The position numbers and the translations under genes were made by a program. From the sequence record NC_052662.1: a stretch of DNA of 64,000 nucleotides; one strand, given 5' to 3'. The notes under the pieces are model-generated. The model had not been told where the DNA came from and made no database searches. It saw only the letters and a program-made list of their open reading frames with translations. Below, in pieces: positions 1-64,000 of the stretch (position 1 is the first letter of the stretch; each line of letters starts with the position of its first letter). The stretch is from Escherichia phage Mt1B1_P17.

Positions 1-70
1 CAGGTGTCCGAATTCCTGGCGAGAGTTAGATAAAGTAATTCCTTTAGCCATTTAATTTAATCTCCTAAGA

Positions 71-1186
71 TTATTGTTTCTGGGCTTTTTTAAGTTCAGC
101 AGCTTTCTGACTAATCAGTTCAGAAGAAGATTTAGCTACAGGTTGAGTATTGATCACGTCAACACCACGTTCTGTTCCAAATTCTTTCTTAACTGCGTCC
201 ACTTCTGCACGTGCTTTTTCGAATGCTTTGACGATAGTTTCAGCGATATCTTTATTGTCTACCAGATATTTAACGAGAGCTTCAACTTTGTCTTCTTCTA
301 CGAAAGAATAGGATTTAACAACAGTTGTATATTCTTCTTCGATACGAGCTTGTTCAGCTTTACGAAGTTCTTCTGCTTCCTGTTCTGCCTTAGCGATTTT
401 TTCCTGTGCTTCAAGTTCTGCGGCTGCACGTGCATCTGCGGCTGCTTTTTCTACAGCTTCAGCGATCTGTGCTTTCATCAGTTCTTGGAATTCAGCAGAT
501 TTCAGGAATTCTTCTTTGTTGATATTTTCCAAAGGGGTTTCTCCTTTATTGATTCCAGTTGTGTTTGCAGATTTATCACCTGCGGGGTTAGCCTCTGCAT
601 CCACAGAGTTTGTATTAGCTTTAGCGTGAGCTTTCACTAAATAATCTTTAACTTGACTTTGTTTCAAGGAACTCTTAACGAGATTACTCAAAGCATCGTC
701 TAAAACGTCCTCAAAGAAATCAATGGAGATCATTACATCACCATCAACAACTTGATAATCAGTAACACGAACAACAGGTTTAGCAACCTCTTCAACTTCA
801 ACATTCAGTCCGTCAACTTTAAAGCCAACAGAGAACATACCGTTATCTGAACAGAAAATTGCAACGTTCGCATCGAAGTCAGCATCAATAACGTAAACCC
901 AATCCCAACCAGCTTCAAATTTTTCACGCACTTTTTCAGAAATGCGATCCATCACTTGTTGAATATAGCTTTTACGTAACTCTGTAACATCTTCTCCCAT
1001 TTTAGTGAGAGCTTCTAACTTTTCAAAAGTTATGTCTGGAGATCCGTCTGACTTAAATAAAAGGGGGGTATTGTAACCAGATGCCGCTCCACCTTGAAAA
1101 TCAAAAGTGTAAGCAATATGAGCACCTAGTGACTCTTCCGTAGCTTTTCCAGAAAAGTCTACGTTAGTTAAATATGTATTTGCCAC
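71..1186 (-). CDS. putative head scaffolding or morphogenesis protein
   Basis: 371 aa; C-terminal half is a highly charged Ala/Glu/Lys coiled-coil-like stretch (AEAEELRKAEQARIEEE); sits downstream of terminase and putative portal on the same strand. Confidence 0.35.
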   Translation of the reverse strand: MANTYLTNVDFSGKATEESLGAHIAYTFDFQGGAASGYNTPLLFKSDGSPDITFEKLEALTKMGEDVTELRKSYIQQVMDRISEKVREKFEAGWDWVYVIDADFDANVAIFCSDNGMFSVGFKVDGLNVEVEEVAKPVVRVTDYQVVDGDVMISIDFFEDVLDDALSNLVKSSLKQSQVKDYLVKAHAKANTNSVDAEANPAGDKSANTTGINKGETPLENINKEEFLKSAEFQELMKAQIAEAVEKAAADARAAAELEAQEKIAKAEQEAEELRKAEQARIEEEYTTVVKSYSFVEEDKVEALVKYLVDNKDIAETIVKAFEKARAEVDAVKKEFGTERGVDVINTQPVAKSSSELISQKAAELKKAQKQ

Positions 1187-1188
1187 GA

Positions 1189-1668
1189 TTAGTCCTTCTT
1201 GACTTTAACGCCCATTGCGCCTATACTCAAACCTTTAAGAACGCCGTCTTTACGAGCTTGATATAATTCAGGGTCGTTGAATTGGATTTTAACGAGGGGA
1301 GTTCCTTCCACAACGAGTTCGTCACCAATGTAACAATCGACTTCATTTACCCAAGCTTTAATTGGAGAAAACTTATCGGTGTTCTTCATGTGACCAAGAT
1401 TACCACTAATGTTGGTAATATTCTCATTGAAGTTGTCAACCATCTTCCTGATTTCCAAATCAGACATGCGCTCTCCGTGGAGATCGTCTTCTTCAGGTGG
1501 ACAATACAAGACCTCAATAACCTGCATCTTTTCTTCATCAAATTTATTTTGTTTGACTAGAGTTTCAGGTTTTTGAGATGGTATAGAATCTTGTTGGGAT
1601 TCAGAATTCTCTTTAAAACCAGCGAAGGTTTTGAAGAGTTCCCACAGTGTATCTTTATTGAGTTCCAT
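1189..1668 (-). CDS. hypothetical head-assembly protein
   Basis: 159 aa ORF, 3 nt from the neighbouring ORF, in the packaging/head module; no motif recognised. Confidence 0.3.
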   Translation of the reverse strand: MELNKDTLWELFKTFAGFKENSESQQDSIPSQKPETLVKQNKFDEEKMQVIEVLYCPPEEDDLHGERMSDLEIRKMVDNFNENITNISGNLGHMKNTDKFSPIKAWVNEVDCYIGDELVVEGTPLVKIQFNDPELYQARKDGVLKGLSIGAMGVKVKKD

Positions 1669-1697
1669 TTGAAACCTCTTAAAAACAGATATCCCAT

Positions 1698-1736
1698 AAA
1701 TCTTAGTCTACAGGATATTTGTTGTTTTGTCAATAG
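1698..1736 (-). promoter_or_regulatory. sigma70-like promoter (TTGACA, 17 nt spacer, TAGACT) for the 1189..1668 gene
   Basis: plus-strand ttgtcaatag at 1727..1736 reads CTATTGACAA on the minus strand; one of four copies of this motif in the window. Confidence 0.45.
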
Positions 1737-1761
1737 AAAAATTAAAAAATATTAAATATTT

Positions 1762-3327
1762 TTAATTCGACAGGTTTTGTGCTGAAGGATCTAAAGCAGA
1801 AACAGTATCAGATGTTCCAGTTCCCGCTGTAGCTAAACCATCTCCTGATCGTGAAGTTTTGTCAGGCATATAGTTATCCATGAATTCAAAGAATTTCTCT
1901 TTATTGGCAACAATATCATCAGGGATGCGATATTCAAAACCAATTTTTTCAAGAAACTCGTTAATAACTTCTGGGGTTAAAGGTATTGCACCAGAGGCTA
2001 CCAACTGCTGAATAGCTTTAGCATTTACTTCAATATCAGGATCACCCATTTCACCACTGACAAACTTAGGCATATCTTCATCAGAAAGGAAGATATTGTT
2101 TAGTCGTAGTGTTTGAGGGATCAGTTGAGAGTTTATAGCTTCTACAACAATATCTACATCTCGCTCAATAAAATGAGACAATAGTGTTTGTTTGTTGTCA
2201 GAAAGCGCAAAACTTCCTGCGTCACCATCACCCATAATCAACACACCCGCACCAAAGCGGTTATAAATATCCAGTTTACGTTGTTTGATTAGTGCTTGAG
2301 TGTCAAACTGTTTACCCGTGCCATCAACACCTTGGAATACAAGATCGTATTGACGCATCACTGTGCCTTCATAAACGTCTGAAGGCAACACCATGTAGGC
2401 TTGCTCACCAGAGTGCAGGTTAGCGATGTTGGCTTGGAGAACTCGAAGAGATTGTGCTTCATCCCCCGCAGGATCTAAAGATGCCCTGTTTAGAATGTCA
2501 CTTGGAACCTTAAGAACTGGCATACCGCCTAAATCTTTAGATACCCCAATAACCTCAAATTCCTGAATAAGAGATTTTTCACGCCAGCTACGATATACAG
2601 CTAAAAGCGGACTAACTCCTAATGGGTTATTCTCTGTAATGTTGCTACCAACAAATAAAACTTTACTGAAAGGAATTTCTTTAATACCCGTTTCTAAAGT
2701 TGTATTACCTGGAGCTAACATCGTATTGGTGATATTCTGGTTAACAGATAGAATAGAACGTCCGTCTGCCGAATATGTAAAAGGTTGAGCCATGTGAAGA
2801 GTGTCTTGTGGTCTAAAAGCCAGTTTGGTTAATCGCCAATACCCAAAGTAAGGACTTTTAGGGTCTTCATCCAACTCATAAACTTTCTCTGCGAATGCAA
2901 AACCGTATTGCTTATATGTCAAAAGTGATCTAACATATTGACGTAGAGGGGCTTGCATATTGCGCAACATGTAATCAATAAACTTAGCAGCTTTTCTTGA
3001 CTTTGCCGAGTTTACATTGTATTTTATCTTGAAATCAAAGAATGCTCTATCTACAAAGATATATGTAGCGTCAAGAGCAGTAGCTACATCAGGGTCTTCA
3101 CCCATCTCTTTAAAAGTGCGAATACATTCTGGGAAACGAGTCTCATAAGGTTGCATGAAATTCGTAAATGCTTTGATTGAGTTTAATCCGATCGTTCCTA
3201 TTTCAGGTGACAGGAGTAACGTTTTCTCTTTCTCTGCCTCTTTTGTTGGAGAGAGAGCAGCTTTATTTGCAGCACCTTTGTCCCAGTATTCTGACTTTTT
3301 AGTGTACGTTCTTTTTCCTGTTGACAC
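1762..3327 (-). CDS. putative portal protein
   Basis: 521 aa ORF immediately downstream of the large terminase on the same strand; size and position typical of a portal; no diagnostic motif read. Confidence 0.45.
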   Translation of the reverse strand: MSTGKRTYTKKSEYWDKGAANKAALSPTKEAEKEKTLLLSPEIGTIGLNSIKAFTNFMQPYETRFPECIRTFKEMGEDPDVATALDATYIFVDRAFFDFKIKYNVNSAKSRKAAKFIDYMLRNMQAPLRQYVRSLLTYKQYGFAFAEKVYELDEDPKSPYFGYWRLTKLAFRPQDTLHMAQPFTYSADGRSILSVNQNITNTMLAPGNTTLETGIKEIPFSKVLFVGSNITENNPLGVSPLLAVYRSWREKSLIQEFEVIGVSKDLGGMPVLKVPSDILNRASLDPAGDEAQSLRVLQANIANLHSGEQAYMVLPSDVYEGTVMRQYDLVFQGVDGTGKQFDTQALIKQRKLDIYNRFGAGVLIMGDGDAGSFALSDNKQTLLSHFIERDVDIVVEAINSQLIPQTLRLNNIFLSDEDMPKFVSGEMGDPDIEVNAKAIQQLVASGAIPLTPEVINEFLEKIGFEYRIPDDIVANKEKFFEFMDNYMPDKTSRSGDGLATAGTGTSDTVSALDPSAQNLSN

Positions 3328-3428
3328 TTGTTCCTCCAGTCAGGTATAAAATCGTTAAGGCAAGGCTGTATTATATACAACCTCACCTATCTAGTTATAA
3401 TACACTTTAAAGTGACTTTTGTCAACAA

Positions 3429-5504
3429 TTATCTTTTACGGACACTATACGGTTGGTGAAATCCGCTGTTCATTCTACTGTATCCTGTAGGAGCATTTGT
3501 TGTTGTAGGGATAGCTACTGCTTTGAAAGTATTCTCTTTTGACAGAGTATTAAAACAAGAGGCAGCAGCATCGGGAATGTCATCTTTAATAGTGGCTGTA
3601 GATCTTTCACCATTGAAAGATTCCAATTCTTTATAAAAGTGGGTTAAAGTTTCCACATTAGGGAAAGAATCTTCAACAATATAAACAAAACCGTTTTGAC
3701 ACGCACTACTAAAAGGCATAAAACGCTGAAGCTTTTTCTTGTTACCTGGCATAGCATCTGGTTTAACAACAAAACCTTCTAGAATAAGTTTCTTTGCAGA
3801 CTCTGTGTATTCTATTGTCCCAGCACCAGATGGGTCTTTAGGAAGCACTACTGTAACTTCTGGTCCATCAATCTTACATTGATTTAGAATCAGGTTATCC
3901 CTTTCCCCAGGTAGTCTTCGAAACCTTCCGAAAATTTTACTTTTCTCATCCACAGCATCATAATCATAGTCGCCAAAGATGTAGATATTACCATCTTGAT
4001 CTTTACCCATTTTGACAGATGTTGTATAGTCTGGATAACGGTAAGTTTCTGTAGGAACTGAAACAGCTTTATCCCATGCTCGCATTAGTTTAAGATTGTT
4101 AGGAACATCTTTATAAGATATTTTATGTAACCATTCACGTTGAAAGAAAGATTCTTTCTGGATACGTGCAAACCAACAACCGTCCAGAAGCTGTGCTCTT
4201 TTGATAGCTGTTTGTGATTTAAGCTGTGCTAAGTAATTAGGGTTAAGCCTAATGAGTTCTGGGTTATCAAATATTGTCCCACCAATAAATACGAAAGTTT
4301 GTGGTTCAATAACAACTGTCTCCCCTGTATTAGGGTTTTCCATGAAACAGTTTTCTGGATATTTTTCTTTCAGTTCTTCAGGTGTGTCAGCAAAAACAGG
4401 TTCATCGTTAACAATGATGAAATATTTTTGTTTACCACACATATCTTCTCTAGGATAACCACCCTCATCAAGATAAGGTAACACCCAATTCAAAACCCAA
4501 CTATCTGCGTCAGGGTTACATGTGCACAACATGAAACTTGTTTCTGACTCTGAACGCATACGTCCCAGAAGATAGAGCATTTCATATTGTGTGAAGTGGG
4601 TTAACTCGTCAAAACCTACCATTGAATACTGTGTACCCTGATGGTTTGTTTCTGCTGTTACGTTATCATTTTCCAAATGGTCAAATTTGAGGGTTCCACC
4701 ACCAGTGGCTTCAAAAATGATATCCATTGTACTTTCTTTTACGTGTGGTTGTAAAGGAAGATACAAACGTTTTGCTTCTGTAAACAGACCACCTGGTTTA
4801 CGGTGAGCAGTGGTGTTCTTACGGAAAAGTATTCCACCAAACAAAGGGTCTTTGTAGGCGTATTTTAAAGCTTTCAGCAATAGCAGACGAGACTTGCCGC
4901 TATTCCCAGTAACGAAGCAGTGATCGCCACGTCTAAAGACAATATAGCTGCTTGGAGTCTCAAAACAATATTTCTTATCATCTGTTGAAATAACCTCGTG
5001 TATTTTTAAGTAAGTGCTCTTTTTACCAGGTATGTTAAAAGGAACACGTTTACCGAATGGATTTTCTACATAACCTTGCAGGGGTTTTCCTATTTGCTGT
5101 AATGCAATAAGATCTCCTACAAGAATCTCGAAATGTTTCTTTGATTTCTTTTTCTTATAGAATACAAAACGGTGTTCCATACTAAGTTCTTGGAATAATC
5201 CTACACCATTTGTTATTCTGTATAGGTTATCTCCATTTAAATCGTATTCTACAAAATAAGGTGTTACCAATTCTAAACGCTTATTCTTAGGATTGTATTG
5301 GTAAATATCCTCTCCCGAATATTCACTAATCTGCCTCCAACCATCTTTTGTAAGATATTCCGTTTCAGCAGAAACACATCCAGCGGCACCACCATAAATC
5401 ATAACTTCTGGCATTAAATCCATTGCAAGAGTCTGTTTACCTGGTTGAGCCTTTACCTCAATATCTACTCCAGCTAAACTACCTGCTGCCTTTTTCTTTG
5501 CCAC
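3429..5504 (-). CDS. terminase large subunit (ATPase plus nuclease), interrupted by an in-frame mini-intein
   Basis: 691 aa; Walker B-like VGFDELTHF, LCTCNP motif; P-loop is split as GGAAG / intein / SGKS, which rejoins to GGAAGSGKS. Confidence 0.85.
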   Translation of the reverse strand: MAKKKAAGSLAGVDIEVKAQPGKQTLAMDLMPEVMIYGGAAGCVSAETEYLTKDGWRQISEYSGEDIYQYNPKNKRLELVTPYFVEYDLNGDNLYRITNGVGLFQELSMEHRFVFYKKKKSKKHFEILVGDLIALQQIGKPLQGYVENPFGKRVPFNIPGKKSTYLKIHEVISTDDKKYCFETPSSYIVFRRGDHCFVTGNSGKSRLLLLKALKYAYKDPLFGGILFRKNTTAHRKPGGLFTEAKRLYLPLQPHVKESTMDIIFEATGGGTLKFDHLENDNVTAETNHQGTQYSMVGFDELTHFTQYEMLYLLGRMRSESETSFMLCTCNPDADSWVLNWVLPYLDEGGYPREDMCGKQKYFIIVNDEPVFADTPEELKEKYPENCFMENPNTGETVVIEPQTFVFIGGTIFDNPELIRLNPNYLAQLKSQTAIKRAQLLDGCWFARIQKESFFQREWLHKISYKDVPNNLKLMRAWDKAVSVPTETYRYPDYTTSVKMGKDQDGNIYIFGDYDYDAVDEKSKIFGRFRRLPGERDNLILNQCKIDGPEVTVVLPKDPSGAGTIEYTESAKKLILEGFVVKPDAMPGNKKKLQRFMPFSSACQNGFVYIVEDSFPNVETLTHFYKELESFNGERSTATIKDDIPDAAASCFNTLSKENTFKAVAIPTTTNAPTGYSRMNSGFHQPYSVRKR
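4902..5378 (-). mobile_element. mini-intein (Hint domain, about 159 aa, no endonuclease domain) inside the terminase P-loop
   Basis: residues 43-201: starts CVSAETEYLTKDGW (block A-like), internal SMEH (block B-like), ends ...HCFVTGN followed by Ser +1; excision restores the Walker A motif. Confidence 0.7.
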
Positions 5505-5513
5505 ATTCCCTCC

Positions 5514-5858
5514 TTATTCAGCAATAATACCTTTTTCTTGCAGTGTTTTAATATATGTTTGTAAACCTAAAACCTTTCGTCTATCTTGCTCCCAAAGAGC
5601 ATTGTTTTGAGTTTGGTTGTTAACAACTTCAGATCTACTAACCCCTCTTGCAATTTGATTTTTAGTGTATGGCACAGGTGTCGATACTTTATCCATCAAG
5701 TCCGAATCTGGACCTTTAACCTTTTCTATGGCTACAGCCTTACACTCATCAATAAGAACTGGGGAAACTTTTGTTGATGATGAACAACCCGTCATCATTA
5801 GGGGCAAAGCAAGACATACTGCCAGAATTAGTTTTTGCATAATTCGTTGTATCCTCAT
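5514..5858 (-). CDS. putative o-spanin (outer-membrane lipoprotein, Rz1-like)
   Basis: 114 aa; signal peptide with lipobox LMMTGC; its start is embedded out of frame in the 3' end of the upstream i-spanin-like ORF. Confidence 0.5.
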   Translation of the reverse strand: MRIQRIMQKLILAVCLALPLMMTGCSSSTKVSPVLIDECKAVAIEKVKGPDSDLMDKVSTPVPYTKNQIARGVSRSEVVNNQTQNNALWEQDRRKVLGLQTYIKTLQEKGIIAE

Positions 5859-6141
5859 TGATCGTTTGTTTCTTCTTCTCTAAATCTGCTTTTAATTGTG
5901 CATTGTTTTTAGACAAGTTGTTTATTTGAGTATTTAATAATGCTCTTTCTTCGTCTGCTCTTTTTTGAAGAACATCAAAATCTTGTTTTGCTTTTGCTTG
6001 GGCTGCTTGATATACTTGCGTTTGATAGGCAACACCATCTTTGTAGCCAGACTCACGTATCTTGTTATAAGCAAACATTCCGGCAAGAATAAGAACAACA
6101 ATTAAAACAAAACTTAATACAGTTTTAGTCTTTAGATTCAT
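5749..6141 (-). CDS. putative i-spanin (Rz-like)
   Basis: 130 aa; N-terminal transmembrane helix (LSFVLIVVLILAGMFAY) followed by a coiled-coil region; overlaps the lipoprotein ORF. Confidence 0.5.
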   Translation of the reverse strand: MNLKTKTVLSFVLIVVLILAGMFAYNKIRESGYKDGVAYQTQVYQAAQAKAKQDFDVLQKRADEERALLNTQINNLSKNNAQLKADLEKKKQTINEDTTNYAKTNSGSMSCFAPNDDGLFIINKSFPSSY

Positions 6142-6191
6142 TATCTTCTACTTCCTCATAAAATTTTATTTTAGGAAGAGAAGGGGCGTTG

Positions 6192-6362
6192 TTAACTATC
6201 TTCTTCACTTCCATCGGTTGAGCCTCCGCTAGGATCTCTTCCCAAGTCTTCTCTGTCATCATAAAGTTCTTCCTCTAAGTTCCAAGCCCGTGTGTAATCA
6301 TTCTTTTTATCTTTATGATAAGAAGAACGGTTAAAATCATTTTTAACTACAAAATTGCGCAT
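6192..6362 (-). CDS. small acidic hypothetical protein (56 aa)
   Basis: ATG preceded by GAGGAGG; below the 60 aa cutoff of the ORF track. Confidence 0.3.
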   Translation of the reverse strand: MRNFVVKNDFNRSSYHKDKKNDYTRAWNLEEELYDDREDLGRDPSGGSTDGSEEDS

Positions 6363-6420
6363 ATTTTATCCTCCTCATATCTGATCTTATCACAAAATGA
6401 TATATAATTGCAAGCATTAA

Positions 6421-6455
6421 AAATAAAAAAGCCCCTAACCTTTCGGAGAGGGGTG
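6421..6455 (-). terminator. Rho-independent terminator after the 6503..6799 gene
   Basis: GC-rich hairpin (GCCCCTAACC...GGAGAGGGG) followed on the minus strand by a T-run (plus aaataaaaaa); second small hairpin GGGGCAAAGCCCC at 6475..6487. Confidence 0.55.
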
Positions 6456-6502
6456 TTAAAAATAACAAGGAGGAGGGGCAAAGCCCCAAGAGAGGAGAGG
6501 GA

Positions 6503-6799
6503 TTAGATTACGATCTTTTTAGGAACGTCATCTGTATTCTGCACGGCAGGGGTTTCTTCTTCCATAGCTTCATAATGTTCTTCTAACCATTCTTCTACTT
6601 GCTCTTTAATAGCTTTAGCTGCTTGGAAGCGGAGAGGTTTTGCTGCATCCTTATCATTAACAAGTTCAACAATATACCGCATAGCTTCTAAATAATGCTC
6701 TGCAAATAATTCTTTTACACTTGCTTGCGCCGCATCCATTGCGTAAATCTGTTGCATTTCGGCTGTTGGTCTTCCACGACCACGTTTTAGTTTAGGCAT
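6503..6799 (-). CDS. hypothetical protein with basic N-terminus (KRGRGRP)
   Basis: 98 aa ORF; AT-hook-like basic motif; could be a small DNA-binding protein, function unknown. Confidence 0.5.
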   Translation of the reverse strand: MPKLKRGRGRPTAEMQQIYAMDAAQASVKELFAEHYLEAMRYIVELVNDKDAAKPLRFQAAKAIKEQVEEWLEEHYEAMEEETPAVQNTDDVPKKIVI

Positions 6800-7006
6800 A
6801 ATAAAATCCTCCTAAACTTTATCTTAACATATAAAAAATAATAAGTCAAGTTTTATTCAATAGATAGCAAAAAGCCTCCAATAAGGAGGCTAATAAATAC
6901 TGTTAATTTGAAATGCTTTATTATAATTGTGCGTTAAGGAGTCGCACCCCTCCATCTTAGAAGGAACCAGGCAAGGTCTTCAAAGATACCGCTGGCAAGC
7001 GATATT

Positions 7007-7085
7007 TGGAGGCGGGAATTGGATTTGAACCAATGATCTCCAGCATATGAAACTGGCGAGGACGACCAGACTCCTCTATCCCGCT
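7007..7085 (-). tRNA. tRNA-Met (anticodon CAT; could also be Ile-lysidine or initiator)
   Basis: cloverleaf read by hand: anticodon stem CCAGT/GCTGG, loop TTCATAT, T-arm ATTGG-TTCAAAT-CCAAT, CCA encoded; position 1-72 mismatched. Confidence 0.7.
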
Positions 7086-7091
7086 ATTAGG

Positions 7092-7161
7092 TATCCCGTG
7101 CTGGATTCGAACCAGCATCACAATAAGTTGTGGAACTCTTATCCTGTAAGTCTAACGGGAA
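7092..7161 (-). tRNA. atypical tRNA-like element (possible pseudo-tRNA)
   Basis: perfect T-arm GCTGG-TTCGAAT-CCAGC and 6/7 bp acceptor stem, but only about 70 nt and no canonical anticodon arm could be folded. Confidence 0.3.
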
Positions 7162-7163
7162 AT

Positions 7164-7237
7164 TGGTTGTTTCGACAAGAATCGAACTTGTGTCTCACGA
7201 TTATCAGTCGTGGGTTCTACCATTGAACTACGAAACA
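7164..7237 (-). tRNA. tRNA-Ile (anticodon GAT)
   Basis: acceptor TGTTTCG/CGAAACA, D-arm GTTC..GAAC, anticodon stem CACGA/TCGTG with loop CTGATAA, T-loop TTCGATT, CCA encoded. Confidence 0.8.
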
Positions 7238-7243
7238 TTAAAT

Positions 7244-7320
7244 TGGTCGGAATTGCAGGATTCGAACCTGCGACCCTACGCTCCCAAAGCGTATGCTCTA
7301 CCAAACTGAGCTAAATTCCG
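7244..7320 (-). tRNA. tRNA-Pro (anticodon TGG)
   Basis: acceptor CGGAATT/AATTCCG, D-arm GCTC..GAGC, anticodon stem TACGC/GCGTA with loop TTTGGGA, T-arm GCAGG-TTCGAAT-CCTGC, CCA encoded. Confidence 0.8.
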
Positions 7321-7325
7321 TTATA

Positions 7326-7401
7326 TGGCTGGTCTGTCTGGATTTGAACCAAACCTACGACAGTCAAAGTGTCGTGTGCTACCTGACTACACTACAAACC
7401 A
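7326..7401 (-). tRNA. tRNA-Gln (anticodon TTG)
   Basis: acceptor TGGTTTG/CAGACCA (one G-U pair), anticodon stem CGACA/TGTCG with loop CTTTGAC, T-loop TTCAAAT, CCA encoded. Confidence 0.7.
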
Positions 7402-7499
7402 ATAAATCATTTAATGAAGGGCAACCAGAAGAGGTGTGAGAGAAGGAGAAAACCATGAGTAAAAGAGAAAGTTTTCTGGCAACCCTTTATTAAATAATT

Positions 7500-7573
7500 T
7501 GGAGCGTTCTACGAGGATCGAACTCGTGCCGCCGACTTGGAAGGACGGAATGCTACCGCTACACCAAGAACGC
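7500..7573 (-). tRNA. tRNA-Gly (anticodon TCC), tentative
   Basis: acceptor GCGTTCT/AGAACGC, T-arm ACGAG-TTCGATC-CTCGT, anticodon loop CTTCCAA with one T-T mismatch in the stem, CCA encoded. Confidence 0.55.
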
Positions 7574-7584
7574 CCTACCTCTTT

Positions 7585-7613
7585 ACTATACTACATTTTA
7601 CTATTGGTTGTCA
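7585..7613 (-). promoter_or_regulatory. sigma70-like promoter (TTGACA, 17 nt spacer, TATAGT) reading into the tRNA sub-cluster
   Basis: CTATTGACAA motif copy on the minus strand, about 35 nt upstream of the tRNA-Gly 5' end. Confidence 0.5.
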
Positions 7614-7887
7614 ATAGTTTTATTGAGTGGGACAGTGACGAGTATCCCATTGGGTGACTAGCCCTACGTTCGGTAAGCTAACTTAAAATAATACAAAACC
7701 AAAGTCAAATATTATTCTTCGTTGCTGTCGATGGGAGAGCCGCTTCTTCTTTTGCCCCATCCAACCCTACTCCGGTCAAGTTTCAGGTAACTCTTTTTGT
7801 GATCAACACAATACTAAGAACACTGTCTTTCGAGCAGACCTTGTGCACAGGATACGACGATCAATCACAGTGCTCTTAATGTTGTGT

Positions 7888-7962
7888 TGGTGCTCCCACT
7901 CTGAATCGAACAGAGATCCACGGATTACAAAACCGTTGTAATAGCCATTATACTATAGGAGC
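7888..7962 (-). tRNA. tRNA-Thr (anticodon TGT), tentative
   Basis: acceptor GCTCCTA/TGGGAGC, T-arm CTCTG-TTCGATT-CAGAG, anticodon loop TTTGTAA on a 4 bp stem with one U-U pair, CCA encoded. Confidence 0.5.
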
Positions 7963-7968
7963 AAAGCT

Positions 7969-8045
7969 GGGACTCGGCAGGATTCGATACCTGCAATTCC
8001 AGAAGCCTCTTGGCGACTGGGGGTTTACCTTAACTCTACAAGTCC
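7969..8045 (-). tRNA. atypical tRNA-like element with 8-nt T-loop
   Basis: 7 bp acceptor stem (GGACTTG/CGAGTCC) and T-arm GCAGG-TATCGAAT-CCTGC, but the central region folds as an extended hairpin, not a canonical anticodon arm; no CCA. Confidence 0.3.
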
Positions 8046-8052
8046 ATAATTC

Positions 8053-8138
8053 TGGCGATGAGTATAGGATTTGAACCTATATCGTTCTTTCGAACACGGA
8101 TTAACAGTCCGCCGCTTAAACCATTCAGCCAACTCATC
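8053..8138 (-). tRNA. type II (long variable arm) tRNA, anticodon loop reads GTT
   Basis: acceptor GATGAGT/ACTCATC, anticodon stem GCGGA/TCCGT with loop CTGTTAA, 15-nt variable arm hairpin GTTCGAAAGAAC, T-arm ATAGG-TTCAAAT-CCTAT, CCA encoded. Confidence 0.5.
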
Positions 8139-8144
8139 TTAATT

Positions 8145-8232
8145 TGGTGGTGAGTGATGGAGTCGAACCACCCGAATCGCAATGATAACAGATTTACAGT
8201 CTGCCCCGCTACCCCTACGGAATTAACTCACC
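8145..8232 (-). tRNA. tRNA-Tyr (anticodon GTA), type II
   Basis: acceptor GGTGAGT/ACTCACC, anticodon stem GCAGA/TCTGT with loop CTGTAAA, long variable arm, T-arm GGTGG-TTCGACT-CCATC, CCA encoded. Confidence 0.7.
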
Positions 8233-8362
8233 TAAATACTAATATTTAAATTCTTTTTAAAATAGCCAGTGTTCACACCACTAACTATGAGTTATCGGTA
8301 AGATGGTGGAGGCCATCTGCCGAAAGTTTACTCTATTAAAGTAAGCTATATTAAAAAGAACT

Positions 8363-8448
8363 TGGCGGTAGATGTAGGACTCGAACCTACACGCCGTTTC
8401 CGACTACAGTTTAGCAAACTGTCGTGGCTACCATTTCACCAATCTACC
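8363..8448 (-). tRNA. tRNA-Ser (anticodon GCT), type II
   Basis: acceptor GGTAGAT/ATCTACC, anticodon stem ACAGT/ACTGT with loop TTGCTAA, long variable arm, T-arm GTAGG-TTCGAGT-CCTAC, CCA encoded. Confidence 0.8.
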
Positions 8449-8452
8449 AATC

Positions 8453-8543
8453 TGGCGGAAGGAGGGAGAGTCGAACTCCCAAGGCTCTTTCAAGCTCGGC
8501 GGTTTTCAAGACCGTTTTCGTCGCCACGTCGATTTGCCCTTCC
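8453..8543 (-). tRNA. tRNA-Ser (anticodon TGA), type II
   Basis: acceptor GGAAGGG/TCCTTCC, anticodon loop CTTGAAA, long variable arm, T-arm GGGAG-TTCGACT-CTCCC, CCA encoded. Confidence 0.7.
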
Positions 8544-8551
8544 ATACTTAT

Positions 8552-8580
8552 AATCTAACATAAAATAATGTTAGTTGTCA
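8552..8580 (-). promoter_or_regulatory. sigma70-like promoter (TTGACA, 17 nt spacer, TAGATT) upstream of the tRNA-Ser pair
   Basis: third copy of the CTATTGACAA motif on the minus strand. Confidence 0.4.
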
Positions 8581-8777
8581 ATAGTTTTTTAAAACATTTT
8601 ACCATGAATGGTGACTCCACCAACCCCCGTTCTCAACGAACGGTGCTCTTCGAGCATTTATGTCTTCTAATATAACCGTGGCCTTTGTTTATAATGTCTG
8701 ACATACTTGCCTCATTCTCTGCCACCATGATCAGTAGTGGGTTCAAATCACTTGAGCTAATTCATGTTAAAATGTTC

Positions 8778-8852
8778 TGGTGTCTTTACAAGGAATCGAA
8801 CCTTGACTAAGAGTTTAGAAGACTCCTGTGCTATCCATTACACCATAAAGAC
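8778..8852 (-). tRNA. tRNA-Arg (anticodon TCT)
   Basis: acceptor GTCTTTA/TAAAGAC, D-arm GTGT..CAC, anticodon stem GGAGT/ACTCT with loop CTTCTAA, T-arm CAAGG-TTCGATT-CCTTG, CCA encoded. Confidence 0.8.
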
Positions 8853-8854
8853 GT

Positions 8855-8929
8855 TGGTGGCCCTGGCTGGTTTCGATCCAGCTACCTATCGGTTATGAGC
8901 CGACAGCTCTCCCATTGAGCTACAGGGCC
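8855..8929 (-). tRNA. tRNA-Met (anticodon CAT; second CAT tRNA)
   Basis: perfect acceptor GGCCCTG/CAGGGCC, D-arm GCTC..GAGC, anticodon stem GTCGG/CCGAT with loop CTCATAA, T-loop ATCGAAA, CCA encoded. Confidence 0.7.
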
Positions 8930-9133
8930 ATAAATGTGGTAACAGAGACGCTGACGATTGTAGAGAACCGCTACATTCTCTAAGACCAAGCCCAACTTTC
9001 AGCGTAAAAGTTCTTGAGCCGAGACTATTCCTTTTCCTCTTTGGTAGCTAACCTCTGAAGAAGTAGTCTCTAACACTACCGCAGTGCAAGCCCCTCTTAA
9101 CAAAAGTCAACGACCCTGTTACCACACTTGATG

Positions 9134-9167
9134 AACGTATCCTAACATATGAAGGATACGTTTGTCA
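9134..9167 (-). promoter_or_regulatory. promoter-like TTGACA box overlapping a 9-bp inverted repeat (possible operator)
   Basis: fourth CTATTGACAA copy (plus 9162..9167); downstream element is the palindrome AACGTATCC-N11-GGATACGTT (9134..9162); -10 is weak. Confidence 0.35.
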
Positions 9168-9175
9168 ATAGTTAT

Positions 9176-9490
9176 TTAAGCATATTCTGTTACTTCTTCA
9201 CTATCTTTCTTTTCTAGAAGAGCAACAACCAAAGCTTCTGCGTTAAAAGTATTAATTTCAAGATCCATCTCTCGCATCAGAGCCAAGAAATCAATAACTT
9301 TAACATCTTTAGTGATTACAATAGAAGTTGTACCATTGTTTTCAGATGTGTATTTTTCTGGATGGAAAAGAAAAACTGCATTGCCGTTACCATCTTCAAA
9401 CACGTGTTTTTCTAATAGAGACATTGTTCCTCCTAATCTGTTAGTTGTTCGTCCTCTACCAAGTTTGACACGAGAACGTCTGTTATACAT
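9176..9490 (-). CDS. hypothetical protein
   Basis: 104 aa ORF, first gene of the leftward unit upstream of the tRNA cluster. Confidence 0.5.
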   Translation of the reverse strand: MYNRRSRVKLGRGRTTNRLGGTMSLLEKHVFEDGNGNAVFLFHPEKYTSENNGTTSIVITKDVKVIDFLALMREMDLEINTFNAEALVVALLEKKDSEEVTEYA

Positions 9491-9684
9491 TGATGCTGAT
9501 AAACCCTTTCGGGACTATCATCAAAAGCCAAACCTGTGCAAATAGAACAGAGGTCTGATTCCTTGATGACTCCATTTTTATCACGTCTGGAGTGGTTTGT
9601 CAAATGCCTATTACAAGCACGGCACCTAAAATAAAAGCTATTTTGCATATATCCTTCGAACCCCAAATGGGGAGTGATCGGCAT
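9433..9684 (-). CDS. hypothetical Cys-rich protein (CxxC ... CxxC)
   Basis: 83 aa ORF overlapping the downstream ORF by 58 nt; true start may be internal. Confidence 0.3.
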   Translation of the reverse strand: MPITPHLGFEGYMQNSFYFRCRACNRHLTNHSRRDKNGVIKESDLCSICTGLAFDDSPERVYQHQCITDVLVSNLVEDEQLTD

Positions 9685-9721
9685 CTCCTCACTTCTAGTT
9701 TAGCACGAAGGATATCTTAAG

Positions 9722-9907
9722 TCAACTAGGAATAATTTTATCCTTTTTGGTTTCATAACCAGTCCAATCTAAATCCTCCCAGCCTTCATCATCGTCTAAC
9801 ACATTGTCATCATCATAAGATGCAATGTTATAAATAGAACGTGGATTACAAGACATACAATCTTTAATAGGCACATGATGCCATTTGCACGGATTCTCGC
9901 TAATCAT
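9722..9907 (-). CDS. hypothetical small Cys-containing protein
   Basis: 61 aa ORF; a TATAAATA box (plus tatttata at about 9972..9979) lies about 65 nt upstream on the minus strand. Confidence 0.45.
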   Translation of the reverse strand: MISENPCKWHHVPIKDCMSCNPRSIYNIASYDDDNVLDDDEGWEDLDWTGYETKKDKIIPS

Positions 9908-9949
9908 TGCACACCTCCATTCTTGTTAAGATGTTCCGTACTGTACTTC

Positions 9950-10140
9950 ATACTGATCTATAGATCAAGTATTATTTATAATAATTTATTATTTTATTTT
10001 TAATTGATAGAAGTTGATCTGTACGTACCAGTTCTGATACACTGTACCTGTTTGTTAGATCTAATAATTATTTATTATTAATATTTAATAATTATTAATC
10101 TAGTACAGAGTACAGTACTTGAGTACAGAGTACTACATCA
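9950..10140. repeat. AT-rich divergent intergenic region with palindromes and short direct repeats
   Basis: palindrome TGATCTATAGATCA, a roughly 45-bp AT-rich imperfect inverted repeat centred near 10075, and AGTACAG x3 with AGTACT palindromes at 10101..10135. Confidence 0.5.
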
Positions 10141-10388
10141 ACAACCTAAAACCTTAACTCGCTGCGCTCGTTAATAGATTTCTAGGGTAGCATACTTCGA
10201 ACACAAAAGTCAAGAGTTTTATTAAAAATTATTTTCTGTGTGCAAAAACCTTGCTTAAACAGGTAGCAATAGTATATCCTATAACATAAGCTTCATAAGA
10301 GGCTCGTAGAGCAAGTTCACTTACTAGGTAAGGTGATTTATCATCTTATATATAAAAAGTGCGTCAGAGACGCGTTTAGGAGGCTAGA

Positions 10389-10712
10389 ATGAGATTTACA
10401 AGACAAGAGGTAGTTGTGCTGGACGAAGCAATGACAATGATCGTCTTTTACTATGAGGATATCTTCTGTGCAGCATATCATTTAAATGACATTCAGATTG
10501 AATGGCAGCAGATAGCATTCCTGTTGGACAAGAGTAATCATTTGGATGGTTTTGAGTATTTGGAGTGGGATGGTGCAAAGGAAGTTAAAATTGTAGGGTT
10601 AAATCACGATCAGATTGTTGACATGCAATGTAAGTTGTGTCATTATCAGTTCTCAAACAAAGTCAAACTCGAAAGGCAATTGGAGGTGGTTAAAGATGAT
10701 AGCACTAATTAG
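10389..10712 (+). CDS. hypothetical protein
   Basis: 107 aa; RBS AGGAGG before the ATG; first gene of the rightward block. Confidence 0.55.
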   Translation: MRFTRQEVVVLDEAMTMIVFYYEDIFCAAYHLNDIQIEWQQIAFLLDKSNHLDGFEYLEWDGAKEVKIVGLNHDQIVDMQCKLCHYQFSNKVKLERQLEVVKDDSTN

Positions 10713-10812
10713 TGAGAATCCAGTCCTGACAACAATTGTTCTGATTTTTGCCATGTGTGTGGTTCACGATATTCTGGTAAGTTATTTTGACAACAAAGGA
10801 GGTAAGAAATGA
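10696..10812 (+). CDS. small hydrophobic protein (38 aa)
   Basis: internal ATG of track ORF 10615..10812, preceded by GGAGGTGG; single predicted transmembrane helix. Confidence 0.35.
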   Translation: MIALISENPVLTTIVLIFAMCVVHDILVSYFDNKGGKK

Positions 10813-11003
10813 AAGACGTTATTCAAATGGTATTCCGTGTAACTCTAGATGGTATACACGTTGTTAAAGGCACACAGAACTACACAGAAGCGAAAGAACA
10901 CTTCTTAGAGTGGATTGATACACTGAAGACACAAGATGTGTCCTACAGCCGTGTTACGCTTACTGGCGACCATACCCCAATCATGGAGTACGTAAAGAAA
11001 TGA
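10809..11003 (+). CDS. hypothetical protein
   Basis: 64 aa, start overlaps upstream stop, RBS AAGGAGG. Confidence 0.5.
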   Translation: MKDVIQMVFRVTLDGIHVVKGTQNYTEAKEHFLEWIDTLKTQDVSYSRVTLTGDHTPIMEYVKK

Positions 11004-11239
11004 GCAACTATCCAATTACAGGCGTAACCTATTCTTGTGTAGCAAAAGGTGGTTTATATACAGTAGTGGAATTTCCAAAACCTGCCGGAATATCTAAAGT
11101 GTTTGATCCTGTGGTTATCTATGAAGATCTTAGAACAGGTCAACGTTACTGGAGATTTGTGAATGACTTTTTAGATCGTATGGAGGTAGTAAGTGGCGAA
11201 AACACCGAAGAAGTTATCAAAGCCAAAGAACGTTACTAA
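11000..11239 (+). CDS. hypothetical protein
   Basis: 79 aa, start/stop overlap with upstream gene. Confidence 0.5.
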   Translation: MSNYPITGVTYSCVAKGGLYTVVEFPKPAGISKVFDPVVIYEDLRTGQRYWRFVNDFLDRMEVVSGENTEEVIKAKERY

Positions 11240-11546
11240 GAAACCGAAAAACGAGGTTCTCAAAGTAGCTAAATCAGTTCCTAAGAAAGATAAATTTGAT
11301 ACGGAGGCATTCGTCTTTGACACACCAATCGAGAAGATTGAAGAAGCGTTGCAACGTCTTGAGGAGCAGGAGGCAGATCCAATGGCTGAACCACTCACGG
11401 CAGACCAAATTTATTGGTGGGGAATATGGATTTTGCAACTACCAGAAGCAAAAAGAAGAGGGATGACTTCAGTTCCTACTTGTGCAAAAGAAGCGGCTGT
11501 GTTAGGTTTGTATGAGAAATCTAAAAAGAGGAGCAAAAAGAAATGA
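11193..11546 (+). CDS. hypothetical lysine-rich protein
   Basis: 117 aa, GTG start after GGAGG; N-terminus KKxxKPK repeats (histone-like basic tail). Confidence 0.45.
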   Translation: MAKTPKKLSKPKNVTKKPKNEVLKVAKSVPKKDKFDTEAFVFDTPIEKIEEALQRLEEQEADPMAEPLTADQIYWWGIWILQLPEAKRRGMTSVPTCAKEAAVLGLYEKSKKRSKKK

Positions 11547-11824
11547 TCAAGACTTTCCTGAAGTGTGTAAAAGCAACAGATAATGAGTGGTACTCTGGAT
11601 TATTCACTGCTGGCAAGAAATACGAGATCCTCAACGGGACAGGCAAGAAGTTTTCTCTCGTTGTAAACGATGAAGGCACGAAGCAAATGGTATTTGCTGA
11701 AAGTTCTGTTTATGGTATCTTTGAAGTAGTGCAAGAAGGCTCTCCAATGATTCTGGAGTATCATAGCACTAATAAACCATATACTGCTATGGATGTTATC
11801 AACAACAAGAGGAATGCAAAATGA
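11543..11824 (+). CDS. hypothetical protein
   Basis: 93 aa, overlapping start/stop, RBS GAGGAG. Confidence 0.55.
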   Translation: MIKTFLKCVKATDNEWYSGLFTAGKKYEILNGTGKKFSLVVNDEGTKQMVFAESSVYGIFEVVQEGSPMILEYHSTNKPYTAMDVINNKRNAK

Positions 11825-12003
11825 TTTTACTCTATTCCGGTAAGGCAAAATACATGCAAGGTGTTAAACGTGTAGAGGTTACTAAGACAGTAACAATCGG
11901 GAAATCTTTTATCGTTTATTATTTCCTTGTTAATGGGAAGGAGTATGCTGTAGCAAAGACCTTGGTTGATAAGGGTAAAACGTGGAAAGTGGAGGCACTA
12001 TGA
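11821..12003 (+). CDS. hypothetical protein
   Basis: 60 aa, overlapping start/stop. Confidence 0.45.
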   Translation: MILLYSGKAKYMQGVKRVEVTKTVTIGKSFIVYYFLVNGKEYAVAKTLVDKGKTWKVEAL

Positions 12004-12206
12004 TCCCTGTAGCTGGGTGGGTGGTATTGGCAACACTTAATGGGAATGTTACTGTGGAGACTAAAACCATCTTCAAAGCACCAGAAGATTGCTATAACTC
12101 CTTGGTAACTTGGCCTCGTGATGAGGATGATAAGGCAGAGTATCATTGTTTTTACATTGAGGGTAAGCCTGTAGAATTTGAGGTTAAAGTGAAGGAGGAA
12201 AAATGA
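11982..12206 (+). CDS. hypothetical protein
   Basis: 74 aa. Confidence 0.45.
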   Translation: MESGGTMIPVAGWVVLATLNGNVTVETKTIFKAPEDCYNSLVTWPRDEDDKAEYHCFYIEGKPVEFEVKVKEEK

Positions 12207-12673
12207 GAATTAAAGTAACTAAAGCTTACGATGATAACCCGAAGTTTATCTCTTTGAATAAGAGTTATGGTGTCGAAAACGGCGATGAGTTCGAGGTTAT
12301 CGATCTTTTTGAGGATCACGGGTATATTGTCAAAGCCCCAATCACAGAGCAGGCTATTATCATCTTACGCACAGAGGCTGTTGAGGTAGGTTCTGATGAA
12401 CCTCAATATGACAGCCCATACATGACAGAGTGGATTGTGGCTGTAGATGTTGGAGGCAGGGTTTCTGTATTGAAAGCTCCTAATCTCCATCCTAGTTTTA
12501 CAGAGAACGGTTTGACAGCTTTAGATTACGGGTTGCCAGAAGATGTTGAGAATACACCGCCAGGTATGTACCGTTGGATTTGCTCTTTCCATGAAGAGAA
12601 GGATTGGGAATCAGGGCTTGTAGATGATTGGCATTTTGAAGTGGAGAGTTCTTTTTTAATCATGCCAGCTTAG
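12203..12673 (+). CDS. hypothetical protein
   Basis: 156 aa, RBS AAGGAGG. Confidence 0.55.
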   Translation: MRIKVTKAYDDNPKFISLNKSYGVENGDEFEVIDLFEDHGYIVKAPITEQAIIILRTEAVEVGSDEPQYDSPYMTEWIVAVDVGGRVSVLKAPNLHPSFTENGLTALDYGLPEDVENTPPGMYRWICSFHEEKDWESGLVDDWHFEVESSFLIMPA

Positions 12674-12683
12674 AGGAGGTTAT

Positions 12684-13040
12684 ATGGGTACTATTATTTG
12701 GCTTGATGATTTACGTGATCCAAAAGATTATGGTTGTCCAGATGCAATCTGGTTTAAAACATCACAGGAACTTCTTGCCTCTCGCTACATGAATGAGGTG
12801 CAGAAGGGTTATCGTTTTGTAGACGAGTGGCATTTTGACAACGATTTGGGTGAAGATTCTGACCAAGATGGGTATGATGTTTTCCTGTGCCTGGAAGAAC
12901 TTCTGGCGTTTGGTAAACCTTGCTTTGGTTCACCTACCATTTTCGTGCATACTTCTAATCCCGCCGCTGGGGATAAATTCATGCTTGCAAAAGAATCCAT
13001 GCTGCGTTATGGTATTAAAATGATTCGTGTGCACTACTAA
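12684..13040 (+). CDS. hypothetical protein
   Basis: 118 aa, RBS GAGGAGG. Confidence 0.55.
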   Translation: MGTIIWLDDLRDPKDYGCPDAIWFKTSQELLASRYMNEVQKGYRFVDEWHFDNDLGEDSDQDGYDVFLCLEELLAFGKPCFGSPTIFVHTSNPAAGDKFMLAKESMLRYGIKMIRVHY

Positions 13041-13049
13041 GGAGAAAAC

Positions 13050-13193
13050 ATGCATCATTCGGTTTGGTCGGAACAAGAAGAGGACGAAGGTTACTTTATC
13101 TACCGAGAAGAAGAGGATTGGCCCGACACAAGTAATGATCTTTTACTTCCAGACACTAGTTTTTTCGAGGATAACTTAAGAGAGGAGGATTAG
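13050..13193 (+). CDS. small acidic hypothetical protein (47 aa)
   Basis: ATG after AAGGAG; below the ORF-track size cutoff. Confidence 0.4.
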   Translation: MHHSVWSEQEEDEGYFIYREEEDWPDTSNDLLLPDTSFFEDNLREED

Positions 13194-13199
13194 GAAACA

Positions 13200-13556
13200 A
13201 TGAGTGGTATTGAAAACAACATTTGTTACCAACCTCTTACCTGGATTGGTGAGGGTCATTATGCGCAACGTGTTATCGTCTGTGCTGCGAATAAGTATAT
13301 TTTGAATAATGGTGAAGAGTTAATTATTCCTTGTGTTCGACATGCAAATCCTGTACTATATGCACAGTTAAGCGTGTTGAAAGAAGCAGGTGTAATCAAC
13401 AAAACTTTGTGCACACCAGATAATCAAGGCTTTATCGATCAGTATTACAATTGGTGGAGTCGTGCGGATGCTTACATCATCGCGGAAAATGCTGACCAGA
13501 TCGACCATGAGCGTAATGGTCACGACCATGAATTATTTAGCGAGGGATTATACTAA
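13200..13556 (+). CDS. hypothetical protein
   Basis: 118 aa, RBS GAGGAGGA. Confidence 0.55.
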   Translation: MSGIENNICYQPLTWIGEGHYAQRVIVCAANKYILNNGEELIIPCVRHANPVLYAQLSVLKEAGVINKTLCTPDNQGFIDQYYNWWSRADAYIIAENADQIDHERNGHDHELFSEGLY

Positions 13557-14107
13557 TGTTTATTACAAGCGATTTGCATTTTATGCATAAACGTATTCGA
13601 GAGTTTGCTCCTGAATATCGTCCGTGGGAAGATATGGACCACATGACAGAAGCCTTGATCGAAGCATGGAACAAATGTGCTACTACTCCTGGTGTTAAGA
13701 TGTGGCATTTGGGCGACTTCTGTTTCGGAACTGAAGAAGATACCCGTAAAATTGCTTCCCGTCTCCAAGGAGATATCACCTACTGTGTTGGGAACCATGA
13801 CTACAGCAAACACCGAGAAGTGCTTGCAGAGTATGGAGAAGTGGTGTATTATGACGAAGTGAAATATCAGAAGCTGTTCTTCGTCTTAAGCCATTACCCT
13901 ATGGCCTCCTGGAATAAACAAGGTCGTGGATCAATCATGCTACACGGGCATTCCCACGGATCTTTCCCTGATGAAGCTTATGGTAAAATGTTAGATGTGG
14001 GTTGGGATGCACACGGAAAAATCTTGCATTTTGATGAGATAATTTCTATGATGAGTAAACGAGATATCGTGACTGTAGACCATCACAAAATAATCAAAGG
14101 AGAATAA
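13556..14107 (+). CDS. calcineurin-like metallophosphoesterase (candidate RNA end-healing phosphatase)
   Basis: 183 aa; motifs DLHFMH, GDFCFG, GNHDY, LHGHSHG; immediately followed by ligase-like and kinase genes. Confidence 0.7.
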   Translation: MFITSDLHFMHKRIREFAPEYRPWEDMDHMTEALIEAWNKCATTPGVKMWHLGDFCFGTEEDTRKIASRLQGDITYCVGNHDYSKHREVLAEYGEVVYYDEVKYQKLFFVLSHYPMASWNKQGRGSIMLHGHSHGSFPDEAYGKMLDVGWDAHGKILHFDEIISMMSKRDIVTVDHHKIIKGE

Positions 14108-14108
14108 T

Positions 14109-15041
14109 GTGGCTAAATTTAATTGCGACGATTTGGTTGAAAAAGGTTTAGTTCATAAGAAAACATATAAAGAAGGAGAGTATTCTGGTCTATCTGTTCT
14201 TAAGTATAAGAACAAAGTTTTCTGGGATAACTTATGGAGCATTGATTCTCGTCTTCTAGAATGTCGCGGAATCGTTGTTGATGCTGATGACAATGTTGTT
14301 ATTTGGCCTTTCACTAAGATTTTTAATCGTTTTGAGAATGGCACAGATCTACCAGCGGATGAACTTGTAGATGTGGTTCGTAAAGTAAATGGTTTTATGG
14401 CCTCTGTAGGTGTATATAAAGGTCAACTTATTGTATCGACAACAGGAAGCCTTGAATCAGATTTTGCAAGTATTGCAAAGAATCATATTGTTTCAGAGTG
14501 TGATGACATAGAACATTTCATCAAATGGACAGAGAGTGCAAAAGCAACTTTCCTTTTTGAAATCTGTGATCCTTCTGATCCGCATATTGTCGAAGAAGAA
14601 CCAGGTGCATACTTAATTGGTGCCAGAATTCAAAATCCTGATGGGACAAGTTTTATGTTACCTGAAGGTGCTCTTGATGGAATTGCTTCTGTCACCAAAT
14701 TTAAGCGTCCTGAAGTTCATCCAATGGTTAAGTTTTCAGATGTTGTTGAAATGTCTAAACATTGTAAACACGAAGGGTTTGTAGTTCGTGAAACAAACTA
14801 TCCGTTCAACTTACTTTTAAAAATTAAATCACCACACTATCTTACTAAGAAGTTTCTTATGCGCGGTGGAGATAAAAAGTGGGATCTGATTTGGGATAAT
14901 CCAAAAAATGCCAAACAAATGGTTGACGAAGAATATTACGCTTTGTTAGAATGGATTCGAAATAATTTTACGAAGATTCAATGGGCTGCTTTAAATCAGC
15001 AAGAGCGACGTGAAAAAATCGAAAACTTTTTTGGAGGATAA
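14109..15041 (+). CDS. putative RNA ligase-like nucleotidyltransferase
   Basis: 310 aa; KxNG motif (RKVNGF) as ligase motif I, KxK motif (LLKIKSP) as motif V; 2 nt from the upstream gene. Confidence 0.5.
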   Translation: MAKFNCDDLVEKGLVHKKTYKEGEYSGLSVLKYKNKVFWDNLWSIDSRLLECRGIVVDADDNVVIWPFTKIFNRFENGTDLPADELVDVVRKVNGFMASVGVYKGQLIVSTTGSLESDFASIAKNHIVSECDDIEHFIKWTESAKATFLFEICDPSDPHIVEEEPGAYLIGARIQNPDGTSFMLPEGALDGIASVTKFKRPEVHPMVKFSDVVEMSKHCKHEGFVVRETNYPFNLLLKIKSPHYLTKKFLMRGGDKKWDLIWDNPKNAKQMVDEEYYALLEWIRNNFTKIQWAALNQQERREKIENFFGG

Positions 15042-15446
15042 ATGAAACAACTTATCATTTTACGTGGTGTTTCAGGTGCTGGTAAATCTACAGTAGCAGA
15101 AATTATTTCTGAAGGTTATTGGCCTATCTGTGAGGCAGATCAATATCATTGCACAGAGAGTGGTGTTTACGATTGGAAGCCAGAAAATGTAGGTAAAGCA
15201 CACGCATGGTGTCAGGGTATTGTTCGTGATGCTATGGCATCTAATCTTAACAAGATTATTGTTTCTAATACTTCAACCACAGAGAAAGAACTTAAACCTT
15301 ATCTAGCTCTTGCTGAAGAGTTTGGTTATCAAGTTATCTCTTTAGTTGTTGAAAATAGGCACGGTAATGATTCAATTCACGAGGTTCCACAATATATCCG
15401 TGATCAGCAAGAGAAACGTCTTCGTGGTTCACTTAAACTTCAATAA
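15042..15446 (+). CDS. P-loop polynucleotide 5'-kinase-like protein
   Basis: 134 aa; Walker A GVSGAGKST, acidic residue in CEADQY, size and layout like the T4 Pnk kinase domain. Confidence 0.6.
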   Translation: MKQLIILRGVSGAGKSTVAEIISEGYWPICEADQYHCTESGVYDWKPENVGKAHAWCQGIVRDAMASNLNKIIVSNTSTTEKELKPYLALAEEFGYQVISLVVENRHGNDSIHEVPQYIRDQQEKRLRGSLKLQ

Positions 15447-15455
15447 GGAGAAATA

Positions 15456-15782
15456 ATGCAGATTTATACAGATGATCGTAAATATGAGACAATTTTAGAT
15501 GAAGATACTGGACGAATTACCGTTCTCCGTCACGGTGAAGAGTGGCGTGATGAAACGGGAGACAATTATATCTTGTCTCTGATTCATCTTATTGAACAAA
15601 TGCGTGATGATTACGCTGAACTGCATTATGAAAATGAGGCTAATAAAGTAAAATTTGAAAATGAATTAGAAGAGAAAGAATCCGAAATGGTATATCTAAA
15701 AGAAGAGATCTCCCGTTTGGAGGAAGAGATTGATGCTCTTCAAGAAGAGATTTACGAACTCAACAACGAACTTAACGCTTAA
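15456..15782 (+). CDS. hypothetical coiled-coil protein
   Basis: 108 aa, C-terminal heptad-like EE-rich segment. Confidence 0.5.
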   Translation: MQIYTDDRKYETILDEDTGRITVLRHGEEWRDETGDNYILSLIHLIEQMRDDYAELHYENEANKVKFENELEEKESEMVYLKEEISRLEEEIDALQEEIYELNNELNA

Positions 15783-15791
15783 GGAGGGATT

Positions 15792-15983
15792 ATGAAAAAA
15801 GATATCGTTGTTGTTGGTTGGCTGACTTGCCCTTGTGGTAGTAATGACATAACTGTAAACACAGAGGGTGATAAAAATTATTTATTCTACGGGGATAAAA
15901 TCACTTGCAATACCTGCGGACGTGTTGGTATTATAGAAACCGATGATTGTTGTGCTTTTGAATCTTGGGATGAAGAAGAATGA
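15792..15983 (+). CDS. small zinc-ribbon protein
   Basis: 63 aa; CPCG ... CNTCG pairs. Confidence 0.5.
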   Translation: MKKDIVVVGWLTCPCGSNDITVNTEGDKNYLFYGDKITCNTCGRVGIIETDDCCAFESWDEEE

Positions 15984-16201
15984 GTACTGCATTTTATGTT
16001 CGTAGCGGAGACGAGGATTTTTTAGCTACTTTTGATGACGGTGATCTTGAAGATATGTATGAAGATATGCTTGACTATGCCAAAGGGCAAGGTTTCACAA
16101 GCATTGATTACATGTTGGCAACATCTACAACGTTACTCGACGCAGATTTGGATGAAGTGTGTAACAGATTGAAAATTTCAGTTTTTAAATGGGAGGACTA
16201 A
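15980..16201 (+). CDS. hypothetical acidic protein
   Basis: 73 aa. Confidence 0.45.
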   Translation: MSTAFYVRSGDEDFLATFDDGDLEDMYEDMLDYAKGQGFTSIDYMLATSTTLLDADLDEVCNRLKISVFKWED

Positions 16202-17316
16202 TGCAACAAACAAATCAAACGCTGTATGGTAAAGATTCAAAAGGAAAACTTAAACAGTGGACAGTGTATACAGATGGTGCAGTTGTTACTGTAGCTCATG
16301 GAAGAGTAGGTGGAAAAATCACAGAAAAATCTTATACAGCAGAAGCAAAAAACATTGGTCGCTCCAATGAAACAACACCGGAAGAACAAGCTGAACTTGA
16401 AGCTTTTGCCAAATGGACAAAACAGTTAAAGAATGGTTATTATAAAACAAAAGAAGAAGCTGAAAACCATGTTCCTTCCACACCAATGAAATGCCAGGAT
16501 TATAAAGATTATCCTGAAAGGGTTGTGTTCCCTGGTTATGCACAATACAAACTGAACGGGTTACGTTCTATGATTAACATGAAAGGAGAGTGTTTATCAA
16601 AAGCTGGGGAAGTGTATAACCTGCCACCTCATTGGAAAGGTATTCCAAACTTTATTAGTGAAGTTGTTGGTCATCCTCTTGATGGTGAAGTGTTTGCTGG
16701 GTTAGGTGTCCTTAGTCTGCAACAAATTAACAGCGCCTGGAAGAAGCATAATGCAAATACACCTTTGCTGAATTATTACGTATACGATATTCCAGTTCCA
16801 GATCTACCGTTTGAAAAACGTGTTGATGTTCTTGCTGCTCTTAAGGCAGTAGTTGAAGATTATGGTCTTGATGAGCTTATTTGTGTAGTTCATACAGAGT
16901 ATATTGAAAACCAAGAACAGTTTGATGCTTTCTATGAAAAAGCTTTACTTGAGAAAGCTGAAGGTGTAGTATATCGTAATGCTCACGGAGTTTACGAATT
17001 TGATAAACGTTCTTATGACGTTATTAAACGTAAGCCTCGCCATACCCTTGAAGTTAAAGTAACAAATTCAAAAAGTGATAAAAATGGCGATGGAGTGTTG
17101 ACAGGTGAGATGGAAAATGGTAAAGTAGTCGAATTCTTAATGCGTAAAGATGCTCATGAGACTATCAATTATCGTAAAGCAGAGAATGCTTCTACCTTGA
17201 TTAATCAGTTTGTTGAAATAGAGTATGAAGAATTTTCAGATGAAGGTATTCCAACAAAACCTGTTGGTGTTCGTATTCGAGAAATGATCCCAGGCACTTG
17301 GGAACCAGCAGAATAA
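16189..17316 (+). CDS. ATP-dependent DNA ligase
   Basis: 375 aa; motif I KLNGLR (KxDG-type), later KxK motif (VIKRKP); size matches small phage-type ligases. Confidence 0.6.
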   Translation: MGGLMQQTNQTLYGKDSKGKLKQWTVYTDGAVVTVAHGRVGGKITEKSYTAEAKNIGRSNETTPEEQAELEAFAKWTKQLKNGYYKTKEEAENHVPSTPMKCQDYKDYPERVVFPGYAQYKLNGLRSMINMKGECLSKAGEVYNLPPHWKGIPNFISEVVGHPLDGEVFAGLGVLSLQQINSAWKKHNANTPLLNYYVYDIPVPDLPFEKRVDVLAALKAVVEDYGLDELICVVHTEYIENQEQFDAFYEKALLEKAEGVVYRNAHGVYEFDKRSYDVIKRKPRHTLEVKVTNSKSDKNGDGVLTGEMENGKVVEFLMRKDAHETINYRKAENASTLINQFVEIEYEEFSDEGIPTKPVGVRIREMIPGTWEPAE

Positions 17317-17325
17317 GGAGGAAAA

Positions 17326-17520
17326 ATGTTCTTAGCCATTTTAATCGTTTTCAGTGTGCTTTCTTTTTATTGTATGAATGCTTCGGAAAGCTTTCCTAAG
17401 AATTCAAAGAAAAGAACCGTATGTATTGCGATTGATTCATGTATGTCTGGAGTTGGGTATGCGGTAGTTTCTTGTTTCTTAGCTTATCATTGTGCAAAAT
17501 ACCTGGAGGCATTTTTATGA
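17326..17520 (+). CDS. small membrane protein
   Basis: 64 aa, hydrophobic N-terminus. Confidence 0.4.
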   Translation: MFLAILIVFSVLSFYCMNASESFPKNSKKRTVCIAIDSCMSGVGYAVVSCFLAYHCAKYLEAFL

Positions 17521-17699
17521 TAATTTTAGCAACAATTCTTATGATGTTGATAGCCATTGCTATTGTAATTCTGGCATCTTTTCCGGCGGATAAATGGTAT
17601 TTCAATATTCCACGTATGCTTGTTTTCGGTTTCGCAGGAATTTACATGGGTGAGACTGTAGTAAATATTAGCAACTTTCTAGAAAGCTATTTTAAATAA
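17517..17699 (+). CDS. small membrane protein
   Basis: internal ATG of track ORF 17439..17699; two hydrophobic helices. Confidence 0.4.
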   Translation: MIILATILMMLIAIAIVILASFPADKWYFNIPRMLVFGFAGIYMGETVVNISNFLESYFK

Positions 17700-17708
17700 G
17701 GAGTTATA

Positions 17709-18434
17709 ATGATCGAGAATTTTTTTAAAGATATTAAATTCGATACTGAATTTTTCAAAAATGCAGCAAAGCACGTAATTGATTGGAATGCCAAAGCACG
17801 AGGTGGTGAACAACCTGAATTCACTCAAGAGTTATTTATGTCCCAAATCGGGTTCGTTCGTGAAGAGCTTAAAGAGTATGAAACAGCCGCGAAAGTAAAC
17901 GATCATGTAGAACTCTTGGATGCAGCAGCGGATATTTTTGTAGTATCCAGTTATCTGACTTACATGTTCTTTGGTGAAGAACATACGATGAATTTCTTGG
18001 ACTATGCTGTAGGCGATGTTTTTACTCCAACTGTGTATACTGATTTTGATGCTTTGGAACAAACATTTACAGAGCCAGTTCAAATGGCACTAATGGCTGC
18101 TGGTATTATGCGTATGTCTCGTGACACTCTAATCCGTTCAAAATATCCAGAAAAGAAAGTTATTAAAGAGGTATTGAAAAGTAATGATTCCAAGTATCCA
18201 ACTAAACAACAGTTGCTGAAAACTTGGAAAACTTCGGATATCGATTCAGCCATTGCACAAGAATGCGCTGCAATTGAAGAACGAAATGCCAATCGTCCAG
18301 AAGGGGCATACACTGGTGTTCATGCTGTTTATAATGAAAAACAGAAAGTGTATGTGTTCTTTGATGATAAAGGTAAGATCATGAAACCATCGACCTTTGT
18401 CAAACCTAATATTGCAGGTATTATTAACAAGTAA
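17709..18434 (+). CDS. MazG-like nucleoside triphosphate pyrophosphohydrolase domain protein
   Basis: 241 aa; EELKEYETAAKVNDHVELLDAAADIF resembles the MazG ExxExxE ... D metal-binding helix pair. Confidence 0.45.
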   Translation: MIENFFKDIKFDTEFFKNAAKHVIDWNAKARGGEQPEFTQELFMSQIGFVREELKEYETAAKVNDHVELLDAAADIFVVSSYLTYMFFGEEHTMNFLDYAVGDVFTPTVYTDFDALEQTFTEPVQMALMAAGIMRMSRDTLIRSKYPEKKVIKEVLKSNDSKYPTKQQLLKTWKTSDIDSAIAQECAAIEERNANRPEGAYTGVHAVYNEKQKVYVFFDDKGKIMKPSTFVKPNIAGIINK

Positions 18435-18442
18435 TGTTGTAA

Positions 18443-18462
18443 GCCGCCCTTTACGGGCGGTA
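18443..18462 (+). terminator. hairpin after the MazG-like gene (weak terminator)
   Basis: GCCGCCC-TTTAC-GGGCGG stem-loop, no clear T-run. Confidence 0.35.
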
Positions 18463-18490
18463 ATGTGAGATGTATTAAATAGGAGGAAAC

Positions 18491-19369
18491 ATGTTTGTAA
18501 AATCTTTTAAATCCGCTCTGCCTATGGTTGTTGGTGACGATGCTTCTGTAGCATCCCTTAACAGCATTACAGATATTCCTCTGGAATTTGTAACAGCAGA
18601 AGGCTCCCAGTCACACACTATCGGTCTTGTTCGTTTCGAAGATGACTCTAAATTTGTAAAAGAGTTTTCAGATCTTGAACTGCTTAATGTAGGTCAATCT
18701 GTGAAGAAGGTAGATAAAAAGAAAGTTAAACGTATTCTGAATGAACGTCTAGAAGAAATGCGTCAGGACATGGAGAGCGAAGGTAAAGAGTTTTATGTCG
18801 ATAAAGAAGTAGTCAAAGCAATGAAGGAAGATATTGAATTTGCACTATTGCCTGAAACAGAACCTGAAGATTTCTTTAACTATGTTGTCTTGGATAAAAC
18901 TACGAATCTTCTTTATGTTCTTAATGGAAGTAAAAAGGTTGCAGAAGAGATTACTTCTTTCCTCCGTTCCGTTCTGGGGACTTTCCCTTCGGTAGGTTTT
19001 AGTGTGCACGAAGAAGCTATTGTAAAAGGTTTTGGTGAATTGCTGGAGAATCACGAAGCAGATCGTATTACTCTCGGAAATTATATCAAAATGGAGGATA
19101 GCGAGGGCGTTGTTGTTTGGAGTAAAGAATCCCTATACGAGTCTAAAGCTGTCGAACTAAAAGAAGATGGTAAAGATGTTGTTGCAATCGGTCTTGAATA
19201 TGACGGTGTTGTAGATTTTGTAGTGGATAAAGAGTTTAAACTTTCTAAACTACGTTTTCCGAAATATTTTGCAGACGAAGAAGGTAGTATTGAAGCTTCG
19301 GTCCTTCTGTGCTTCAATGAGATTCGAGGTCTGATGGAAGATTTAACCAAAGCAACAATCCTTAAATAA
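18491..19369 (+). CDS. hypothetical acidic protein
   Basis: 292 aa, RBS AGGAGGA. Confidence 0.6.
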   Translation: MFVKSFKSALPMVVGDDASVASLNSITDIPLEFVTAEGSQSHTIGLVRFEDDSKFVKEFSDLELLNVGQSVKKVDKKKVKRILNERLEEMRQDMESEGKEFYVDKEVVKAMKEDIEFALLPETEPEDFFNYVVLDKTTNLLYVLNGSKKVAEEITSFLRSVLGTFPSVGFSVHEEAIVKGFGELLENHEADRITLGNYIKMEDSEGVVVWSKESLYESKAVELKEDGKDVVAIGLEYDGVVDFVVDKEFKLSKLRFPKYFADEEGSIEASVLLCFNEIRGLMEDLTKATILK

Positions 19370-19373
19370 GTTC

Positions 19374-19402
19374 TTGACTTGCGGGATTAGTTATGATATT
19401 AT
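19374..19402 (+). promoter_or_regulatory. sigma70-like promoter (TTGACT, 17 nt spacer, TATTAT)
   Basis: near-consensus boxes with exact 17-nt spacing; followed by leader hairpin GCCTACCT...AGGTAGGC plus TTTTT at 19403..19431. Confidence 0.5.
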
Positions 19403-19441
19403 GCCTACCTACTTAATGAGGTAGGCTTTTTAGGAGGCGTT

Positions 19442-19651
19442 ATGAAAAAGATTCTGACAGTCGTTCTTTTAGCTTTTAGTTTCACAGTAGCAGCAGGTCA
19501 AATTACTTTAATCTTGTCTGATTCTGAAGTTAATGGCAATACAAAATATTGCTACTATTCTAACGCTAACCAAGATGAAGTTATAGCAATCCCGAAAAGT
19601 CGTCAATGTCCGTATACTAAAACATTCTCAACAGAGGATGACGATGAATAA
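19442..19651 (+). CDS. small secreted protein
   Basis: 69 aa; signal peptide MKKILTVVLLAFSFTVAAGQ; stop TAA is in frame with the following long open frame. Confidence 0.5.
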   Translation: MKKILTVVLLAFSFTVAAGQITLILSDSEVNGNTKYCYYSNANQDEVIAIPKSRQCPYTKTFSTEDDDE

Positions 19652-20092
19652 TTAGGGGGAAATATTAGCGGTTATATTTTAATTAAACCTGAAGATCTTC
19701 ATTTATATGTCAACGAAGAAACAATAGCTGCAATTGATTATGATCAGATCGCTTTCCAAGCAGCGTCTGCGTTAGAGAAAAGAACAATCATTGCGAAGCA
19801 CATCCCTTCAGGTGCTCAAAAGGAATTTAAAAATAAGACAGAGTTTTGGGGTAAAAGCAAGACTAAAATTGGAGGTTGGCTAGGAGATACAAATGCAGAA
19901 AGAGCCTCCAAAAACAAACGTCCCTTCACAAAGGAAGAGTTCGAAATCATTGATAAGCAATACCCGCCAGAAGATATCGGACACACCTTCCAAGCAGCTA
20001 AAACAAAAGTCTTAGGTATTCTAAAACATCTACGTTTAGAAAAATATTGCGGAGTTATTGGCGTAGGAAAAACTTTCAGACACGCCTTCAAA

Positions 20093-20782
20093 ATGCCTGT
20101 AGAATATAAATCTGAACGATTAGATATCAAACCACTTCAGCTTTCAGAAACCAAAGATTATCTTGTGGAGTTCCACAATGGTGATGTTGTTACTGTAATA
20201 GAAGCTGATGATGAGTTAGAGAAGTATGGTTTCCAAGGTTATAAAGATTATAAAAGGACGGGTAAATTTTCTTATATCGTTGTATCTATAGATAAAGATA
20301 GTTTACATACTCCTAGTATCCTTTTTAATTTCTACAAAGAGGATGGAGTATTTAAAAATCCAGATATAATTCTTATTGACGAGTCTATTGGCGATATATG
20401 GATCGTAGATAAAGGTAAAAAGAAAGAAGTTAAAGGTTGGGGCAGTTACTGGTTAGCATATCAGATGCTAATGGGAGATAAAACAGATAGTATCCGACCT
20501 TATCAAGATTTTGATATTAAGTTCGGAGATATTACTTGTTTTAATCTTCTTTCAGCTTGTAAAACTCAAGCAGAACTTTTCCAAACAGTTAAAGATACTT
20601 ACTACTCGTGGTTCCCAGATGGTGTTAATTTTACTTCTTGGGATGGAGAAGAAGTCCATATGACAACAGATGAATGGATAGAAACAATTTTCCAGTTGGT
20701 ATACATGAAACGCTGGGATAATGACGATACAACATTTGAGAGTATGCTTCAGTCATACATCTCACAACAGGAGGCAGAGTGA
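20093..20782 (+). CDS. hypothetical protein (ORF stays open upstream to 19652 without ATG/GTG/TTG)
   Basis: 229 aa from first ATG; the same frame is stop-free for 147 codons upstream and is in frame with the 19442..19651 ORF. Confidence 0.5.
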   Translation: MPVEYKSERLDIKPLQLSETKDYLVEFHNGDVVTVIEADDELEKYGFQGYKDYKRTGKFSYIVVSIDKDSLHTPSILFNFYKEDGVFKNPDIILIDESIGDIWIVDKGKKKEVKGWGSYWLAYQMLMGDKTDSIRPYQDFDIKFGDITCFNLLSACKTQAELFQTVKDTYYSWFPDGVNFTSWDGEEVHMTTDEWIETIFQLVYMKRWDNDDTTFESMLQSYISQQEAE

Positions 20783-21738
20783 GCAGATTAACAGAAGAGC
20801 AGAAAGCAGATATCCTTAGTATGAGTGCAGAGGGTATGTCTTCTCGTAATATTGCAGCAATTGTTTTAGGTAGCCCAACAAGAAAAAGCACAGTAAATGA
20901 TTTCCTTGCACGTTTCAGTGGAAGTAAACAAGAACCCGTTAAAAAGAAACAACCAGTTATTAAAATTATTGATGTTGAAACTGCACCAGAGATTGCATAT
21001 ACTTTCCGTCGATTCAAAGCCTTCATTTCTCCAGACCAGGTGATTCGCAGAGGTTATTTGTTATCCTACTCTTCTGCTGACCTATATACTGGTGAAGTGG
21101 AAGGTAAGAACTTGTCTTCTTATCCTCTTTTTGATATTGATCATACAGATGATTGGGAGCTTTGCCAAGATCTTTGGAACCTTCTGAATGAGGCAGATGT
21201 AGTTGTGGCACACAACGGATATAAGTTTGACCGTGCATACATTAACCAACGATTTGCATATCACGATATGGCTCCTCCTTCTAATTATGTAGTCGTTGAT
21301 ACATTGAAGGCAGCTAAGAAACAATTTGCACTTCCTTCCAACTCCCTTAAAGAAATGGGAGCATATTTCGAAACAGAAAGTGAAAAACTGGATAACGAGG
21401 GGTTCCCTTTATGGAAAGCATGTTGTGAAGGTGATCGTGATGCTTTTGAACGTATGCAGATTTACAATGATGGCGATGTTGTTTCACTCCGTGATTTGTA
21501 TATGAAAATCCTTCCGTGGATTCCACAGCATCCTAACTTATCCGCTTATTACCCAGATGAGAAAGTCCGTTGTTCTCGTTGCGGCAGTGATCATGTTCAC
21601 GTTGTTACTGGTAAGCAATACCACACTGCGGTAAGTTCTTTCGATATCATTCGTTGTGAATCTTGTGGAGGTTTGTCACGTAGTAGAGCAAACACCAGAT
21701 CCAAAGATAAACGAGCAGCAACTATTATTGGAATCTAA
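20779..21738 (+). CDS. DnaQ-like 3'-5' exonuclease with N-terminal HTH and C-terminal zinc ribbon
   Basis: 319 aa; Exo I IDVETA, Exo II VVVAHNGYKFD, Exo III-like YNDGD; Cys pairs CSRCG/CESCG at the C-terminus. Confidence 0.5.
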   Translation: MSRLTEEQKADILSMSAEGMSSRNIAAIVLGSPTRKSTVNDFLARFSGSKQEPVKKKQPVIKIIDVETAPEIAYTFRRFKAFISPDQVIRRGYLLSYSSADLYTGEVEGKNLSSYPLFDIDHTDDWELCQDLWNLLNEADVVVAHNGYKFDRAYINQRFAYHDMAPPSNYVVVDTLKAAKKQFALPSNSLKEMGAYFETESEKLDNEGFPLWKACCEGDRDAFERMQIYNDGDVVSLRDLYMKILPWIPQHPNLSAYYPDEKVRCSRCGSDHVHVVTGKQYHTAVSSFDIIRCESCGGLSRSRANTRSKDKRAATIIGI

Positions 21739-21744
21739 TAATCA

Positions 21745-21770
21745 GGGAGCTTATTGCTCCCTTTTTTTAT
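21745..21770 (+). terminator. Rho-independent terminator
   Basis: GGGAGC-TTATT-GCTCCC followed by TTTTTTTAT. Confidence 0.7.
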
Positions 21771-21825
21771 TGACAAAAATTTGATATTAGTGTATACTCT
21801 GCTAACCACAATAAAAGGAGGAAAT

Positions 21826-22053
21826 ATGAGCATTACATTAACAGGTAACGAAATTTTCGAACTGTTTGAAATGTTAGGTCTAAACTATACCATCGAGAAA
21901 GACCCAGATTTACTTGACGTTGAAATAACAATTCAAGAAGATACAGCAATCTACAATGATGATGGTGATGTTATCTATCAAGGTAGGGTAGCTTATTATA
22001 CAGACTACCCAGAAGAAGGCGCAGTAGGAATTCAGGAGGAAAATTATGTCTAA
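21826..22053 (+). CDS. hypothetical protein
   Basis: internal ATG of track ORF 21754..22053, preceded by AAAGGAGG. Confidence 0.5.
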   Translation: MSITLTGNEIFELFEMLGLNYTIEKDPDLLDVEITIQEDTAIYNDDGDVIYQGRVAYYTDYPEEGAVGIQEENYV

Positions 22054-22447
22054 TGCTTTTGATAATCAGGTTGACGGTGATCACTACACAAAAATGGCAA
22101 TGCAACCTATTGAACTAGCTTATTTGGTTGGTGGTACGCCTTGTTTTTGCAAATTGGCAAAATACGCAACACGTATTAAAGGTGAACGTCAGATTAACCT
22201 AGATAAAGCTATTCATTGTATTGAACTAGAAAGAACCCTTATGCAAAATAACACGTATATGGTTCGTGAAAATTATCCATCTATGACAAATGCAGCTAAA
22301 CATGATCAAGCTATGCTTCTTATTGATTTCTTCACAAAAGATCCTTTAGTACGAGTAGCACTGAAACACATGTATAACTCTTCTTATGTAGATGCAATCG
22401 AAGCTATTAAACAACTTAAGGAACGTATTAGTGGCGAGCAATACTAA
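22046..22447 (+). CDS. hypothetical protein
   Basis: 133 aa, RBS GGAGGA. Confidence 0.55.
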   Translation: MSNAFDNQVDGDHYTKMAMQPIELAYLVGGTPCFCKLAKYATRIKGERQINLDKAIHCIELERTLMQNNTYMVRENYPSMTNAAKHDQAMLLIDFFTKDPLVRVALKHMYNSSYVDAIEAIKQLKERISGEQY

Positions 22448-22537
22448 ACAATATGGAGCAGGAGAAGTTTATAAAATATTCAACCGAAAAGGTGATAAAC
22501 TTTTACTAACTTTGACTATTCCAGAAACAATGTGCAA

Positions 22538-22566
22538 GGCGGGGTTAGACCGCCTTTTGTTTTTTA
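22538..22566 (+). terminator. Rho-independent terminator
   Basis: GGCGGGG-TTA-GACCGCC followed by TTTTGTTTTTT. Confidence 0.7.
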
Positions 22567-22614
22567 AACACAATATCCCACCAGGGGAATATACAGCTAA
22601 AAAGGTGAGCAATA

Positions 22615-23190
22615 TTGGCAGGTGAACCAAAAATAATGTGGGGTGAAGGAACACCCTGGAAAACACAAGCTGAATTTTATACTTATCTTAGGGGATGTTT
22701 TAGAAAAGCATGGATGAGACACCCTAATAAAATTAAGGTTATCAATGCAAGGCGTTTTAAAGTTGATCGAGTAGATAAAGACGGCAATGTGATGATAGAC
22801 AAGAAAACTGGAAAACCAAAACAAGTTTGGAATTGTGAGTGCGAAATATGTGGACATAGAGGAGGAATGAAAGACTTCCAAGTGGATCATATTCACGCAG
22901 CAAAACAACTTCAATGTTTTGATGATATTCCTCTTTTTGTTTTCCGTTTAATCTATGTGAAAGAAGAAGATTTGCGAATGGTTTGTAAATTGTGCAACTC
23001 TATTCTTGCTTATGCAGACAAGCAAGGTATATCTTTTGAAGAAGCGAAAGCTGAAAAAGAAGCGATAGCTTTGTGCAGAGCTAAGAAAGATAAAGCATGG
23101 CTGAAGAAGCGTAAAATAGAACCTGAAAGCACAGTAGCGAAACGCCGCAAACAAATAGTCAAAATCCTATTGCAGGAAATTGAAAGTTAG
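22615..23190 (+). CDS. putative HNH (His-Me finger) endonuclease
   Basis: 191 aa (TTG start; ATG at 22636 also possible); CECEICGHRGG ... DHIH motif plus later CKLCN. Confidence 0.4.
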   Translation: MAGEPKIMWGEGTPWKTQAEFYTYLRGCFRKAWMRHPNKIKVINARRFKVDRVDKDGNVMIDKKTGKPKQVWNCECEICGHRGGMKDFQVDHIHAAKQLQCFDDIPLFVFRLIYVKEEDLRMVCKLCNSILAYADKQGISFEEAKAEKEAIALCRAKKDKAWLKKRKIEPESTVAKRRKQIVKILLQEIES

Positions 23191-23226
23191 TATAAGATAA
23201 CTATACTAAAAGAGAGAGGAGGTTTT

Positions 23227-23835
23227 ATGCAGATAGTATGTGATTGGGATTTAGTTGTGGCTCCATTAGATGTTGCTTGGTTAGAATGGTTGAATAAGAT
23301 TAGTGGACTTGGTGTTAAGATAGACACATTCACAAAAAATGCAGACTATGATCTTACCAACTACTTTCCTGGTTTCAGGGAGGAGTTCAATATAGATCCT
23401 TACGGATTTCTGGATAATCCTCATCTCTATGATACAATGGGTTTTGTTCCAGGTATGCCAGATTTCTTAAAGTATGTTTCAAGGAAAGGTAGCAATCTTT
23501 TGATCGCAAGTGTGACAAAAGGTGGTCACTTAAGTTCTAAACATAAGCATGTTTTAAGAACATTAGATACGATTGATTTTAGCAAAGGATCTGGCAACGG
23601 CTTTTTTGCTACGAAAGAAAAATACTTATTGCCTTGTGATATAGCAATAGATGACAGGGCTGATAACCTACTATATTTTCCAGATGAAGTGGTTAAAATA
23701 TATTTTAATACGCCTTATAAAGATAACCATCTAGAAGAACTAAAGAAAAAACCAAATGTTGTGATCACAGGTTTAGAAGATCAGTGGCTAACATGTTTGG
23801 ATGTTTTTAACACTTTGAACAATTTTAAAAACTAA
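23227..23835 (+). CDS. HAD-like 5'(3')-nucleotidase (tentative)
   Basis: 202 aa; N-terminal CDWDLVVA resembles HAD motif I DxDx(T/V). Confidence 0.4.
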   Translation: MQIVCDWDLVVAPLDVAWLEWLNKISGLGVKIDTFTKNADYDLTNYFPGFREEFNIDPYGFLDNPHLYDTMGFVPGMPDFLKYVSRKGSNLLIASVTKGGHLSSKHKHVLRTLDTIDFSKGSGNGFFATKEKYLLPCDIAIDDRADNLLYFPDEVVKIYFNTPYKDNHLEELKKKPNVVITGLEDQWLTCLDVFNTLNNFKN

Positions 23836-23844
23836 GGAGAAAAA

Positions 23845-24843
23845 ATGACAAAACAGATTTCGGCTAGTATTATTGCGCATTCCATCACTGAAGACGGAAA
23901 AGAGATTGTAACTTTTGAACTAGAATATCCACGTATTATTCATTCAGAATTGATGACTCACCGCCTGTTCAGTCGTAATGCTGCTTCTAGCCGTGCTATA
24001 CCTGTTAAAACACTGATTGAAATGGTGCGAAATCAACCTGCTCGTCCTTATCGTTTTGGGGCTAACCAACCTGGTATGCAGGATAAAGGTGTTGATCATG
24101 ACGCTCTTATTGATGCAGGTTATACTGCTCAAGAGTGGTGGGATCTTGCCGCGCTTAGTGCAGCACGTTTTGCAGAAGAATTCTCTTTGGCAGGGTACCA
24201 CAAACAAGTTGCAAACCGTCTTCTGGAACCTTTCCAACGAATTAAAACAGTTCTGACAGCAACAGAATATGAAAATTTCTGGTGGCTGCGTGATGACAAA
24301 GAAGCCGATCCTACTATCGAAGCTTTGGCTAAAGAGATGCACAAAGAGTATGAAGGATCTACACCAGAAGTGCTGAAACCAGGGCAATGGCACACACCTT
24401 ATGTAGACCATTTCTATGATACTATTGGCACAGAAGGTGACGATCATTTTGTTTTTGGTGGATACTACGTTCAAGATGAATCTGGAGAAGTTGTTGTGCT
24501 TACTTTGGAAGAAGCCAAAGCTATTTCAGCTTCGTGTTGTGCACAGGTTAGCTATCGTCGTTTGAATGCAACTAAAGATAAAGCTTTAGATATCTATGGT
24601 CGTTTGCTGACTGGGCGCAAGGTTCATGCTTCTCCGTTTGAACATCAAGCCACTCCAATGCAAGAAACATACGAACAATATGGAGAGAACTGTTTTGAAG
24701 ATTTGTTTATCAATGCTCCTTGGGATTTTAACTCTTGGGAGCCAGGCATTACCCATGTAGATCGTAATGGTAAGTTTTGGTCTGGCAATTTCAAAGGCTG
24801 GATTCAACATCGTCAACTTTTAACAAATCATACTAAATGGTGA
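23845..24843 (+). CDS. thyX: flavin-dependent thymidylate synthase ThyX
   Basis: 332 aa; ThyX signature RHR-x7-S (HSELMTHRLFSRNAASSRA). Confidence 0.75.
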   Translation: MTKQISASIIAHSITEDGKEIVTFELEYPRIIHSELMTHRLFSRNAASSRAIPVKTLIEMVRNQPARPYRFGANQPGMQDKGVDHDALIDAGYTAQEWWDLAALSAARFAEEFSLAGYHKQVANRLLEPFQRIKTVLTATEYENFWWLRDDKEADPTIEALAKEMHKEYEGSTPEVLKPGQWHTPYVDHFYDTIGTEGDDHFVFGGYYVQDESGEVVVLTLEEAKAISASCCAQVSYRRLNATKDKALDIYGRLLTGRKVHASPFEHQATPMQETYEQYGENCFEDLFINAPWDFNSWEPGITHVDRNGKFWSGNFKGWIQHRQLLTNHTKW

Positions 24844-24941
24844 TCTGTTTAAATAGTTATTGACTTTAGTATTAGTTTTAGTATAATATAGCACAATACT
24901 GGGAGGAGGTGAGTCCTCCCATTCAAAATGAAGGAGAAAAT

Positions 24942-25352
24942 ATGTCATTAGTAAATACTACAACTTGGGCTACCGTAAGCATGTCTACTGTAATGTCTAC
25001 CCCTATCTGGAAACTAGAATCAAATAAACACAATGGTAATATCCCACACGAGAAACAAAATGCTGTTATTAGAGCGTCGCTTGTAATGCTGGGTATGGCT
25101 GAAGATTCACACTATTCTGTTGAGCGTAATGTGAATATCCGAAGCAATAACGATAAGCGAGTAGTGTTTGCAAATACAACGCTTTTCACTTTCCCTGTTT
25201 CACCTAATTGTGGTTTTAAACGAATCTATCAAGAAAATGATATTTTTCATTTTGGTGATGAAGAATTTACAGGTTGGGGTGCGTCACATATTAAGATGGA
25301 TGATTTCGGTAACTCTTATGATCCTGCGAAAGCAGATGATACTAATCAATGA
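24942..25352 (+). CDS. hypothetical protein
   Basis: internal ATG of track ORF 24909..25352, after AAGGAG. Confidence 0.5.
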   Translation: MSLVNTTTWATVSMSTVMSTPIWKLESNKHNGNIPHEKQNAVIRASLVMLGMAEDSHYSVERNVNIRSNNDKRVVFANTTLFTFPVSPNCGFKRIYQENDIFHFGDEEFTGWGASHIKMDDFGNSYDPAKADDTNQ

Positions 25353-25603
25353 GAGGGACAATGACTGATAATAAATATGAAGGCTGTGAAATCGAAGTCT
25401 ATTTTGATGAAACTGTTGGTTGTAATGTAACTGTAATTCTAGACACTTCAAAACGTTTATCTCCTAAAAGACAAGAAGCAGACCGTCGAGCAAAAGCAAA
25501 AGGGTTTGATGACATAACTCATTTTGAAGGTTTTCTATATGCTAATGGACTTTTTAATGAAATGAAGTTCGGTTATGATGTAGATGTTTTGAATATGCAT
25601 TAA
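25349..25603 (+). CDS. hypothetical protein
   Basis: 84 aa, overlapping start/stop. Confidence 0.5.
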   Translation: MRGTMTDNKYEGCEIEVYFDETVGCNVTVILDTSKRLSPKRQEADRRAKAKGFDDITHFEGFLYANGLFNEMKFGYDVDVLNMH

Positions 25604-25619
25604 TAATAGGGAGGAGAAG

Positions 25620-27860
25620 TTGATTCGTTTTGTAACTAAATCTAACGGTAAGACAGAGGAGTTTAATCCAGAAAAACTTCGCAAGTGGTCTGAATTTGCA
25701 GCAGGTAAACTAAACTGGTCTGAAATTGAATTAGAAGCTGTGAAGCGGTGTTATGACGGTGTGTCTACACGTGATCTGCATAAAGCAATGATTGCAGCGT
25801 GTATTGACAAGAAAACACAAGCTTACAGTGATATGGCAGGAAGACTTCTTCTGGGTATGATTTACAAACAGGCTCATGGGGGATACCACAGTATCCCTTC
25901 ACTGAATACCTTTTATCATGATATGGTAGAACGTGGACATTGGGCTAAAATGGATTATACTGATGAAGAGATCAAAGAAATCGGTAAGATTGTAAAGCAT
26001 AATAAAAATCTAACTTATGGTTATTCTGTTTTACGTCAGATGGTAGATAAATATCTTATTCGAGATGCAGTAAACGATGTGGTGCATGAGTCTCCACAGT
26101 TTCTTTTCATTGGTATCGCAATGAAGGTTATGGAGATCCAACCAAAAGAACGCCGTATAGAAGATATTAAAAAACTTTATACTTATGTTAGCGATCTTAA
26201 GATTAATCTGCCATCGCCGTATCTGACAACTCTACGAACTCCAATCAAAGGAAGTGCGTCTTGTTGTTTATTCCGTGCAGACGATACGGCAGAATCTTTA
26301 GCCATTGCTAATTACTTAGCTCATGAGTATACGTTGAATAACGCAGGTATTGGTGTTAATCTTCAAACTCGTGCCACAGGTCAAGGTGTTAAGAATAATC
26401 GTATTATTCATGGTGGTCTTCTTCCGTATCTGAAATGGATGGAAGATAGTGTTGGAGCTTCGAAGCAAGCAAGCCGTGGAGGTAGTGCTACAGTTACCTT
26501 TACCATACTTGAACCAGACTTCGACGATCTGATTCGACTGAAGAATCCAACAACACCTATAGATAAACGAGTAGACAAACTGGATTATTCTATTGTTGTT
26601 AACCGTTCGTTCTTGCGTCGAGCAGCAAAAAACGAAGATTGGATGTTAGTTAGTTGTGATGATGCTCCTGAACTTTATGAAGCTTTGTATAAAAGTGAAG
26701 AAGAGTTTGATGCAGTTTATGACAAAGTAAGCCGTCGTCGCATTAAGAAAAAATTTGTTAAGGCTCGTGATCTTCTGACAGAGATTATTGTTCAACGTGC
26801 AGAAACAGGACGTATTTACATGTTCTTTGCTGACAACGTTAACAACCATACACCTTTCCTGGATACGGTGTATCAATCAAACCTGTGTCAAGAGATCTTC
26901 TTACCAACTAAAGCTTTCCACAGTATGCCGGATCTCTTTACTGGTGAGAATACAGAAGATCAAGAATTGGCTTTATGCTTCTTATCTTCTATTGTTGCTG
27001 GTCGTGTATTACCTGAAGAATATGAAGATGTTGCATACTACACTGTATTGACAATTGACAACGTTATTGAAACAATGGATTATCCATTTAAACATAACGA
27101 AATAACTGCTAAAGCACGTAGATCTATTGGTGTAGGCATTACAAACTTAGCGCATTACTTGGCAAGTAATTTTGTAAATTATTCAGATGCTTATGCTAAA
27201 AAATTAATGCATGAACTTGCAGAACGTCATTACTTTTGGTTGGCAAAAGCCTCTCTGCGTCTGGCTAAGGAAAAAGGTAATGCGGAGTGGATCGATAAGA
27301 CCAAATGGCCTCAAGGTTGGCTACCAATTGACACTTATGCTAAAACAGTAGATAGTATCGGTAATTTTGATCTTAAAATGGACTGGGAAGGCTTACGTGC
27401 TGAAATCATTGAACAAGGTGGTATCCGTAACAGTGTCTTGGCTGCTATTGCACCTAATGAGTCCAGCAGTTTGGTAAGCAATACTACTAACTCTCTGTAC
27501 CCTGTTCGTGATACTATTATGTATAAACAAAGTCAGAAAGGTAGTGTATTATTTATTGTTCCAGACTACGAAAAACTGAAAATGTTCTACCAATCTGCCT
27601 GGGATACTCCGGCTAAAGATCTTGCAGAAATGTATGGTATTTTTACCAAGTTTACGGACCAAGGAATTTCTTGTGATTCTTGGTTAGATTATTCTAAATT
27701 GGTAGGGGGACGTTTATCAGTTAAAGAAGAGATGAAATTTATTTTGAACTTTGCTAGACTGGGTGGTAAGTCATTGTATTACCTTAATAGTAGAACAAAA
27801 TCAGCAGATTCTTTAGCACAAGAAGATTCTGATGGTGGTTGTGAAGCTTGCAAGATGTGA
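25620..27860 (+). CDS. nrdA: ribonucleotide reductase class I alpha subunit with ATP-cone
   Basis: 746 aa, TTG start after GGGAGGAG; N-terminal ATP-cone; catalytic NLCQEI motif; C-terminal Cys pair CEAC. Confidence 0.9.
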   Translation: MIRFVTKSNGKTEEFNPEKLRKWSEFAAGKLNWSEIELEAVKRCYDGVSTRDLHKAMIAACIDKKTQAYSDMAGRLLLGMIYKQAHGGYHSIPSLNTFYHDMVERGHWAKMDYTDEEIKEIGKIVKHNKNLTYGYSVLRQMVDKYLIRDAVNDVVHESPQFLFIGIAMKVMEIQPKERRIEDIKKLYTYVSDLKINLPSPYLTTLRTPIKGSASCCLFRADDTAESLAIANYLAHEYTLNNAGIGVNLQTRATGQGVKNNRIIHGGLLPYLKWMEDSVGASKQASRGGSATVTFTILEPDFDDLIRLKNPTTPIDKRVDKLDYSIVVNRSFLRRAAKNEDWMLVSCDDAPELYEALYKSEEEFDAVYDKVSRRRIKKKFVKARDLLTEIIVQRAETGRIYMFFADNVNNHTPFLDTVYQSNLCQEIFLPTKAFHSMPDLFTGENTEDQELALCFLSSIVAGRVLPEEYEDVAYYTVLTIDNVIETMDYPFKHNEITAKARRSIGVGITNLAHYLASNFVNYSDAYAKKLMHELAERHYFWLAKASLRLAKEKGNAEWIDKTKWPQGWLPIDTYAKTVDSIGNFDLKMDWEGLRAEIIEQGGIRNSVLAAIAPNESSSLVSNTTNSLYPVRDTIMYKQSQKGSVLFIVPDYEKLKMFYQSAWDTPAKDLAEMYGIFTKFTDQGISCDSWLDYSKLVGGRLSVKEEMKFILNFARLGGKSLYYLNSRTKSADSLAQEDSDGGCEACKM

Positions 27861-27866
27861 TGAAAC

Positions 27867-27890
27867 TAGGGGCTTCGGCCCCTTTTTATT
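27867..27890 (+). terminator. Rho-independent terminator
   Basis: AGGGGC-TTCG-GCCCCT followed by TTTTTATT. Confidence 0.7.
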
Positions 27891-27904
27891 GAGGAGAATT
27901 TTAA

Positions 27905-28990
27905 ATGGCAGCAATTAATTTACACAATGAAGTTTACAAAACAGGAAAATATCCAGTATTTTTGGGGGAGCAATTAGGGATCTTTGATTCTGTTAACGTA
28001 ACTTATCCAGAAATGCACAAACTCTACAAACTTCAAAAAGCACAAGATTGGGATGAAAACGAAGTTAATCTGGATCAGACACGTAAAGATTTCGTAGCTT
28101 GTTCTAAAAACAACTATGATGTTATGATTAAAAACTTATCGTTCCAATGGGAAAATGATTCTCTTGCAAAATCAATAATCACTTTGTTCTCTCCATTCTT
28201 GAGTAACAATGAAGCCTGTGCTATGATGATGAAGCAGAGTGAAATGGAAGTTCTCCATGCGTTAACGTATTCTGAAATAATCCGTCAATGTACTCCAGAT
28301 CCAATTGAAGTCATCAATCAGATTATGATTAATGATAAAATTTTCAATCGTATGGGTATCATTGCTGATATCATGGGTCAGTTGGAAGAAGCTGGTCATA
28401 AGTATGCTCTAGGATTGATTGAAGCTAACGATGAACTTCGCTTGTTGATTCTTAAAGGGATGGTAGCCCTGATTGGATTAGAAGGTATTCAGTTTATATC
28501 TTCCTTCTCTGCTACTTTTGCTATGGCAGAACAACAACTGTTTGTTGGGGCTTGTAAACTGATCCAGAAAATTATGCTAGATGAAATCTTGCATGTTAAG
28601 ATGGATTATGCTGTAATTGATGCATTGATGCATGACCCAATTTGGCGTAAAATTTACGAAGATAATATTGAAGAGTTGACTTTGATCCTCGACACTGTTG
28701 TTGAACAAGAGGAACAGTGGTGTGACTACCTGTTTAGTGAAGGTCGTTTTATTGTAGGTCTTAACGCCGAATTGTCTAAACAGTGGGTTTATTTCAATGC
28801 TGCTCCTATTTATCGTCGATTGAAAATGAAAGCCAAGTTTAAAGCACCTAAACATAGTCCTTTAGCTTGGATGGAAAAATGGTTGAATCCTGATTTGATT
28901 CAGTCAGCAGCCCAAGAGATTCAGTTAACTAATTACAAATTGAATTCAGCTAACAAAGATCTCTCTGATGATGAGGAGCTTGACTTCTAA
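27905..28990 (+). CDS. nrdB: ribonucleotide reductase class I beta subunit
   Basis: 361 aa; ferritin-like ExxH motifs (MEVLHALTYSE, LDEILHVK); directly follows nrdA. Confidence 0.8.
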   Translation: MAAINLHNEVYKTGKYPVFLGEQLGIFDSVNVTYPEMHKLYKLQKAQDWDENEVNLDQTRKDFVACSKNNYDVMIKNLSFQWENDSLAKSIITLFSPFLSNNEACAMMMKQSEMEVLHALTYSEIIRQCTPDPIEVINQIMINDKIFNRMGIIADIMGQLEEAGHKYALGLIEANDELRLLILKGMVALIGLEGIQFISSFSATFAMAEQQLFVGACKLIQKIMLDEILHVKMDYAVIDALMHDPIWRKIYEDNIEELTLILDTVVEQEEQWCDYLFSEGRFIVGLNAELSKQWVYFNAAPIYRRLKMKAKFKAPKHSPLAWMEKWLNPDLIQSAAQEIQLTNYKLNSANKDLSDDEELDF

Positions 28991-29199
28991 TGATTTTGAG
29001 ATGTGTTGGTATAATCGACACATTCAAAGACGTTTTTGACAAAGGGGCTTCTTATGAAGCCTCCGAAATGAAGAATGGTTTTTGTGATGTATTCGGTAAA
29101 CGCCCGAAGAAAAACGGCGATCCTTGGCTAGGAGTTATGTCTTGTGGTCATATTATTGTAAATGGTGTTGCCAAGTTTGAAATAATTAAGGAGGAATAA
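28990..29199 (+). CDS. hypothetical protein
   Basis: 69 aa. Confidence 0.4.
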   Translation: MILRCVGIIDTFKDVFDKGASYEASEMKNGFCDVFGKRPKKNGDPWLGVMSCGHIIVNGVAKFEIIKEE

Positions 29200-29352
29200 T
29201 GGCTGAAAAACTTATTTTTTGTCCTGTGTGCGGTGGGACTGGACAGATGGAAGTGGAAATTATGGTAACATTTCCTTGCCTGAATTGTCATGGTGAGGGA
29301 CGAGTAGTAATCTTTGAAAAAGAAGGGTTGGAGGTAGAAGATGGAGAGTGAA
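29200..29352 (+). CDS. small zinc-ribbon protein (about 50 aa)
   Basis: ATG after AAGGAGG; CPVCGG ... CLNCHG; below ORF-track cutoff. Confidence 0.4.
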
Positions 29353-29494
29353 AAAGAGTATGTTCGCATTCCACGAGAATTAACAGATCACATTGCAGAA
29401 GCAATAGCTTTCGAAGCTAGATGCTGTGGAGGCATTGCTTACGATATTTATGAAGCAATTATTAAAGCTGCTCAAGAAGAGGAGGAGATGAAAA

Positions 29495-29821
29495 ATGGGT
29501 ATTGATATCGAATGGCGTATGTTACAGGGTGCACCTTTTAATAAGTGGGAAGAGGCTGTAGGAGAAGATCCTAGAATTGAAGAAGAATTTGATGGAGATT
29601 TTAACTGGTTCTTACAAGAAGGTCTTGACTTAAGCCGCATCTCTCCTTTCTACGATGCAGATGAGTCTTATTGCATATATGGCCTTGATTTAGAAGGTGG
29701 AGAAGGAAGCATAGCTGTAGATCTTGAGCAATTGAATGAGAATGCAAAAGAAGCCTATGCAGAGCTACTTGAAAAATATAACATTAAAACGGAAACTATT
29801 ATTTCTCAACATGTCTGGTAA
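29495..29821 (+). CDS. hypothetical acidic protein
   Basis: 108 aa, RBS GAGGAGGAG. Confidence 0.5.
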   Translation: MGIDIEWRMLQGAPFNKWEEAVGEDPRIEEEFDGDFNWFLQEGLDLSRISPFYDADESYCIYGLDLEGGEGSIAVDLEQLNENAKEAYAELLEKYNIKTETIISQHVW

Positions 29822-29830
29822 GGAGAGAAA

Positions 29831-30397
29831 ATGAAAGTAGAAAAAACAAAAATTGAAGGTGCGGTAATTATCAAACCAGACGTTTATAAAGATGATCGTG
29901 GTTTCTTTTTAGAAACATACAATGAACAAAAATACGAAGATATCATTGGTAAACAAACTTTCGTTCAAGATAATATGTCTAAATCAAACTTCGGTGTTTT
30001 GCGAGGAATGCACTTTCAAACAAATAATCCGCAAGGTAAGCTTGTTCGTTGTGTAAGTGGGGAAGTATTGGATTTCGCTGTAGACTTACGTAAAGACAGT
30101 CCAACTTACGGTGCTTGGGACGGTGTTGTTCTTCGTGCACGACACCATACGCAGTTTTGGCTTCCTCCTGGTTTGGCACATGGCTTTATAGTTTTGAGTA
30201 TGGATGCGATCTTTGAATACAAATGCACAACTCCATACGACCCTTCTAGTGAACAAAGTTTACGTTGGGATGATCCTGACATAGGGATCGATTGGGGCTT
30301 CGATATGATTTTTGACGAAGGTTTTAAACCTATCTTATCAACAAAAGATGCAATGGCTAAATCTTTTCAACAGTTACGTAGCGAGGGTGTATGCTAA
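29831..30397 (+). CDS. dTDP-4-dehydrorhamnose 3,5-epimerase (RmlC-like cupin)
   Basis: 188 aa; RmlC motifs GVLRGMHFQ and LPPGLAHGF. Confidence 0.75.
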   Translation: MKVEKTKIEGAVIIKPDVYKDDRGFFLETYNEQKYEDIIGKQTFVQDNMSKSNFGVLRGMHFQTNNPQGKLVRCVSGEVLDFAVDLRKDSPTYGAWDGVVLRARHHTQFWLPPGLAHGFIVLSMDAIFEYKCTTPYDPSSEQSLRWDDPDIGIDWGFDMIFDEGFKPILSTKDAMAKSFQQLRSEGVC

Positions 30398-31233
30398 CAT
30401 ATCTGGTATTGGGCGGTAATGGACAACTGGGACAAGCTTTACGTAAAGTGGTTCCTTCAAATGTATCTTTAATTTATCCTAAAGAACGTGTAGATATTAC
30501 AAATTTTGAAGCTGTGCGAAACGCTATTGTTGAAGATTATGTAGATGGTGTTATTAATTGCGCCGCTTATACGGCTGTAGATAAAGCAGAACATGATTTT
30601 GCTACTGCTTTGGCTGTTAATGCGTATGGACCTGCAAATATTGCGGCAGTGTGCAGCAAACTTAAAATTGATTTTGTGCATATTTCTACAGATTATATTT
30701 TTAATTATTCTCATCCTATTTTTGAAGATACTACACCTAACCCAATAAACAATTATGGGTATACGAAAGAACTTGGTGAAAAAATGGTGCGAGGAGTTAA
30801 CCCAAATGCATATATTATTCGAACAACCTCGGTATATAGCGAATTTGGAAATAACTTTCTAAAAACCATGTTGTCTCGCTATAATGATGGACAACGTGAT
30901 TTTATTATTGTTGCTGATCAGTTCTCTTGTCCAACATATGCTCCAGATTTAGCAGAAGCTATTTTTGAAGTATTAAAAACAGGTTGGTCAAGGTCTGTTA
31001 AGACTTACCATTTTGCAGGAAGCCATCTTATTTCTTGGGCGGAGTTTGCGGAAAAGATCTTGACACAGATGCCAGAACCTGTTAAGATATCGGCGGTATC
31101 AGCTTCAACCTATAATGCTCCAGCAGCACGTCCGGTGAAGTCACAACTAGTAACCAGTCACTATCTTACAAAATCAGATTTAAATAAAGGTATTGAACAG
31201 TCTTTAGCAGTATTACTTAATAAGGAGAGGTAA
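30391..31233 (+). CDS. dTDP-4-dehydrorhamnose reductase (RmlD-like)
   Basis: 280 aa; Rossmann LVLGGNGQLG and catalytic YGYTKELGE. Confidence 0.7.
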   Translation: MLTYLVLGGNGQLGQALRKVVPSNVSLIYPKERVDITNFEAVRNAIVEDYVDGVINCAAYTAVDKAEHDFATALAVNAYGPANIAAVCSKLKIDFVHISTDYIFNYSHPIFEDTTPNPINNYGYTKELGEKMVRGVNPNAYIIRTTSVYSEFGNNFLKTMLSRYNDGQRDFIIVADQFSCPTYAPDLAEAIFEVLKTGWSRSVKTYHFAGSHLISWAEFAEKILTQMPEPVKISAVSASTYNAPAARPVKSQLVTSHYLTKSDLNKGIEQSLAVLLNKER

Positions 31234-31493
31234 TGGAATTTGTAATTTTTGGTAAACCTAACTGTCAATTTTGCGAAATGTCAAAACAACTATTAACCAT
31301 GCGCAATAAACAGTTTGAATATTTAAGTCTTGATCAAGACTATGATTTAGAATCAATGACTAAAACAGTTGTTGATCTTACCGGAGTTCCTCCACGCACA
31401 TTTCCACAAATTCTGTCTGAAGTGAACGGGGAGGTAACATACGTAGGCGGTTTTACCGAACTGCGTGATCTCATGGCTCAAATTGCGGAGTAA
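31233..31493 (+). CDS. glutaredoxin/thioredoxin-like protein (NrdC-like)
   Basis: 86 aa; CxxC active site in GKPNCQFCEMSK. Confidence 0.65.
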   Translation: MEFVIFGKPNCQFCEMSKQLLTMRNKQFEYLSLDQDYDLESMTKTVVDLTGVPPRTFPQILSEVNGEVTYVGGFTELRDLMAQIAE

Positions 31494-31655
31494 CAATTAT
31501 GAAAAGTAAACAGAAACGTAAGATCTTTTCTCGTGCTTTGGCAAATGAGCTGAAGTCCAACATAAAGAAAACGAAACCAAAACGTGAAACTTCTCCAGAA
31601 CATCTGTTGTTTAACGAGTTGGATCACGGAGTAGGAGACGACGAATAGGAAGTAA

Positions 31656-32156
31656 ATGGCTAAAGTAGTAGATGAGTTTGATATGCTACGAGTCGATGAA
31701 GGACTGAAGCTTACTGTTTATCAAGACCATCTTGGTTATTGGACAGTCGGCATAGGACACCTTCTGACTAAAATAAAAGATAAAGCAAAGGCTATTCAAA
31801 TCTTAGATAATCTTCTTGGTCGTAAGACTAATGGAGTTATCACAGAAAAAGAAGCCCGTCAAATCTTTGCTGACGATGTTGCAAAAGTGAAGAGAGACAT
31901 AAAAAACAGTACTATCTTATCACCAATCTATGATAAGGTTAGTGATACTCGTAAATTGGGAATAATTAACATGGTTTTCCAGTTGGGGTTAAAAGGTGCT
32001 GAAGGGTTTCAAAATAGCTTGACTTTAATCAGCAATGCATATTATACTCAAGCAGGTAAAAACATGCGTAAAAGCCGATGGTATAGCCAGACGCCAAACC
32101 GTGCTGAACGAGTAATTAAAGTTCTGACTTCTGGAACTTTAGATGCTTACAACTAA
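31656..32156 (+). CDS. T4-type lysozyme (GH24 endolysin)
   Basis: 166 aa; near-identity to T4 lysozyme landmarks: LRVDEGLKLTVYQDHLGYWTVGIGHLL, NMVFQLG, KSRWYSQTPNRAERVI. Confidence 0.9.
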   Translation: MAKVVDEFDMLRVDEGLKLTVYQDHLGYWTVGIGHLLTKIKDKAKAIQILDNLLGRKTNGVITEKEARQIFADDVAKVKRDIKNSTILSPIYDKVSDTRKLGIINMVFQLGLKGAEGFQNSLTLISNAYYTQAGKNMRKSRWYSQTPNRAERVIKVLTSGTLDAYN

Positions 32157-32160
32157 TAAA

Positions 32161-32180
32161 GGGGCTTCGGCCCCTTCTAA
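32161..32180 (+). terminator. hairpin terminator after the lysozyme gene
   Basis: GGGGC-TTCG-GCCCC followed by ttctaaaa. Confidence 0.5.
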
Positions 32181-32193
32181 AAGGAGTGCTACT

Positions 32194-32952
32194 ATGGGAA
32201 ATAAAACCGCAGCTAAAACACAACGGCAGAAACTGGCTAATTCAGCAAAGATTGAAAGCCGTTATGCAGCAAAAGCGGTAGGTAATGACGATTACCGTTT
32301 AGATGAATTTATGCCTGAAGGGGACCAAAATAAGATTGTTCAAAGCATGATCTGGAATGATCTGACTGTTGTAAATGCTCCGGCAGGGACTGGTAAAACC
32401 TCTGTTGCTTTATGGAAAGCTTTGCAGATGCTTCGTTCAGGAGACTTCCGTAAACTACTTTTTATCAAGAACCCTACTGAAGTCGGAGATGACCAGATTG
32501 GTTTCTTGTCTGGGGATAAAACAGATAAACTAGCAGCACACTATGAATCTACAAAACGTATTTTCCAGCAATTCATGACAGCCAACAAATTGGAAAACGA
32601 TATTGGATCAGGTAAGATCGAATTGAATATTCCTAACTATTTGTTGGGGGCTACCCTGGATAATACAATCGTCATTATTGACGAAGCACAACTTATGTCA
32701 ACAGAAACACTTAAACTTCTTATTGAACGTGCAGGTATTAATACGCATGTTATTGTATTAGGCGATGTTCGCCAGACATATGCAATTAAAAAACGTAGCA
32801 ATGGTCTGCATCAAATTTTGGAACTTTTATATCCAGAGAATGAAGAAGGTGTTCGTGAGCCAATTGTAGATTTTATTGGATATGTTGAACTGACAACGGA
32901 CGATAATAAACGTGGACGTTTGTCTAAACTGATTACTGAAGTGTTTATTTAA
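32194..32952 (+). CDS. phoH: PhoH-like ATPase
   Basis: start moved to internal ATG after AAAGGAG (track ORF 32143 would run through the terminator hairpin); Walker A NAPAGTGKTS, Walker B IVIIDEAQ. Confidence 0.7.
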   Translation: MGNKTAAKTQRQKLANSAKIESRYAAKAVGNDDYRLDEFMPEGDQNKIVQSMIWNDLTVVNAPAGTGKTSVALWKALQMLRSGDFRKLLFIKNPTEVGDDQIGFLSGDKTDKLAAHYESTKRIFQQFMTANKLENDIGSGKIELNIPNYLLGATLDNTIVIIDEAQLMSTETLKLLIERAGINTHVIVLGDVRQTYAIKKRSNGLHQILELLYPENEEGVREPIVDFIGYVELTTDDNKRGRLSKLITEVFI

Positions 32953-32984
32953 TAATGTGGCAGGGAAGCCATTTATAAGGAGGA

Positions 32985-33488
32985 TTGATGGGTGTAGCAA
33001 CAATAGCTATCGGAAGAAGCGGTATAGATGAGTGCTATCAAACGGGACTCGTAAAACCTAACGAATTTCGTCAAATTTGTGTAAACCATATTGAAAAAGA
33101 GATTGCTCTTACTTTAGAGAATATGACCCTCCGAGATAAACTGGAAATGTTTAAATGTTGGTGTCTAGGAGAAGATTGGCTTTTAAACCATTTTCAAGAA
33201 CTTTCTGATAGTAAAGAAAGCTTGTTTGATTGTATAATAGGAATAGCTGGCTCCGATCCTAGCCTTCTGCACATAACAGAAGAAGAGGCGAAGTTACTGT
33301 TCTTAAGTAATTTGTTTAATAAGAAAGCACTGCTTGTTCGTGATTGCAGTGATCTTCTTAATAACCCGCTCGCAACGTCTGATCAAATTTTTGTTGACAA
33401 AGAGACACTACGTGCGATAGAATACATCTGCAAATACGTGAATGGCGGGAAAGCGGTTCTTAAAACATTAACAGAGGAGGAAGAATAG
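32985..33488 (+). CDS. hypothetical protein
   Basis: 167 aa, RBS AAGGAGGA. Confidence 0.5.
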   Translation: MMGVATIAIGRSGIDECYQTGLVKPNEFRQICVNHIEKEIALTLENMTLRDKLEMFKCWCLGEDWLLNHFQELSDSKESLFDCIIGIAGSDPSLLHITEEEAKLLFLSNLFNKKALLVRDCSDLLNNPLATSDQIFVDKETLRAIEYICKYVNGGKAVLKTLTEEEE

Positions 33489-34180
33489 TGACGACAATTA
33501 TTGCAACCAAAAATAAGATTTTGAGTGACGGTAAGGTAACTTTTGGTGGACGTGTAGATTCTATTAATTTCAAAAAGGTCCGAAAAATTGGAGATTACCT
33601 TGTAGGTGGTGCTGGTCGTCTGACCTCCGTGCTTTCTTTCTTTCAATGGTTTGAACAAAATCTACAGTGCGAAGCAGCACGTGATGCTGTCCCTGGTTTG
33701 ATGATTCACTCTGATCCAGATAAAGAAGATGAAGAGTTTATTGCACTTGTTGTTCATCCAGACGGACGTATTTTCCTGCACGAAGGTAACAACCCAACAC
33801 GTGCATATCCGATTGATGAAGAATATTATGCAGTAGGGAGTGGGTCAGATTTTGCTTTAGCTGCTCTTGATGCAGGGGCAACACCAGAACAGGCTATGGA
33901 AGTAGCTAAAAAGCGAGATGCTTTTTCTGGTGGTGAAACATTTATTGAAGAACAAGACGAGATTATTGAATTAACAGATGATGATTTAGAAAACTTCTCC
34001 AAAGAAGAATTGATCAATCTTTTGAAATTCGGTAATCCCTACGGTGAAGAAGAACCTCGTAACGTGGCAGGTAACGAGGCGGATACTGAAGAAAAATCTG
34101 TTGCAGAAAACAACTTGACTTCTAAATCTGAAAATATTAATCTCGTAAATGTGGCGGATTTCGAAGGAACCGCTATTTAA
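33488..34180 (+). CDS. HslV/proteasome beta-like Ntn peptidase with acidic C-terminal extension
   Basis: 230 aa; mature N-terminus would be TTIIA (Thr nucleophile), GGAGR and GSGSDFALAALDAG motifs match HslV landmarks. Confidence 0.55.
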   Translation: MTTIIATKNKILSDGKVTFGGRVDSINFKKVRKIGDYLVGGAGRLTSVLSFFQWFEQNLQCEAARDAVPGLMIHSDPDKEDEEFIALVVHPDGRIFLHEGNNPTRAYPIDEEYYAVGSGSDFALAALDAGATPEQAMEVAKKRDAFSGGETFIEEQDEIIELTDDDLENFSKEELINLLKFGNPYGEEEPRNVAGNEADTEEKSVAENNLTSKSENINLVNVADFEGTAI

Positions 34181-34185
34181 CAAAC

Positions 34186-34208
34186 TGCCCCTTCGGGGGC
34201 ATTTCTTA
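34186..34208 (+). terminator. hairpin terminator
   Basis: GCCCC-TTCG-GGGGC followed by a T-rich tail. Confidence 0.5.
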
Positions 34209-34225
34209 AACATAGGAGATTAATA

Positions 34226-34660
34226 ATGTTACAAGTTCCTGCTAAGTTTGTTGAAGGCGCTATCCACTCTTACCGTCAAACATGTAAGAGGGCAAGAAAC
34301 TGTTTAGATGGTCTGGTGGCAAAAACCTATACTGTTGAAAAGAAGAAACGTTGGTTTGGCAAAGATGTTTATGAAGTTAATATTTTTGGTGAACATAAAC
34401 TAAACCATGACACTCCTGAAAACATGTTAGAAATATTTCTAAGAGATGACAAAATATCTCCTATGGATTACCAACTTTTAAAATTTTATGATTCTTCTTT
34501 GGCTATTGATAAGTTTGTTGAAGATATTCTGTCTAGAAAAACAGATAAAAACACTTATCCTCTAGAAGCTGATCAAATAGGATTATTAAACGAGATTTCA
34601 TCCTTCAAAGAGTTGGATAATATTACAAAAGAGGAGATTTTAGATGGCATTAGATTATGA
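34226..34660 (+). CDS. hypothetical protein
   Basis: 144 aa, RBS AGGAGA. Confidence 0.5.
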   Translation: MLQVPAKFVEGAIHSYRQTCKRARNCLDGLVAKTYTVEKKKRWFGKDVYEVNIFGEHKLNHDTPENMLEIFLRDDKISPMDYQLLKFYDSSLAIDKFVEDILSRKTDKNTYPLEADQIGLLNEISSFKELDNITKEEILDGIRL

Positions 34661-35153
34661 TCGCCCAACGAGCGATTATTATCCGACACCGCAAAAAGCA
34701 ATCAATAGTTTGTTTAGTGTTATAGATTTCAAAAATCTAAAGGAAGAAGGTTGGGTTTTTGCAGAACCTTGCAGAGGTGAAGCTGAAGCGATTTATCGCC
34801 ATTTTCCTGAAGGTTCAGAATATTGCGAACTTGAAGAAGGTAAAGATTATTTTAGTCATGAATGGGAAAATCGTCCCGACATTATAATCACAAATCCTCC
34901 ATTTAAGTTAGCAATGGAGTTCTTGGAAAAGAGCTTAAAAGAGGCGGATGTTTGTATTTATCTTCTTCGGTTGGGCTTCTTGGAGTCAAAGAAACGACGA
35001 GAGTTCCATCAAAAGAATCCACCAACAAACCTTATAGTCCTTTCAGAACGGCCTTCGTTTGTTGCAGGTGGAACAGATAAGACAGCATACGCTTGGTATG
35101 TATACGACCCAAAGAATCGTTTGGGCCTCTCTCAACCATTTTATTTTGTTTAA
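34644..35153 (+). CDS. putative N6-adenine DNA methyltransferase (small)
   Basis: 169 aa; motif IV IIITNPPF; short for a full methyltransferase so the call is tentative. Confidence 0.4.
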   Translation: MALDYDRPTSDYYPTPQKAINSLFSVIDFKNLKEEGWVFAEPCRGEAEAIYRHFPEGSEYCELEEGKDYFSHEWENRPDIIITNPPFKLAMEFLEKSLKEADVCIYLLRLGFLESKKRREFHQKNPPTNLIVLSERPSFVAGGTDKTAYAWYVYDPKNRLGLSQPFYFV

Positions 35154-35165
35154 GGAGTGTGAACT

Positions 35166-35402
35166 ATGGGTAAACTAATTATGACAGTGGCTATTGATTT
35201 TGATGAAGTAGATGAAAGCCTCAACCTTTCACTTTCTACTGACGTAGATGGCGAAATGGATAATATTGAAGCAGCTACTGCTCTTTTCTTCAAAAAAGCC
35301 ATTGAAGTTTATGCCGAACATGCTGCAAATCAGGCAGTAGATTACGGTGGTATCGTGCGAGCTTTAGTTCACTCTACCGAGGGCAATGACTGGGAAGATT
35401 AA
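35166..35402 (+). CDS. hypothetical protein
   Basis: 78 aa. Confidence 0.5.
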   Translation: MGKLIMTVAIDFDEVDESLNLSLSTDVDGEMDNIEAATALFFKKAIEVYAEHAANQAVDYGGIVRALVHSTEGNDWED

Positions 35403-35605
35403 TGGCTTACAATTATTACTGCATTTATGCACATGAAAAGAAAAAAGGTGACACTGGGACTAACGTTTATGCGGAGTCCGAATCTCATGCAAAAGAGATT
35501 GGTGCTATCCTTTTATCACGCTGGACTGGAAATAATTACAGTGCAGAAGATATGTTTGCAGAAGTGGATTCTAGTATCCAAGAAGACAACATAACAACTA
35601 CGTGA
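35402..35605 (+). CDS. hypothetical protein
   Basis: 67 aa, start overlaps upstream stop. Confidence 0.5.
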   Translation: MAYNYYCIYAHEKKKGDTGTNVYAESESHAKEIGAILLSRWTGNNYSAEDMFAEVDSSIQEDNITTT

Positions 35606-35614
35606 TATACTTAT

Positions 35615-35640
35615 ACTCCCTTTTCGGAGGGAGTATTTTA
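35615..35640 (+). terminator. hairpin terminator
   Basis: ACTCCC-TTTTCG-GAGGGAGT followed by ATTTTA. Confidence 0.5.
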
Positions 35641-44956: not shown

Positions 44957-45238
44957 TCAAGCCTTAGCGTAGAAAAACTTCTCATATTCAGATTTTGTTA
45001 CGATTGTGGGGCAATCTTTTGTTCCATCCTCGATAACAGGGGCTTCTACCATTCTGGTGTTGAATAAGCAATAAGTTCCACGCATGTAAATACCCAGTTT
45101 TGTTTCTACGATGTGCTCTTTACTTACGCTTGAAAACTTAATCTCACCATCGGAGTCTCTTATAGCAATAAGCGCATGTTCGGGCCAATCTTTTCCTTTT
45201 GCTCCTAAAGCATTATACAATTCTTGAACGAGTTCCAT
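44957..45238 (-). CDS. hypothetical protein
   Basis: 93 aa. Confidence 0.45.
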   Translation of the reverse strand: MELVQELYNALGAKGKDWPEHALIAIRDSDGEIKFSSVSKEHIVETKLGIYMRGTYCLFNTRMVEAPVIEDGTKDCPTIVTKSEYEKFFYAKA

Positions 45239-45250
45239 ATGACCTCCTTA

Positions 45251-45451
45251 TTAAATAACAAATTTTTCTTCTTCTGGCTTATCGTAATCTGGAGAATAAA
45301 CATGTGCGGGATTAAAACCTTTAAAATTTCCGCGACCTTTACGTGGACAGTTGAATGTGCGAGCTTGATGATCCCCAAAAGATTTCCCACAATGCATACA
45401 TTTAAAATCAGTGCGTTTAGTCATGCCATATCTCCTTTTAAAAGGCTGCAC
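45251..45451 (-). CDS. small zinc-binding protein
   Basis: 66 aa; CMHCG ... NCPRKG. Confidence 0.45.
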   Translation of the reverse strand: MQPFKRRYGMTKRTDFKCMHCGKSFGDHQARTFNCPRKGRGNFKGFNPAHVYSPDYDKPEEEKFVI

Positions 45452-45476
45452 CTATTGAAGATGCAGCTTTGATAGA

Positions 45477-45578
45477 TTATTTAGATGAGTCTAAAATGTC
45501 TTTTACTTTTGCCGTGATAACGTCTTGATATTTGTTAATAAGATAGCCTACAACTACACCTACGATAAATGAAACCAT
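45477..45578 (-). CDS. small single-pass membrane protein (33 aa)
   Basis: ATG after AAGGAG; hydrophobic core FIVGVVVGYLI; below ORF-track cutoff. Confidence 0.3.
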   Translation of the reverse strand: MVSFIVGVVVGYLINKYQDVITAKVKDILDSSK

Positions 45579-45587
45579 TATTTCTCC

Positions 45588-46196
45588 TTATTTAAGTGGT
45601 GAGAGAACAATCTCTCGGTTTTTTAAGAACCAAAGCACGTCATCTTGGTCATAGTCTGATCCCTCTGTAGTAGAATTTTTGATAGAATCAAAAAACCAAC
45701 GAGGTATACCAAAACAACTTCCAGATGACTGCATGTCTTTCTGCGACATTTTAAATGTAATTGGAAAATCACAATTATCAATCTCTCGGATATCTGCTGA
45801 AGATAAGATTGTAACTTCAACCAGTTCGTCGTTAGATGTAGTATCGTTGTCTTCCTGAATAATGTCAAATGCTTTTTGCACATCTTTTGCATCTAATGTT
45901 AAACCTGTGGCTTTCTGAAAAGCCGAAACAAAAATTAGAGCTTCTTCAGAGCAAGGGGCTTCCAGCAAATGAGCCATAATAGGTGACAAGCAAATGTTAA
46001 GATCTTTGTCATACCAACGAACAATCCACACAGGCGTTGCTCCGTTTTGTTTGTCACGAGCCAAAATTGTAACGTGCTGACCTTCTTCTGGTATATGATA
46101 CAAACCAGAAAAACCAGGACCTGTAGTAGATTTTTTGACACGCGCTACGTGTCCAACTTCTAAAGGATCTTTACCATCCCAAATCTTCTCTTCCAT
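45588..46196 (-). CDS. hypothetical protein
   Basis: 202 aa. Confidence 0.5.
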   Translation of the reverse strand: MEEKIWDGKDPLEVGHVARVKKSTTGPGFSGLYHIPEEGQHVTILARDKQNGATPVWIVRWYDKDLNICLSPIMAHLLEAPCSEEALIFVSAFQKATGLTLDAKDVQKAFDIIQEDNDTTSNDELVEVTILSSADIREIDNCDFPITFKMSQKDMQSSGSCFGIPRWFFDSIKNSTTEGSDYDQDDVLWFLKNREIVLSPLK

Positions 46197-46204
46197 ATAA
46201 CCTC

Positions 46205-46468
46205 CTAAATAACATCTTTGAAATAGTGAATCACTTCAATATTATGGTACAAAGTGCTTCGCTCTTTTGTGTACTCTGTTTTAGTAACAAACACTTTTGC
46301 AATACCGTACTTATGCGCTGGTAGGCTTGGATTGGTTTGCATAATTTCTTTCACTACACTTATAGTTTCGTGCTCGGATTCCCAATAAGTGAAGTAACCC
46401 TCACTATCAACGATTAAAGACTCGTTTTCAAGATCTACAAAACAGAAAAATATTGACGGATGGCTCAT
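46205..46468 (-). CDS. hypothetical protein
   Basis: 87 aa. Confidence 0.45.
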   Translation of the reverse strand: MSHPSIFFCFVDLENESLIVDSEGYFTYWESEHETISVVKEIMQTNPSLPAHKYGIAKVFVTKTEYTKERSTLYHNIEVIHYFKDVI

Positions 46469-46632
46469 TCTTTTTCTTCAACCTTCCTCAAAGCTTTTTG
46501 ATCGAATATGGCGTGTTGCAATTCCCCGTTTTCATCGAACCAAGTTACTTTACAAGATTCACCATAACTTTCTATTACTGTCATTTGTTTGTTTGCACCT
46601 TTAAGGCAAACCACATCACCTACTTGCATCAT
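46465..46632 (-). CDS. small hypothetical protein (55 aa)
   Basis: ATGA start/stop overlap with the downstream gene; below ORF-track cutoff. Confidence 0.35.
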   Translation of the reverse strand: MMQVGDVVCLKGANKQMTVIESYGESCKVTWFDENGELQHAIFDQKALRKVEEKE

Positions 46633-47078
46633 GATTGAGTTCCTTTTTGTTTTTCAATAGCTGCACGAATTTCTGCTAAAGGTTCTGCTACCAAGTCTTC
46701 AACTTCTTGGATTTGTTCATTCATCACATCACGAACCATTTGAATACGCTCTTCAAGGGAAACAGCAAGTTCATCTGCATAAGCCATATTAAGAACGTGG
46801 TAGAAATTTTCTTGTGCACTTAAAGCACCAGATAACAAATAATCCTGATCTTCCTCTGGTAAAAGCATGTGTTGCTCATATTCAGCAAAAGTGTTTTTGT
46901 TAATCTCAAGCAAAGCACCCATCATAACATCATACTGATAATCTTTATGACCAGGGTTGTTTAAAATAACATCTTCAAAGATATTAAGAAGAATCTTAGT
47001 AACAAAAGCATTGTTTTCGGCACCTTCCATCTGACGGATTACCGTGATTACTTCTTTTTCTTTAGCGTTTTGGCTCAT
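46629..47078 (-). CDS. hypothetical protein
   Basis: 149 aa. Confidence 0.5.
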   Translation of the reverse strand: MSQNAKEKEVITVIRQMEGAENNAFVTKILLNIFEDVILNNPGHKDYQYDVMMGALLEINKNTFAEYEQHMLLPEEDQDYLLSGALSAQENFYHVLNMAYADELAVSLEERIQMVRDVMNEQIQEVEDLVAEPLAEIRAAIEKQKGTQS

Positions 47079-47268
47079 AGTGTTTCTCCTCTGATTCTAT
47101 TTGGATATAACCTGTGGTTTTGCACGGGTTACACTCGTAAATTTGACCTACGTCCGCCATAACATATCCTGCACCACCACAATAGGGGCAAGGCATAGGA
47201 GGACAAGGTATGGACGTAGTGATTGTTACGACATTATCAATTTCCAACATTTTCGCCATTATTACCAT
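47062..47268 (-). CDS. small zinc-ribbon protein
   Basis: 68 aa; CPPMPCPYCGG ... CNPCKTTG. Confidence 0.45.
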   Translation of the reverse strand: MVIMAKMLEIDNVVTITTSIPCPPMPCPYCGGAGYVMADVGQIYECNPCKTTGYIQIESEEKHYEPKR

Positions 47269-47510
47269 TCCGCTATTAACGTCAAACCAAGTGCATCGTT
47301 AAAACGCTCAACATTTGAGTATAGGTATGGAGGGGTTATTTGCTCTAAAATTTGTGCTGCTTCCACTTGGTGTTCTATGTTTTGAGAAGTTCGGGCATAA
47401 ACTAAGACACCCATTTTATTCAAAATAAAAACAGAATCAGACCCATCCAGCTTATCAACGGCTGCATACATTTTAGTCATATCTTCTCCTGGATTACCAT
47501 TCAGCAACAA
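47262..47510 (-). CDS. hypothetical protein
   Basis: 82 aa. Confidence 0.45.
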   Translation of the reverse strand: MLLNGNPGEDMTKMYAAVDKLDGSDSVFILNKMGVLVYARTSQNIEHQVEAAQILEQITPPYLYSNVERFNDALGLTLIAEW

Positions 47511-47709
47511 GACTAGGATTCATAGCAAAAGCTTTGAAAGTTGTTATGTCATGACTAACATTAAAACTAACACCTTTTACTTTCTCTAGTATTTGAACTT
47601 TTGTCTCTCCGTCCCACGGTAGTATGATAACACCATCTCCTGTGATCAACCACCAATGGTTCTCTCCATCTCGTGAATCTTTTGCTTTGTATAGAAAATT
47701 GGAACTCAT
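47494..47709 (-). CDS. hypothetical protein
   Basis: 71 aa. Confidence 0.45.
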   Translation of the reverse strand: MSSNFLYKAKDSRDGENHWWLITGDGVIILPWDGETKVQILEKVKGVSFNVSHDITTFKAFAMNPSLVAEW

Positions 47710-47829
47710 TCTTCCTCCTGTTCGGTATTATTCACCTGTGAGACACAATGTAACACAAGCTTTGTGAGTTTGTCAAGGATCTAATTACATTCTACAGAAG
47801 AAGAGGGTTAATAACTATAGGAATAGTCT

Positions 47830-47900
47830 TACTATAGGTGCAATACTAGTTAAGACTTAGATTGATAGGTAAGACTTATCTTAAACAGATAATTGATAGG
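47830..47900. repeat. short direct repeats in an intergenic region
   Basis: ATTGATAGGT at 47861 and 47891, TAAGACTTA at 47851 and 47871, related CTATAGGT at 47832. Confidence 0.45.
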
Positions 47901-47988
47901 TGAATCAGCATTGACTTTTTCAAAAAAATATGGTACCCTAAACATATGTTTACGAGCGATAGCGAGTAGTAGATTTCTATATAATAAT

Positions 47989-48022
47989 GTTTCATGTTAC
48001 TCACGATAGTGAGGTATGAAAC
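47989..48022 (-). terminator. nested-palindrome hairpin, likely terminator of the 48070..48279 gene
   Basis: GTTTCAT-GTTACTCAC-GATA-GTGAGG-TATGAAAC, followed on the minus strand by an AT-rich tail. Confidence 0.45.
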
Positions 48023-48069
48023 GTAAGTGAAGGTAGATAAACTATGATCATCTATCTACCATCTATTAA

Positions 48070-48279
48070 TCAATATAGATCTAATGTTAGACTAACAGTT
48101 ATCCAACAAACAATAGCAGTCCATATAACAAGTAATGATCTACAAACTACATCCCATTCAAATACATTGTATGTTAACCATTCTCCCATCACAACAGAAG
48201 AACCCAACCAACATCCAACAACAACTATAATCCAATAAAAGAATCCTACAGTAGAGTATACAGCAAAAGCTTTTAACAT
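48070..48279 (-). CDS. small membrane protein (two predicted transmembrane helices)
   Basis: 69 aa; hydrophobic segments FYWIIVVVGCWLGSSVV and LLVIWTAIVCWITV. Confidence 0.4.
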   Translation of the reverse strand: MLKAFAVYSTVGFFYWIIVVVGCWLGSSVVMGEWLTYNVFEWDVVCRSLLVIWTAIVCWITVSLTLDLY

Positions 48280-48692
48280 CTTTCCTCCAGAAGTTGTTCA
48301 ACAGTTTGACGAGTATGATTGTCCCAGTAAACCTTAGTGAAGTCAAGAGTTCCTTGTTCGTTTCTCTTAGTTTCGAAGAAGTATCCGCCTTCTCTTTCTA
48401 CTCTGTCTCTAATGTGCTCTATAAGGTGCTTTTTACAAGATGCTGATAAACAATAGTCATACTCCCCACGAAGCAATGCTATAGCTGCAAGTCTGTTATC
48501 ACCAACTTGAGATATTGTCCAAGAAAGCATACTACCTTCTATACCTAAAGGTGTTTGTCGAATGGAATATCCACCATGCCGACTGATAGAAATTATGGCA
48601 AGTGGTTCTCCTGTTAGGGATCTTCCTAATGCACCTTCTGTTGGACTTCCTTCAATAACACGTTTGAAAAAAGCTTTGATCTTACCTAACAT
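48273..48692 (-). CDS. hypothetical protein
   Basis: 139 aa. Confidence 0.5.
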   Translation of the reverse strand: MLGKIKAFFKRVIEGSPTEGALGRSLTGEPLAIISISRHGGYSIRQTPLGIEGSMLSWTISQVGDNRLAAIALLRGEYDYCLSASCKKHLIEHIRDRVEREGGYFFETKRNEQGTLDFTKVYWDNHTRQTVEQLLEERC

Positions 48693-48711
48693 AAGTCCCC
48701 CCCTTAAAAAC

Positions 48712-48846
48712 TTACTTGTTTAAAGTATCTCTTACTTGTTCTGCTTGACGTTTAGTAATAAAAGTCCCAACCGAAACGTTAAATTCATTGACTACAGAGA
48801 ACGATCCATCACGATTCTCACGAATATTAAACAATTTCTTACTCAT
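48712..48846 (-). CDS. small hypothetical protein (44 aa)
   Basis: ATG after GGAGG; below ORF-track cutoff. Confidence 0.35.
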   Translation of the reverse strand: MSKKLFNIRENRDGSFSVVNEFNVSVGTFITKRQAEQVRDTLNK

Positions 48847-49042
48847 TTCTACCTCCTTCGATGCTTTGTGCCGTACCATCCCAAGCCATTAGAATATTTG
48901 CCAATAGTTCACGAGGCTCTTTAAACCAAACTTCCATTTCATCAAGAATCTCGTCCGTGTCGTAAGTATAACCTGGAACACCAAGTTCGCATTTCTTAAG
49001 ATAGCTTTCTAACCAGCGGTGATAATTCTTAACCCCATTCAT
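48839..49042 (-). CDS. hypothetical protein
   Basis: 67 aa. Confidence 0.45.
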   Translation of the reverse strand: MNGVKNYHRWLESYLKKCELGVPGYTYDTDEILDEMEVWFKEPRELLANILMAWDGTAQSIEGGRNE

Positions 49043-49415
49043 ACTGTGCTACCTTTTCTTTTACCCAATCTACACGATCTTTATCATAATGTTGAGTGCC
49101 AAGGAAAAGACCATTGTGGAAACTTTCCTCACCGAAAGGATAAATTGGATCTAAACCATCTTCTTCAAACAACATTTTTAATCGATTTGATGTAGATTTC
49201 TTAGTTTCTGAGTTGTAGTTTGTGGTTATAAGCCAATCTTCCAAACAACGACACAAACCTTGACGAGAATCCCAAGGAAAAACACAATCTCCGATAGGAG
49301 CTTGTTCCGCCCATTTCAACCAGCCTTTAAAAAAGTTATACAGTATATAGTCTTCAGTGTAATACATTATCTCCTCCTTTACGTATACAATAACACCCCG
49401 AAGAACGGGGTGCAA
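49029..49415 (-). CDS. paralog family A member (divergent)
   Basis: 128 aa; shares F-x-x-W-L ... GLC ... PF ... R-V-x-WVKEK with six other ORFs. Confidence 0.5.
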   Translation of the reverse strand: MHPVLRGVIVYVKEEIMYYTEDYILYNFFKGWLKWAEQAPIGDCVFPWDSRQGLCRCLEDWLITTNYNSETKKSTSNRLKMLFEEDGLDPIYPFGEESFHNGLFLGTQHYDKDRVDWVKEKVAQYEWG

Positions 49416-49418
49416 CTG

Positions 49419-50030
49419 TTATTTAATCTGTTTAAAAATTTCGTTTGGAACGGTACCGTTTAAAATACCTTCTACGATCTCTTGTGCAGACGTGTAAGAG
49501 AGTCCAAAAGAAGCTACGCCTAAAATTGCCTCCTTCAAAGGATCTGGCAGGGGTTCAAAATTACCTGCAACAAAGCCACCTGCACAAGCAGCGCCTTCAT
49601 CATCCCAGAAAACAACTGCTACATCGTTACCATGCGAAGTTGTGCGATGTGCAATAACTTCAACTTCGGTGCCTTCTTTAGGAACAGAATAAGAACTGTC
49701 CCAAGAATATCTTTCCAAATCAGGAACAAAGATAACCTTTTCACCTACTGGCGGCAGTTCACAACGATAATACCAAGAATTTTTTTCGTTCATTGTTTTA
49801 TTTTCCTCCACGTCTTCAAAAGTAACGATCCAATCGTAGCCGTAAGAAAACGGATATTTTAGATCTAAAGAATAAGTTTGACCTAGATCGTCCTCAACAA
49901 GAACCATCCTGTCAAAGTTTGCGATGTTAGGATTATGTTTAATGATAGGGTATGTTTCCCCTACAGTAAATTGTCCCAAATGGTAAAGTTCATCTCTCCA
50001 AGTAATTTGGATATGAGTGCATTGAATCAT
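49419..50030 (-). CDS. hypothetical protein
   Basis: 203 aa. Confidence 0.5.
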   Translation of the reverse strand: MIQCTHIQITWRDELYHLGQFTVGETYPIIKHNPNIANFDRMVLVEDDLGQTYSLDLKYPFSYGYDWIVTFEDVEENKTMNEKNSWYYRCELPPVGEKVIFVPDLERYSWDSSYSVPKEGTEVEVIAHRTTSHGNDVAVVFWDDEGAACAGGFVAGNFEPLPDPLKEAILGVASFGLSYTSAQEIVEGILNGTVPNEIFKQIK

Positions 50031-50034
50031 AAAA

Positions 50035-50307
50035 TCACCCCCAAGAAATATTTATATATCTTACAATGTTTGCACTGTCTAAAGCCATGTTTGCACCACA
50101 CCCACGCTCGCGCCAGTAACTAACAATACCTTCGCAGATACTTTCTTGTATCTTCTTATCACTTGGCATTTCTAGTATAAGACTTGGATTGTGGATGTTT
50201 ATGTTATAATATCCTTCCTCTGCGGCTTGAGCTACCAATTTACTTACTTTTTCAAAGTACGGGGAATTAGTGGCATCTGCCATTGTTTTTAAGGTTTGTC
50301 TATCCAT
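50035..50307 (-). CDS. hypothetical protein
   Basis: 90 aa. Confidence 0.45.
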   Translation of the reverse strand: MDRQTLKTMADATNSPYFEKVSKLVAQAAEEGYYNINIHNPSLILEMPSDKKIQESICEGIVSYWRERGCGANMALDSANIVRYINISWG

Positions 50308-50705
50308 TATTCTGCCTCATCATAGAAGAAATCCAACTCTTGTTCCAGTTGTTTAACTCGATCCTTAACCCACTGTACACGTTTTTCATTAAACATGCAA
50401 CGTTTTTCCTTACACTCTTGCTCAAAAGATTTTGCTGTGTTAAATGGGAAAGTTGTATCTAAGCCAGCGTTTTCAAAACTGGCTAATTGCATACCATAAA
50501 CAGAATATGCTAGAGAATGCTCTGCCCGAAATTCATCACTTATATACATACGCAGACCTCGGCATAAGCCAACATCAGCGTAACCACTTTCTCTTGGAAA
50601 GAGACGGAGGTGTTCTAACCAATTATTATAGAAATCTAAAAGAATCCTCTTACACTTCAAATCGATTGTCATAAAAAGTTTCTCCTTCATCAAACAAGTT
50701 GGCAA
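50307..50705 (-). CDS. paralog family A member
   Basis: 132 aa; FYNNWL ... GLC ... FPFN ... RVQWVKDRV. Confidence 0.5.
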   Translation of the reverse strand: MPTCLMKEKLFMTIDLKCKRILLDFYNNWLEHLRLFPRESGYADVGLCRGLRMYISDEFRAEHSLAYSVYGMQLASFENAGLDTTFPFNTAKSFEQECKEKRCMFNEKRVQWVKDRVKQLEQELDFFYDEAE

Positions 50706-51072
50706 GATTGTTCACGGCAATCTGGGTGGAAAGAAGACAACTGTTTGCAGACACATAAGCACGAGCTATTTTGTAAACATAAACTTTCGTATTACAATTG
50801 TCTAGGATCGGAAGACTTTCGTCGATAGCATCTATAACACTAAACATCACATCTAAAACTTTAATGGTGAGTGTTGTATTTGTATCTTCGTAACCTTTTT
50901 CAATCAGACCTGAATAGAAGGTATAGTCCTCAACAGTTCGTCGTTTAAATTGGCGCATAAAATCGGAACCATCTGTAGCAGAATTGAACAAATTTTCAAA
51001 AAATACGTCCCATCCTGCAAAAAGGGCTGATAGCATGATTAAGTGATCTATAGATTCATTTTCTTGTTTCAT
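50650..51072 (-). CDS. hypothetical protein
   Basis: 140 aa; overlaps the upstream gene by 56 nt, start may be internal. Confidence 0.45.
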   Translation of the reverse strand: MKQENESIDHLIMLSALFAGWDVFFENLFNSATDGSDFMRQFKRRTVEDYTFYSGLIEKGYEDTNTTLTIKVLDVMFSVIDAIDESLPILDNCNTKVYVYKIARAYVSANSCLLSTQIAVNNLANLFDEGETFYDNRFEV

Positions 51073-51080
51073 ATCCTCTC

Positions 51081-51758
51081 CTATTTAATGTTCAGTCTGG
51101 CACACAAACGAGAAACAGTCTTAGCATCCCATTTACCACCACGTGCTGTTGCTATTTTCTTACTATTGAATTTTTCAGCAATAGTTTTGTAAGGTGTATT
51201 TAAATCTCTAAGGATCTCCAAACGTTCACGAAATGTCTCTGCAAAAGCGTCTGCTTTAACAGAGTTGTATTCCATTTTTCCTTTTCTACGTGCAGCGGCA
51301 GTTTTAGGATTAGCACTGCCTAATAAAACACCTTTGCTTTTTGCTACAGCAAGACCCTTTTTAATACGATCAGCAATACCTCTAACTTCTTGTTCAGCCA
51401 GAACAGATAGAAGCTGTATAACCATTTTATCTGCGTCTGGCATGATGGCTATCTTAACATCGATCATCTCCAGAAGAGTTGCTACGGAGGCGTTGTTACG
51501 ACCCAAGCGGTCAACTTTAGCTACCAATAAAGTTGCTCCGGTAGCTTTACACATTTCAACCGCTTTGACCAGTTCTTTACGTTGCTTCCAATCGCCCTTA
51601 CCCGAATAGTATTCAGAAAATTGACCAATAACTTCAGCATCAGGCACAGAGTCTAAGAAGTAACGGATATCGTTCTCTTGGCTCTCCATACCATATTGTG
51701 CCTCACCTTTTTTCTGTTTAGAAAGACGACTGTAAACAACAAACTTTTTCATAACCAC
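51081..51758 (-). CDS. serine recombinase (resolvase/invertase family)
   Basis: 225 aa; catalytic-domain motifs VVYSRLS (Ser nucleophile) and LLVAKVDRLGRN; C-terminal HTH-like region. Confidence 0.65.
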   Translation of the reverse strand: MVMKKFVVYSRLSKQKKGEAQYGMESQENDIRYFLDSVPDAEVIGQFSEYYSGKGDWKQRKELVKAVEMCKATGATLLVAKVDRLGRNNASVATLLEMIDVKIAIMPDADKMVIQLLSVLAEQEVRGIADRIKKGLAVAKSKGVLLGSANPKTAAARRKGKMEYNSVKADAFAETFRERLEILRDLNTPYKTIAEKFNSKKIATARGGKWDAKTVSRLCARLNIK

Positions 51759-51822
51759 TCCTAAACTATTACTGTATTCTCACTTTACAAAACGAATAAA
51801 CACTTGTCAAGGTATTTATTAT

Positions 51823-52035
51823 TTACAGCCATTCTACTCTTAAGCAGTATTCCTCGACATGTTGTTTACGCTTGTTTTTGTCTATGTAAGTGTATTCAAC
51901 AAATGTCCCAAGATAGTCCTTGTCTACATTGTGTGGGCTATTGATTGGACATTTAGTACGACAAACCCGTTGCCACTGACGAAGAATTACGGCTTTGTTT
52001 TTAGGATCAAAGGGATGAGGGTAATGTGCCTTCAT
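51823..52035 (-). CDS. hypothetical protein
   Basis: 70 aa. Confidence 0.45.
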   Translation of the reverse strand: MKAHYPHPFDPKNKAVILRQWQRVCRTKCPINSPHNVDKDYLGTFVEYTYIDKNKRKQHVEEYCLRVEWL

Positions 52036-52359
52036 TCACGACTCCTGTTTTAGTCGAAAAATATTTTGAATAACGAGAGATGTATAGTTATCACCTAGTC
52101 CCATAAGTTCTACTTCCAAGTTTCGAATATCTTCCACCGTAGGAGGATATGTTGGTAAAAATGCTTGAGCATTGCCAGATCCAACCTCATTACTGTAAGC
52201 AGTTGTAAAATTGTAAGATACAAAACATGAAACACCTTTTTGTCGGTACCCGATTAATCGACGAATACACCAGATAAGAGCCAAGCCTATGAGAACACCT
52301 CCTAAACCAGCTAACAAGAAGGATAAGTTCATAATAGCTTCGTTAACAACTGCTTGCAT
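52036..52359 (-). CDS. hypothetical membrane protein
   Basis: 107 aa; N-terminal transmembrane helix LSFLLAGLGGVLIGLALIWCI. Confidence 0.45.
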   Translation of the reverse strand: MQAVVNEAIMNLSFLLAGLGGVLIGLALIWCIRRLIGYRQKGVSCFVSYNFTTAYSNEVGSGNAQAFLPTYPPTVEDIRNLEVELMGLGDNYTSLVIQNIFRLKQES

Positions 52360-52369
52360 TCTTTTCTCC

Positions 52370-52669
52370 TTAGTTATGTAAACCCAAATGTGCTACAACT
52401 TCTCTACGATAAGATAACTGCATAGCGATTTTATAGCCAGGATGAAAACCATTTACATCAATGTCATCAAACCAAACCTCAAACGAACCGTGCTTAAGAG
52501 TCATTAAGTTGATATACCATTCGATAGTATAATGATCGTCAGCAATACCTTCGATGTAAAACTCTCGGCAACAATGAGATAAATCTTCACTTGTTTCACG
52601 TTTCCAGTCTTTGATAGCACCCTTCTCTTTAGCTTTATTCAGAATGTGGATCAGGTCTTCAACTTGCAT
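52370..52669 (-). CDS. hypothetical protein
   Basis: 99 aa. Confidence 0.45.
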   Translation of the reverse strand: MQVEDLIHILNKAKEKGAIKDWKRETSEDLSHCCREFYIEGIADDHYTIEWYINLMTLKHGSFEVWFDDIDVNGFHPGYKIAMQLSYRREVVAHLGLHN

Positions 52670-52722
52670 ATCTATCTCCTTTGTGGTTAATCTTTATATT
52701 TTAAATATTGTACCGTCTTCTG

Positions 52723-53136
52723 TCAAATAGCTTCTTTCTCTAAAACAACCCTTTGGATCACAACATCTTCAATGTTTGCCAAACAATGACCCAAAGTCAA
52801 TCCTGCCTTGAAAGGTGCTTGTAGTTTGGATTCGGCTTCTACGCGAACAGAATGTTCCGCTCCGCACATGGTGTAATCTACACGGTAAACGTTTAAACCT
52901 AAGAACATAGATTCTTCTTCCTCACAACAAGGATTGAGTTCAGCCCAGTCCCAAGCATCTCCTTCTAAAGCAAATGGAGTGTTGTAATTGAAGAAAGTGC
53001 AGCGCGGATATTCCCCGTTGAAAGAATCTTTCAGCAGAATATATTTCTTACCGTTTGCATGGAAGAGTTCTCCTTTGATAACCTTACCTACAAGGATATC
53101 ACTGTTAGTGGAACGGGTGCAAATAAACTTTTTCAT
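52723..53136 (-). CDS. hypothetical protein
   Basis: 137 aa. Confidence 0.5.
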   Translation of the reverse strand: MKKFICTRSTNSDILVGKVIKGELFHANGKKYILLKDSFNGEYPRCTFFNYNTPFALEGDAWDWAELNPCCEEEESMFLGLNVYRVDYTMCGAEHSVRVEAESKLQAPFKAGLTLGHCLANIEDVVIQRVVLEKEAI

Positions 53137-53190
53137 GATTTTCTCCTCTCTGTTTCGATGAGATGATTATGACAAAGACAGATCCTTCTG

Positions 53191-53517
53191 TCAACCAATT
53201 ATTTCTTCTGCTACACGTTCTTTTACCCAGTTCACACGATCCACATTCAAATGACAACGGCTTTTTTCCGCTTCTAAGGTGTACTTTCCAAAATTACTGT
53301 TGAAAGGCAACACCATAACCAAACCTTTGAGGTAGAACTGCTCATGCATTTCATCCAGTACAGGTTCGTATCGTTCGCTTTCTCCTATGTCGTAAAAATC
53401 ATAGAGGTTCGTGCACAAACCTGTGCAACGGGTGAACGGTTCACCTTCAGGAGCACCAGCTTCCAACCATGCCAAATACGTGCGGTAAAATGTTAATAGT
53501 TCTTCGCTCATTTCCAC
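53191..53517 (-). CDS. paralog family A member
   Basis: 108 aa; FYRTYLAWLEAGAP ... GLC ... LPFN ... HLNVDRVNWVKERV. Confidence 0.55.
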   Translation of the reverse strand: MEMSEELLTFYRTYLAWLEAGAPEGEPFTRCTGLCTNLYDFYDIGESERYEPVLDEMHEQFYLKGLVMVLPFNSNFGKYTLEAEKSRCHLNVDRVNWVKERVAEEIIG

Positions 53518-53720
53518 TCTCCTTCGTGATAGTAAACCTCAAAAGAATAGTAAGTGAACATGCTCATTGTAACACCTGCCATTTCTGGATCAAAGGGGGT
53601 GTTGTTATACATGTCAACTACTGCCTGACCCGCTGCTTTGGCATGTGCTGCTGAATCACATGCACAAACATCTTTCTCCCACGGAAACTTGCCATCATAC
53701 TTAAGACGGACAATCCACAT
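53508..53720 (-). CDS. hypothetical protein
   Basis: 70 aa. Confidence 0.45.
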   Translation of the reverse strand: MWIVRLKYDGKFPWEKDVCACDSAAHAKAAGQAVVDMYNNTPFDPEMAGVTMSMFTYYSFEVYYHEGEWK

Positions 53721-53722
53721 GC

Positions 53723-53950
53723 TTATTCCTCCATCTCAAACCATTCAGGGAACACTTTATGGAAGACACGGGTTGTTTCCAAAAGGAATTCCAATTCTTT
53801 TTCCAGATCTGCGTTCCAATCGTGCACTTTAACATTGATTGCCAATGCACTTGCACGGCGACTTAATTCTTGACAGATTGGATCACGCAGAACTATTGAG
53901 TCGTAAAACTGACAAACGGCCTCAAGTTCATACCAGTTATAATCCGACAT
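53723..53950 (-). CDS. hypothetical protein
   Basis: 75 aa. Confidence 0.45.
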   Translation of the reverse strand: MSDYNWYELEAVCQFYDSIVLRDPICQELSRRASALAINVKVHDWNADLEKELEFLLETTRVFHKVFPEWFEMEE

Positions 53951-54276
53951 TATTCATCCTCCTCTGCAATACGATCTCTTACCCAATTAATCCTGTCCAC
54001 GTTCAGGTGACATACCTCTGCATCTGATTCTAAGACATATGCATCGTAGTTCTCATTGAAAGGGAGTTCTTGACTCAACCCTTTGTAGTAAAACTGTGAG
54101 TGCATTTCGTCTGACAAGGTTGTTATAAGGAGATTGTAGCCATCTGCGTGCACATAATCGAACAAGTTGGCACACAAACCGCAATCTCGCCGAAAAGGTT
54201 TACCATCAGGAGCACCAACATCAATCCATGCTAGATAAATTTTATAAAACTCCATCAACCCTGCGCTTGTTTTCAT
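53950..54276 (-). CDS. paralog family A member
   Basis: 108 aa; FYKIYLAWIDVGAP ... GLC ... LPFN ... HLNVDRINWVRDRI. Confidence 0.55.
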   Translation of the reverse strand: MKTSAGLMEFYKIYLAWIDVGAPDGKPFRRDCGLCANLFDYVHADGYNLLITTLSDEMHSQFYYKGLSQELPFNENYDAYVLESDAEVCHLNVDRINWVRDRIAEEDE

Positions 54277-54514
54277 TTAGCCACCTCGTTAGTTTTTCTT
54301 GCTCTTTGTTTGCGCGTTCTAAGCTTCTAAACTTTAAACAAAGGGAACGAGAATCCCTACCCATGCACAAGCTTTCATCTAAGCTGTGCTCCCCAACCAA
54401 CCAAAGAGAATATGTTTGAACATCTAACCCATAGTTTCTGTCTTTCCATAATCTCACCCCAAGAACATCAAAAGGCGCTTCCGCGACTAAAGAAAGAAAC
54501 CGATCTTTATTCAT
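54242..54514 (-). CDS. hypothetical protein
   Basis: 90 aa. Confidence 0.4.
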   Translation of the reverse strand: MNKDRFLSLVAEAPFDVLGVRLWKDRNYGLDVQTYSLWLVGEHSLDESLCMGRDSRSLCLKFRSLERANKEQEKLTRWLNENKRRVDGVL

Positions 54515-54576
54515 ATTACACCACCTTTCTCACGTTGATAATGTATGTATACCATACATAAAATAAATGTCAAGGC

Positions 54577-54777
54577 TTATCGACACAGATAGTTGTAACG
54601 ATCTGCTTTATCCTCTGCTTTAGCAAAGTCAGCAATCAAGGAAGTTTTGAGTTCTTCCAACTCTTTCACCCAAGAGTCGTAATCGTCCTGTGTTTCTCCA
54701 ATAGTTTGGAGAAAACAATCGTCGTAGCCAATAGACATGGCTAGCTCGATAATACGTTCCAGTTTTTCTTCCATCAT
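54577..54777 (-). CDS. hypothetical acidic protein
   Basis: 66 aa. Confidence 0.45.
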   Translation of the reverse strand: MMEEKLERIIELAMSIGYDDCFLQTIGETQDDYDSWVKELEELKTSLIADFAKAEDKADRYNYLCR

Positions 54778-55136
54778 TTCTCTCCTTCTACAGGCTTCTG
54801 TTTAACATAAAAGTAAGCACCACGAGCAAGATACAAATCATGTTCAATATCGCTCACAGGAAAACCATCTGGATTTTTAAAACCATCTTCTACAGCCAAA
54901 ATGAGAGATCGTAAACTGATAGCTAACAACTCCATTTGATCTTGTAGTTTTCTATTTTCTGCGTAAAGGTTTTTGCATTTTTGTTCTGCATTTTTCCATT
55001 GTTCTAATGCATGATCATAGCGGTGCATAAGAATAGCTTTTTCTTGTTCACGCTTAAAAGTTTCTTCGCAAATGAAACCTGTGCCTAAACCAGTTTCTTC
55101 GTCTTTGACAAACACTTCAACAAAATCTTTAGACAT
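54774..55136 (-). CDS. hypothetical coiled-coil protein
   Basis: start moved to internal ATG (MSKDFVEV) preceded by AGGAG, which removes the overlap with the upstream ORF. Confidence 0.45.
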   Translation of the reverse strand: MSKDFVEVFVKDEETGLGTGFICEETFKREQEKAILMHRYDHALEQWKNAEQKCKNLYAENRKLQDQMELLAISLRSLILAVEDGFKNPDGFPVSDIEHDLYLARGAYFYVKQKPVEGEK

Positions 55137-55137
55137 A

Positions 55138-55401
55138 TTATCTCCTATTTGCTTTCGGATACTCCCAACCCTCTGGGAGATCTTCTTTACACATCCACTC
55201 AAAAGGCCAGCGACAATAACTGTGCCACTTTCCATTGAGATACAAACAATCTTCATCTACTGGTCCACAAGGGTTGATAACTACAACACACCCTTTTGCT
55301 CGCCAATATTGAACTATTTCAGGGTAAAAACAAGAAACGTCGGTCCACTCCCAAATACGTTCATCATTCAAACGGTATGCTGCTGGCAATGTCTCTTTCA
55401 T
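55138..55401 (-). CDS. hypothetical Cys/Trp-rich protein
   Basis: 87 aa; multiple Cys and Trp (CFYPEIVQYWRAKGC, CGPVDEDC). Confidence 0.45.
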   Translation of the reverse strand: MKETLPAAYRLNDERIWEWTDVSCFYPEIVQYWRAKGCVVVINPCGPVDEDCLYLNGKWHSYCRWPFEWMCKEDLPEGWEYPKANRR

Positions 55402-55405
55402 ATTA

Positions 55406-55861
55406 TTAAACCTCTGTCAAAGAGAAACGCCAATCCTTACTACTACCTACGCCAAGGAAGATATAGTCTCCGGTACTAACGGAAATACGCCAAGCGGGAA
55501 TCCAATCAGGAATCTCTGGCTTATGGCTGTAACCATAACGATCACCATCCGAGTCTGTTGCAATATAATTAACAAATTCAGGAACATCTAAAGTTTCACC
55601 TTGATACTCTACACGCTTGAAGCCATCTTCCACTTCTTTCTCACCTTCTACCAGACAAGCAAGAAGTTTGATGTGAGGGCAAGTGAAATCTTGTCCTGGA
55701 TAACGTGAACGGATATCGGTTAACAATGCGATCACAGCATCCGATAACTCTTTATAATCCTCATATCTTACAAATGTGCCTTCTGTCGGATCATCAGGAC
55801 ACAAACGCCAAACATCGTTGCAGTTTACAGCATAATGTCGCACTTTAGTCATAAATACCAC
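55406..55861 (-). CDS. hypothetical protein
   Basis: 151 aa. Confidence 0.5.
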   Translation of the reverse strand: MVFMTKVRHYAVNCNDVWRLCPDDPTEGTFVRYEDYKELSDAVIALLTDIRSRYPGQDFTCPHIKLLACLVEGEKEVEDGFKRVEYQGETLDVPEFVNYIATDSDGDRYGYSHKPEIPDWIPAWRISVSTGDYIFLGVGSSKDWRFSLTEV

Positions 55862-55862
55862 C

Positions 55863-56261
55863 TTATCGTTGCGTACAATCAGCTTCTAGAGTAAGAACAT
55901 TCGTTATTGTTTTATCATTTTTTAGAAATGCAAACCAAGCTAAAGTGTCTCGATACTCTGTGCGCATCATTACTACTTCAGTAGTGCCAATAAACTGTTG
56001 TGAACCATACATAGCACTACCATCTTTACTTTTTTCTCCTGTGTGTTGCAGAATGCCACTCATCAAAGCACCACCTGAATTTTTAAGGATAAAGGAGTTA
56101 TCTTTATTAATGACAACAGAAGCCATTTTCTTAGGACCAGAAATCACTTCACCTTTCAGATTTTTAACAACCACATCTGACACACACTCATAAACTTGAG
56201 ACGCATTTGCTGTTCCGAGTGATGCAATGAGTAACAATAAACCTACGATGATCTTTTTCAT
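55863..56261 (-). CDS. secreted hypothetical protein
   Basis: 132 aa; signal peptide MKKIIVGLLLLIASLGTANA. Confidence 0.5.
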   Translation of the reverse strand: MKKIIVGLLLLIASLGTANASQVYECVSDVVVKNLKGEVISGPKKMASVVINKDNSFILKNSGGALMSGILQHTGEKSKDGSAMYGSQQFIGTTEVVMMRTEYRDTLAWFAFLKNDKTITNVLTLEADCTQR

Positions 56262-56356
56262 ATAAACTCTCCTCTTTATTTACCCGACGCGCCCCTGTTG
56301 GGCGGAAAGGGTTGTACGCAAAATTTTTAGCTCCAATCGTCGGGTGTCCCGACTCC

Positions 56357-56563
56357 TTACGCTTTTAATGTTTTAACAGAATGACAAGCTTTGCAAACCA
56401 TCACCGGAACAAGTTCATCTCCATTATCCGAATAAATCACTGTTTTCTTCATTCTGCCACCACATGAACAATACTCCGTATGATCCACTGGAATATTAAA
56501 TATTCCGTAATCACTTTCATACTGTTTCTTACATATGGACACTGCTTTTGTAAAACAAGACAT
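56357..56563 (-). CDS. small zinc-binding protein
   Basis: 68 aa; two Cys pairs. Confidence 0.45.
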   Translation of the reverse strand: MSCFTKAVSICKKQYESDYGIFNIPVDHTEYCSCGGRMKKTVIYSDNGDELVPVMVCKACHSVKTLKA

Positions 56564-56565
56564 AC

Positions 56566-56787
56566 CTACTCCGAAAGAACATTCACTTCATCAGAGAAAA
56601 ATACGTAATCACAACCTTCCCAAACATCTTCTTCAAACCACTCCCATCCCTCAACTTTGGACATTTCTTCTATCGTAACAAAGAATGTTGTCATATCATC
56701 GCTAACAAGATGTGCTTCAACAACAAAAGGAATCTGAACATTCTCAAAACCAACATAACCCAATACATCACAAACTCTAATTTTCAT
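56566..56787 (-). CDS. paralog family B member
   Basis: 73 aa; MKIR ... EGWEWFEEDVWEGCDYVFF, similar to the 62193..62423 ORF. Confidence 0.5.
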   Translation of the reverse strand: MKIRVCDVLGYVGFENVQIPFVVEAHLVSDDMTTFFVTIEEMSKVEGWEWFEEDVWEGCDYVFFSDEVNVLSE

Positions 56788-56788
56788 A

Positions 56789-56989
56789 TTATGCTCCTTT
56801 GTAGATTATGTTGGTGCGTTCACACTCTGCTACCAGCAAGCGATTAGCGATGTTGTCCATAGGAACATCAATCTCTACGCTCCAGGCGTTGATATACACT
56901 TCTTCAATCTTTGCTCCAAGCGTTTGTGCGATCAGGGCAACAGCCCCAGCATATTCAAGTTTAATCTCAATTACCATTTTGCACCTCAA
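56789..56989 (-). CDS. hypothetical protein
   Basis: 66 aa. Confidence 0.45.
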   Translation of the reverse strand: MRCKMVIEIKLEYAGAVALIAQTLGAKIEEVYINAWSVEIDVPMDNIANRLLVAECERTNIIYKGA

Positions 56990-56991
56990 GG

Positions 56992-57228
56992 TTATTTATC
57001 TTGCTTGTATCTTACAAGGCGATCACACTCTAGGTCAAGAAATTTCTCCGCATTTCGTTCATGTTTGAGCACAATACATTGTTCTTTCCAGTCTGTAGCT
57101 CTTTGCTGCGCTGCTCCTGGGTCAAAATCCCAAAGCCATGCCGCGAAAAGAACAACCATAACAATTACTAAGAAACTAAACACTATTGGCATTGCACATC
57201 CTCCTGTGTAGCATGGTCTTTTACCCAT
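56992..57228 (-). CDS. small membrane protein
   Basis: 78 aa; transmembrane helix IVFSFLVIVMVVLFAAWLW. Confidence 0.45.
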   Translation of the reverse strand: MGKRPCYTGGCAMPIVFSFLVIVMVVLFAAWLWDFDPGAAQQRATDWKEQCIVLKHERNAEKFLDLECDRLVRYKQDK

Positions 57229-57497
57229 TTTATACGGGCAGCATTCAAATGCAATAGCCCGTTTCTTTGTGCAAAATCATATTTAAACCAGTCTCCGTCA
57301 TCAAACGGGTATTCTTCAGACAATCCTGCCTCACGGAATTGCATTTGCATTTCATAATTTAGATCATCATAACCTCCAGTCCAAAGGTAGAGGCAACTAC
57401 ATAATCCTTTATCATGCCAGAAAGGATTATTATCTGGAGCACCAGCTAATAGCCAGTTATGATATGCCTGATAAAATTCTTTAAGTTCTTCTGACAT
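57183..57497 (-). CDS. paralog family A member
   Basis: 104 aa; FYQAYHNWLLAGAP ... GLC ... YPF ... HLNAARIKWVKDH. Confidence 0.5.
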   Translation of the reverse strand: MSEELKEFYQAYHNWLLAGAPDNNPFWHDKGLCSCLYLWTGGYDDLNYEMQMQFREAGLSEEYPFDDGDWFKYDFAQRNGLLHLNAARIKWVKDHATQEDVQCQ

Positions 57498-57674
57498 TTA
57501 ACCTCCTGTATACAGTGTTGAAAGATACACAGCAAAAGCATTCTCGGCTGTTTTCACCTCCTCTTCAAGATCTTCACGCTCTGCTGGCGTTAATGCATTC
57601 CGCACAGCAGCGTCTGCTTCTCGGATTTTTCTTACTAAACGTGAAACATCTTTCAGTTGTTGAAAAGTAGCCAT
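57498..57674 (-). CDS. small hypothetical protein (58 aa)
   Basis: ATG after AGGAG; below ORF-track cutoff. Confidence 0.4.
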   Translation of the reverse strand: MATFQQLKDVSRLVRKIREADAAVRNALTPAEREDLEEEVKTAENAFAVYLSTLYTGG

Positions 57675-57689
57675 AATCTTTCTCCTGTT

Positions 57690-58049
57690 TTAGTTAGTGT
57701 CACGCCATTCGGCAATCTCTTCGGCTAAACGATCACAAGAATCGAAAGCCACTTTACCTTCACTAGGGTAGTTCCAGAAGACACCCCGTGAATCTGTAAT
57801 ATTTATATGATACTTGTCCCACATCTCTTTTGCAAGTGGTCGATCAACATATCCTTCAAAATATACTTCAGTTTCTGCTGAATACGGAGTGTAATCGCTT
57901 GCAGCAAAAACGTCCTGGAAGATGACCATCACGTTACGTGTTGTGCTTGGGTACATCAATTGGTGAAATTTCAACAACCTTCCGTTGATCCTAACAACAT
58001 CTCCTTCAAACAAGGAGATATCTTTTACTTTACGAAATTCTCCGCTCAT
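57690..58049 (-). CDS. hypothetical protein
   Basis: 119 aa. Confidence 0.5.
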   Translation of the reverse strand: MSGEFRKVKDISLFEGDVVRINGRLLKFHQLMYPSTTRNVMVIFQDVFAASDYTPYSAETEVYFEGYVDRPLAKEMWDKYHINITDSRGVFWNYPSEGKVAFDSCDRLAEEIAEWRDTN

Positions 58050-58058
58050 TTTACCCCC

Positions 58059-58250
58059 TTAATACACATCTCCTACAAACCAGATTTCTGGATCGCCATA
58101 CTGATCCTTCTCGTAAGATTTATAGACACTACAGCAATATTTCAAAACACCATCGACAAAGATTGTTGATCTTTCTTCTGGAATCTCTGTGATTTCACCT
58201 TTACGGGTTTCGAAGATGGTATCACCATTTTCAATTAGTCTGATTTTCAT
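58059..58250 (-). CDS. hypothetical protein
   Basis: 63 aa. Confidence 0.45.
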   Translation of the reverse strand: MKIRLIENGDTIFETRKGEITEIPEERSTIFVDGVLKYCCSVYKSYEKDQYGDPEIWFVGDVY

Positions 58251-58449
58251 ATCGTACTTCCTTCAATGCGAGTAATGCATTCACCAGATTATCAACACCT
58301 TGATCATCCAGTGCAATAACATCAAAGTTAAACCCTGTATCAGTTGGGACTTTACGTTTTATGGTGTAATAGTCTCCTTCATGACGTTCAACATCCGCGT
58401 ATGGGTAACTGCTGTTTGGATCATGTTTTACGCGAATAGATGTTTTCAT
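58231..58449 (-). CDS. hypothetical protein
   Basis: 72 aa. Confidence 0.45.
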   Translation of the reverse strand: MKTSIRVKHDPNSSYPYADVERHEGDYYTIKRKVPTDTGFNFDVIALDDQGVDNLVNALLALKEVRYENQTN

Positions 58450-58940
58450 GTTTTGTTCTCCTCTTTAATTGCAATACGGAGCTTATTAGCTTCTCTCACC
58501 TGGAACATGAAGTCTTTCTTCTTCATAATGCCAATAGACATTTCATCCAGTTCTTCTGGGTGAATCTGAAGATTACGGCGATCAGACAGGAACCAAGTTT
58601 TCTCCCACCAGAAGCGTTGATCCTCCTCTTCGTGATATTTATATGTCTCTTTTTCTTCTTCTGTGAGAAGTTTGAATCGGTTTTTCGCTTCGTACCTCAT
58701 TGGGGTATGAAAAGGAATGCCATTATCACCATTATACACCGCAGACGTACCCAGACAATAACCAGTTTCTGCGTCGATCATTTGGTAGTGAAACTCACAC
58801 TCCAGTTCAACATACTCTAAATCCCCATAAAAATCACTAATCAAGAAAGCAATGTAAGTTTCACCGTGTTCGGGAACAAATTCTTGCTTTGTCAACATCT
58901 CCAGTTTCAAACCTGCCATTGCTTTCTCCTTTTTAGTCAA
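58446..58940 (-). CDS. hypothetical protein
   Basis: 164 aa. Confidence 0.5.
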   Translation of the reverse strand: MTKKEKAMAGLKLEMLTKQEFVPEHGETYIAFLISDFYGDLEYVELECEFHYQMIDAETGYCLGTSAVYNGDNGIPFHTPMRYEAKNRFKLLTEEEKETYKYHEEEDQRFWWEKTWFLSDRRNLQIHPEELDEMSIGIMKKKDFMFQVREANKLRIAIKEENKT

Positions 58941-59232
58941 ACCAGTTGTATTCAGAAGGGTAACGAGCGTAGTTTGGCTTGTACCCCAGCCTTTTCATCT
59001 TAACAGACATACGAGTGAAGCCAAAGGTTGTTTTGCCCTTAGACATAAACTTCTTCCCACTCTTCATTGGCTTCTTAGGGTCTTTGATCGTCTGGTGTAA
59101 CGCTCGCGCAAGCCACAAAGTGTATGCGCTCGGCACTTGATTAACTTTCATCTTGTTACCTTTCATCGAAACCTCCTCAGTGAACTTCGTGCCAAGTGCC
59201 AAACTCTTCTGCTGATACTTTAGGAACGGCAT
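58933..59232 (-). CDS. hypothetical basic protein
   Basis: 99 aa, Lys-rich. Confidence 0.45.
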   Translation of the reverse strand: MPFLKYQQKSLALGTKFTEEVSMKGNKMKVNQVPSAYTLWLARALHQTIKDPKKPMKSGKKFMSKGKTTFGFTRMSVKMKRLGYKPNYARYPSEYNWFD

Positions 59233-59386
59233 GAGTTTCTCGGTATTTGTTTAAAGCTTTCTCAACGGCTGTAGCAAAAACATCTTGAGATTTGTGAGGC
59301 ATATAATAAGCGCGTCCCATATATGCCAGTGCATCACGTAATTCTTCTGCTTGCTCTTGTGTAACTGTCAACGTGATAGTAACCAT
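59177..59386 (-). CDS. hypothetical protein
   Basis: 69 aa. Confidence 0.4.
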   Translation of the reverse strand: MVTITLTVTQEQAEELRDALAYMGRAYYMPHKSQDVFATAVEKALNKYRETHAVPKVSAEEFGTWHEVH

Positions 59387-59628
59387 TATTCAATTGCCTC
59401 CAATATAAAGTAAGTAATAAGAACCACAACCCAAGAACACGCTAAAGTTAAAAACATATTGATCCAATGTCTTTGCCTTTCTTTTGCTGTGCGTCTTCGG
59501 TAGCCTACAAGTCTATCGTATACATAAGGTCCATCTTCCAAAGAGAAAATCAAAACAATAACGGGAGTAACGAAAAAGACTGCTATAAACAAAACAATCT
59601 CTGCAAGCATTATTTCACCTCGGACCAA
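59386..59628 (-). CDS. membrane protein (two predicted transmembrane helices)
   Basis: 80 aa; hydrophobic segments at both ends. Confidence 0.45.
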   Translation of the reverse strand: MVRGEIMLAEIVLFIAVFFVTPVIVLIFSLEDGPYVYDRLVGYRRRTAKERQRHWINMFLTLACSWVVVLITYFILEAIE

Positions 59629-59909
59629 TCAATAGTGATCCACTCGTATGCCCCGTTCAGATCCATTTCTTTATAAACAACAAGCCCACGCTCACGAAGA
59701 ATTGCTACTGCTTCATCCATCCATTTCACCTGATTGTAGATTTCCCCTGGGTGAGTAGGAGAATTATCCAAACCAAAATCAGATGGCGTGAAATTTCTTG
59801 AAGAGTTTCCCGCTCGTGCTTCAGCAAAACATGTCTCGATCACTTCTTCAACAGGGAAGTTGAAGGAAGCTTCTTTTGCAATACGGCGTAACTGTTCGGT
59901 CAGATTCAT
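59610..59909 (-). CDS. hypothetical protein
   Basis: 99 aa. Confidence 0.45.
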   Translation of the reverse strand: MNLTEQLRRIAKEASFNFPVEEVIETCFAEARAGNSSRNFTPSDFGLDNSPTHPGEIYNQVKWMDEAVAILRERGLVVYKEMDLNGAYEWITIDWSEVK

Positions 59910-59936
59910 CTTATTCTCCTTTCGTTGTGCGAAACA

Positions 59937-60374
59937 TTACAGCAGATCTAATGCTTTCAACTCTTCTTTCAATGATTCAGGCAAGTCACATTCAATGTCA
60001 ATCAGAGATAACAAGTGACCAACAATGCCTTCCAGATGTTGATACTCACTATAACTTATAAATTCAGAATTGTAAACAGAAACATCCTTAGTTTCTTTCA
60101 CAACTTCCCCCGCAGACACGCACATAAAAAAGTTACGCTCTCCGCGAGCTAACAATATCTCCCAACTTCTGAACGGATACTGTCCAGCTTCAATAATATC
60201 CCCGCTGTCCAATAAAGTCAATGAGCAAACAGACCCTGATTCACTAACATCTTCGACGCGGAAACAAGACCCTTCAATCAAAGCCGCCATTTTGAAATTT
60301 TCATCAGAGATCATAGAGAAAGCTTCACAGGCAGCTTTACTTTTGAAACAGTAAACAGCATTAACTTTAAACAT
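59937..60374 (-). CDS. paralog family C member (N-terminal domain only)
   Basis: 145 aa; N-terminal region resembles the two upstream tandem ORFs (VY-x-F ... G ... F-x-V ... G). Confidence 0.45.
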   Translation of the reverse strand: MFKVNAVYCFKSKAACEAFSMISDENFKMAALIEGSCFRVEDVSESGSVCSLTLLDSGDIIEAGQYPFRSWEILLARGERNFFMCVSAGEVVKETKDVSVYNSEFISYSEYQHLEGIVGHLLSLIDIECDLPESLKEELKALDLL

Positions 60375-60386
60375 AACATTCCCCTT

Positions 60387-60842
60387 TTAAACAAAAGATA
60401 CGCCGATGGTAGCAACAACCAAACGTTTATAAACTTCAACCTCTTCTGTAGGATTAGCCATTTTATGCTCTGCTGCTTCTTTCAAAGCTTCTTCATAACT
60501 TTCAAATCCAGAAATACAGGTGTCATCAGTCATTACAACATACCACTCTTCTTTTGTTGTATCAACAGGTTCTTCTTGGGGTTTTCCACGACCACCACGA
60601 ATACCACCGTCAACAAAATAATCTATATGAGCAGAATTGATTATGTAACGATCCCCATCACTAGCAGTGATAACACCGTCTCTCCCTATCACAACAATTG
60701 ACAAGATATTACCATTTGCATCAGTGCTCAACACCTCGAAAAAATTCTCTCCAATGATAGCAGCAATACTGTTATCAAAGGTAGAATATAATCGCATATA
60801 ATCTTCATCCTGGAAACGGTAGACATGACCTTCTTTGAACAT
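60387..60842 (-). CDS. paralog family C member
   Basis: 151 aa; shares N-terminal and C-terminal (EEWYVVMTDD ... EVEVYKRLVVA) regions with 60848..61348. Confidence 0.5.
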   Translation of the reverse strand: MFKEGHVYRFQDEDYMRLYSTFDNSIAAIIGENFFEVLSTDANGNILSIVVIGRDGVITASDGDRYIINSAHIDYFVDGGIRGGRGKPQEEPVDTTKEEWYVVMTDDTCISGFESYEEALKEAAEHKMANPTEEVEVYKRLVVATIGVSFV

Positions 60843-60847
60843 TGGCT

Positions 60848-61348
60848 TTACTCCTTATCAATAGTGATTGTGGCGTTTGCTACTGCAACACGAGCGTAAA
60901 TCTCAACCGTCTTCGACGGATAATCCTTCTTAGCTTTTGTAGCGACTTCAGAAGCTTTTTCAAAACTAGAACAAACATCTACACACTCTGATCCTACGAT
61001 CACAACATGCCATTGTGGTTCTGCTTTACCCATTGTTTCCTCCTTTACTTCTTCAAAATATTTAAATTCTTCGTTATCAATCAAATAAGTATACGAATTA
61101 AACCCTGGGGTAACACCTGCTGTATAGAGGGTACCGTTGATATAAAACTCAAGAACATGACCATACTTATCATCTGTATTCATAACTTTGAAAACTTCGT
61201 TTCCAATCGCTTGGCAAACAGCAATATTTGCTTTGTCATGTGTTGCCATATCTCCTTGGTCAGCAACGCTTTTGAATTTATAAGTAAACCCTACTTTAAA
61301 CACGATGTGCTCCTTCTTGTTCAAGAGTAAAAGGAATGATTTCACCAT
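60848..61348 (-). CDS. paralog family C member
   Basis: 166 aa; C-terminal PQWHVVIVGSEC ... VEIYARVAVA aligns with the downstream paralog. Confidence 0.5.
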   Translation of the reverse strand: MVKSFLLLLNKKEHIVFKVGFTYKFKSVADQGDMATHDKANIAVCQAIGNEVFKVMNTDDKYGHVLEFYINGTLYTAGVTPGFNSYTYLIDNEEFKYFEEVKEETMGKAEPQWHVVIVGSECVDVCSSFEKASEVATKAKKDYPSKTVEIYARVAVANATITIDKE

Positions 61349-61490
61349 AGCTGTATTGCATGGTATTCACTTCTGCTTCTGCACGTTGTGCTAGTTCTAA
61401 TGTTGCACAGATCTTGTAAGGAACAGTGCTGCATTGGCTCCAGCCTGGGGTATTCTTTGTTACTAAATATACAGTAGTTCCTTTATTCAT
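61296..61490 (-). CDS. hypothetical protein
   Basis: 64 aa. Confidence 0.4.
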   Translation of the reverse strand: MNKGTTVYLVTKNTPGWSQCSTVPYKICATLELAQRAEAEVNTMQYSYGEIIPFTLEQEGAHRV

Positions 61491-61944
61491 AACTTTCTCC
61501 TCCTAACTCATCATACCATTTCAAAGCGTCTTTTGGAAGCATACCAAAATCTTCTTTCAGTTCTTTTTCAATCTCTTCTTGCATTTCCATCAGCGTTTTC
61601 AGTTGACGGACTTTTTTGTGCATAGCCACATTCCTTTCATTAAGGTTTGTCACTACATTATTTGCACGACTCGGTGGAAATGACAAAGGTTTCACGGGAA
61701 GATAATCTTCGATATTATCTAGTGCGTTACGAAAATTATGATCCAAGAAACGCACATCTACACGATTGTAATCGGCAGCTACAACAGTGAACACTTTAAA
61801 CGGCACATTGGATAAAGTATGTTGCACACAGACAGTACCCATATTACCTTCAATTTTACTGGTAACTTCCAGCAAACCTGTATGAGCACTAACATAATCG
61901 TGAACACATTGCACATAAGCTGCCAGTATAGTGAATTGTCTCAT
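61483..61944 (-). CDS. hypothetical protein
   Basis: 153 aa. Confidence 0.5.
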   Translation of the reverse strand: MRQFTILAAYVQCVHDYVSAHTGLLEVTSKIEGNMGTVCVQHTLSNVPFKVFTVVAADYNRVDVRFLDHNFRNALDNIEDYLPVKPLSFPPSRANNVVTNLNERNVAMHKKVRQLKTLMEMQEEIEKELKEDFGMLPKDALKWYDELGGESYE

Positions 61945-62189
61945 TTTCTACCTCCCCATAATGCTAACATTTTATTGAAAATGGAAACGCGTCGTGCGCG
62001 AGATGCCATATCATAGTTCATTCTTTCCGTCTCTGCAAGAAATTGATCTACTGTAATCAACGCTTCTGTTTTCTCTTTCAGAGTTTGCATATTCATCCAT
62101 TCACATTCGGAGTACCAATTATCGAAATACAAACTATCAAGAAGATCCATTGCTGCTTCGTTCTGTTGTGGTGTGATCATTGCACACAA
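61941..62189 (-). CDS. hypothetical protein
   Basis: 82 aa. Confidence 0.45.
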   Translation of the reverse strand: MCAMITPQQNEAAMDLLDSLYFDNWYSECEWMNMQTLKEKTEALITVDQFLAETERMNYDMASRARRVSIFNKMLALWGGRK

Positions 62190-62192
62190 CCT

Positions 62193-62423
62193 TTAATAGA
62201 CAATTTCATATTCGTGAGGAAAGAAAACATAATCTTCCCCTTCTCGTGCATCTATCTCGTCCCAAAACCACTCCTGCACTTCCATCATCTTCGAGAATCG
62301 CACATGAGCAAGCCCACTGTATTCCACTGTAGCTTCCAACACAAGTGGAAATTTTGCATGTGCCAATCCTTTATAACCACCATCATTCTCAATACGAATT
62401 TTCATACGTTTCATGTTATGCAT
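62193..62423 (-). CDS. paralog family B member
   Basis: 76 aa; MKIRIEN ... EWFWDEIDAREGEDYVFF. Confidence 0.5.
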   Translation of the reverse strand: MHNMKRMKIRIENDGGYKGLAHAKFPLVLEATVEYSGLAHVRFSKMMEVQEWFWDEIDAREGEDYVFFPHEYEIVY

Positions 62424-62625
62424 CTTTCATATTCTCCACGAAGTGACGAGCAACAGGATTCCCGTGGAAATATTCATTGATGAAATCGATCACACACGTT
62501 TCACTGCCTGTCACAACGGACGGTGCGAAGTTTCGGAACTGCACGAGTACACGACTTGCATTAGCAAGGGTGTGCACACGATCAGTGTTAGCTAAATACA
62601 AGGATACAGTTTTCATATTTGACAT
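62416..62625 (-). CDS. hypothetical protein
   Basis: 69 aa. Confidence 0.45.
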   Translation of the reverse strand: MSNMKTVSLYLANTDRVHTLANASRVLVQFRNFAPSVVTGSETCVIDFINEYFHGNPVARHFVENMKDA

Positions 62626-62684
62626 TTCAATCTCCTCATTGGCTATCTGTTATGCGCGGTATGCAAACTATCATACAGACATTT

Positions 62685-63053
62685 TTATTCAATGCAAGCA
62701 TTATTTGCATCTTCAATTCTGTCTTTCACCCATTGAAGACGTAACGTGTTGGTATGACACGCCAAGTTTATACACTCTGAAAGGTAATCCATGCAATCTG
62801 CATTGAACGGAAGATTGTAGTCCAACCCTGCACATGTAAATTGTTTCCTCATTTCATATTTCAAACGGTCCAACAAACTATCCCGCCATCTTCTATCTTC
62901 TTCTCTAGTTGTCTCACCAACAAAATCATTTACATAATCTACCAGACAACCACATAAGCCACTCGTTGTGCGATTCATTGCAGGATAGTTGGCAATCCAT
63001 GCTTTATAGAAGCGAAGCAATGTTGCACTGCTCAACGGAATACTATTTGTCAT
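62685..63053 (-). CDS. paralog family A member
   Basis: 122 aa; FYKAWIANYP ... SGLCGC ... LPFN ... RLQWVKDRI. Confidence 0.55.
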   Translation of the reverse strand: MTNSIPLSSATLLRFYKAWIANYPAMNRTTSGLCGCLVDYVNDFVGETTREEDRRWRDSLLDRLKYEMRKQFTCAGLDYNLPFNADCMDYLSECINLACHTNTLRLQWVKDRIEDANNACIE

Positions 63054-63387
63054 TTTTCTCTCCTTCGTAATCTTGAATTCTATCTAGCACCCATTGTATA
63101 CGATGTTTGTTTTTATAGCAAATAAGTTTTTTATGTTCGAAGGTGTATTCTTCATAACCACCTTCATTAAACGGGAAATTGTAATCCAATCCTGCACTAA
63201 TAAACTGTGATTTCATCTCCTGTTGTAGACGAGGTAACAGTTCATCAGGATATGTTCCCTCTACATACTTAATCAAACATATGCACAAGCCACTCGTTGT
63301 GTGACCTTCTACCTCACCAGCAAGCCAAGCTTTGTAAAACTTCATTAGACGTAAACTACTCAACGGAACATTTTTACTCTCTTGCAT
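63043..63387 (-). CDS. paralog family A member
   Basis: 114 aa; FYKAWLAGEV ... SGLCIC ... FPFN ... RIQWVLDRI; first gene of the leftward block. Confidence 0.55.
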   Translation of the reverse strand: MQESKNVPLSSLRLMKFYKAWLAGEVEGHTTSGLCICLIKYVEGTYPDELLPRLQQEMKSQFISAGLDYNFPFNEGGYEEYTFEHKKLICYKNKHRIQWVLDRIQDYEGEKNDK

Positions 63388-63399
63388 GATAATCTCCTC

Positions 63400-64000: not shown

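Follow-up and report, generated by a model that had tools for sequence, protein, structure and literature searches.

The tRNA cluster of phage T4 combines tRNAs with small stable RNAs (species 1 and 2) of unknown function. It is transcribed by the host polymerase, and its transcripts are presumably cut by RNase P and other host RNases. Large structured RNAs, ROOL and GOLLD, also occur beside phage tRNA arrays. The array considered here resembles the T4 cluster in that tRNA genes are interspersed with small RNAs; it differs in having at least three predicted internal promoters and more non-tRNA elements. Elements E1-E6 of this array are similar to ROOL and GOLLD as structured non-coding RNAs within or beside a phage tRNA array, but E1 and E2, at ~200 nt, are far smaller and have no Rfam match.

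In the rV5 group, sigma-70-like promoters have been predicted genome-wide, including in structural genes, with an extended -10 in 11 of 33 (PMC3606486). Nine promoters are annotated in Phapecoctavirus ASO2A (MZ726793) (PMC10612097). The window, 64,000 nucleotides of Escherichia phage Mt1B1_P17 (NC_052662.1), is a segment of a Phapecoctavirus (phAPEC8-like) E. coli phage genome; GenBank phage records matching a 12-kb region of it number 286. Its putative promoters fit the picture of large E. coli myoviruses in which promoters of the host type are scattered genome-wide, including the structural region. The annotated ASO2A promoters, unlike the four sites described below, belong mostly to a stereotyped class with a 16-nt spacer, and the ASO2A and anhysbys records mark none of the four. 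A literature search found no transcriptomes of Phapecoctavirus or Stephanstirmvirinae.

The 10-mer TTGTCAATAG occurs on the plus strand at 1727, 7608, 8575 and 9162, exactly where the first-pass annotation had placed it, and has no further copy in the window. Four copies stand against 0.23 expected, and none of 100 dinucleotide shuffles reached four. A search of the relative ASO2A (150 kb examined of the 151.7-kb record) returned the same four 10-mers only, all on one strand, the transcribed one, and all non-coding. Read on the minus strand, each copy contains TTGACA, starting at 1733, 7614, 8581 and 9168, and is followed by the -10-like hexamer that had been named for it. The four sites have the following anatomy.

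Promoter A (predicted), 9139..9171, minus strand: 10-mer 9171-9162; -35 TTGACA 9168-9163; 18-nt spacer
Promoter A -10, minus strand: TAGGAT 9144-9139, TG 9147-9146; predicted start ~9132
Promoter B (predicted), 8552..8603, minus strand: 10-mer 8584-8575; -35 8581-8576
Promoter B -10, minus strand: TAGATT 8557-8552, TG 8560-8559
Promoter B UP-like A/T-rich stretch, 8603-8585, minus strand: TAAAATGTTTTAAAAAA, a 12/14 match to AAAWWTWTTTTNNNAAA
Promoter C (predicted), 7585..7617, minus strand: 10-mer 7617-7608; -35 7614-7609; 18-nt spacer; -10 TATAGT 7590-7585
Promoter D (predicted), 1705..1736, minus strand: 10-mer 1736-1727; -35 1733-1728; 17-nt spacer
Promoter D -10, minus strand: TAGACT 1710-1705; predicted start ~1697

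The -35 matches TTGACA in all six positions at every site. The spacer had been given as 17 nt throughout, which is correct at 1733 (TAGACT); measured from TTGACA, it is 18 nt at 7614 (TATAGT), 8581 (TAGATT) and 9168 (TAGGAT), where 17 nt is obtained only by counting from the end of the 10-mer. All -10 hexamers have A2 and T6 and agree with TATAAT in 4-5 of six positions (4/6 at three sites), so that the two elements together reach 10-11/12 per site in a consensus scan. The same scan found 31 sites in the window against 32.1 expected from shuffled sequence; therefore, hexamer match alone proves nothing. A TG at -15/-14 is present at site A (TGTTAGGAT) and site B (TGTTAGATT), and phi92 has it at its counterparts of sites B and C; window sites C and D lack it. 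At the two sites, this extended -10 may compensate for the weak hexamer. A/T-rich DNA lies upstream of all four predicted promoters; the consensus of the E. coli UP element is AAAWWTWTTTTNNNAAA (PMC2412878). The match of 12/14 is at site B, where the UP-like stretch is also kept in phi92-like phages and is conserved between genera; sites A, C and D have partial A- or T-tracts only, as counted by hand.

All four promoters are intergenic, non-coding and co-oriented with the downstream product. Site D (1733) lies before a head-module gene, between the portal gene and the XkdF-type prohead protease gene, 36 nt before the protease start codon. The claimed placement of the other three within the tRNA array is right: 7614 precedes tRNA-Gly and 8581 directly precedes tRNA-Ser(TGA); at 9168, a 200-nt non-tRNA structured RNA comes first downstream and two tRNAs follow only after it. 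The -10 is 8 nt from tRNA-Ser, 11 nt from tRNA-Gly and 10 nt from the closing helix of E1. The array served by sites A-C covers 2.3 kb with 12 tRNAs and several small structured RNAs, arranged on the minus strand as follows.

8932..9132, minus strand: E1, non-tRNA structured RNA of ~200 nt; closing helix 9129-9114 with 8947-8932
8778..8929, minus strand: two tRNAs downstream of promoter A, one with a CAT anticodon (8855-8929) and tRNA-Arg(TCT)
8588..8780, minus strand: E2, structured RNA of ~190 nt; homologues in Seunavirus phages and Klebsiella phage 05F01
7888..8543, minus strand: unit B, with tRNA-Ser(TGA) 8543-8457, Ser(GCT), E4, Tyr, Asn, tRNA-like E7, Thr
6895..7573, minus strand: unit C, with tRNA-Gly, E5, Gln, Pro, Ile, tRNA-like E8, Met, E6
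6873..6891, minus strand: intrinsic terminator at the end of the array, AGCCTCC-TTATT-GGAGGCT with TTTTT next to it downstream

The closing terminator is annotated as such in MZ726793. The tRNA-Ser(TGA) at 8543-8457 is missed by ARAGORN, which calls the CAT-anticodon tRNA Met; the ASO2A record has Ile-CAT. The content and order of tRNAs vary among lineages, with cassettes gained and lost. ASO2A carries 88 nt extra between tRNA-Pro and tRNA-Gln. A small opposite-strand ORF with a strong ribosome-binding site (7455-7493) was rejected: its nucleotides are conserved, but the lineages differ by an indel that shifts the frame.

Diverged relatives, both phi92-like phages and metagenomic lineages, have TTGACAA and the -10 region fixed at orthologous positions while the spacers change; the 18-nt spacing is retained. 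At site A, L008 and phiWec188 keep TTGACAA and have TGTTAAGAT. At site B, AAAA.GTTTTAAAA, TTGACAA and TGTTAGATT are invariant in 6 sequences from 3 lineages. TTGACAA and TA.AGT are invariant in the 7 aligned sequences of site C, which is kept in the window, L008, phiWec188, phi92-like phages, L007, L009, L035, L036 and L038. Across 8 loci whose flanking proteases are 63-88% identical, site D shows hardly any variation in TATTGACAA or in the whole stretch between -20 and the ribosome-binding site. Conserved elements with changing spacers, together with the short distances from -10 to product, support real promoters of the sigma-70 type.

On this evidence, the four sites are very probably sigma-70-type promoters. 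The proposal of host sigma70 recognition is supported by the consensus -35, legal spacer, A2/T6 hexamers, two TGn motifs, co-oriented intergenic positions and conservation in orthologues. Like E. coli sigma-70 promoters, the sites combine TTGACA and a 17-18 nt spacer with A2/T6 in the -10 and TG at two sites; unlike them, three of the sites carry G as the third base of the -10, and the 18-nt spacer is kept in orthologues. The suboptimal 18-nt spacer and the three -10 hexamers with 4/6 matches are the weak points. Motif, anatomy, positions and conservation can be read from the sequences; use by RNA polymerase, the start sites, the terminator function at D and the timing are inferred, and the sites may be used early in infection, as the first-pass annotation proposed. 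We consider it likely that the 10-mers are the -35 regions of four sigma-70 promoters for the host polymerase, with A-C partitioning the array and D preceding the protease gene. Promoters A, B and C would then act as internal promoters of three units. Promoter A would drive the structured RNA E1, two tRNAs and E2; promoter B would drive seven genes for tRNAs or tRNA-like RNAs, its transcript beginning very nearly at the tRNA-Ser 5' end; promoter C would drive tRNA-Gly and the rest, down to the terminator at 6891-6873. As the probable upstream halves of ordinary host-type promoters, the 10-mers are therefore a real but unremarkable finding.

The idea of one promoter class defined by CTATTGACAA found no support in the comparison with relatives. 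L008 and phiWec188, the nearest diverged lineage, lack the CTA prefix at sites A and B, where they read GTATTGACAAG and GTGTTGACAAT, respectively; it is also missing from phi92-like phages, the phi92 counterparts being CTACTTGACAAG and CCTCTTGACAAA. The site D orthologues carry GGTATTGACAAA, and other good TTGACA promoters in the genome are without the CTA prefix. The CTA...A flank is restricted to the close phAPEC8 group and therefore defines no promoter class; judged by these alignments, it is a peculiarity of that lineage and no functional signature. As possible class signatures, the conserved core of site D and the TGTTAGATT -10 were looked for in the rest of the genome, and neither recurs. 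A separate stereotyped class does exist in the genome, with TTGACA-N16-TAAGAT-GTATCACATAGGGCGG...CCGCC and a leader hairpin, in at least 13 copies, which lie among the small genes towards either end of the ASO2A record; a scan allowing up to 3 mismatches found it absent from the window. It shares the -35 TTGACA, and presumably the polymerase, with the four sites. It is unlike them in its 16-nt spacer, TAAGAT, conserved initial transcribed sequence and G+C-rich leader hairpin, and the four sites, with 17-18 nt spacers and different downstream sequence, stand outside it.

Three of the predicted promoters overlap inverted repeats on the minus strand.

1680..1718, minus strand: terminator-like hairpin over promoter D; 12-bp stem 1718-1707 with 1700-1689, loop CUAAGA
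9128..9168, minus strand: inverted repeat enclosing promoter A; UUGA..ACGUAUCCU / AGGAUACGU..UCAA, 14 bp
7600..7618, minus strand: hairpin centred on the promoter C -35; ACTATTG-ACAAC-CAATAGT, z -2.35

The site D hairpin (RNA fold -13.7 kcal/mol, z -3.4) has the -10 on the left arm and the predicted start on the right, and is followed by the U-tract CUGUUUUUA at 1688-1680. Its A/U-rich stem includes three G.U pairs, with little G-C pairing, and a consensus terminator scan did not call it. In L020 the hairpin has a z of -4.0 and two of the G.U pairs become A-U. In the predicted fold, it looks like an intrinsic terminator. Read-through transcripts from upstream could fold this hairpin and stop, and those starting at D would begin inside the right arm and escape termination. 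Such an arrangement would reset the expression of the protease, scaffold-like, decoration and capsid genes. The site A hairpin folds at -16.2 kcal/mol (z -5.1); its counterpart in L008 (-17.9, z -6.1) shows two compensatory changes and one G.U. Of 9 lineage variants of site C, 7 have an equivalent hairpin built on a different stem (p 0.001-0.034 by flank shuffling). The window hairpin at site B is weak and unconserved. A hairpin centred on the -35 was rejected as a general property of these promoters, being seen only at site C and at site B of L008.

Promoter function leaves the conserved A and C hairpins unexplained, and a reading in which the element serves first of all as a hairpin, in RNA or in single-stranded DNA, that protects, processes or terminates the upstream transcript, its promoter likeness being secondary or incidental, has to be weighed. 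Site A lies wholly inside its 14-16 bp hairpin with two compensatory changes, the -35-centred hairpin of site C recurs with different stems in most lineage variants, site D has its 12-bp hairpin and U-tract, and the G.U pairs agree with the tRNA-sense strand. Such an element would constrain pairing and leave sequence free, whereas here it is the stems that change and TTGACAA and the -10 region that stay the same; window site B lacks a strong or conserved hairpin, and the fixed distance to the tRNA 5' ends is what a promoter predicts. We regard this reading as unlikely, noting that both roles can coexist. A role of the site C hairpin as an antisense terminator, as its plus-strand hairpin and T-run could suggest, is disfavoured: its wobble pairs are compatible with the tRNA-sense strand only, and no nearby plus-strand gene or promoter was seen.

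Two further readings address the identity of the 10-mers. Four identical copies far above chance, similarity of the three array copies over ~18 nt (family D5) and the 7-bp palindrome TTGACAA would suit an operator or activator site, CTATTGACAA, for a phage-encoded DNA-binding regulator with a four-location regulon. This is very improbable: the additional bases that make TTGACAA into the 10-mer are not shared by the closest of the diverged relatives or by phi92-like phages, no candidate regulator was identified, and the sites carry every part of a sigma-70 promoter. Equally hard to credit are functionless scars of duplication or recombination between array cassettes, to which the lineage-variable tRNA content and order, the gain and loss of cassettes and the extra nucleotides in ASO2A would lend themselves. 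The similarity ends within ~18 nt, and a longer repeat around the 10-mers was sought and not found; the fourth copy is 6 kb off, in the head module; and orthologous sites are kept across genera with the promoter elements alone conserved.

Within the preferred reading as sigma-70 promoters, a broader proposal is tentative, and we hold it somewhat less probable than its negation: promoter and hairpin, sharing the same 30-40 nt, may form dual-purpose modules that act in DNA as a promoter and in read-through RNA as a hairpin covarying between lineages (a terminator at D; 3'-end formation or processing at A and C). Together they would partition an array holding at least five conserved unannotated structured RNAs, one 190-nt family being shared with Seunavirus, and two tRNA mimics without an anticodon loop, none of them in Rfam.

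For a widely isolated genus of therapeutic phages, this gives putative promoter positions that are unannotated in ASO2A and anhysbys. They would make the tRNA array three promoter-headed units and not one operon, and place a host-type promoter with an overlapping terminator-like hairpin before the genes of abundant head proteins. Such a promoter map can be used in engineering and in interpreting future transcriptomes. Judged by the predicted start, one primary transcript appears to begin exactly at the 200-nt structured RNA. The larger value, outweighing the motif itself, lies in the conserved non-tRNA RNAs of unknown function to which the promoters point.

Several conserved unannotated structured RNAs are present in the array. 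Searched against Rfam at gathering thresholds and with E values up to 10, the region 6800-9800 matched nothing beyond tRNAs and hits at chance level, and the inter-tRNA elements had no match. E1 ends 2 nt before the next tRNA and folds with an MFE of -76.8 kcal/mol (z -5.76); 12 of its 73 pairs are compensatory in 3 sequences. Among the relatives listed, it is unannotated in most and a 'hypothetical protein' in a few. A core-pattern scan of IMG/VR for E2 gave 4 loci only. In the E2 alignment A1, 98.9% of cells are paired, and 16 of 44 pairs are compensatory vs. at most 3 in slid controls.

The 10-mer TTGTCAATAG occurs on the plus strand at 1727, 7608, 8575 and 9162, just as the first-pass annotation reported, and has no other copy in the 64 kb; 0.23 copies were expected in the window, and none of 100 shuffles reached four. 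ASO2A (MZ726793) carries exactly the same four copies in the 150 kb searched of its 151.7 kb record, all of them non-coding and on the strand of the tRNAs and structural genes. The window's first 12 kb is 99% identical to Phapecoctavirus genomes including ESCO37, anhysbys and ASO2A, which are phAPEC8-like E. coli myoviruses of the Stephanstirmvirinae.

Gene order of the region, from high to low coordinates
Above about 9.1 kb, minus strand: small genes
9.1-6.9 kb, minus strand: tRNA gene array
Between the tRNA array and the terminase, minus strand: lysis and small genes
5504-3429, minus strand: terminase large subunit
3327-1762, minus strand: portal (Pfam Portal_Mu)
1668-1189, minus strand: predicted XkdF-type prohead serine protease (PF14550, E 1.4e-11)
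Below the protease, minus strand: 371-aa protein (putative scaffold protein in the annotation of some relatives), then decoration and capsid genes

The gene at 1189-1668 is named 'DNA methyltransferase' in RefSeq records, which is also the name of its best PHROG match, PHROG 1530. Against this name, Pfam assigns it to the XkdF-type phage serine proteases, which fits its location between the portal and the putative scaffold gene.

TTGACA lies within every copy of the 10-mer on the minus strand, giving four candidate promoters.

Candidate promoters at the four 10-mers
Promoter A, TTGACA at 9168, minus strand: 18-nt spacer, -10 TAGGAT, TG two bases upstream of the hexamer
Promoter B, TTGACA at 8581, minus strand: 18-nt spacer, -10 TAGATT, TG two bases upstream of the hexamer
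Promoter C, TTGACA at 7614, minus strand: 18-nt spacer, -10 TATAGT
Promoter D, TTGACA at 1733, minus strand: 17-nt spacer, -10 TAGACT

The -35 and the -10 hexamers named earlier are thus present at all four sites, whereas the uniform 17-nt spacer proposed with them holds only at D. Because of the upstream TG, A and B qualify by sequence as extended -10 promoters. A plain consensus scan of 12 kb returned 31 promoter-like sites against 32 in shuffles, so such a scan alone is not evidence for promoters.

The tRNA arrays were compared with those of phi92 (Justusliebigvirus), phiWec188 and an IMG/VR contig (L008), the latter two sharing about 80% identity with the window over this stretch, and with further IMG/VR and metagenomic lineages (L007-L012, L035-L042) whose neighbouring 98-aa protein is 59-85% identical. 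At B, upstream of tRNA-Ser, TTGACAA, the -10 block TGTTAGATT and the upstream AAAA.GTTTTAAAA are invariant in six sequences from three lineages while the spacer differs. At C, upstream of tRNA-Gly, none of seven aligned sequences departs from TTGACAA and TA.AGT; each lineage has its own spacer sequence but retains the 18-nt spacing, and three more lineages agree. Site A is retained in L008 and phiWec188 as TGTTAAGAT. The intergenic region of D is almost invariant in eight loci, reading TATTGACAA, eight variable bases and ATATCCTGTAGACTAAGATTTATGGGATATTTGTTTTTA as far as the ribosome-binding site, with the flanking protease only 63-88% identical. The distance to the product is also short. The -10 of A ends 10 nt before the closing helix of the structured element E1, that of C 11 nt before tRNA-Gly, and that of B 8 nt before tRNA-Ser(TGA) begins. 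The predicted primary transcript of B would therefore have a leader of about two bases at most. Invariant hexamers, free spacers and a fixed distance to the product are what would be expected of functional sigma-70 promoters, and the four sites agree with such promoters in every sequence-level feature that could be tested; at this level the host-type interpretation offered earlier was right. The upstream region of B, TAAAATGTTTTAAAAAA, matches the UP-element consensus AAAWWTWTTTTNNNAAA (PMC2412878) at 12 of 14 specified positions counted by hand, which makes it a good UP-like element.

It had further been proposed that the sites form a distinct promoter class, defined by CTATTGACAA. This proposal fails, since the bases flanking TTGACAA differ in relatives: L008 and phiWec188 read GTATTGACAAG at A and GTGTTGACAAT at B, phi92 reads CTACTTGACAAG at B and CCTCTTGACAAA at C, and the orthologues of D read GGTATTGACAAA. 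Only TTGACAA is common to the window sites and the orthologues compared, and the three bases before TTGACA are not conserved. Other well-formed promoters of the window lack CTA (for example plus 21770 and 40180; minus 3425, 54573, 53194, 52726, 51810 and 47776), several of them lying directly downstream of terminator hairpins. That all four sites carry CTA within the close phAPEC8 group may be due to homogenisation or to a weak preference for it at -38 to -36. Nor do the sites belong to the genome's stereotyped promoter class, found in a census of TTGACA-N16-18-TAnnnT in ASO2A (63 sites). That class consists of TTGACA, a 16-nt spacer, TAAGAT, GTATCACATAGGGCGG...CCGCC, a ribosome-binding site and ATG, and its predicted transcripts open with a G+C-rich hairpin. 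It has at least 13 copies, at 0.2-4.4, 123.9 and 146.9-149.7 kb of ASO2A (240-4352 of segment L003; 23975 and 46912-49673 of segment L005), in small-gene regions near the record ends; a motif search found no copy in the window. Its hairpins, at transcript 5' ends, are labelled 'terminators' in MZ726793. Any early class of the phage recognisable from sequence would be this one.

Sites A-D are therefore best read as generic host-type promoters with 17-18 nt spacers, new examples of a very well known kind; none was annotated as a promoter in the relatives' records inspected. A host-type promoter in the head module fits the related phage rV5, where such promoters are predicted across the genome, late genes included (PMC3606486). 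A literature search found no transcriptome of this phage group.

More interesting than the motif itself are the promoters embedded in hairpins, the tRNA mimics and the structured RNAs. At D, the sense-strand RNA forms a 12-bp stem (1718-1707/1700-1689) with loop CUAAGA and tail CUGUUUUUA (z -3.4); in the locus L020 two G.U pairs become A-U (z -4.0). Since the left arm of the stem contains the -10 hexamer and initiation is predicted at about 1697, within the right arm, transcripts arriving from upstream could terminate here, while those initiated at D would be unable to form the stem. Such an arrangement could plausibly let the high-copy protease, scaffold-like and capsid genes be expressed independently of the low-copy terminase and portal genes. 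At A, a 14-bp hairpin (z -5.1) spans the entire promoter, -35 to +8, with no U-tract after it; in L008 the hairpin has 16 bp (z -6.1), two compensatory changes and one G.U. At C, a hairpin centred on the -35 hexamer is present in seven of nine lineage variants with varying stems (ACTATTG, AGCCTCTT, AGCCCUUG, AGCCCTTG, TGCTTG), each unlikely under flank shuffling (p 0.001-0.034); it is absent from A, B, D and most of their orthologues. This hairpin may protect the 3' end of the upstream RNA, terminate antisense transcription or act at the DNA level; its wobble pairs favour the sense strand. The hairpins do not argue against promoter function, since a hairpin would not keep TTGACAA and the -10 invariant; they show a second constraint on the sites.

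ARAGORN finds 10 tRNAs in the array, to which Rfam and the ASO2A record add tRNA-Tyr (8232-8148) and tRNA-Ser(TGA) (8543-8457). Conservation in relatives extends to the gaps between tRNAs and in several of them exceeds that of the neighbouring proteins; the gaps hold structured or conserved elements (E1-E6) and tRNA-like ones (E7, E8), none matching Rfam 15.

Predicted units of the array, headed by promoters A, B and C
Unit A, minus strand: E1, tRNA(CAT), tRNA-Arg, E2
Unit B, minus strand: Ser, Ser, E4, Tyr, Asn, E7, Thr, E3
Unit C, minus strand: Gly, E5, Gln, Pro, Ile, E8, Met, E6, then terminator 6891-6873

Elements of the array
E1, 9132-8932, minus strand: about 200 nt without annotation, MFE -76.8 kcal/mol, z -5.8
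E2, 8780-8588, minus strand: structured RNA, about 190 nt
E3, 7620-7888, minus strand: first 135 nt 100% identical in the window, L008 and phiWec188, including a 22-bp hairpin
E4, 8233-8362, minus strand: 11-bp stem closing three hairpins, z -4.1
E5, 7402-7500, minus strand: 12-bp stem, covarying between lineages
E6, 6925-7006, minus strand: just upstream of the array terminator
E7, 8045-7968, minus strand: cloverleaf-like tRNA mimic
E8, 7160-7094, minus strand: cloverleaf-like tRNA mimic

Between the units no canonical terminator was seen; transcription therefore likely reads through, with the internal promoters probably adding to it.

The 5' end of E1 coincides with the predicted start of promoter A, and 2 nt separate its 3' end from the next tRNA; E1 has 12 compensatory pairs in three sequences and was found only in Phapecoctavirus-like genomes. 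E2 is common to Stephanstirmvirinae and Seunavirus (Vequintavirinae) phages, with homologues of about 70% identity in the Seunavirus phages GAP31, 4MG, KE22, GEC_vB_MG and EspYZU14 and in Klebsiella phage 05F01, likewise inside or beside tRNA arrays (loci L024, 2501-2693; L025, 2501-2679; L026-L029). Aligning nine sequences gives 98.9% paired cells, with compensatory changes at 16 of the 44 pairs, whereas sliding the partners yields no more than 3; UAGCUCA, ACUGAUCAU, GAGAAUGAG and UCGnAGAG are invariant single-stranded blocks. E3-E6 are likewise conserved in relatives, E6 being 80-94% identical in eight of those fetched (>90% in all except L009). Inside the stem of E5 is a pyrimidine-rich loop of about 35 nt (UUUCUCUUUUaCUCAUGGUUUUCUCCUUC) that does not vary and resembles an anti-Shine-Dalgarno sequence. 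On the strand opposite E5, an ORF of 12 codons has a strong ribosome-binding site, but a frame-shifting indel between lineages speaks against its being coding. E7 and E8, undetected by ARAGORN and Rfam, fold with an acceptor stem and a canonical T-arm and have tetraloops (AAGA and CUUA) in place of the anticodon loop; they are 96-99% identical in relatives otherwise about 80% identical.

Two further promoter-like sites lie nearby on the minus strand. A strong one, TTGACA-17-TATTAT (3397-3425), is directly downstream of the terminase stop codon and is followed by a hairpin (3346-3390) called a 'terminator' in the ASO2A annotation; if this is a genuine promoter, the portal mRNA would have the hairpin as its 5' leader. 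The other, TTGACT-17-TGcTACCCT (10185-10240), is conserved, also in phiWec188, and lies in a divergent intergenic region with an A/T-rich upstream region. Short GTACT-containing repeats follow downstream of it (10100-10145, minus strand), and anhysbys has a repeat_region annotated at 10057-10111 of its locus.

What the first reader, a model, noticed from the sequence alone, without database searches (positions are those of the whole stretch)
4902..5378. Mini-intein inserted in the Walker A P-loop of the large terminase
The terminase ORF reads ...MIYGGAAG | CVSAETEYLTKDGW ... HCFVTGN | SGKSRLLLL.... Removing the 159-residue insert (starting with Cys, ending with Asn, followed by Ser) yields a textbook P-loop GGAAGSGKS. 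The insert has Hint block A-like and block B-like segments and no endonuclease domain. The penultimate residue is Gly rather than the usual His, which is uncommon and worth noting.
Basis: partly seen in the sequence, partly recalled or inferred. Interest (0 to 1): 0.7.

Follow-up and report, generated by a model that had tools for sequence, protein, structure and literature searches.

The report
Unannotated mini-intein splitting terminase P-loop
The large terminase gene of this phAPEC8-like E. coli phage carries a real, probably active 159-residue self-splicing mini-intein inside its ATP-binding loop; this is a known kind of element, but standard domain models miss it and no database record examined labels it.

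Summary
On the minus strand, window 4902..5378 encodes 159 in-frame residues (Cys1...Thr-Gly-Asn, then Ser+1). They split the only Walker A motif of a 691-aa TerL (3429..5504). Removing them gives GAAGSGKS, the sequence found in insert-free homologs.

- Related inserts sit in RtcB, PolA, primase-helicase, RNR and other TerL proteins, often with LAGLIDADG endonuclease motifs.
- TerL alleles with and without the insert share up to 87% extein identity.
- Intein dN/dS is 0.04-0.07, the same as the extein.

The penultimate Gly is the norm for this lineage (175 of 179 members). In AceL NrdHF it is required, and Arg B:11 compensates; that Arg is present here as R70.

The lineage combines an invariant Cys1 with class-3-like Cys F:4 and Thr G:5, so the chemical route (class 1 or class 3) is open.

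Pfam and NCBIfam miss the intein, no source name examined mentions it, and the BASEL table lists 0 inteins for a phage that carries it.

Verdict: a real, ordinary-in-kind P-loop intein and a new, overlooked member. Interest is moderate.

The parts
3429..5504 (-). Large terminase (TerL) precursor ORF, 691 aa, GTG start, stop codon at 3429-3431
   Evidence: ORF. PF03237 Terminase_6N, residues 202-460, E 5e-17; phrog_979 terminase large subunit, E 1e-216; 100% identical to annotated TerL genes of Phapecoctavirus phages.
5379..5504 (-). N-extein, TerL residues 1-42, ending ...MIYGGAAG (first half of Walker A)
   Evidence: aligns with the N-termini of insert-free homologs up to GGAAG.
4902..5378 (-). 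Mini-intein, 159 aa (Cys1...Asn159), HINT fold, no homing endonuclease
5337..5378 (-). Block A: C1-V-S-A-E-T6-E7-Y-L9-T-K-D-G13-W14
   Evidence: C1 179/179, T6 164/179, E7 169/179, G13 169/179, W14 166/179 across the lineage.
5160..5201 (-). Block B, with Ser66 (B:7), His69 (B:10), Arg70 (B:11) and Phe71 (B:12, not Trp)
   Evidence: S/T 171/179, H 179/179, R 99/179, B:12 always hydrophobic among the residues listed. One search aligns this segment to SPNHRM of the AceL NrdHF intein.
4929..4976 (-). Block F, with Tyr137-Cys138 (F:4 by motif position), Pro142 and Arg149-Arg150
   Evidence: C 176/179, Y 161/179, P 121/179, R149 173/179. The F:4 assignment is inferred from spacing to the C-terminal Asn and from PMC7891396 (C124 at C2:4).
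4899..4922 (-). Block G: ...F-V-Thr157(G:5)-Gly158(G:6)-Asn159(G:7) | Ser202 (+1, first C-extein residue)
   Evidence: last three residues TGN in 131/179 and SGN in 31/179; G at G:6 175/179; N 179/179; +1 residue S 105, C 41, T 33.
3432..4901 (-). C-extein, TerL residues 202-691, starting SGKSRLLLL (second half of Walker A), followed by the rest of the ATPase domain and the nuclease domain
   Evidence: Terminase_6N 202-460; TIGR01630 559-654.

Best explanation
The segment encodes a functional mini-intein without a homing endonuclease. It is permanently resident in the Walker A (P-loop) motif of the large terminase of a Phapecoctavirus (phAPEC8-like E. coli myovirus).

Proposed pathway. TerL is translated as a 78.7-kDa precursor that cannot bind ATP, because its P-loop is split as GGAAG | intein | SGKS. 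The intein folds into a HINT domain and excises itself. This joins Gly42 to Ser202 and yields a 60.1-kDa TerL with GAAGSGKS plus a free 18.6-kDa intein.

Likely chemistry (inferred, not shown):
1. Ser66 and His69 of block B strain the Gly42-Cys43 bond.
2. Cys1 forms the first thioester. Cys138 (block F position 4) and Thr157 (G:5) either assist or relay the acyl group.
3. The N-extein is transferred to the Ser202 hydroxyl.
4. Asn159 cyclises and releases the intein. Arg70 (B:11) takes the role usually played by the penultimate His, which is Gly158 here.
5. An O-to-N shift makes the peptide bond.

My split for the first nucleophile is about 0.55 for a class-1 start at Cys1, about 0.30 for a class-3 start at Cys138, and the remainder for both routes being usable.

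The element has no endonuclease, so it cannot home. It persists because imprecise loss would destroy an essential active site. It is fixed and vertically inherited across the sampled Stephanstirmvirinae.
For: - Shown: the coordinates are exact and the insert is in frame.
- Shown: the precursor has no Walker A, and one appears after excision.
- Shown: insert-free homologs read GGAAGSGKS at this exact point.
- Shown: insert-bearing and insert-free TerL alleles share up to 87% (P0033 vs P0063) and 86% (P0027 vs P0061) extein identity.
- Shown: the family profile finds the AceL NrdHF intein by sequence, E 4e-11. That intein was experimentally shown to splice.
- Shown: the same element occurs at catalytic motifs of unrelated proteins. 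These are RtcB (GVDIG|C...TGN|CGM), PolA, and Avunavirus TerL, plus primase-helicase, RNR, SpoVR and SAM synthetase.
- Shown: larger versions at the same TerL site carry LAGLIDADG-like motifs.
- Shown: catalytic residues are conserved in 179 lineage members. C1 179/179, His B:10 179/179, Cys F:4 176/179, Asn 179/179, and the +1 residue is always S, C or T.
- Shown: intein dN/dS is 0.04-0.07, against 0.035-0.067 for the extein, with saturated synonymous sites.
- From the literature: in AceL NrdHF, G145H abolishes splicing and Arg69 (B:11) assists Asn cyclisation (PMC7891396).
- From the literature: mycobacteriophage TerL inteins splice readily, and an unspliced intein is incompatible with the TerL pentamer (PMC5050341).
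- Inference: these are viable lytic phages, with more than 130 isolates carrying the insert, so an essential ATPase has to be restored.
Against: - Splicing has not been observed for this protein or any close relative.
- No curated intein HMM matches it at E up to 1 (Pfam and NCBIfam).
- The penultimate His is absent.
- The assignment of Cys138 to block F position 4 rests on motif spacing and family conservation, not on a printed residue-level structural alignment.
- A C-terminal-only profile did not retrieve 6zgq. The crystal construct carries C124A and N146A, which may be why.
Confidence: 0.9

Rival explanations
1. It is an intein, but it splices by the class 3 route. Cys138 (block F) attacks the Gly42-Cys43 peptide bond directly and forms a block-F branched thioester. 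The N-extein then passes to Ser202. Cys1 is dispensable for catalysis.
For: - Cys F:4 is present in 176/179 members and Thr/Ser G:5 in 166/179.
- The +1 residue is Ser or Thr in 138/179.
- The closest solved relative by both sequence and structure is a proven class 3 intein in which C124 is essential (PMC7891396).
- Class 3 inteins are typically phage-derived and sit in P-loops of helicases and terminases (PMC2807308).
- WCT inteins that begin with Ser1 or Cys1 exist. From my memory of Tori & Perler 2011, which is not held in the library, such inteins still use the class 3 route.
Against: - Cys1 is invariant in 179/179 lineage members and in all 31 TerL inserts. That is unexpected if it plays no role, since canonical class 3 inteins and AceL NrdHF have non-nucleophilic residue 1.
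- B:12 is Phe or another hydrophobic residue rather than the class 3 Trp (only the six commonest residues per position were printed).
- B:7 Ser/Thr plus B:10 His is the class 1 'TxxH' arrangement.
Confidence: 0.3
2. It is a degenerate or domesticated former intein that no longer splices. It stays in TerL as an integral domain, or TerL function is supplied in some other way.
For: No curated HMM hit. The penultimate His is missing. The endonuclease is lost. The insert is fixed in the whole phage subfamily, so no close insert-free allele exists there (nearest about 64% identity).
Against: - The precursor has no P-loop at all.
- Every residue needed for splicing is conserved across relatives only 26-32% identical.
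- dN/dS is 0.04-0.07.
- Gly at G:6 is the functional state in the validated relative.
- Each phage record shows a single place matching this TerL.
Confidence: 0.03
3. It is a conditional intein. Splicing is gated, for example by a Cys1-Cys138 disulfide or another redox or temperature cue, so that terminase activity appears only late in infection or in suitable host physiology.
For: Two invariant cysteines are predicted to lie in one active site. Redox-responsive behaviour has been reported for a class 3 DnaB intein (PMC6195587, title and abstract only).
Against: No direct evidence. The E. coli cytoplasm is reducing. AceL NrdHF and mycobacteriophage TerL inteins splice fast and constitutively. 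The Cys-Cys distance could not be measured.
Confidence: 0.07

Closest known systems
AceL NrdHF class 3 split intein (PDB 6zgq; Hoffmann et al. 2020, PMC7891396)
   Different: AceL NrdHF starts with Ala1, is naturally split around a GIY-YIG gene, and sits in RNR NrdHF. The window intein starts with an invariant Cys1, is contiguous, and sits in the TerL P-loop. Identity is only about 20%.
Mycobacteriophage TerL P-loop inteins (TerL1-a/b; Kelley et al. 2016, PMC5050341)
   Same: These are also inteins interrupting the Walker A motif of the large terminase ATPase domain. They were shown to splice, and the unspliced form is incompatible with the TerL pentamer.
   Different: They are in a different TerL family (Terminase_1, not Terminase_6N). 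The site differs, since the classic site lies between the Lys and Thr of GK|T, whereas here it is G|SGKS, three residues upstream. The known Terminase_6 insertion (TerL6-f) is in the C-motif. No sequence relationship to them was tested.
Canonical class 3 (WCT) inteins, e.g. MP-Be DnaB, Msm/Mch DnaB1 (PMC2807308, PMC7664689)
   Same: Cys at F:4, Thr at G:5, Ser/Thr at +1, P-loop location and phage association. The structures are among the Foldseek hits (6riy, 6bs8).
   Different: Those have a non-nucleophilic residue 1, Trp at B:12 and a penultimate His. The window intein has Cys1, Phe71 and Gly158.
HEN-containing inteins of the same lineage at the same TerL site (e.g. Avunavirus 19-1-2 TerL; metagenomic P0023, P0026, P0027)
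   Same: Same junctions (GGAAG|C...[ST]GN|SGKS) and same splicing blocks.
   Different: They are 301-329 aa long, with LAGLIDADG-like motifs between blocks B and F. The window copy is a 159-aa mini form with a short linker instead.

Membership tests
Intein (HINT-fold protein-splicing element) | In-frame insertion inside a conserved host-protein motif, absent from some orthologs | tested here: met
   GGAAG|159 aa|SGKS versus uninterrupted GGAAGSGKS in homologs of about 500-530 aa. Insert-bearing and insert-free alleles share up to 87% extein identity.
Intein (HINT-fold protein-splicing element) | HINT fold | tested here: met
Intein (HINT-fold protein-splicing element) | N-terminal Cys/Ser, block B (T/S)xxH, C-terminal Asn, and a +1 Cys/Ser/Thr | tested here: met
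   Cys1, Ser66-x-x-His69, Asn159 and Ser+1. All are conserved in the lineage.
Intein (HINT-fold protein-splicing element) | Penultimate His (G:6); common but not obligatory | tested here: not met
   Gly158. Gly occurs in 175/179 lineage members. G145H abolishes splicing in the solved relative, where Arg B:11 compensates. R70 is present here.
Intein (HINT-fold protein-splicing element) | Match to curated intein/Hint HMMs | tested here: not met
   No Pfam or NCBIfam hit to the insert at E up to 1. The Pfam hits of other lineage members scanned fall outside the lineage's splicing domains; inside the inteins only weak LAGLIDADG_3 matches appear.
Intein (HINT-fold protein-splicing element) | Actual excision and extein ligation | not testable with these tools
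   Needs expression and SDS-PAGE or MS. Indirect support comes from the essential P-loop, viable phages and purifying selection.
Mini-intein (no homing endonuclease) | Splicing domain only, no LAGLIDADG/HNH/GIY-YIG domain between blocks B and F | tested here: met
   159 aa, no endonuclease HMM hit. The AF2 secondary structure is almost all beta-strand with a single short helix. Lineage median length is 315 aa, and only 12 of 179 are shorter than 200 aa.
Class 3 intein (WCT type) | No nucleophile at intein position 1 | tested here: not met
   Cys1, invariant in 179/179.
Class 3 intein (WCT type) | Trp at block B position 12 | tested here: not met
   Phe71. The commonest residues at this position in the lineage are V, M, I, F and L. 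AceL NrdHF also deviates, with Met.
Class 3 intein (WCT type) | Cys at block F position 4 and Thr at block G position 5, with Ser/Thr at +1 | tested here: met
   Cys138, Thr157, Ser+1. In the lineage: C 176/179, T/S 166/179, +1 S/T 138/179. Block numbering is inferred from motif spacing.
Class 3 intein (WCT type) | Block F branched thioester intermediate; Cys F:4 obligatory, residue 1 dispensable | not testable with these tools
   Requires C1A and C138A mutants and detection of intermediates.
Bacterial intein-like (BIL) domain | Lacks the +1 nucleophile and gives cleavage rather than splicing | tested here: not met
   Ser+1 is present, and the +1 residue is S, C or T in 179/179. The host is an essential enzyme whose active-site motif has to be rejoined.

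The most novel reading that the evidence does not exclude
The lineage to which this intein belongs has an invariant Cys1, a near-invariant Cys at F:4, Thr/Ser at G:5 and Gly-Asn at the C-terminus. It has at least 2,900 50%-identity cluster representatives at E of 1e-10 or better. It may be a mechanistic intermediate between class 1 and class 3 inteins. One version is a two-cysteine acyl relay, Cys1 to Cys138 to Ser+1. Another is a lineage able to use either nucleophile. AceL NrdHF (Ala1) would then be a derivative that completed the switch. That would argue for divergent rather than convergent origin of class 3 splicing. A related possibility is that the two active-site cysteines form a redox switch that gates terminase maturation.
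Probability: 0.15. Interest if true: 0.6.

Novelty: new member of a known kind. Interest (0 to 1): 0.4.

Why it matters
- Annotation. More than 130 GenBank genomes of a widely used coliphage group carry this intein in an essential gene. They include phAPEC8, phi92, BASEL phages and Klebsiella and Citrobacter relatives. None of the annotations or source names examined records it. One carefully curated collection lists 0 inteins for a carrier, and a 2024 paper states that no inteins are reported in coliphages.
- Practical consequences. TerL is often used for phylogeny, and the 477-nt insert inflates or distorts alignments. Recombinant TerL expression will give a 79-kDa precursor and spliced products.
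- Detection. Pfam and NCBIfam do not detect this large intein lineage, so intein censuses based on those models undercount phage inteins.
- Intein biology. A natural 159-aa Cys1/Ser+1 mini-intein from an E. coli phage, with a Thr-Gly-Asn terminus and a block-F cysteine, is a convenient mesophilic test case for how class 1 and class 3 chemistries relate. It could also be a protein-engineering tool.

Tried and rejected
- Pfam and NCBIfam scans of the insert and of the whole TerL gave no Hint or intein hit at E up to 1. The identification therefore does not rest on curated HMMs.
- A single-sequence phmmer search of the insert against PDB gave only chance-level hits. A profile of 31 inserts was needed.
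- Searches of the C-terminal 42 aa and of a C-terminal family profile (A2) against PDB did not retrieve 6zgq. The crystal construct carries C124A and N146A, which may be why. Block F/G equivalence therefore rests on the paper's residue list, the spacing and the structural match.
- Group I intron alternative: an Rfam gathering scan of the whole window found only 11 tRNAs and no intron. The insert is in frame and folds as a protein domain.
- Second copy of the intein family in the window: hmmsearch of six-frame stretches of 50 aa or more found only the TerL copy.
- A second Walker A elsewhere in TerL: none.
- Literature search for a prior report of this intein in phi92, phAPEC8 or Stephanstirmvirinae found none in the held library. 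Tori & Perler 2011 (PMC3133030) is not held, so what I say about it is from memory.
- AF2 model coordinates are not exposed. Cys1-Cys138-His69 distances could not be measured.
Full report
**1. What is in the sequence**

The finding lies on the minus strand. ORF 3429..5504 has a GTG start at 5502-5504 with AAGGAGG 4 nt upstream, and encodes 691 aa. It is a large terminase. It matches Pfam Terminase_6N over residues 202-460 (E 5e-17), PHROG 979 'terminase large subunit' (E 1e-216) and the TIGR01630 nuclease-domain model.

Residues 43-201 read CVSAETEYLTKDGW...HCFVTGN. They map exactly to window 4902..5378. Cys43 is codon 5376-5378, Asn201 is 4902-4904, and Ser202 is 4899-4901.

The precursor has no Walker A motif anywhere. 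Deleting the 159 residues creates a single GAAGSGKS. Calculated masses are 78.7 kDa (precursor), 60.1 kDa (spliced) and 18.6 kDa (insert).

**2. Where the window comes from**

The TerL DNA is 100% identical to Escherichia phages vB_EcoM_ESCO37, WPEC1 and iGC_PHA_EC001, and 99.5-99.7% identical to anhysbys, nieznany and tuntematon. These are Phapecoctavirus (phAPEC8-like) myoviruses of about 150 kb in the subfamily Stephanstirmvirinae.

A tblastn search with the insert alone finds it in 145 phage records:
- 99-100% identical in Phapecoctavirus, including phAPEC8, ESCO5/13 and Klebsiella phage ZCKP1;
- about 87% identical in Justusliebigvirus, including phi92 and the BASEL phages EmilieFrey and JohannJBalmer;
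- 79-84% identical in Klebsiella and Citrobacter relatives.

**3. Presence and absence at one exact point**

Among 120 TerL homologs, proteins of about 500-530 aa read ...GGAAGSGKS... without interruption. Homologs of about 656-700 aa carry a 146-159 aa insert, and homologs of about 746-849 aa carry a 246-328 aa insert. Every insert sits at the same peptide bond, starts with Cys, ends [ST]-G-N, and is followed by SGKS.

After in-silico splicing, insert-bearing proteins have insert-free counterparts with up to 87% extein identity (P0033 versus P0063, Vibrio phage 355E48.1) and 86% (P0027 versus P0061). This sporadic distribution is what a mobile intein produces. For the E. coli/Klebsiella clade the nearest insert-free allele found is only about 64% identical, so the intein appears fixed in that clade.

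**4. Fold and homology**

Curated HMMs do not see the insert (Pfam and NCBIfam, E up to 1). An AlphaFold2 model built from an alignment of 31 inserts (A1) is confident, with mean pLDDT 86 and pTM 0.80.
- Foldseek against the PDB returns only HINT domains at the top. The first is the AceL NrdHF class 3 split intein (6zgq, E 1e-5, TM about 0.7). It is followed by a bacterial intein-like domain, the hedgehog autoprocessing domain, and the Mch/Msm DnaB class 3, PRP8, DnaE, DnaB and RecA inteins.
- The A1 profile finds 6zgq by sequence alone at E 4e-11. It aligns the window's L-S-M-E-H-R-F to AceL's S-P-N-H-R-M.

**5. The same element in unrelated host proteins**

The insert's two halves match insertions in three other proteins:
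- RtcB of Corynebacterium phage Lederberg (GVDIG|CVDADTEYLT...FITGN|CGM);
- family-A DNA polymerase of Acinetobacter phage ME3 (DIH|CLSLDTEILT...VTGN|SIN);
- TerL of Avunavirus 19-1-2 (GGAAG|C...VVTGN|SGKS, 329 aa).

An exhaustive profile search of 1.84 billion cluster representatives finds 11,763 proteins at E of 1e-3 or better, 2,923 at 1e-10 or better and 147 at 1e-30 or better. The top 148 new proteins contain 179 full-length copies, up to several per protein. Hosts scanned include Toprim-DnaB primase-helicases, RNR large subunits, SpoVR and SAM synthetase.

Most copies sit at G|[S/C/T]GK[ST] in P-loops. Median length is 315 aa, with LAGLIDADG_3 matches inside, and only 12 of 179 are mini forms. 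In P0196 a neighbouring conventional intein is recognised by Pfam Intein_splicing, but the lineage member in the same protein is not.

**6. Lineage signature and the penultimate Gly**

Counts across the 179 copies:

| Position | Window residue | Lineage count |
|---|---|---|
| Residue 1 | Cys1 | C 179/179 |
| B:7 | Ser66 | S/T 171/179 |
| B:10 | His69 | H 179/179 |
| B:11 | Arg70 | R 99/179 |
| B:12 | Phe71 | V, M, I, F, L commonest |
| F:4 | Cys138 | C 176/179 |
| Four residues after F:4 | Pro142 | P 121/179 |
| G:5 | Thr157 | T/S 166/179 |
| G:6 | Gly158 | G 175/179 |
| G:7 | Asn159 | N 179/179 |
| +1 | Ser202 | S 105, C 41, T 33 |

It is also explained experimentally in AceL NrdHF, which has S65, H68, R69, M70, C124, P128, T144, G145, N146 and Ser+1. 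In that intein G145H abolishes splicing, because it clashes with Arg69. Arg69 contacts the C-scissile carbonyl and substitutes for the missing His. C124 is the essential branch-point nucleophile, and T144 positions His68 (PMC7891396).

The differences are that AceL NrdHF begins with Ala1 and is split, whereas this lineage begins with an invariant Cys.

**7. Evidence that it is active**

Between the window, EmilieFrey and Citrobacter phage Tr1, synonymous sites are saturated (dS above 1.6). Intein dN/dS is 0.04-0.07, indistinguishable from the exteins at 0.035-0.067. The insert has therefore been co-inherited with TerL under strong constraint.

TerL is essential, its only P-loop is split, and the carriers are viable lytic isolates. 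Mycobacteriophage TerL inteins splice efficiently in reporters, and an unspliced intein is sterically incompatible with the TerL pentamer (PMC5050341). No intron-like RNA is detected. Splicing itself was not observed here and remains an inference.

**8. Mechanism**

This part is inferred. The precursor folds, and Ser66 and His69 strain the Gly42-Cys43 bond. A thioester then forms at Cys1 (class 1 route) or at Cys138 (class 3 route). The acyl group moves to the Ser202 hydroxyl. Asn159 cyclises with help from Arg70 rather than a penultimate His. An O-to-N shift then gives GAAG-SGKS.
- The invariance of Cys1, the TxxH-like block B and the non-Trp B:12 favour a class 1 start.
- The conserved Cys F:4 and Thr G:5, the preference for Ser/Thr at +1, and the class 3 nature of the nearest solved relative favour a class 3 start.
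- I put these at roughly 0.55 and 0.30. A relay or dual-route mechanism is the most novel reading not excluded.

Without an endonuclease this copy cannot home. It persists because only precise deletion would be tolerated.

**9. Comparison with what is known, and novelty**

Inteins in TerL ATPase domains and P-loops are well documented (PMC5050341, PMC2807308). So are mini-inteins, inteins without a penultimate His, and class 3 variants. The kind is therefore known.

What appears unreported in the resources searched is this particular intein. Every source name examined for the protein is 'terminase large subunit' or 'hypothetical protein'. The BASEL table lists 0 inteins for EmilieFrey, whose TerL CDS (676..2760) contains it. 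[quoted passage not shown]

The insertion point G|SGKS is three residues upstream of the 'classic' GK|T site. It also differs from the Terminase_6 site described in mycobacteriophages, which is the C-motif.

I classify this as a new member of a known kind. It belongs to a large, HMM-invisible lineage with a hybrid class 1 / class 3 signature.

**10. Verdict**

Confidence that this is a splicing-competent intein is about 0.9. Interest is moderate (0.4). It is not surprising to an intein specialist, but it is a clear annotation gap in a much-used phage group and a convenient system for the class 1 versus class 3 question.

Noticed in passing
window 7010-8929 (minus strand): A cluster of 11 tRNA genes lies about 1.5 kb upstream of TerL (Rfam RF00005, 39-72 bits). 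Related phages have tRNAs in the equivalent position.
   Followed up: no
window 5514-5858 and 5749-6141 (minus strand): Two overlapping ORFs lie immediately upstream of TerL. The 114-aa ORF has a lipoprotein-like signal (LMMTGCSS), and the 130-aa ORF has an N-terminal hydrophobic segment. They correspond in position to the o-spanin and i-spanin annotated in EmilieFrey. The stop codon of the 114-aa ORF overlaps the TerL Shine-Dalgarno region.
   Followed up: partly
L006 (Klebsiella phage FKP3) 2075-4874: In this relative the TerL gene carries the intein and is also broken further downstream. It is annotated as two 'terminase large subunit' CDSs (2075-2938 and from 4343) separated by about 1.4 kb containing an HNH endonuclease gene, which looks like a second selfish insertion in the same gene. 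The 287-aa and 412-aa TerL fragments in the protein clusters may reflect similar interruptions.
   Followed up: no
L004 (Escherichia phage 19-1-2, Avunavirus) 2411-5156: This TerL has a 329-aa LAGLIDADG-type intein of the same lineage at the same site. The TerL is annotated as two CDSs, followed by an HNH homing endonuclease gene.
   Followed up: partly
BASEL collection S5 table (PMC8594841) versus L001 676-2760: EmilieFrey (Bas61) is listed with 0 inteins, although its TerL carries this intein (87% identical). The intein counts for the phi92-like BASEL phages may therefore each be one too low.
   Followed up: partly
P0196 (SAM synthetase, 1117 aa), residues 236-671 and 693-1010: This protein has two inteins. 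Pfam Intein_splicing recognises the first but not the second, which belongs to the Cys1...TGN lineage. This is a direct illustration that standard models miss the lineage.
   Followed up: no
phrog_32482 ('PhoH-like phosphate starvation-inducible'): This PHROG profile matches the insert's first 92 residues (E 1e-11). The PhoH-like family profile may therefore contain an intein of the same lineage.
   Followed up: no
window 4902-5378 versus the rest of TerL: Intein GC content is 34.4%, against 38.7% for the exteins and 38.4% for the window. The difference is small and its significance was not assessed.
   Followed up: no
window 1762-3327 (minus strand): A 521-aa ORF lies directly downstream of TerL, in the position of the portal protein gene annotated in EmilieFrey.
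   Followed up: no

Follow-up and report, generated by a model that had tools for sequence, protein, structure and literature searches.

Among bacterial tRNAs, long variable arms normally belong to Leu, Ser and Tyr, and the first-pass annotation of a phage tRNA array was correct in taking this as its premise when it singled out a long-arm tRNA with the asparagine anticodon GTT. What does such an arm do on a tRNA-Asn, and which amino acid would the tRNA carry? The array occupies positions 7007–8929, minus strand, of a 64,000-nt stretch of DNA (the window), whose source is a phAPEC8-like (Phapecoctavirus) lytic coliphage, and comprises 11 canonical tRNAs, one long-arm tRNA-Asn and two tRNA-like elements, A and B.

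Composition and transcription of the array

ARAGORN calls ten minus-strand tRNAs in 7007–8929, including tRNA-Asn(gtt) at 8053–8138, and the Rfam model RF00005 finds 11, the extra one being Tyr-GTA (8148–8232, 39 bits). Ser-TGA (8453–8543) scores 37 bits with the tRNA-Sec model, under the model threshold, and tRNAscan-SE annotates its counterpart in ASO2A, a phage with 98.5% identity to the window across the tRNA region. Taken together, the ARAGORN, Rfam and ASO2A calls give 11 canonical tRNAs plus the long-arm tRNA-Asn, matching the set that had been folded by hand.

The canonical genes, all on the minus strand, are a CAT tRNA (8855–8929; also annotated in ASO2A), tRNA-Arg(TCT) (8778–8852), tRNA-Ser(GCT) (8363–8448, class II, 86 nt), tRNA-Thr(TGT) (7888–7962, type I, its anticodon stem mismatched at U31/U39), tRNA-Gly(TCC) (7500–7573), tRNA-Gln(TTG) (7326–7401), tRNA-Pro(TGG) (7244–7320), tRNA-Ile(GAT) (7164–7237) and a second CAT tRNA (7007–7085), each called by ARAGORN and Rfam, together with tRNA-Tyr(GTA) (8145–8232, class II, A73; also annotated in WPEC4 and ASO2A) and tRNA-Ser(TGA) (class II, 91 nt including CCA; also folded by hand). 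Both CAT tRNAs had been read as Met, but they are probably one initiator-like Met and one Ile2. The reading stands for 7007–7085, which is 79 nt long, has an A1/C72 mismatch and has an EmilieFrey counterpart annotated as tRNA-fMet, while 8855–8929, called Met by ARAGORN, is probably tRNA-Ile(CAT), as tRNAscan-SE has it in ASO2A.

Transcription of the array appears to start at three sigma-70-like promoters and to end at a single terminator. Three promoter-like sequences on the minus strand share the context CTATTGACAA: P1 (9139–9168, TTGACA-18-TAGGAT) precedes the CAT and Arg tRNAs, P2 (8552–8581, TTGACA-18-TAGATT) the group Ser, Ser, Tyr, Asn, B and Thr, and P3 (7585–7614, TTGACA-18-TATAGT, 11/12 matches) the group Gly, Gln, Pro, Ile, A and Met. 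At the array end, an intrinsic-terminator-like hairpin with a T tract (6873–6891, minus strand) is annotated as a terminator in ASO2A.

The long-arm tRNA-Asn and its family

The gene at 8053–8138 (minus strand) encodes an 86-nt tRNA with its anticodon at 8103–8105 and an RF00005 score of 62 bits, and its ARAGORN drawing is the same as its ViennaRNA MFE fold. Specifically, a 7-bp acceptor stem and a 3-bp D stem are followed by the anticodon arm GCGGA-CUGUUAA-UCCGU, the extra arm GUUC-GAAA-GAAC, the T arm, G73 and an encoded CCA. The extra arm (variable region, 8081–8095) begins right behind anticodon-stem nt 43 with no spacer, pairs GUUC with GAAC in a 4-bp stem capped by a GAAA tetraloop, and leaves three unpaired nucleotides (GAU) on its 3′ side. 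U33, GUU, A37, G73 and CCA, the features needed for decoding and charging, are all retained. The long arm and GTT anticodon reported by the first-pass annotation are confirmed as class II by ARAGORN, Rfam and public tRNAscan-SE annotation, and a mis-fold is ruled out by the agreement of these calls with the MFE fold.

Compared with E. coli tRNA-Asn(GUU) (asnT/U/V/W; sequence verified), the phage tRNA is identical at positions 26–43 and shares G73, the U33-G34-U35 context of queuosine and the U36-A37 context of t6A. It differs in having a variable region of 15 nt (4-bp stem, GNRA loop) instead of 5 nt, a D stem of 3 rather than 4 bp, its loop being 10 nt long, and, in the window's copy, G1:C72 instead of U1:A72. 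The long variable arm, 3-bp D stem and enlarged D loop are those of bacterial class II tRNAs (Leu, Ser, Tyr and Sec), the arm spacing being closest to that of tRNA-Tyr and the D arm to those of Ser and Cys. Unlike class II tRNAs, however, it carries the anticodon and acceptor-end identity set of Asn, without the A73 of Tyr and Leu or the G2:C71 and 5–7-bp arm of Ser.

This architecture is widespread in phages. A blastn search with the tRNA returned 714 phage records, in 224 of which the match spans 80% or more of the 86 nt, and 85–86-nt Asn(GTT) tRNAs are present in Justusliebigvirus, Epseptimavirus and Moonvirus. Carriers comprise T5-like, T4-like, Stephanstirmvirinae, jumbo and environmental phages, hundreds of phage genomes in all. 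A pattern scan of IMG/VR yielded 109 stretches, and the IMG/VR, phage and genome loci together give about 100 distinct sequences. At least three other tRNAs lie within 3 kb at 83% of the IMG/VR long-arm loci; type I Asn tRNAs with the same anticodon arm also occur in phage arrays, with at least three neighbouring tRNAs at 47% of loci. In 185,579 species genomes the pattern found only 29 stretches, the true long-arm cases among which are mostly on MAG contigs or in tRNA arrays, of which the largest has over 30 tRNAs, and 5,426 complete E. coli genomes gave zero matches. The family is large, virus-restricted and nearly absent from cellular genomes. Databases carry its members under the ordinary tRNA-Asn label, and our literature search found no paper on the long-arm tRNA-Asn architecture.

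The extra arm is under selection as a helix, as judged by an alignment of 23 sequences compared with 500 shuffles. Paired cells make up 98.9% in the variable region, where all four pairs show changes on both sides, and 99.3% in the comparison with shuffles, in which the covariation score is 0.766 versus 0.18 for the shuffles, none of which (0/500) reaches 0.766. Furthermore, RNAalifold independently predicts the stem. Several arm geometries occur in the family, for example (0,3), (1,4) and a Ser-like (3,1) class, and the long-arm architecture recurs in phage arrays on Thr(UGU), Lys(UUU), Ile(UAU), Trp and other tRNAs. On the basis of software calls, covariation and distribution, we conclude that 8053–8138 is a genuine and predicted functional tRNA-Asn(GUU) isoacceptor on a class II scaffold.

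The acceptor end points to the amino acid. Among 106 distinct long-arm Asn tRNAs, G73 is found in 105 (99%), U1:A72 in 72% and C2:G71 in 49%, a profile that is family-wide that of canonical tRNA-Asn, as seen in 117 type I Asn tRNAs from the same loci set (97%, 76% and 56%, respectively). Asn identity, consisting of the anticodon and G73, is transplantable (PMC9976931). Because the anticodon arm is host-identical and the acceptor-end profile is that of ordinary tRNA-Asn and not of tRNA-Ser, the long-arm tRNA most likely receives asparagine from host AsnRS, an enzyme that recognises G34-U35-U36 and G73, and would decode AAC and AAU.

Class II-type tRNAs with anticodons other than those of Leu, Ser and Tyr have precedents in the nev-tRNAs (PMC3333845) and allo-tRNAs (PMC5389517). 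The nev-tRNAs are eukaryotic (nematode), and the title of their report speaks of an alternative genetic code for leucine (PMC3333845), while the allo-tRNAs have 8/4 or 9/3 acceptor/T branches and a Ser-like identity (PMC5389517). The phage tRNA differs from both in combining 7/5 branches with the full Asn identity set and in being virus-encoded.

Elements A and B

Both elements fold as cloverleaves, with folding z-scores of −2.7 (A) and −3.0 (B). The acceptor stem of element A (7090–7161, minus strand) consists of 6 bp and a U/U mismatch. Besides a D arm, A has a T arm of canonical form and ends in the 3′ tail ACCU, and its central arm is a closed hairpin with a 4-nt loop, CACAA-CUUA-UUGUG. 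In element B (7969–8045, minus strand), the acceptor stem is 7 bp long, the D arm is a mini arm, the central hairpin is closed (CCAG..GCC-AAGA-GGC..CUGG) and no CCA is encoded. The hand folds had given neither element a canonical anticodon arm, in accordance with the MFE folds, with the lack of any ARAGORN call even in -ps mode and with the lack of any Rfam match at E ≤ 10; the 8-nt T loop noted for B is likewise seen in the fold (UAUCGAAU). Thus the software did not turn the three odd elements into tRNAs of ordinary identity with canonical anticodon arms: A and B have no such arm, and the tRNA with anticodon GTT is class II. Comparison with related arrays revealed all three as conserved families with compensatory changes and not as one-offs or decayed genes.

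B is a homolog of T5 rna3, which the T5 GenBank record enters as a putative tRNA-like RNA. Common to both are GTAGAGTTAAG(G)TAAACC, an 8-nt T loop of sequence YATCRAAT and the place directly after tRNA-Asn, but they differ in the sequences of the central hairpin and acceptor stem, through compensating changes, and in the ACCA end, present in rna3 and absent from the window's B. Element A resembles the T5 tRNA-like RNAs in having acceptor, D and T arms and a closed central hairpin, but differs from rna3 in belonging to a separate family, found in Vequintavirinae and phiEB49.

It is unlikely that A and B are decaying, functionless tRNA pseudogenes. Such decay would fit the missing anticodon loop, the failure with ARAGORN and Rfam, the lack of an encoded CCA in both of the window's elements, the variable tail of A among close relatives (ACCU, ACAU) and the annotation of the phiEB49 member of the A family as tRNA-Val, the only RNA annotation in that family. 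However, both elements are conserved across different phage subfamilies, and their acceptor, T and central stems show compensatory changes; in the B family the paired share of cells is 95%, and both sides have changed in 7 of 15 pairs. The central arm closes into a hairpin in every case despite wholly different sequence between lineages, and the position of B after tRNA-Asn is kept in T5, Bas30, Bas32, Bas33, EmilieFrey and Phapecoctavirus. A and B are anticodon-less tRNA-like RNAs, probably excised from array transcripts by tRNA-processing enzymes, with processing punctuation and nuclease decoy as candidate functions.

Proposed role of the long arm

PARIS AriB and P2 Old are Toprim defence nucleases, both reported to cut E. 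coli tRNA-Asn(GUU) in its anticodon stem. AriB, for which it is a secondary and weakly cleaved substrate, cuts at U36AAUC|C41 (nt 40/41); the tRNA-Asn of T5 helps the phage to bypass PARIS, and rescue of infection requires it together with tRNA-Lys and tRNA-Thr (PMC12409363). The targets of P2 Old are tRNAs with paired CNG motifs and A37, Asn(GUU) included (PMC12445682). The long-arm tRNA-Asn resembles nuclease-resistant phage tRNAs in being a phage-encoded copy of a tRNA depleted by defence nucleases, the known resistant cases being T5 Lys, Thr and Asn against AriB, a phage tRNA-Thr against P2 Old, and T5 Tyr against retron-Eco7/Septu; the corresponding genes form one block in the window (Tyr, Asn, Thr) and in EmilieFrey (Lys, Tyr, Asn, Thr). 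It differs in that the known cases owe their resistance to substituted bases, located in the anticodon stem-loop or the variable loop, whereas it carries an added helix and a host-identical anticodon arm, and its resistance is putative.

The best explanation overall, towards which we lean somewhat, is that an Asn isoacceptor on a class II scaffold would supply Asn under tRNA cleavage, sustaining Asn decoding once host tRNA-Asn is depleted, with the arm as a proposed shield. The shield itself is a tentative suggestion: the extra helix might sterically protect the anticodon stem against AriB/Old-type nucleases, in which case a host-identical, optimally decoded anticodon arm could be kept, versus the mutations seen in T5. 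Without a steric effect the tRNA would be cleavable like the host's, because its CNG motifs and UAAUC|C site are intact.

In T5-like phages, two alleles, type I and long-arm, alternate at the same loci. T5 has type I Asn and Thr tRNAs with diverged anticodon arms; in Bas30, Bas32 and Bas33 the tRNA-Asn has the long arm, as does the Thr(UGU) of Bas33, and the anticodon arms of all these tRNAs are host-like. There is no Lys(UUU) in Bas33, and T5 tRNA-Lys by itself rescues this phage from PARIS (PMC12409363). Rescue of Bas34 needed T5 tRNA-Asn, and the Bas34 "tRNA-Asn" is a long-arm remnant with three acceptor-stem mismatches that ARAGORN does not call. What Bas33 and Bas34 say about the shield is confounded by other genome differences. 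Counting against the explanation are the weak cleavage of tRNA-Asn by AriB, the optional nature of the arm, as type I Asn tRNAs with the same anticodon arm occur in phage arrays, and the occurrence of the family in environmental and jumbo phages.

A lesser but real possibility is that the extra arm is a neutral relic of a class II (Tyr- or Ser-like) ancestor that changed its anticodon and discriminator, or recombined; the tRNA would then supplement the Asn supply of an AT-rich phage, and the arm would be retained only since its removal would break the fold. The Tyr-like arm spacing with three unpaired 3′ nucleotides, the adjoining tRNA-Tyr gene with a similar acceptor stem (GAUGAGU in Asn, GGUGAGU in Tyr) and the likeness of the D arm to Ser and Cys are consistent with such an origin, and identity rules imply that Tyr(GUA, A73) would become Asn(GUU, G73) by two changes (PMC9976931). 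Phage Asn codon usage is somewhat higher than the host's, at about 1.2 times that of E. coli, a modest demand that also weighs against the explanation preferred above. On the other hand, the several arm geometries and the Asn-typical U1:A72 in 72% of the family, in place of the G1:C72 of Tyr and Ser, suggest repeated acquisition or long-term maintenance and not one accident, and the same architecture is found on other phage-array tRNAs. The near absence of the family from cellular genomes hints that something virus-specific maintains the arm.

It is very unlikely that SerRS, which ignores the anticodon, charges the tRNA wholly or partly, placing Ser at Asn codons in a nev-tRNA-like mistranslation. 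A long arm and G73 are major SerRS elements (PMC5389517, PMC9976931), taken by Mukai et al. as a SerRS signature (PMC5389517), and with the G1:C72 and C11:G24 of the window's copy they make some serylation possible; in addition, the arm of the phage's own Ser(GCT) has the same total length. Yet the window's copy has A2:U71 in place of the G2:C71 conserved in bacterial tRNA-Ser, G1:C72 with G2:C71 occurs in 12% of the family versus 82% of Ser tRNAs, and the arms have stems of 3–4 bp with 3–4 unpaired 3′ nucleotides versus 5–7 bp with 1 nt in Ser. Neither the host-identical anticodon arm nor the retained U1:A72 is required for serylation, and proteome-wide replacement of Asn by Ser is hard to square with conservation in hundreds of lytic phages.

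Equally improbable is that the long-arm tRNA-Asn, A and B serve mainly as decoys or competitive inhibitors of tRNA-targeting nucleases such as Septu/retron PtuAB: Septu and retron-Eco7 make their cut in tRNA-Tyr within its variable arm (PMC13096335), to which the Asn arm is similar in geometry and neighbouring in gene position, A and B hold a tRNA-like shape through compensatory changes yet cannot decode, and the AriB authors suggest an inhibitor role for overexpressed viral tRNAs (PMC12409363), but the tRNA-Asn retains everything needed for decoding and charging and is the sole Asn tRNA that ARAGORN calls in the window's array. Under the preferred reading, an Asn isoacceptor supplying Asn during tRNA cleavage, the long-arm tRNA-Asn may help phages to withstand bacterial tRNA-cutting enzymes.

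A class II tRNA with an asparagine anticodon

Over the 2.3 kb around the long-arm tRNA of the cluster at 7007-8929, the window shares 99.8% identity with Escherichia phage WPEC4 and 98-99% with many genomes of Phapecoctavirus (phAPEC8 group, Stephanstirmvirinae). Apart from one short open reading frame, the minus strand carries every feature discussed. ARAGORN calls ten tRNAs in the cluster, including an 86-nt tRNA-Asn(gtt) at 8053-8138, and the Rfam tRNA model RF00005 finds eleven, the additional one being Tyr-GTA at 8148-8232 (39 bits). Ser-TGA at 8453-8543 has only a sub-threshold tRNA-Sec match in Rfam and is annotated by tRNAscan-SE in phage ASO2A; the tRNA region of this phage is 98.5% identical with the window's, and its record also lists a 'tRNA-Asn-GTT'. 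Taken together, ARAGORN, Rfam and the ASO2A annotation therefore define a cluster of 11 canonical tRNAs plus the long-arm tRNA-Asn, the set proposed by the first-pass annotation. Its assignment of two Met-CAT tRNAs holds for the anticodons, and the two are probably not both elongator tRNA-Met: 8855-8929 is Ile(CAT) according to tRNAscan-SE, and in the 79-nt tRNA at 7007-7085, whose counterpart in phage EmilieFrey is recorded as tRNA-fMet, positions A1 and C72 are mismatched.

The RNA encoded at 8053-8138 forms a cloverleaf on which ARAGORN, Rfam (62 bits; gathering score 29) and the MFE fold agree, with a 7-bp acceptor stem, a D arm, a 5-bp anticodon stem closing a 7-nt loop, U33, a purine at position 37 and a GTTCRA T arm, which bears out the first-pass description of a long-arm tRNA with an Asn anticodon. 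Its 5′ half reads GAUGAGU UG GCU GAAUGGUUUA AGC G GCGGA CUGUUAA UCCGU, and its 3′ half, from the variable region onwards, GUUC GAAA GAAC GAU AUAGG UUCAAAU CCUAU ACUCAUC G CCA. The extra arm (GUUCGAAAGAACGAU) begins right at the end of nt 43 and consists of a 4-bp stem, a GAAA tetraloop and three unpaired nucleotides, so that the variable region spans 15 nt (>10 nt) and, as in class II tRNAs, has a stem-loop of its own, which covaries in 23 sequences. Long variable arms in bacteria are restricted to the Leu, Ser, Tyr and Sec isotypes; the anticodon here is GTT (Asn), and we hence regard the tRNA as a variant of class II. Positions 26-43 are the same, without a single difference, as in E. coli tRNA-Asn, for which we used a 76-nt reference whose exact match is annotated as tRNA-Asn in 5,425 of 5,426 complete genomes. 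The acceptor/T branch is 7/5, which excludes an allo-tRNA, for which an 8/4 or 9/3 branch is required (Mukai et al.).

The extra arm is conserved as a structure. In an alignment of 23 family members, all with a 15-nt variable region, standard pairs fill 99.3% of cells, the covariation score is 0.766 versus 0.18 in shuffles (reached by none of 500), and pairing drops to 34-45% when partners slide by 1-3 columns. Both sides vary in each of the four extra-arm pairs, 98.9% of whose cells are paired, and RNAalifold predicts the arm unprompted. The arm loop has four nucleotides in 73 of 91 parsed arms, at least 60 of these 73 being GNRA and 41 being GAAA alone. Where three unpaired nucleotides follow the arm stem, the middle one (alignment column 57, window ~8082) is A in 23/23, and the first extra-arm pair is G:C in 21/23; both features may reflect a tertiary contact.

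A blastn search with the 86 nt matched 714 phage records, 224 of them at ≥80% query coverage, mostly from phages of Salmonella, Escherichia, Klebsiella, Enterobacter and Proteus. ARAGORN calls an 85-86-nt Asn(GTT) in EmilieFrey (Justusliebigvirus), vB_EcoS-26175IV (Epseptimavirus, T5-like) and Citrobacter phage Merlin (Moonvirus, T4-like), and an 83-86-nt long-arm tRNA-Asn in the BASEL phages Bas30, Bas32 and Bas33. Furthermore, scanning IMG/VR for an Asn anticodon arm with a T loop 16-26 nt downstream gave 109 stretches, and IMG/VR, phage and genome loci together hold about 100 distinct long-arm tRNA-Asn of 82-94 nt, on contigs of up to 476 kb; at 83% of the IMG/VR long-arm loci, at least three other tRNAs lie within 3 kb. 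The same pattern, applied to one genome per species across 185,579 species, gave only 29 stretches, among which most true long-arm cases are part of tRNA arrays or of MAG contigs, and nothing similar occurs in 5,426 complete E. coli genomes. The long-arm tRNA-Asn and its family are solid.

The largest cellular arrays, with more than 30 tRNAs, are in Micromonospora and Verrucosispora; four chromosomal loci in these genera (L118, L119, L123 and L140) hold 23-36 tRNA genes, including an 89-90-nt long-arm tRNA-Asn(GTT) with U1:A72, and are presumably mobile-element arrays. In a sample biased towards contigs already carrying the long-arm tRNA-Asn, phage tRNA arrays hold further non-canonical long-arm tRNAs, namely Ile(TAT), Thr(TGT), Trp(CCA), Lys(TTT), Glu(TTC), Met, Gly and Pro (for example L020:9355-9446, L040:4387-4473, L125:4198-4287 and L049:4743-4831). 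Ile(TAT) occurs 11 times, in many cases with a CAGAUUAG-like arm loop, and Trp(CCA) is of an Erwinia-phage type.

Amino-acid identity of the long-arm tRNA

In E. coli, Asn identity resides in the anticodon (G34, U35, U36) and G73 and is transferable to a different tRNA (PMC9976931). The tRNA at 8053-8138 has both GUU and G73, the latter present in 105 of 106 family members. A long arm and G73 also form the SerRS recognition core, a pair taken as Ser identity by Mukai et al. (PMC5389517), and 8053-8138 shares this pair with bacterial tRNA-Ser; we therefore set the family against the other tRNAs found at its loci.

At the acceptor end, the long-arm Asn family (n = 106) is practically equal to type I Asn (n = 117), with U:A at 1:72 in 72% and 76%, C:G at 2:71 in 49% and 56%, and G73 in 99% and 97%, respectively. 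Ser tRNAs (n = 152) have G:C at 1:72 in 93%, G:C at 2:71 in 88% and G73 in 66%; both G:C pairs occur together in 82% of them versus 12% of the long-arm Asn family. Tyr tRNAs (n = 78) have G:C at 1:72 in 94%, G:C at 2:71 in 71% and A73 in 97%, and Leu tRNAs (n = 118) have G:C at 1:72 in 61%, C:G at 2:71 in 67% and A73 in 100%. The window's copy has A2:U71, whereas G2:C71 is reported to be conserved in bacterial tRNA-Ser. In addition, the arms of the Asn family have stems of 3-4 bp followed by 3-4 unpaired 3′ nucleotides, a Tyr-like geometry, and those of Ser tRNAs have stems of 5-7 bp, usually followed by one unpaired 3′ nucleotide.

Ser as the main identity is rejected, since acceptor ends and arm geometry disagree with those of the 152 Ser tRNAs in this comparison. 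Tyr identity (A73, GUA) is incompatible with the G73 and U36 of 8053-8138, and G73 of E. coli tRNA-Ser is listed in a review table as acting against LeuRS and TyrRS (PMC9976931). The U1:A72 pair of the GatCAB transamidation route, common in the family, is replaced by G1:C72 in the window's copy, and it is not needed because E. coli has AsnRS. Together, the Asn-like acceptor profile, the non-Ser A2:U71 pair and the non-Ser arm geometry lead us to take 8053-8138 as a probable Asn acceptor, predicted from its identity elements; that the long-arm tRNA would be charged with Asn is a strong inference from sequence.

tRNA-like companions in the array

Two elements of the cluster, A (7090-7161) and B (7969-8045), fold as cloverleaves (z −2.7 and −3.0, respectively); in both, a 4-nt loop caps the central arm, which is a closed hairpin. 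Neither receives an ARAGORN call, even with -ps, or an Rfam match at E≤10, and neither is annotated in any public record inspected. ARAGORN -ps, Rfam and the fold thereby agree with the first-pass reading that both elements lack a canonical anticodon arm and that B has an 8-nt T loop. A and B are tRNA-like RNAs, not tRNAs. Because only 2-8 nt separate them from neighbouring tRNAs, the arrangement suggests that they are processed like tRNAs.

B is of the type annotated in T5 as 'rna3, putative tRNA-like RNA', with which it has in common the 5′ motif GTAGAGTTAAG(G)TAAACC, an ATTG linker and an 8-nt T loop YATCRAAT, along with the closed central hairpin and a position 3′ of tRNA-Asn. Such an element directly follows tRNA-Asn in T5, Bas30, Bas32, Bas33, EmilieFrey and Phapecoctavirus, whichever type of tRNA-Asn is present. 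Among four distinct B sequences, 95% of cells are paired and 7 of 15 pairs have changed on both sides; the central hairpin is wholly different in sequence between lineages and always closed. One locus, PV159336.1 (Escherichia phage W22) 52150-52320, is a mosaic: its long-arm tRNA-Asn, like that of EmilieFrey, is only 75.6% identical to the window's, and the B directly after it is 97.7% identical to the window's B, a pattern that suggests recombination between tRNA modules.

A is present in 76 phage records, mostly of Phapecoctavirus. More distant relatives directly follow tRNA-Tyr in the Vequintavirinae phages A7_1 and LTH01, and the siphovirus phiEB49 has one under the annotation tRNA-Val. 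Depending on the lineage, the central arm of the A family has 5 bp and a 4-nt loop, 7 bp and a 3-nt loop, or 6 bp and a 3-nt loop; the 3′ end is ACCA in the relatives and ACCU in the window's A. Short-motif scans of IMG/VR for relatives of A and B gave mostly chance matches, and after structural filtering relatives were found only in Phapecoctavirus, T5-like phages, Vequintavirinae and phiEB49.

Three promoter-like sites with a perfect TTGACA (9168, 8581 and 7614) share the context CTATTGACAA, and the array is framed by a terminator at 6891-6873. Several of its spacers, on the minus strand, are strongly structured relative to dinucleotide shuffles (7402-7499, z −5.2; 8233-8362, −3.5; 8582-8777, −3.4; 8930-9138, −4.6) and may be stable non-tRNA RNAs like RNAI, RNAIII, RNAIV and RNAX of T5, whose record likewise places annotations of stable RNAs inside the tRNA region. 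Reading the sequence also revealed a 12-codon open reading frame at 7443-7493 on the plus strand, antisense within the Gln-Gly spacer (ATG AGT AAA AGA GAA AGT TTT CTG GCA ACC CTT TAT TAA), with AAGGAG upstream at the right distance.

Anticodon-stem nucleases and the possible role of the arm

The PARIS nuclease AriB cuts E. coli tRNA-Lys(UUU) as well as tRNA-Thr(UGU) and, more weakly, tRNA-Asn(GUU) at nt 40/41 (site U36AAUC|C41), and the Lys, Thr and Asn tRNAs of T5 jointly neutralise PARIS (PMC12409363). P2 Old cuts both strands in anticodon stems with paired CNG motifs and A37, including that of Asn(GUU) (PMC12445682). Since AriB and Old deplete host tRNA-Asn, a phage-borne Asn tRNA is expected as a replacement. 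Codon supply is a poor reason for it: relative to host values that we assume, Asn codons are only about 1.2-fold as frequent in the phage, and ACA (3.4-fold) and AGA (2.8-fold) fit better.

In the window, Asn shares one block with Tyr and Thr, and the EmilieFrey block consists of Lys, Tyr, Asn and Thr. The Asn and Thr tRNAs of T5 belong to type I, and their anticodon arms have diverged. The corresponding loci of Bas30, Bas32 and Bas33 hold a long-arm Asn instead, joined in Bas33 (HildyBeyeler) by an 87-nt long-arm tRNA-Thr(TGT) at L512:16775-16861 with the arm GGA-GUAA-UCC and four unpaired nucleotides; in all these long-arm tRNAs the anticodon arm is host-like and retains the motifs read by the nucleases. 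Specifically, the anticodon arm of the Bas33 Thr keeps CUG/CAG and UAAUC|A of what we take to be the E. coli ThrU sequence. The long-arm Thr has near-full-length matches in about 103 phage records, mostly of T5-like Salmonella and Escherichia phages and including Aeromonas phage Ah1. The window's own tRNA-Thr(TGT) (7888-7962) is type I, and a U31/U39 mismatch shortens its anticodon stem, which is one of two features reported for resistance of phage Thr to P2 Old (PMC12445682).

Lys(UUU) is missing from Bas33, which T5 tRNA-Lys alone rescues from PARIS; Bas34 needs T5 tRNA-Asn as well (PMC12409363). In Bas34 (SelmaRatti), the annotated 77-nt 'tRNA-Asn' is a 5′-truncated annotation of a long-arm Asn gene (L511:12598-12681) that has three acceptor-stem mismatches (GGGTCGT versus ACCCGCT), receives no ARAGORN call and is followed by no rna3-like element. 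The disruption of this gene may explain the need for T5 tRNA-Asn against PARIS, and it makes Bas34 uninformative about an intact long-arm Asn, so that the phage does not serve as a negative test of a protective arm.

We tentatively propose, as a hypothesis with which these facts fit short of proof, that the helix abutting nt 43 might block nucleases holding on to the D loop and to the upper part of the anticodon stem. Against this stand the weakness of Asn as an AriB substrate and the type I Asn tRNAs of phage arrays: a scan of IMG/VR for type I Asn gave at least 120 stretches, and among the matches listed, tRNAs with the same anticodon arm are likewise present in arrays, so a host-like anticodon arm does not predict a long arm. 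Alternatively, the arm may be a neutral inheritance from a class II tRNA ancestor. Compared by nearest neighbour, the D arms give mixed matches (Ser 25, Cys 20, followed by many other isotypes) and therefore do not decide between an origin from Tyr, from Ser or from Asn plus an insertion.

A broader and still more doubtful extension of the shielding proposal is that long-arm grafting is a recurrent, convergent phage counter-defence against Toprim anticodon-stem cutters. The helix right after nt 43 would then armour the tRNAs depleted by PARIS AriB, P2 Old and their relatives, that is, Asn(GUU), Thr(UGU), Lys(UUU), perhaps also Ile(UAU) and further tRNAs, and would let the phage retain a host-identical anticodon arm, and T5 rna3/B and A, as anticodon-less mimics travelling along, would belong to the same anti-nuclease toolkit.

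Many GenBank records already list the long-arm Asn gene as tRNA-Asn; in full-text searches, which covered few subscription journals, we found no paper on a class II architecture of phage tRNA-Asn or tRNA-Thr. The nearest precedents, nematode nev-tRNAs (PMC3333845) and bacterial allo-tRNAs (PMC5389517), both differ from the phage Asn in scaffold and in assigned amino-acid identity.

A conserved, covarying arm on a tRNA with the full Asn identity set departs from the textbook limit of bacterial long arms, and it does so in hundreds of phages that belong to unrelated families and in almost no cells. Annotations of 'tRNA-Asn' hide a distinct structural class, paralleled in phage arrays by long-arm Thr, Trp, Lys, Ile and Glu. 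As the determinants for AsnRS and the main ones for SerRS meet in one molecule, the tRNA puts identity rules to a natural test. In T5-like phages, targets of PARIS and Old come in two alleles, type I with a mutated anticodon arm versus long-arm with a host-like one, which yields the testable hypothesis that the long arm might be a new way for phage tRNAs to escape tRNA-cutting immunity, with relevance to the choice of therapy phages and the design of nuclease-proof or orthogonal tRNAs.

Follow-up and report, generated by a model that had tools for sequence, protein, structure and literature searches.

Probable structured RNA cassettes among the tRNA genes of Escherichia phage Mt1B1_P17, with a neighboring spacer antisense to a plasmid abortive infection gene

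The small stable RNAs encoded in the tRNA clusters of phages T4 and T5 have been known for decades, with no function assigned to them (PMC3014915, PMC9697503). For more than 50 years it has also been known that the plasmid ColIb aborts infection by T5 and BF23, through a mechanism that awaits explanation; the ColIb Abi restricts both phages and collapses the membrane potential (PMC10644984). The window analyzed here, a 64,000-nt stretch of Escherichia phage Mt1B1_P17 (NC_052662.1), carries a tRNA array in which an earlier reading of the sequence (the original prediction) had flagged three long spacers as candidate small stable RNAs. The three intervals, A, B, and C, resolve into four elements, C, B, A1, and A2, and D and E, two more spacers built on the same closed stem, had gone unflagged. 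Intervals A, B, and C are very probably functional structured RNAs. It is also probable, if somewhat less secure, that the three intervals are the genes for four discrete structured non-coding RNAs, made as processed cassettes; an anti-defense role for them is a more tentative suggestion.

The original prediction had called the tRNA region T4-like. The array region searched (6850-9250) is instead >99% identical to phAPEC8-like E. coli myoviruses, and the source phage is a Phapecoctavirus of the subfamily Stephanstirmvirinae. ARAGORN and Rfam identify 11 minus-strand tRNA genes from 7007 to 8929, and a further class II tRNA-like stretch (8457-8543), which gives 37 bits to tRNA-Sec, is a tRNA-Ser(TGA) in a relative. 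The RNA strand of the elements is likewise the minus strand. Read along it, the order is promoter P1, C, tRNA-Met (8855-8929), tRNA-Arg (8778-8852), B, promoter P2, the tRNA-Ser(TGA)-like stretch, tRNA-Ser(GCT) (8363-8448), D, tRNA-Tyr (8148-8232), tRNA-Asn, a tRNA-like stretch, tRNA-Thr (7888-7962), A1, A2, promoter P3, tRNA-Gly (7500-7573), E, tRNA-Gln, tRNA-Pro, tRNA-Ile, a second tRNA-like stretch, tRNA-Met, and a terminator, with all of the tRNA coordinates given here on the minus strand.

Three sigma-70-type promoters are predicted on the tRNA strand and have the motif AACTATTGACAA in common. P1 (9139..9168, minus strand; TTGACA-18-TAGGAT with TG), found by the consensus scan and as a member of repeat family D3 but called as a promoter from its consensus match only, is the predicted start of the first tRNA transcription unit. 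P2 (8552..8581, minus strand; TTGACA-18-TAGATT with TG; consensus scan and repeat families D3/D4) is the predicted start of the second. P3 (7585..7614, minus strand; TTGACA-18-TATAGT; consensus scan) lies upstream of tRNA-Gly and is kept in all Phapecoctavirus relatives as well as in the more distant Citrobacter phage Tr1. At the array end, the consensus scan finds a terminator-like hairpin with a U-run (6873..6891, minus strand); apart from calls inside tRNA genes, it is the only one on the minus strand of the array. A, B, and C have no intrinsic terminator called at their 3′ ends on that strand, and the single terminator-like call within B (8642-8658) is on the plus strand. In position, the elements match the phage tRNA-operon RNAs, being non-tRNA sequences on the tRNA strand, within the transcription unit and abutting tRNAs, both here and in relatives; each of C, B, A1, and A2 directly adjoins a tRNA gene or promoter, and the position of the elements in the operon is conserved.

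Covariance-model scans had been proposed as a check by the original prediction, and no family match was obtained in A, B, or C when they were run. With Rfam 15 at the gathering threshold, only tRNAs pass in the entire window, and relaxing the cutoff to E<=10 on the array adds no match within 7620-7887, 8585-8777, or 8930-9133. Nor is there a tmRNA: ARAGORN calls none in the window, and the array gives no such match at E<=10. R1, the covariance model of B, has no significant match in the T4 region with rnaC and rnaD, and none of the elements has a relevant BLAST match in 48 kb of T5, for which eight stable RNAs are annotated. We take the elements to be new families within the known class of phage tRNA-operon RNAs. 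The original observation is confirmed in part, and its interpretation, non-coding RNAs made together with the phage tRNAs, is supported in part: it agrees with the compensatory changes, the conserved operon position, the promoters, and the T4 and T5 precedents, but the phage is not T4-like.

Minimum free energies, expressed as z-scores against dinucleotide shuffles, are low on the minus strand for C (-5.9), B (-4.4), and A1 (-4.8), and only -1.8 for interval A as a whole. The minus strand folds better than the plus strand, with -76.8 kcal/mol (z -5.9) vs -53.7 kcal/mol (z -3.8) for C and a z-score of -4.8 vs -2.3 for A1, and the supported helices contain many G-U pairs that would become C-A mismatches if read on the other strand. 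B and C are predicted as multi-helix folds and A1 as a long irregular hairpin, each with a terminal closing helix of ~16-22 bp; counted with D and E, the terminal closing helices span ~11-22 bp. The helix structure is under selection: conservation across related phages, another check that had been proposed, was confirmed, and the helices of B, C, and A1 are kept by compensatory substitutions beyond the shuffle and slide controls.

Element B (8585..8777, minus strand; ~190 nt) lies right after tRNA-Arg and just before P2, and is predicted to form a 16-bp closing helix around a multi-branch core. It is present in all Phapecoctavirus genomes by BLAST, and homologs of ~70% identity occur in Seunavirus (Vequintavirinae), including PVP-SE1, GAP31, 4MG, FENT2, and others, where B sits within the tRNA array and its 3′ end directly abuts tRNA-Leu(UAA). 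In an alignment of eight sequences, the 59 consensus pairs are 96% paired and 18 of them show compensatory double changes. Slid controls give 4-5 compensatory pairs, and none of 500 shuffles attains the observed values, a control that overstates significance among related sequences. The single-stranded blocks UUAGCUCA, CUGAUCAU, GAGAAUGAG, and GGUGGAGUCACCAU are invariant. Both GC-rich hairpins named in the original prediction are real, but they fall within B alone and are minor parts of much larger folds: CCGTTC-N5-GAACGG (plus strand 8628-8644) is a conserved helix (helix 7), and TGCTC-TTC-GAGCA (plus strand 8645-8657) is lineage-specific, not being kept in the Seunavirus homologs. R1 gives the homologs 164-231 bits and finds further ones in IMG/VR and metagenomes, all of Phapecoctavirus and Seunavirus groups. 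A separate set of ~120 IMG/VR matches from a 14-mer scan for B failed the B model and was discarded as chance. Against D and E, R1 yields weak scores (21 and 15 bits, respectively) driven by the closing stems, which argues that the elements are not one family.

Element C (8930..9133, minus strand; ~200 nt) occupies the space between P1 and tRNA-Met, starting a few nucleotides downstream of P1 and ending at +1 of tRNA-Met. It is closed by a 35-nt inverted repeat, with a predicted 22-bp closing helix that is invariant and five internal hairpins. The 66 predicted pairs are 99.7% paired, and eight double compensatory and three single compatible changes were counted against 0-1 in slid controls; this covariation comes from effectively two lineages of 81% identity, with ~38 differing positions. 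C was not found outside Phapecoctavirus by BLAST or in IMG/VR, metagenomes, or GTDB genomes.

Interval A was presented by the original prediction as one stretch, 7620..7887. It is indeed non-tRNA sequence, but it divides into two elements. A1 (7806..7887, minus strand) directly follows tRNA-Thr on its 3′ side and is predicted as an irregular hairpin of 82 nt; its internal-loop core, GAUUGAUCGUCGU...UCUGCUCGAA(A)G, is invariant. Its homologs are found in the siphoviruses SCNJ1-C, PJ16, and Bas79, in 16 IMG/VR contigs, in E. coli prophages, and in one Salmonella plasmid, and across these homologs 25 pairs are 99.5% paired and seven are compensatory. In several contigs, a tRNA-Arg(UCU) cluster precedes A1 by ~190 nt; elsewhere, several hundred nucleotides of non-coding DNA surround it among structural genes, and in one prophage that was examined closely, the non-coding stretch around A1 measures ~850 nt and has promoter-like and terminator-like signals of its own. 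An additional A1-like hairpin in PsgM04F keeps the outer stem but differs in its interior. A tmRNA reading of A1 was rejected, the tag-like segment being present only in the siphovirus homologs and not in this window.

A2 (7620..7805, minus strand; ~185 nt) ends at P3 and consists of 5′ and 3′ blocks that hardly vary and, between them, a hypervariable central hairpin, of which there are three unrelated sequence versions (alignments A3 and A4). As with C, the relatives compared span a limited phylogenetic depth. Single-sequence and alignment predictions disagree on its global fold. Citrobacter phage Tr1 has an A2 homolog directly after tRNA-Thr, followed by an ORF, and no homologs were found in bacterial species genomes (GTDB). 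In relatives, an ORF or a tRNA comes after A2 and B. The gene inserted directly after A2 in relatives has an HTH_3/XRE domain and is annotated in ZCKP1 as a plasmid antitoxin.

Of the two unflagged spacers, E (7402..7499, minus strand; z -5.7) lies between tRNA-Gly and tRNA-Gln and is predicted as a long hairpin whose large loop is rich in pyrimidines, and D (8233..8362, minus strand; z -4.1) is a cloverleaf-like fold with a closing stem between tRNA-Ser and tRNA-Tyr. All spacers were compared by BLAST with complete E. coli genomes and PLSDB, and matches were obtained only for A1, in prophages and one plasmid, and for D, in plasmids. On the RNA strand, the core of D (8293-8345, 53 nt) is the antisense of the final 52 nt of ibfA/abi, a gene of the ColIb type. 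It matches ~85 plasmids, mostly conjugative, where it lies under a 345-nt gene annotated by PGAP as “abortive infection protein”. The ibfA gene of ColIb-P9 (13401-13745; coordinates from PMC8004404) translates to the same 114-aa ORF, and the 114-aa IbfA protein has a weak match to 2TM effectors (E=0.0057).

The D cores are identical, or nearly so, to ibfA alleles: the core in this window is 52/53 identical to the pRK1 allele and 53/53 to that of CP090297, and the core of phage iGC_PHA_EC001 is 53/53 identical to the ColIb-P9 allele, while the pRK1-type and ColIb-P9 alleles are 12 nt apart. With an edit distance of 0-1 to plasmid alleles, the predicted duplex of D core and ibfA reaches -120 kcal/mol. 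Allele differences in the second hairpin of D are compensatory (AGAUGG/CCAUCU vs AAGUGG/CCACUU) although they alter four IbfA residues, which points to selection on RNA structure. The identity could also have arisen by recombination without selection for pairing. In some phages, the homology extends 14 nt beyond the ibfA stop codon. The plasmid antisense strand has a conserved TTGACA-17-TAGCTT just upstream, which is consensus-like but was not called by the consensus scanner, and a candidate antisense transcript of the plasmid would have its putative start near CTTACTTT, downstream of this element. A literature search found neither a published Phapecoctavirus transcriptome nor a published ibfA antisense RNA.

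In all, 154 phage records contain the D core, among them those of phi92-like Justusliebigvirus and of T5-like phages, the latter being the class that ColIb restricts. One T5-like phage, phiLLS, has the entire D cassette between a promoter and tRNA-Tyr. T5 shares this promoter and this tRNA-Tyr, but another closed-stem leader separates them, and D is absent from the 48 kb of T5 that was searched (tRNA/early region, 20-68 kb), including the syntenic slot. Tr1 carries a D-like core ahead of its first tRNA-Met. Across these genomes, the elements behave as modular cassettes, in that one slot can hold different cassettes in related phages and one cassette can occur in unrelated phages.

How the elements would be made can be proposed from their setting. 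They would be co-transcribed with the phage tRNAs from the three sigma-70-type promoters, and RNase P cutting at the 5′ end of the next tRNA, together with 3′-end processing of the upstream tRNA, would set the RNA free. Release by the tRNA-processing machinery is likely because of the closing helices of C, B, and A1 and the flush junctions of all four elements, and the length of the helices suggests that RNase III or RNase E might act within them. Once released, the RNAs may be stable and may act in trans as anti-defense RNAs, that is, as antisense RNAs, antitoxin mimics, or decoys delivered alongside the phage tRNAs. For D, the proposed action is either pairing with the ibfA mRNA or standing in for an antisense regulator encoded by the plasmid, and the phage copy would thereby keep the Abi gene silent in infection. 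No homolog or extended complement of B, C, or A2 was found in the 5,426 complete E. coli genomes or in PLSDB plasmids, so that an anti-defense role of A, B, and C is extrapolated from the sibling cassette D alone; we offer it tentatively, as an analogy that may well fail, though among the functional readings we rank it first, ahead of cis-acting modules, tRNA relics, and small proteins, in that order.

The strongest rival, which we nevertheless consider improbable, is that the elements serve only in cis as processing or stability modules, whether as RNase III/E entry sites, as end protection, or as insulators of tRNA folding, and that the excised pieces have no function. The placement of C directly after a promoter, and of A and B at unit ends just before the next promoter, would suit such modules, as would the terminal helices that close C, B, A1, D, and E alike; the different closed-stem leader in the D slot of T5 also means that general design could matter more than content. 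Several observations speak against this reading. Across two subfamilies, at ~70% identity, B retains its internal helices together with long single-stranded blocks that do not vary, and in Seunavirus it is found mid-operon rather than at a unit end. The A1 core recurs in siphoviruses and prophages, several of them without a tRNA in the DNA stretch examined, and a defense gene is specifically copied, in antisense, inside D.

A second rival, that the elements are decayed or expanded tRNA genes, or are tRNA-derived like T4 rnaC and T5 RNA1 and RNA2, is very unlikely. Resemblances are seen in B, where UUAGCUCA recalls tRNA positions 7-14 and the 3′ third reads like GAGC-G-CCGUU-7 nt-AACGG-AGGUC-GGUG, matching the 3′ strand of a D stem, an anticodon arm (5-bp stem and 7-nt loop), and a 5-nt variable loop AGGUC; the predicted fold of D is a closed-stem cloverleaf, a true T arm occurs in T4 rnaC, and the T5 annotation labels RNA1 and RNA2 as tRNA-like. 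Against this, the strongest covariation in B is in helices without a tRNA counterpart, its putative T loop has 4 nt and position 33 is a G. A short-word BLAST of B against 119 phage tRNAs gave only E=0.29, compared with E=8e-4 for T4 rnaC against T arms. Neither the Rfam tRNA model (E<=10) nor ARAGORN finds anything in A, B, or C, and the original prediction holds in that the intervals contain no canonical tRNA; their only ORFs are short ones of 25-37 aa, on both strands. That these ORFs encode small proteins, as the “hypothetical proteins” annotated over these stretches in the WPEC and PsgM04F records would have it, can be set aside with little hesitation, since in relatives the ORFs are broken by indels and hypervariable stretches, with one-nucleotide indels between homologs in B and C and the A2 ORF in the hypervariable segment, the ORFs annotated across A1 homologs keep no common frame and belong to no PHROG family, and substitutions are paired across helices and not three-periodic.

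Returning to the anti-defense reading, these loci offer several new RNA families with covariation support and cassettes that are exchangeable across unrelated phages. They also provide a functional lead, D as a putative allele-matched antisense copy of ColIb ibf/abi, which is directly testable. A broader proposal, more doubtful again, would see the tRNA operons of large virulent enterobacterial phages as anti-defense RNA islands made of swappable closed-stem cassettes, each neutralizing one defense, with D as the decoded example. D would then be the phage copy of the ibfA/abi antisense or antitoxin RNA, allele-matched and common to Stephanstirmvirinae and some T5-like phages, an assignment we hold with the same reserve; and B, C, A1, and A2 might, with no greater assurance, be orphan cassettes aimed at other host or plasmid defenses. 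If the lead holds, it would explain at least some tRNA-cluster RNAs, antisense RNA would join the known anti-defense tools of phages, and both the regulation of ibfA and phage escape from it would become directly testable.

Among known systems, the GOLLD and ROOL RNAs measure roughly 600-800 nt. They resemble the elements in being structured phage or prophage RNAs that often lie beside tRNA genes (PMC12286853), but the elements are much smaller and have no Rfam match to either. The bacterial Y RNA-like YrlA RNAs, some of them phage-encoded, pair their ends into a long stem and include a tRNA-like module (PMC4201824); the YrlA model (RF02553), however, gives only 22.8 bits, sub-threshold and over genuine tRNAs, and A, B, and C have no T-arm motif. 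The nearest likeness in placement is to T4 rnaC and rnaD (species 1 and 2 RNAs), small non-tRNA RNAs in the tRNA cluster, on the tRNA strand and abutting tRNAs, and to the T5 stable RNAs RNAI, RNAIII, RNA1, RNA2, RNA2H, RNAIV, RNA3, and RNAX, which are placed in the same way; the T5 leader between P14a and tRNA-Tyr also shares the closed-stem design of these elements. The differences are that there is no similarity in sequence or by covariance model, that T4 rnaC has a canonical T arm while A, B, and C are without one, and that the T4 and T5 RNAs were seen experimentally while the elements are known from sequence alone.

Phages are also known to mimic antitoxin RNAs; phage PhiTE, for one, counters ToxIN with a pseudo-ToxI. 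ToxI differs from D in being a type III antitoxin, repeated and protein-binding, and not an antisense RNA. Type I antitoxin and cis-antisense RNAs include Sok, SR4, and RatA, and antisense regulators that overlap the 3′ end of a toxin mRNA typically fold as two stem-loops. The comparison applies to D only, and it would presuppose that the plasmid makes an antisense RNA and that IbfA is a type I toxin. In D, the core is an exact complement of a segment of a defense-gene mRNA and is predicted to fold into two stem-loops.

Spacer D, which lies between tRNA-Ser and tRNA-Tyr on the minus strand of the array (window 8233-8362), contains a 53-nt core (8293-8345) that is antisense to the 3′ end of a ColIb-type ibfA/abi abortive-infection gene. 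Counterparts of this core are located in two other loci (L154:2501-2553 and L156:~1102-1154; L-numbers denote compared DNA stretches, with coordinates counted within each), and phi92-like and T5-like phages also carry it. The plasmid allele matched by the core varies between phages, with an edit distance of 0-1. The core was not found in T5, for which the 48-kb tRNA/early region was searched.

The sibling spacer E (window 7402-7499, minus strand) forms a long hairpin (z = -5.7), the pyrimidine-rich loop of which, ~45 nt in length, carries CUCCUU/CCUCUU motifs similar to anti-Shine-Dalgarno sequences. The opposite strand contains AAGGAG followed after 7 nt by ATG and an ORF of 12 codons. Three further stretches of the minus strand are tRNA-sized and have no ARAGORN call: window 7086-7163 and 7963-8052 appear tRNA-like, with TTCGAA T-loop motifs, and window 8457-8543, which reaches 37 bits against tRNA-Sec, has a tRNA-Ser(TGA) as its counterpart in the related phage PsgM04F. 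The AT-rich region between divergent genes at window 9950-10140, with several GTACAGAGTAC-like and TTATTTATTATT motif copies, could represent a cluster of regulatory or origin-like repeats.

Hairpins resembling A1 were also inspected in other contexts. In the siphoviruses SCNJ1-C, PJ16, and Bas79 (L132:1316-1471, L133:1317-1460, and L134:1281-1453, respectively), a tmRNA-like tag segment, AUAAAUGCAAACGAAGAUCGUUUCCUGAUGGCGGCGUAA, with the translation ANEDRFLMAA*, is positioned ~100 nt upstream of the hairpin. The Rfam model tmRNA_permuted gave sub-threshold scores of 28-32 bits on these loci, and ARAGORN called no tmRNA in them. An E. coli prophage has an A1-like hairpin together with promoter-like and terminator-like signals in a stretch of ~850 nt that has no gene annotation and is situated among genes for head and packaging functions (L157:3136-3981), one terminator showing a weak DicF-like match; the promoter-like and terminator-like signals in IMG/VR contigs with the hairpin (L136-L152) resemble those of the prophage. 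PsgM04F has an extra element of ~186 nt located 3′ of tRNA-Thr (L129:4007-4190), and because its outer stem corresponds to that of A1 and its interior is different, a cassette duplication or exchange is suggested.

A hot spot for insertions is the slot that separates A2 from the tRNA-Gly promoter. It is occupied by an XRE/HTH_3 protein in ZCKP1 (L171:1300-1641), where it is annotated as "plasmid antitoxin", and in a metagenomic relative (L170:3079-3477), and by a 108-aa ORF (PHROG 8792) in Citrobacter phage Tr1 (L135:2572-2898). Directly 3′ of B in PVP-SE1 (L002:3186-3660), a tRNA-Leu-like 5′ fragment precedes an ORF that lacks annotation and contains an HNH-like motif (DHIDRD...N), and the intact tRNA-Leu is found ~480 nt farther along, an arrangement that looks like a homing-endonuclease insertion.

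In T5, the leader from promoter P14a to tRNA-Tyr (L174:15429-15524, minus strand), absent from the list of eight annotated T5 stable RNAs, is a closed-stem structured RNA too (CAUAUCUGAAUGA...UCAUUCAAAUAU), and its slot is occupied by D in the T5-like phage phiLLS.
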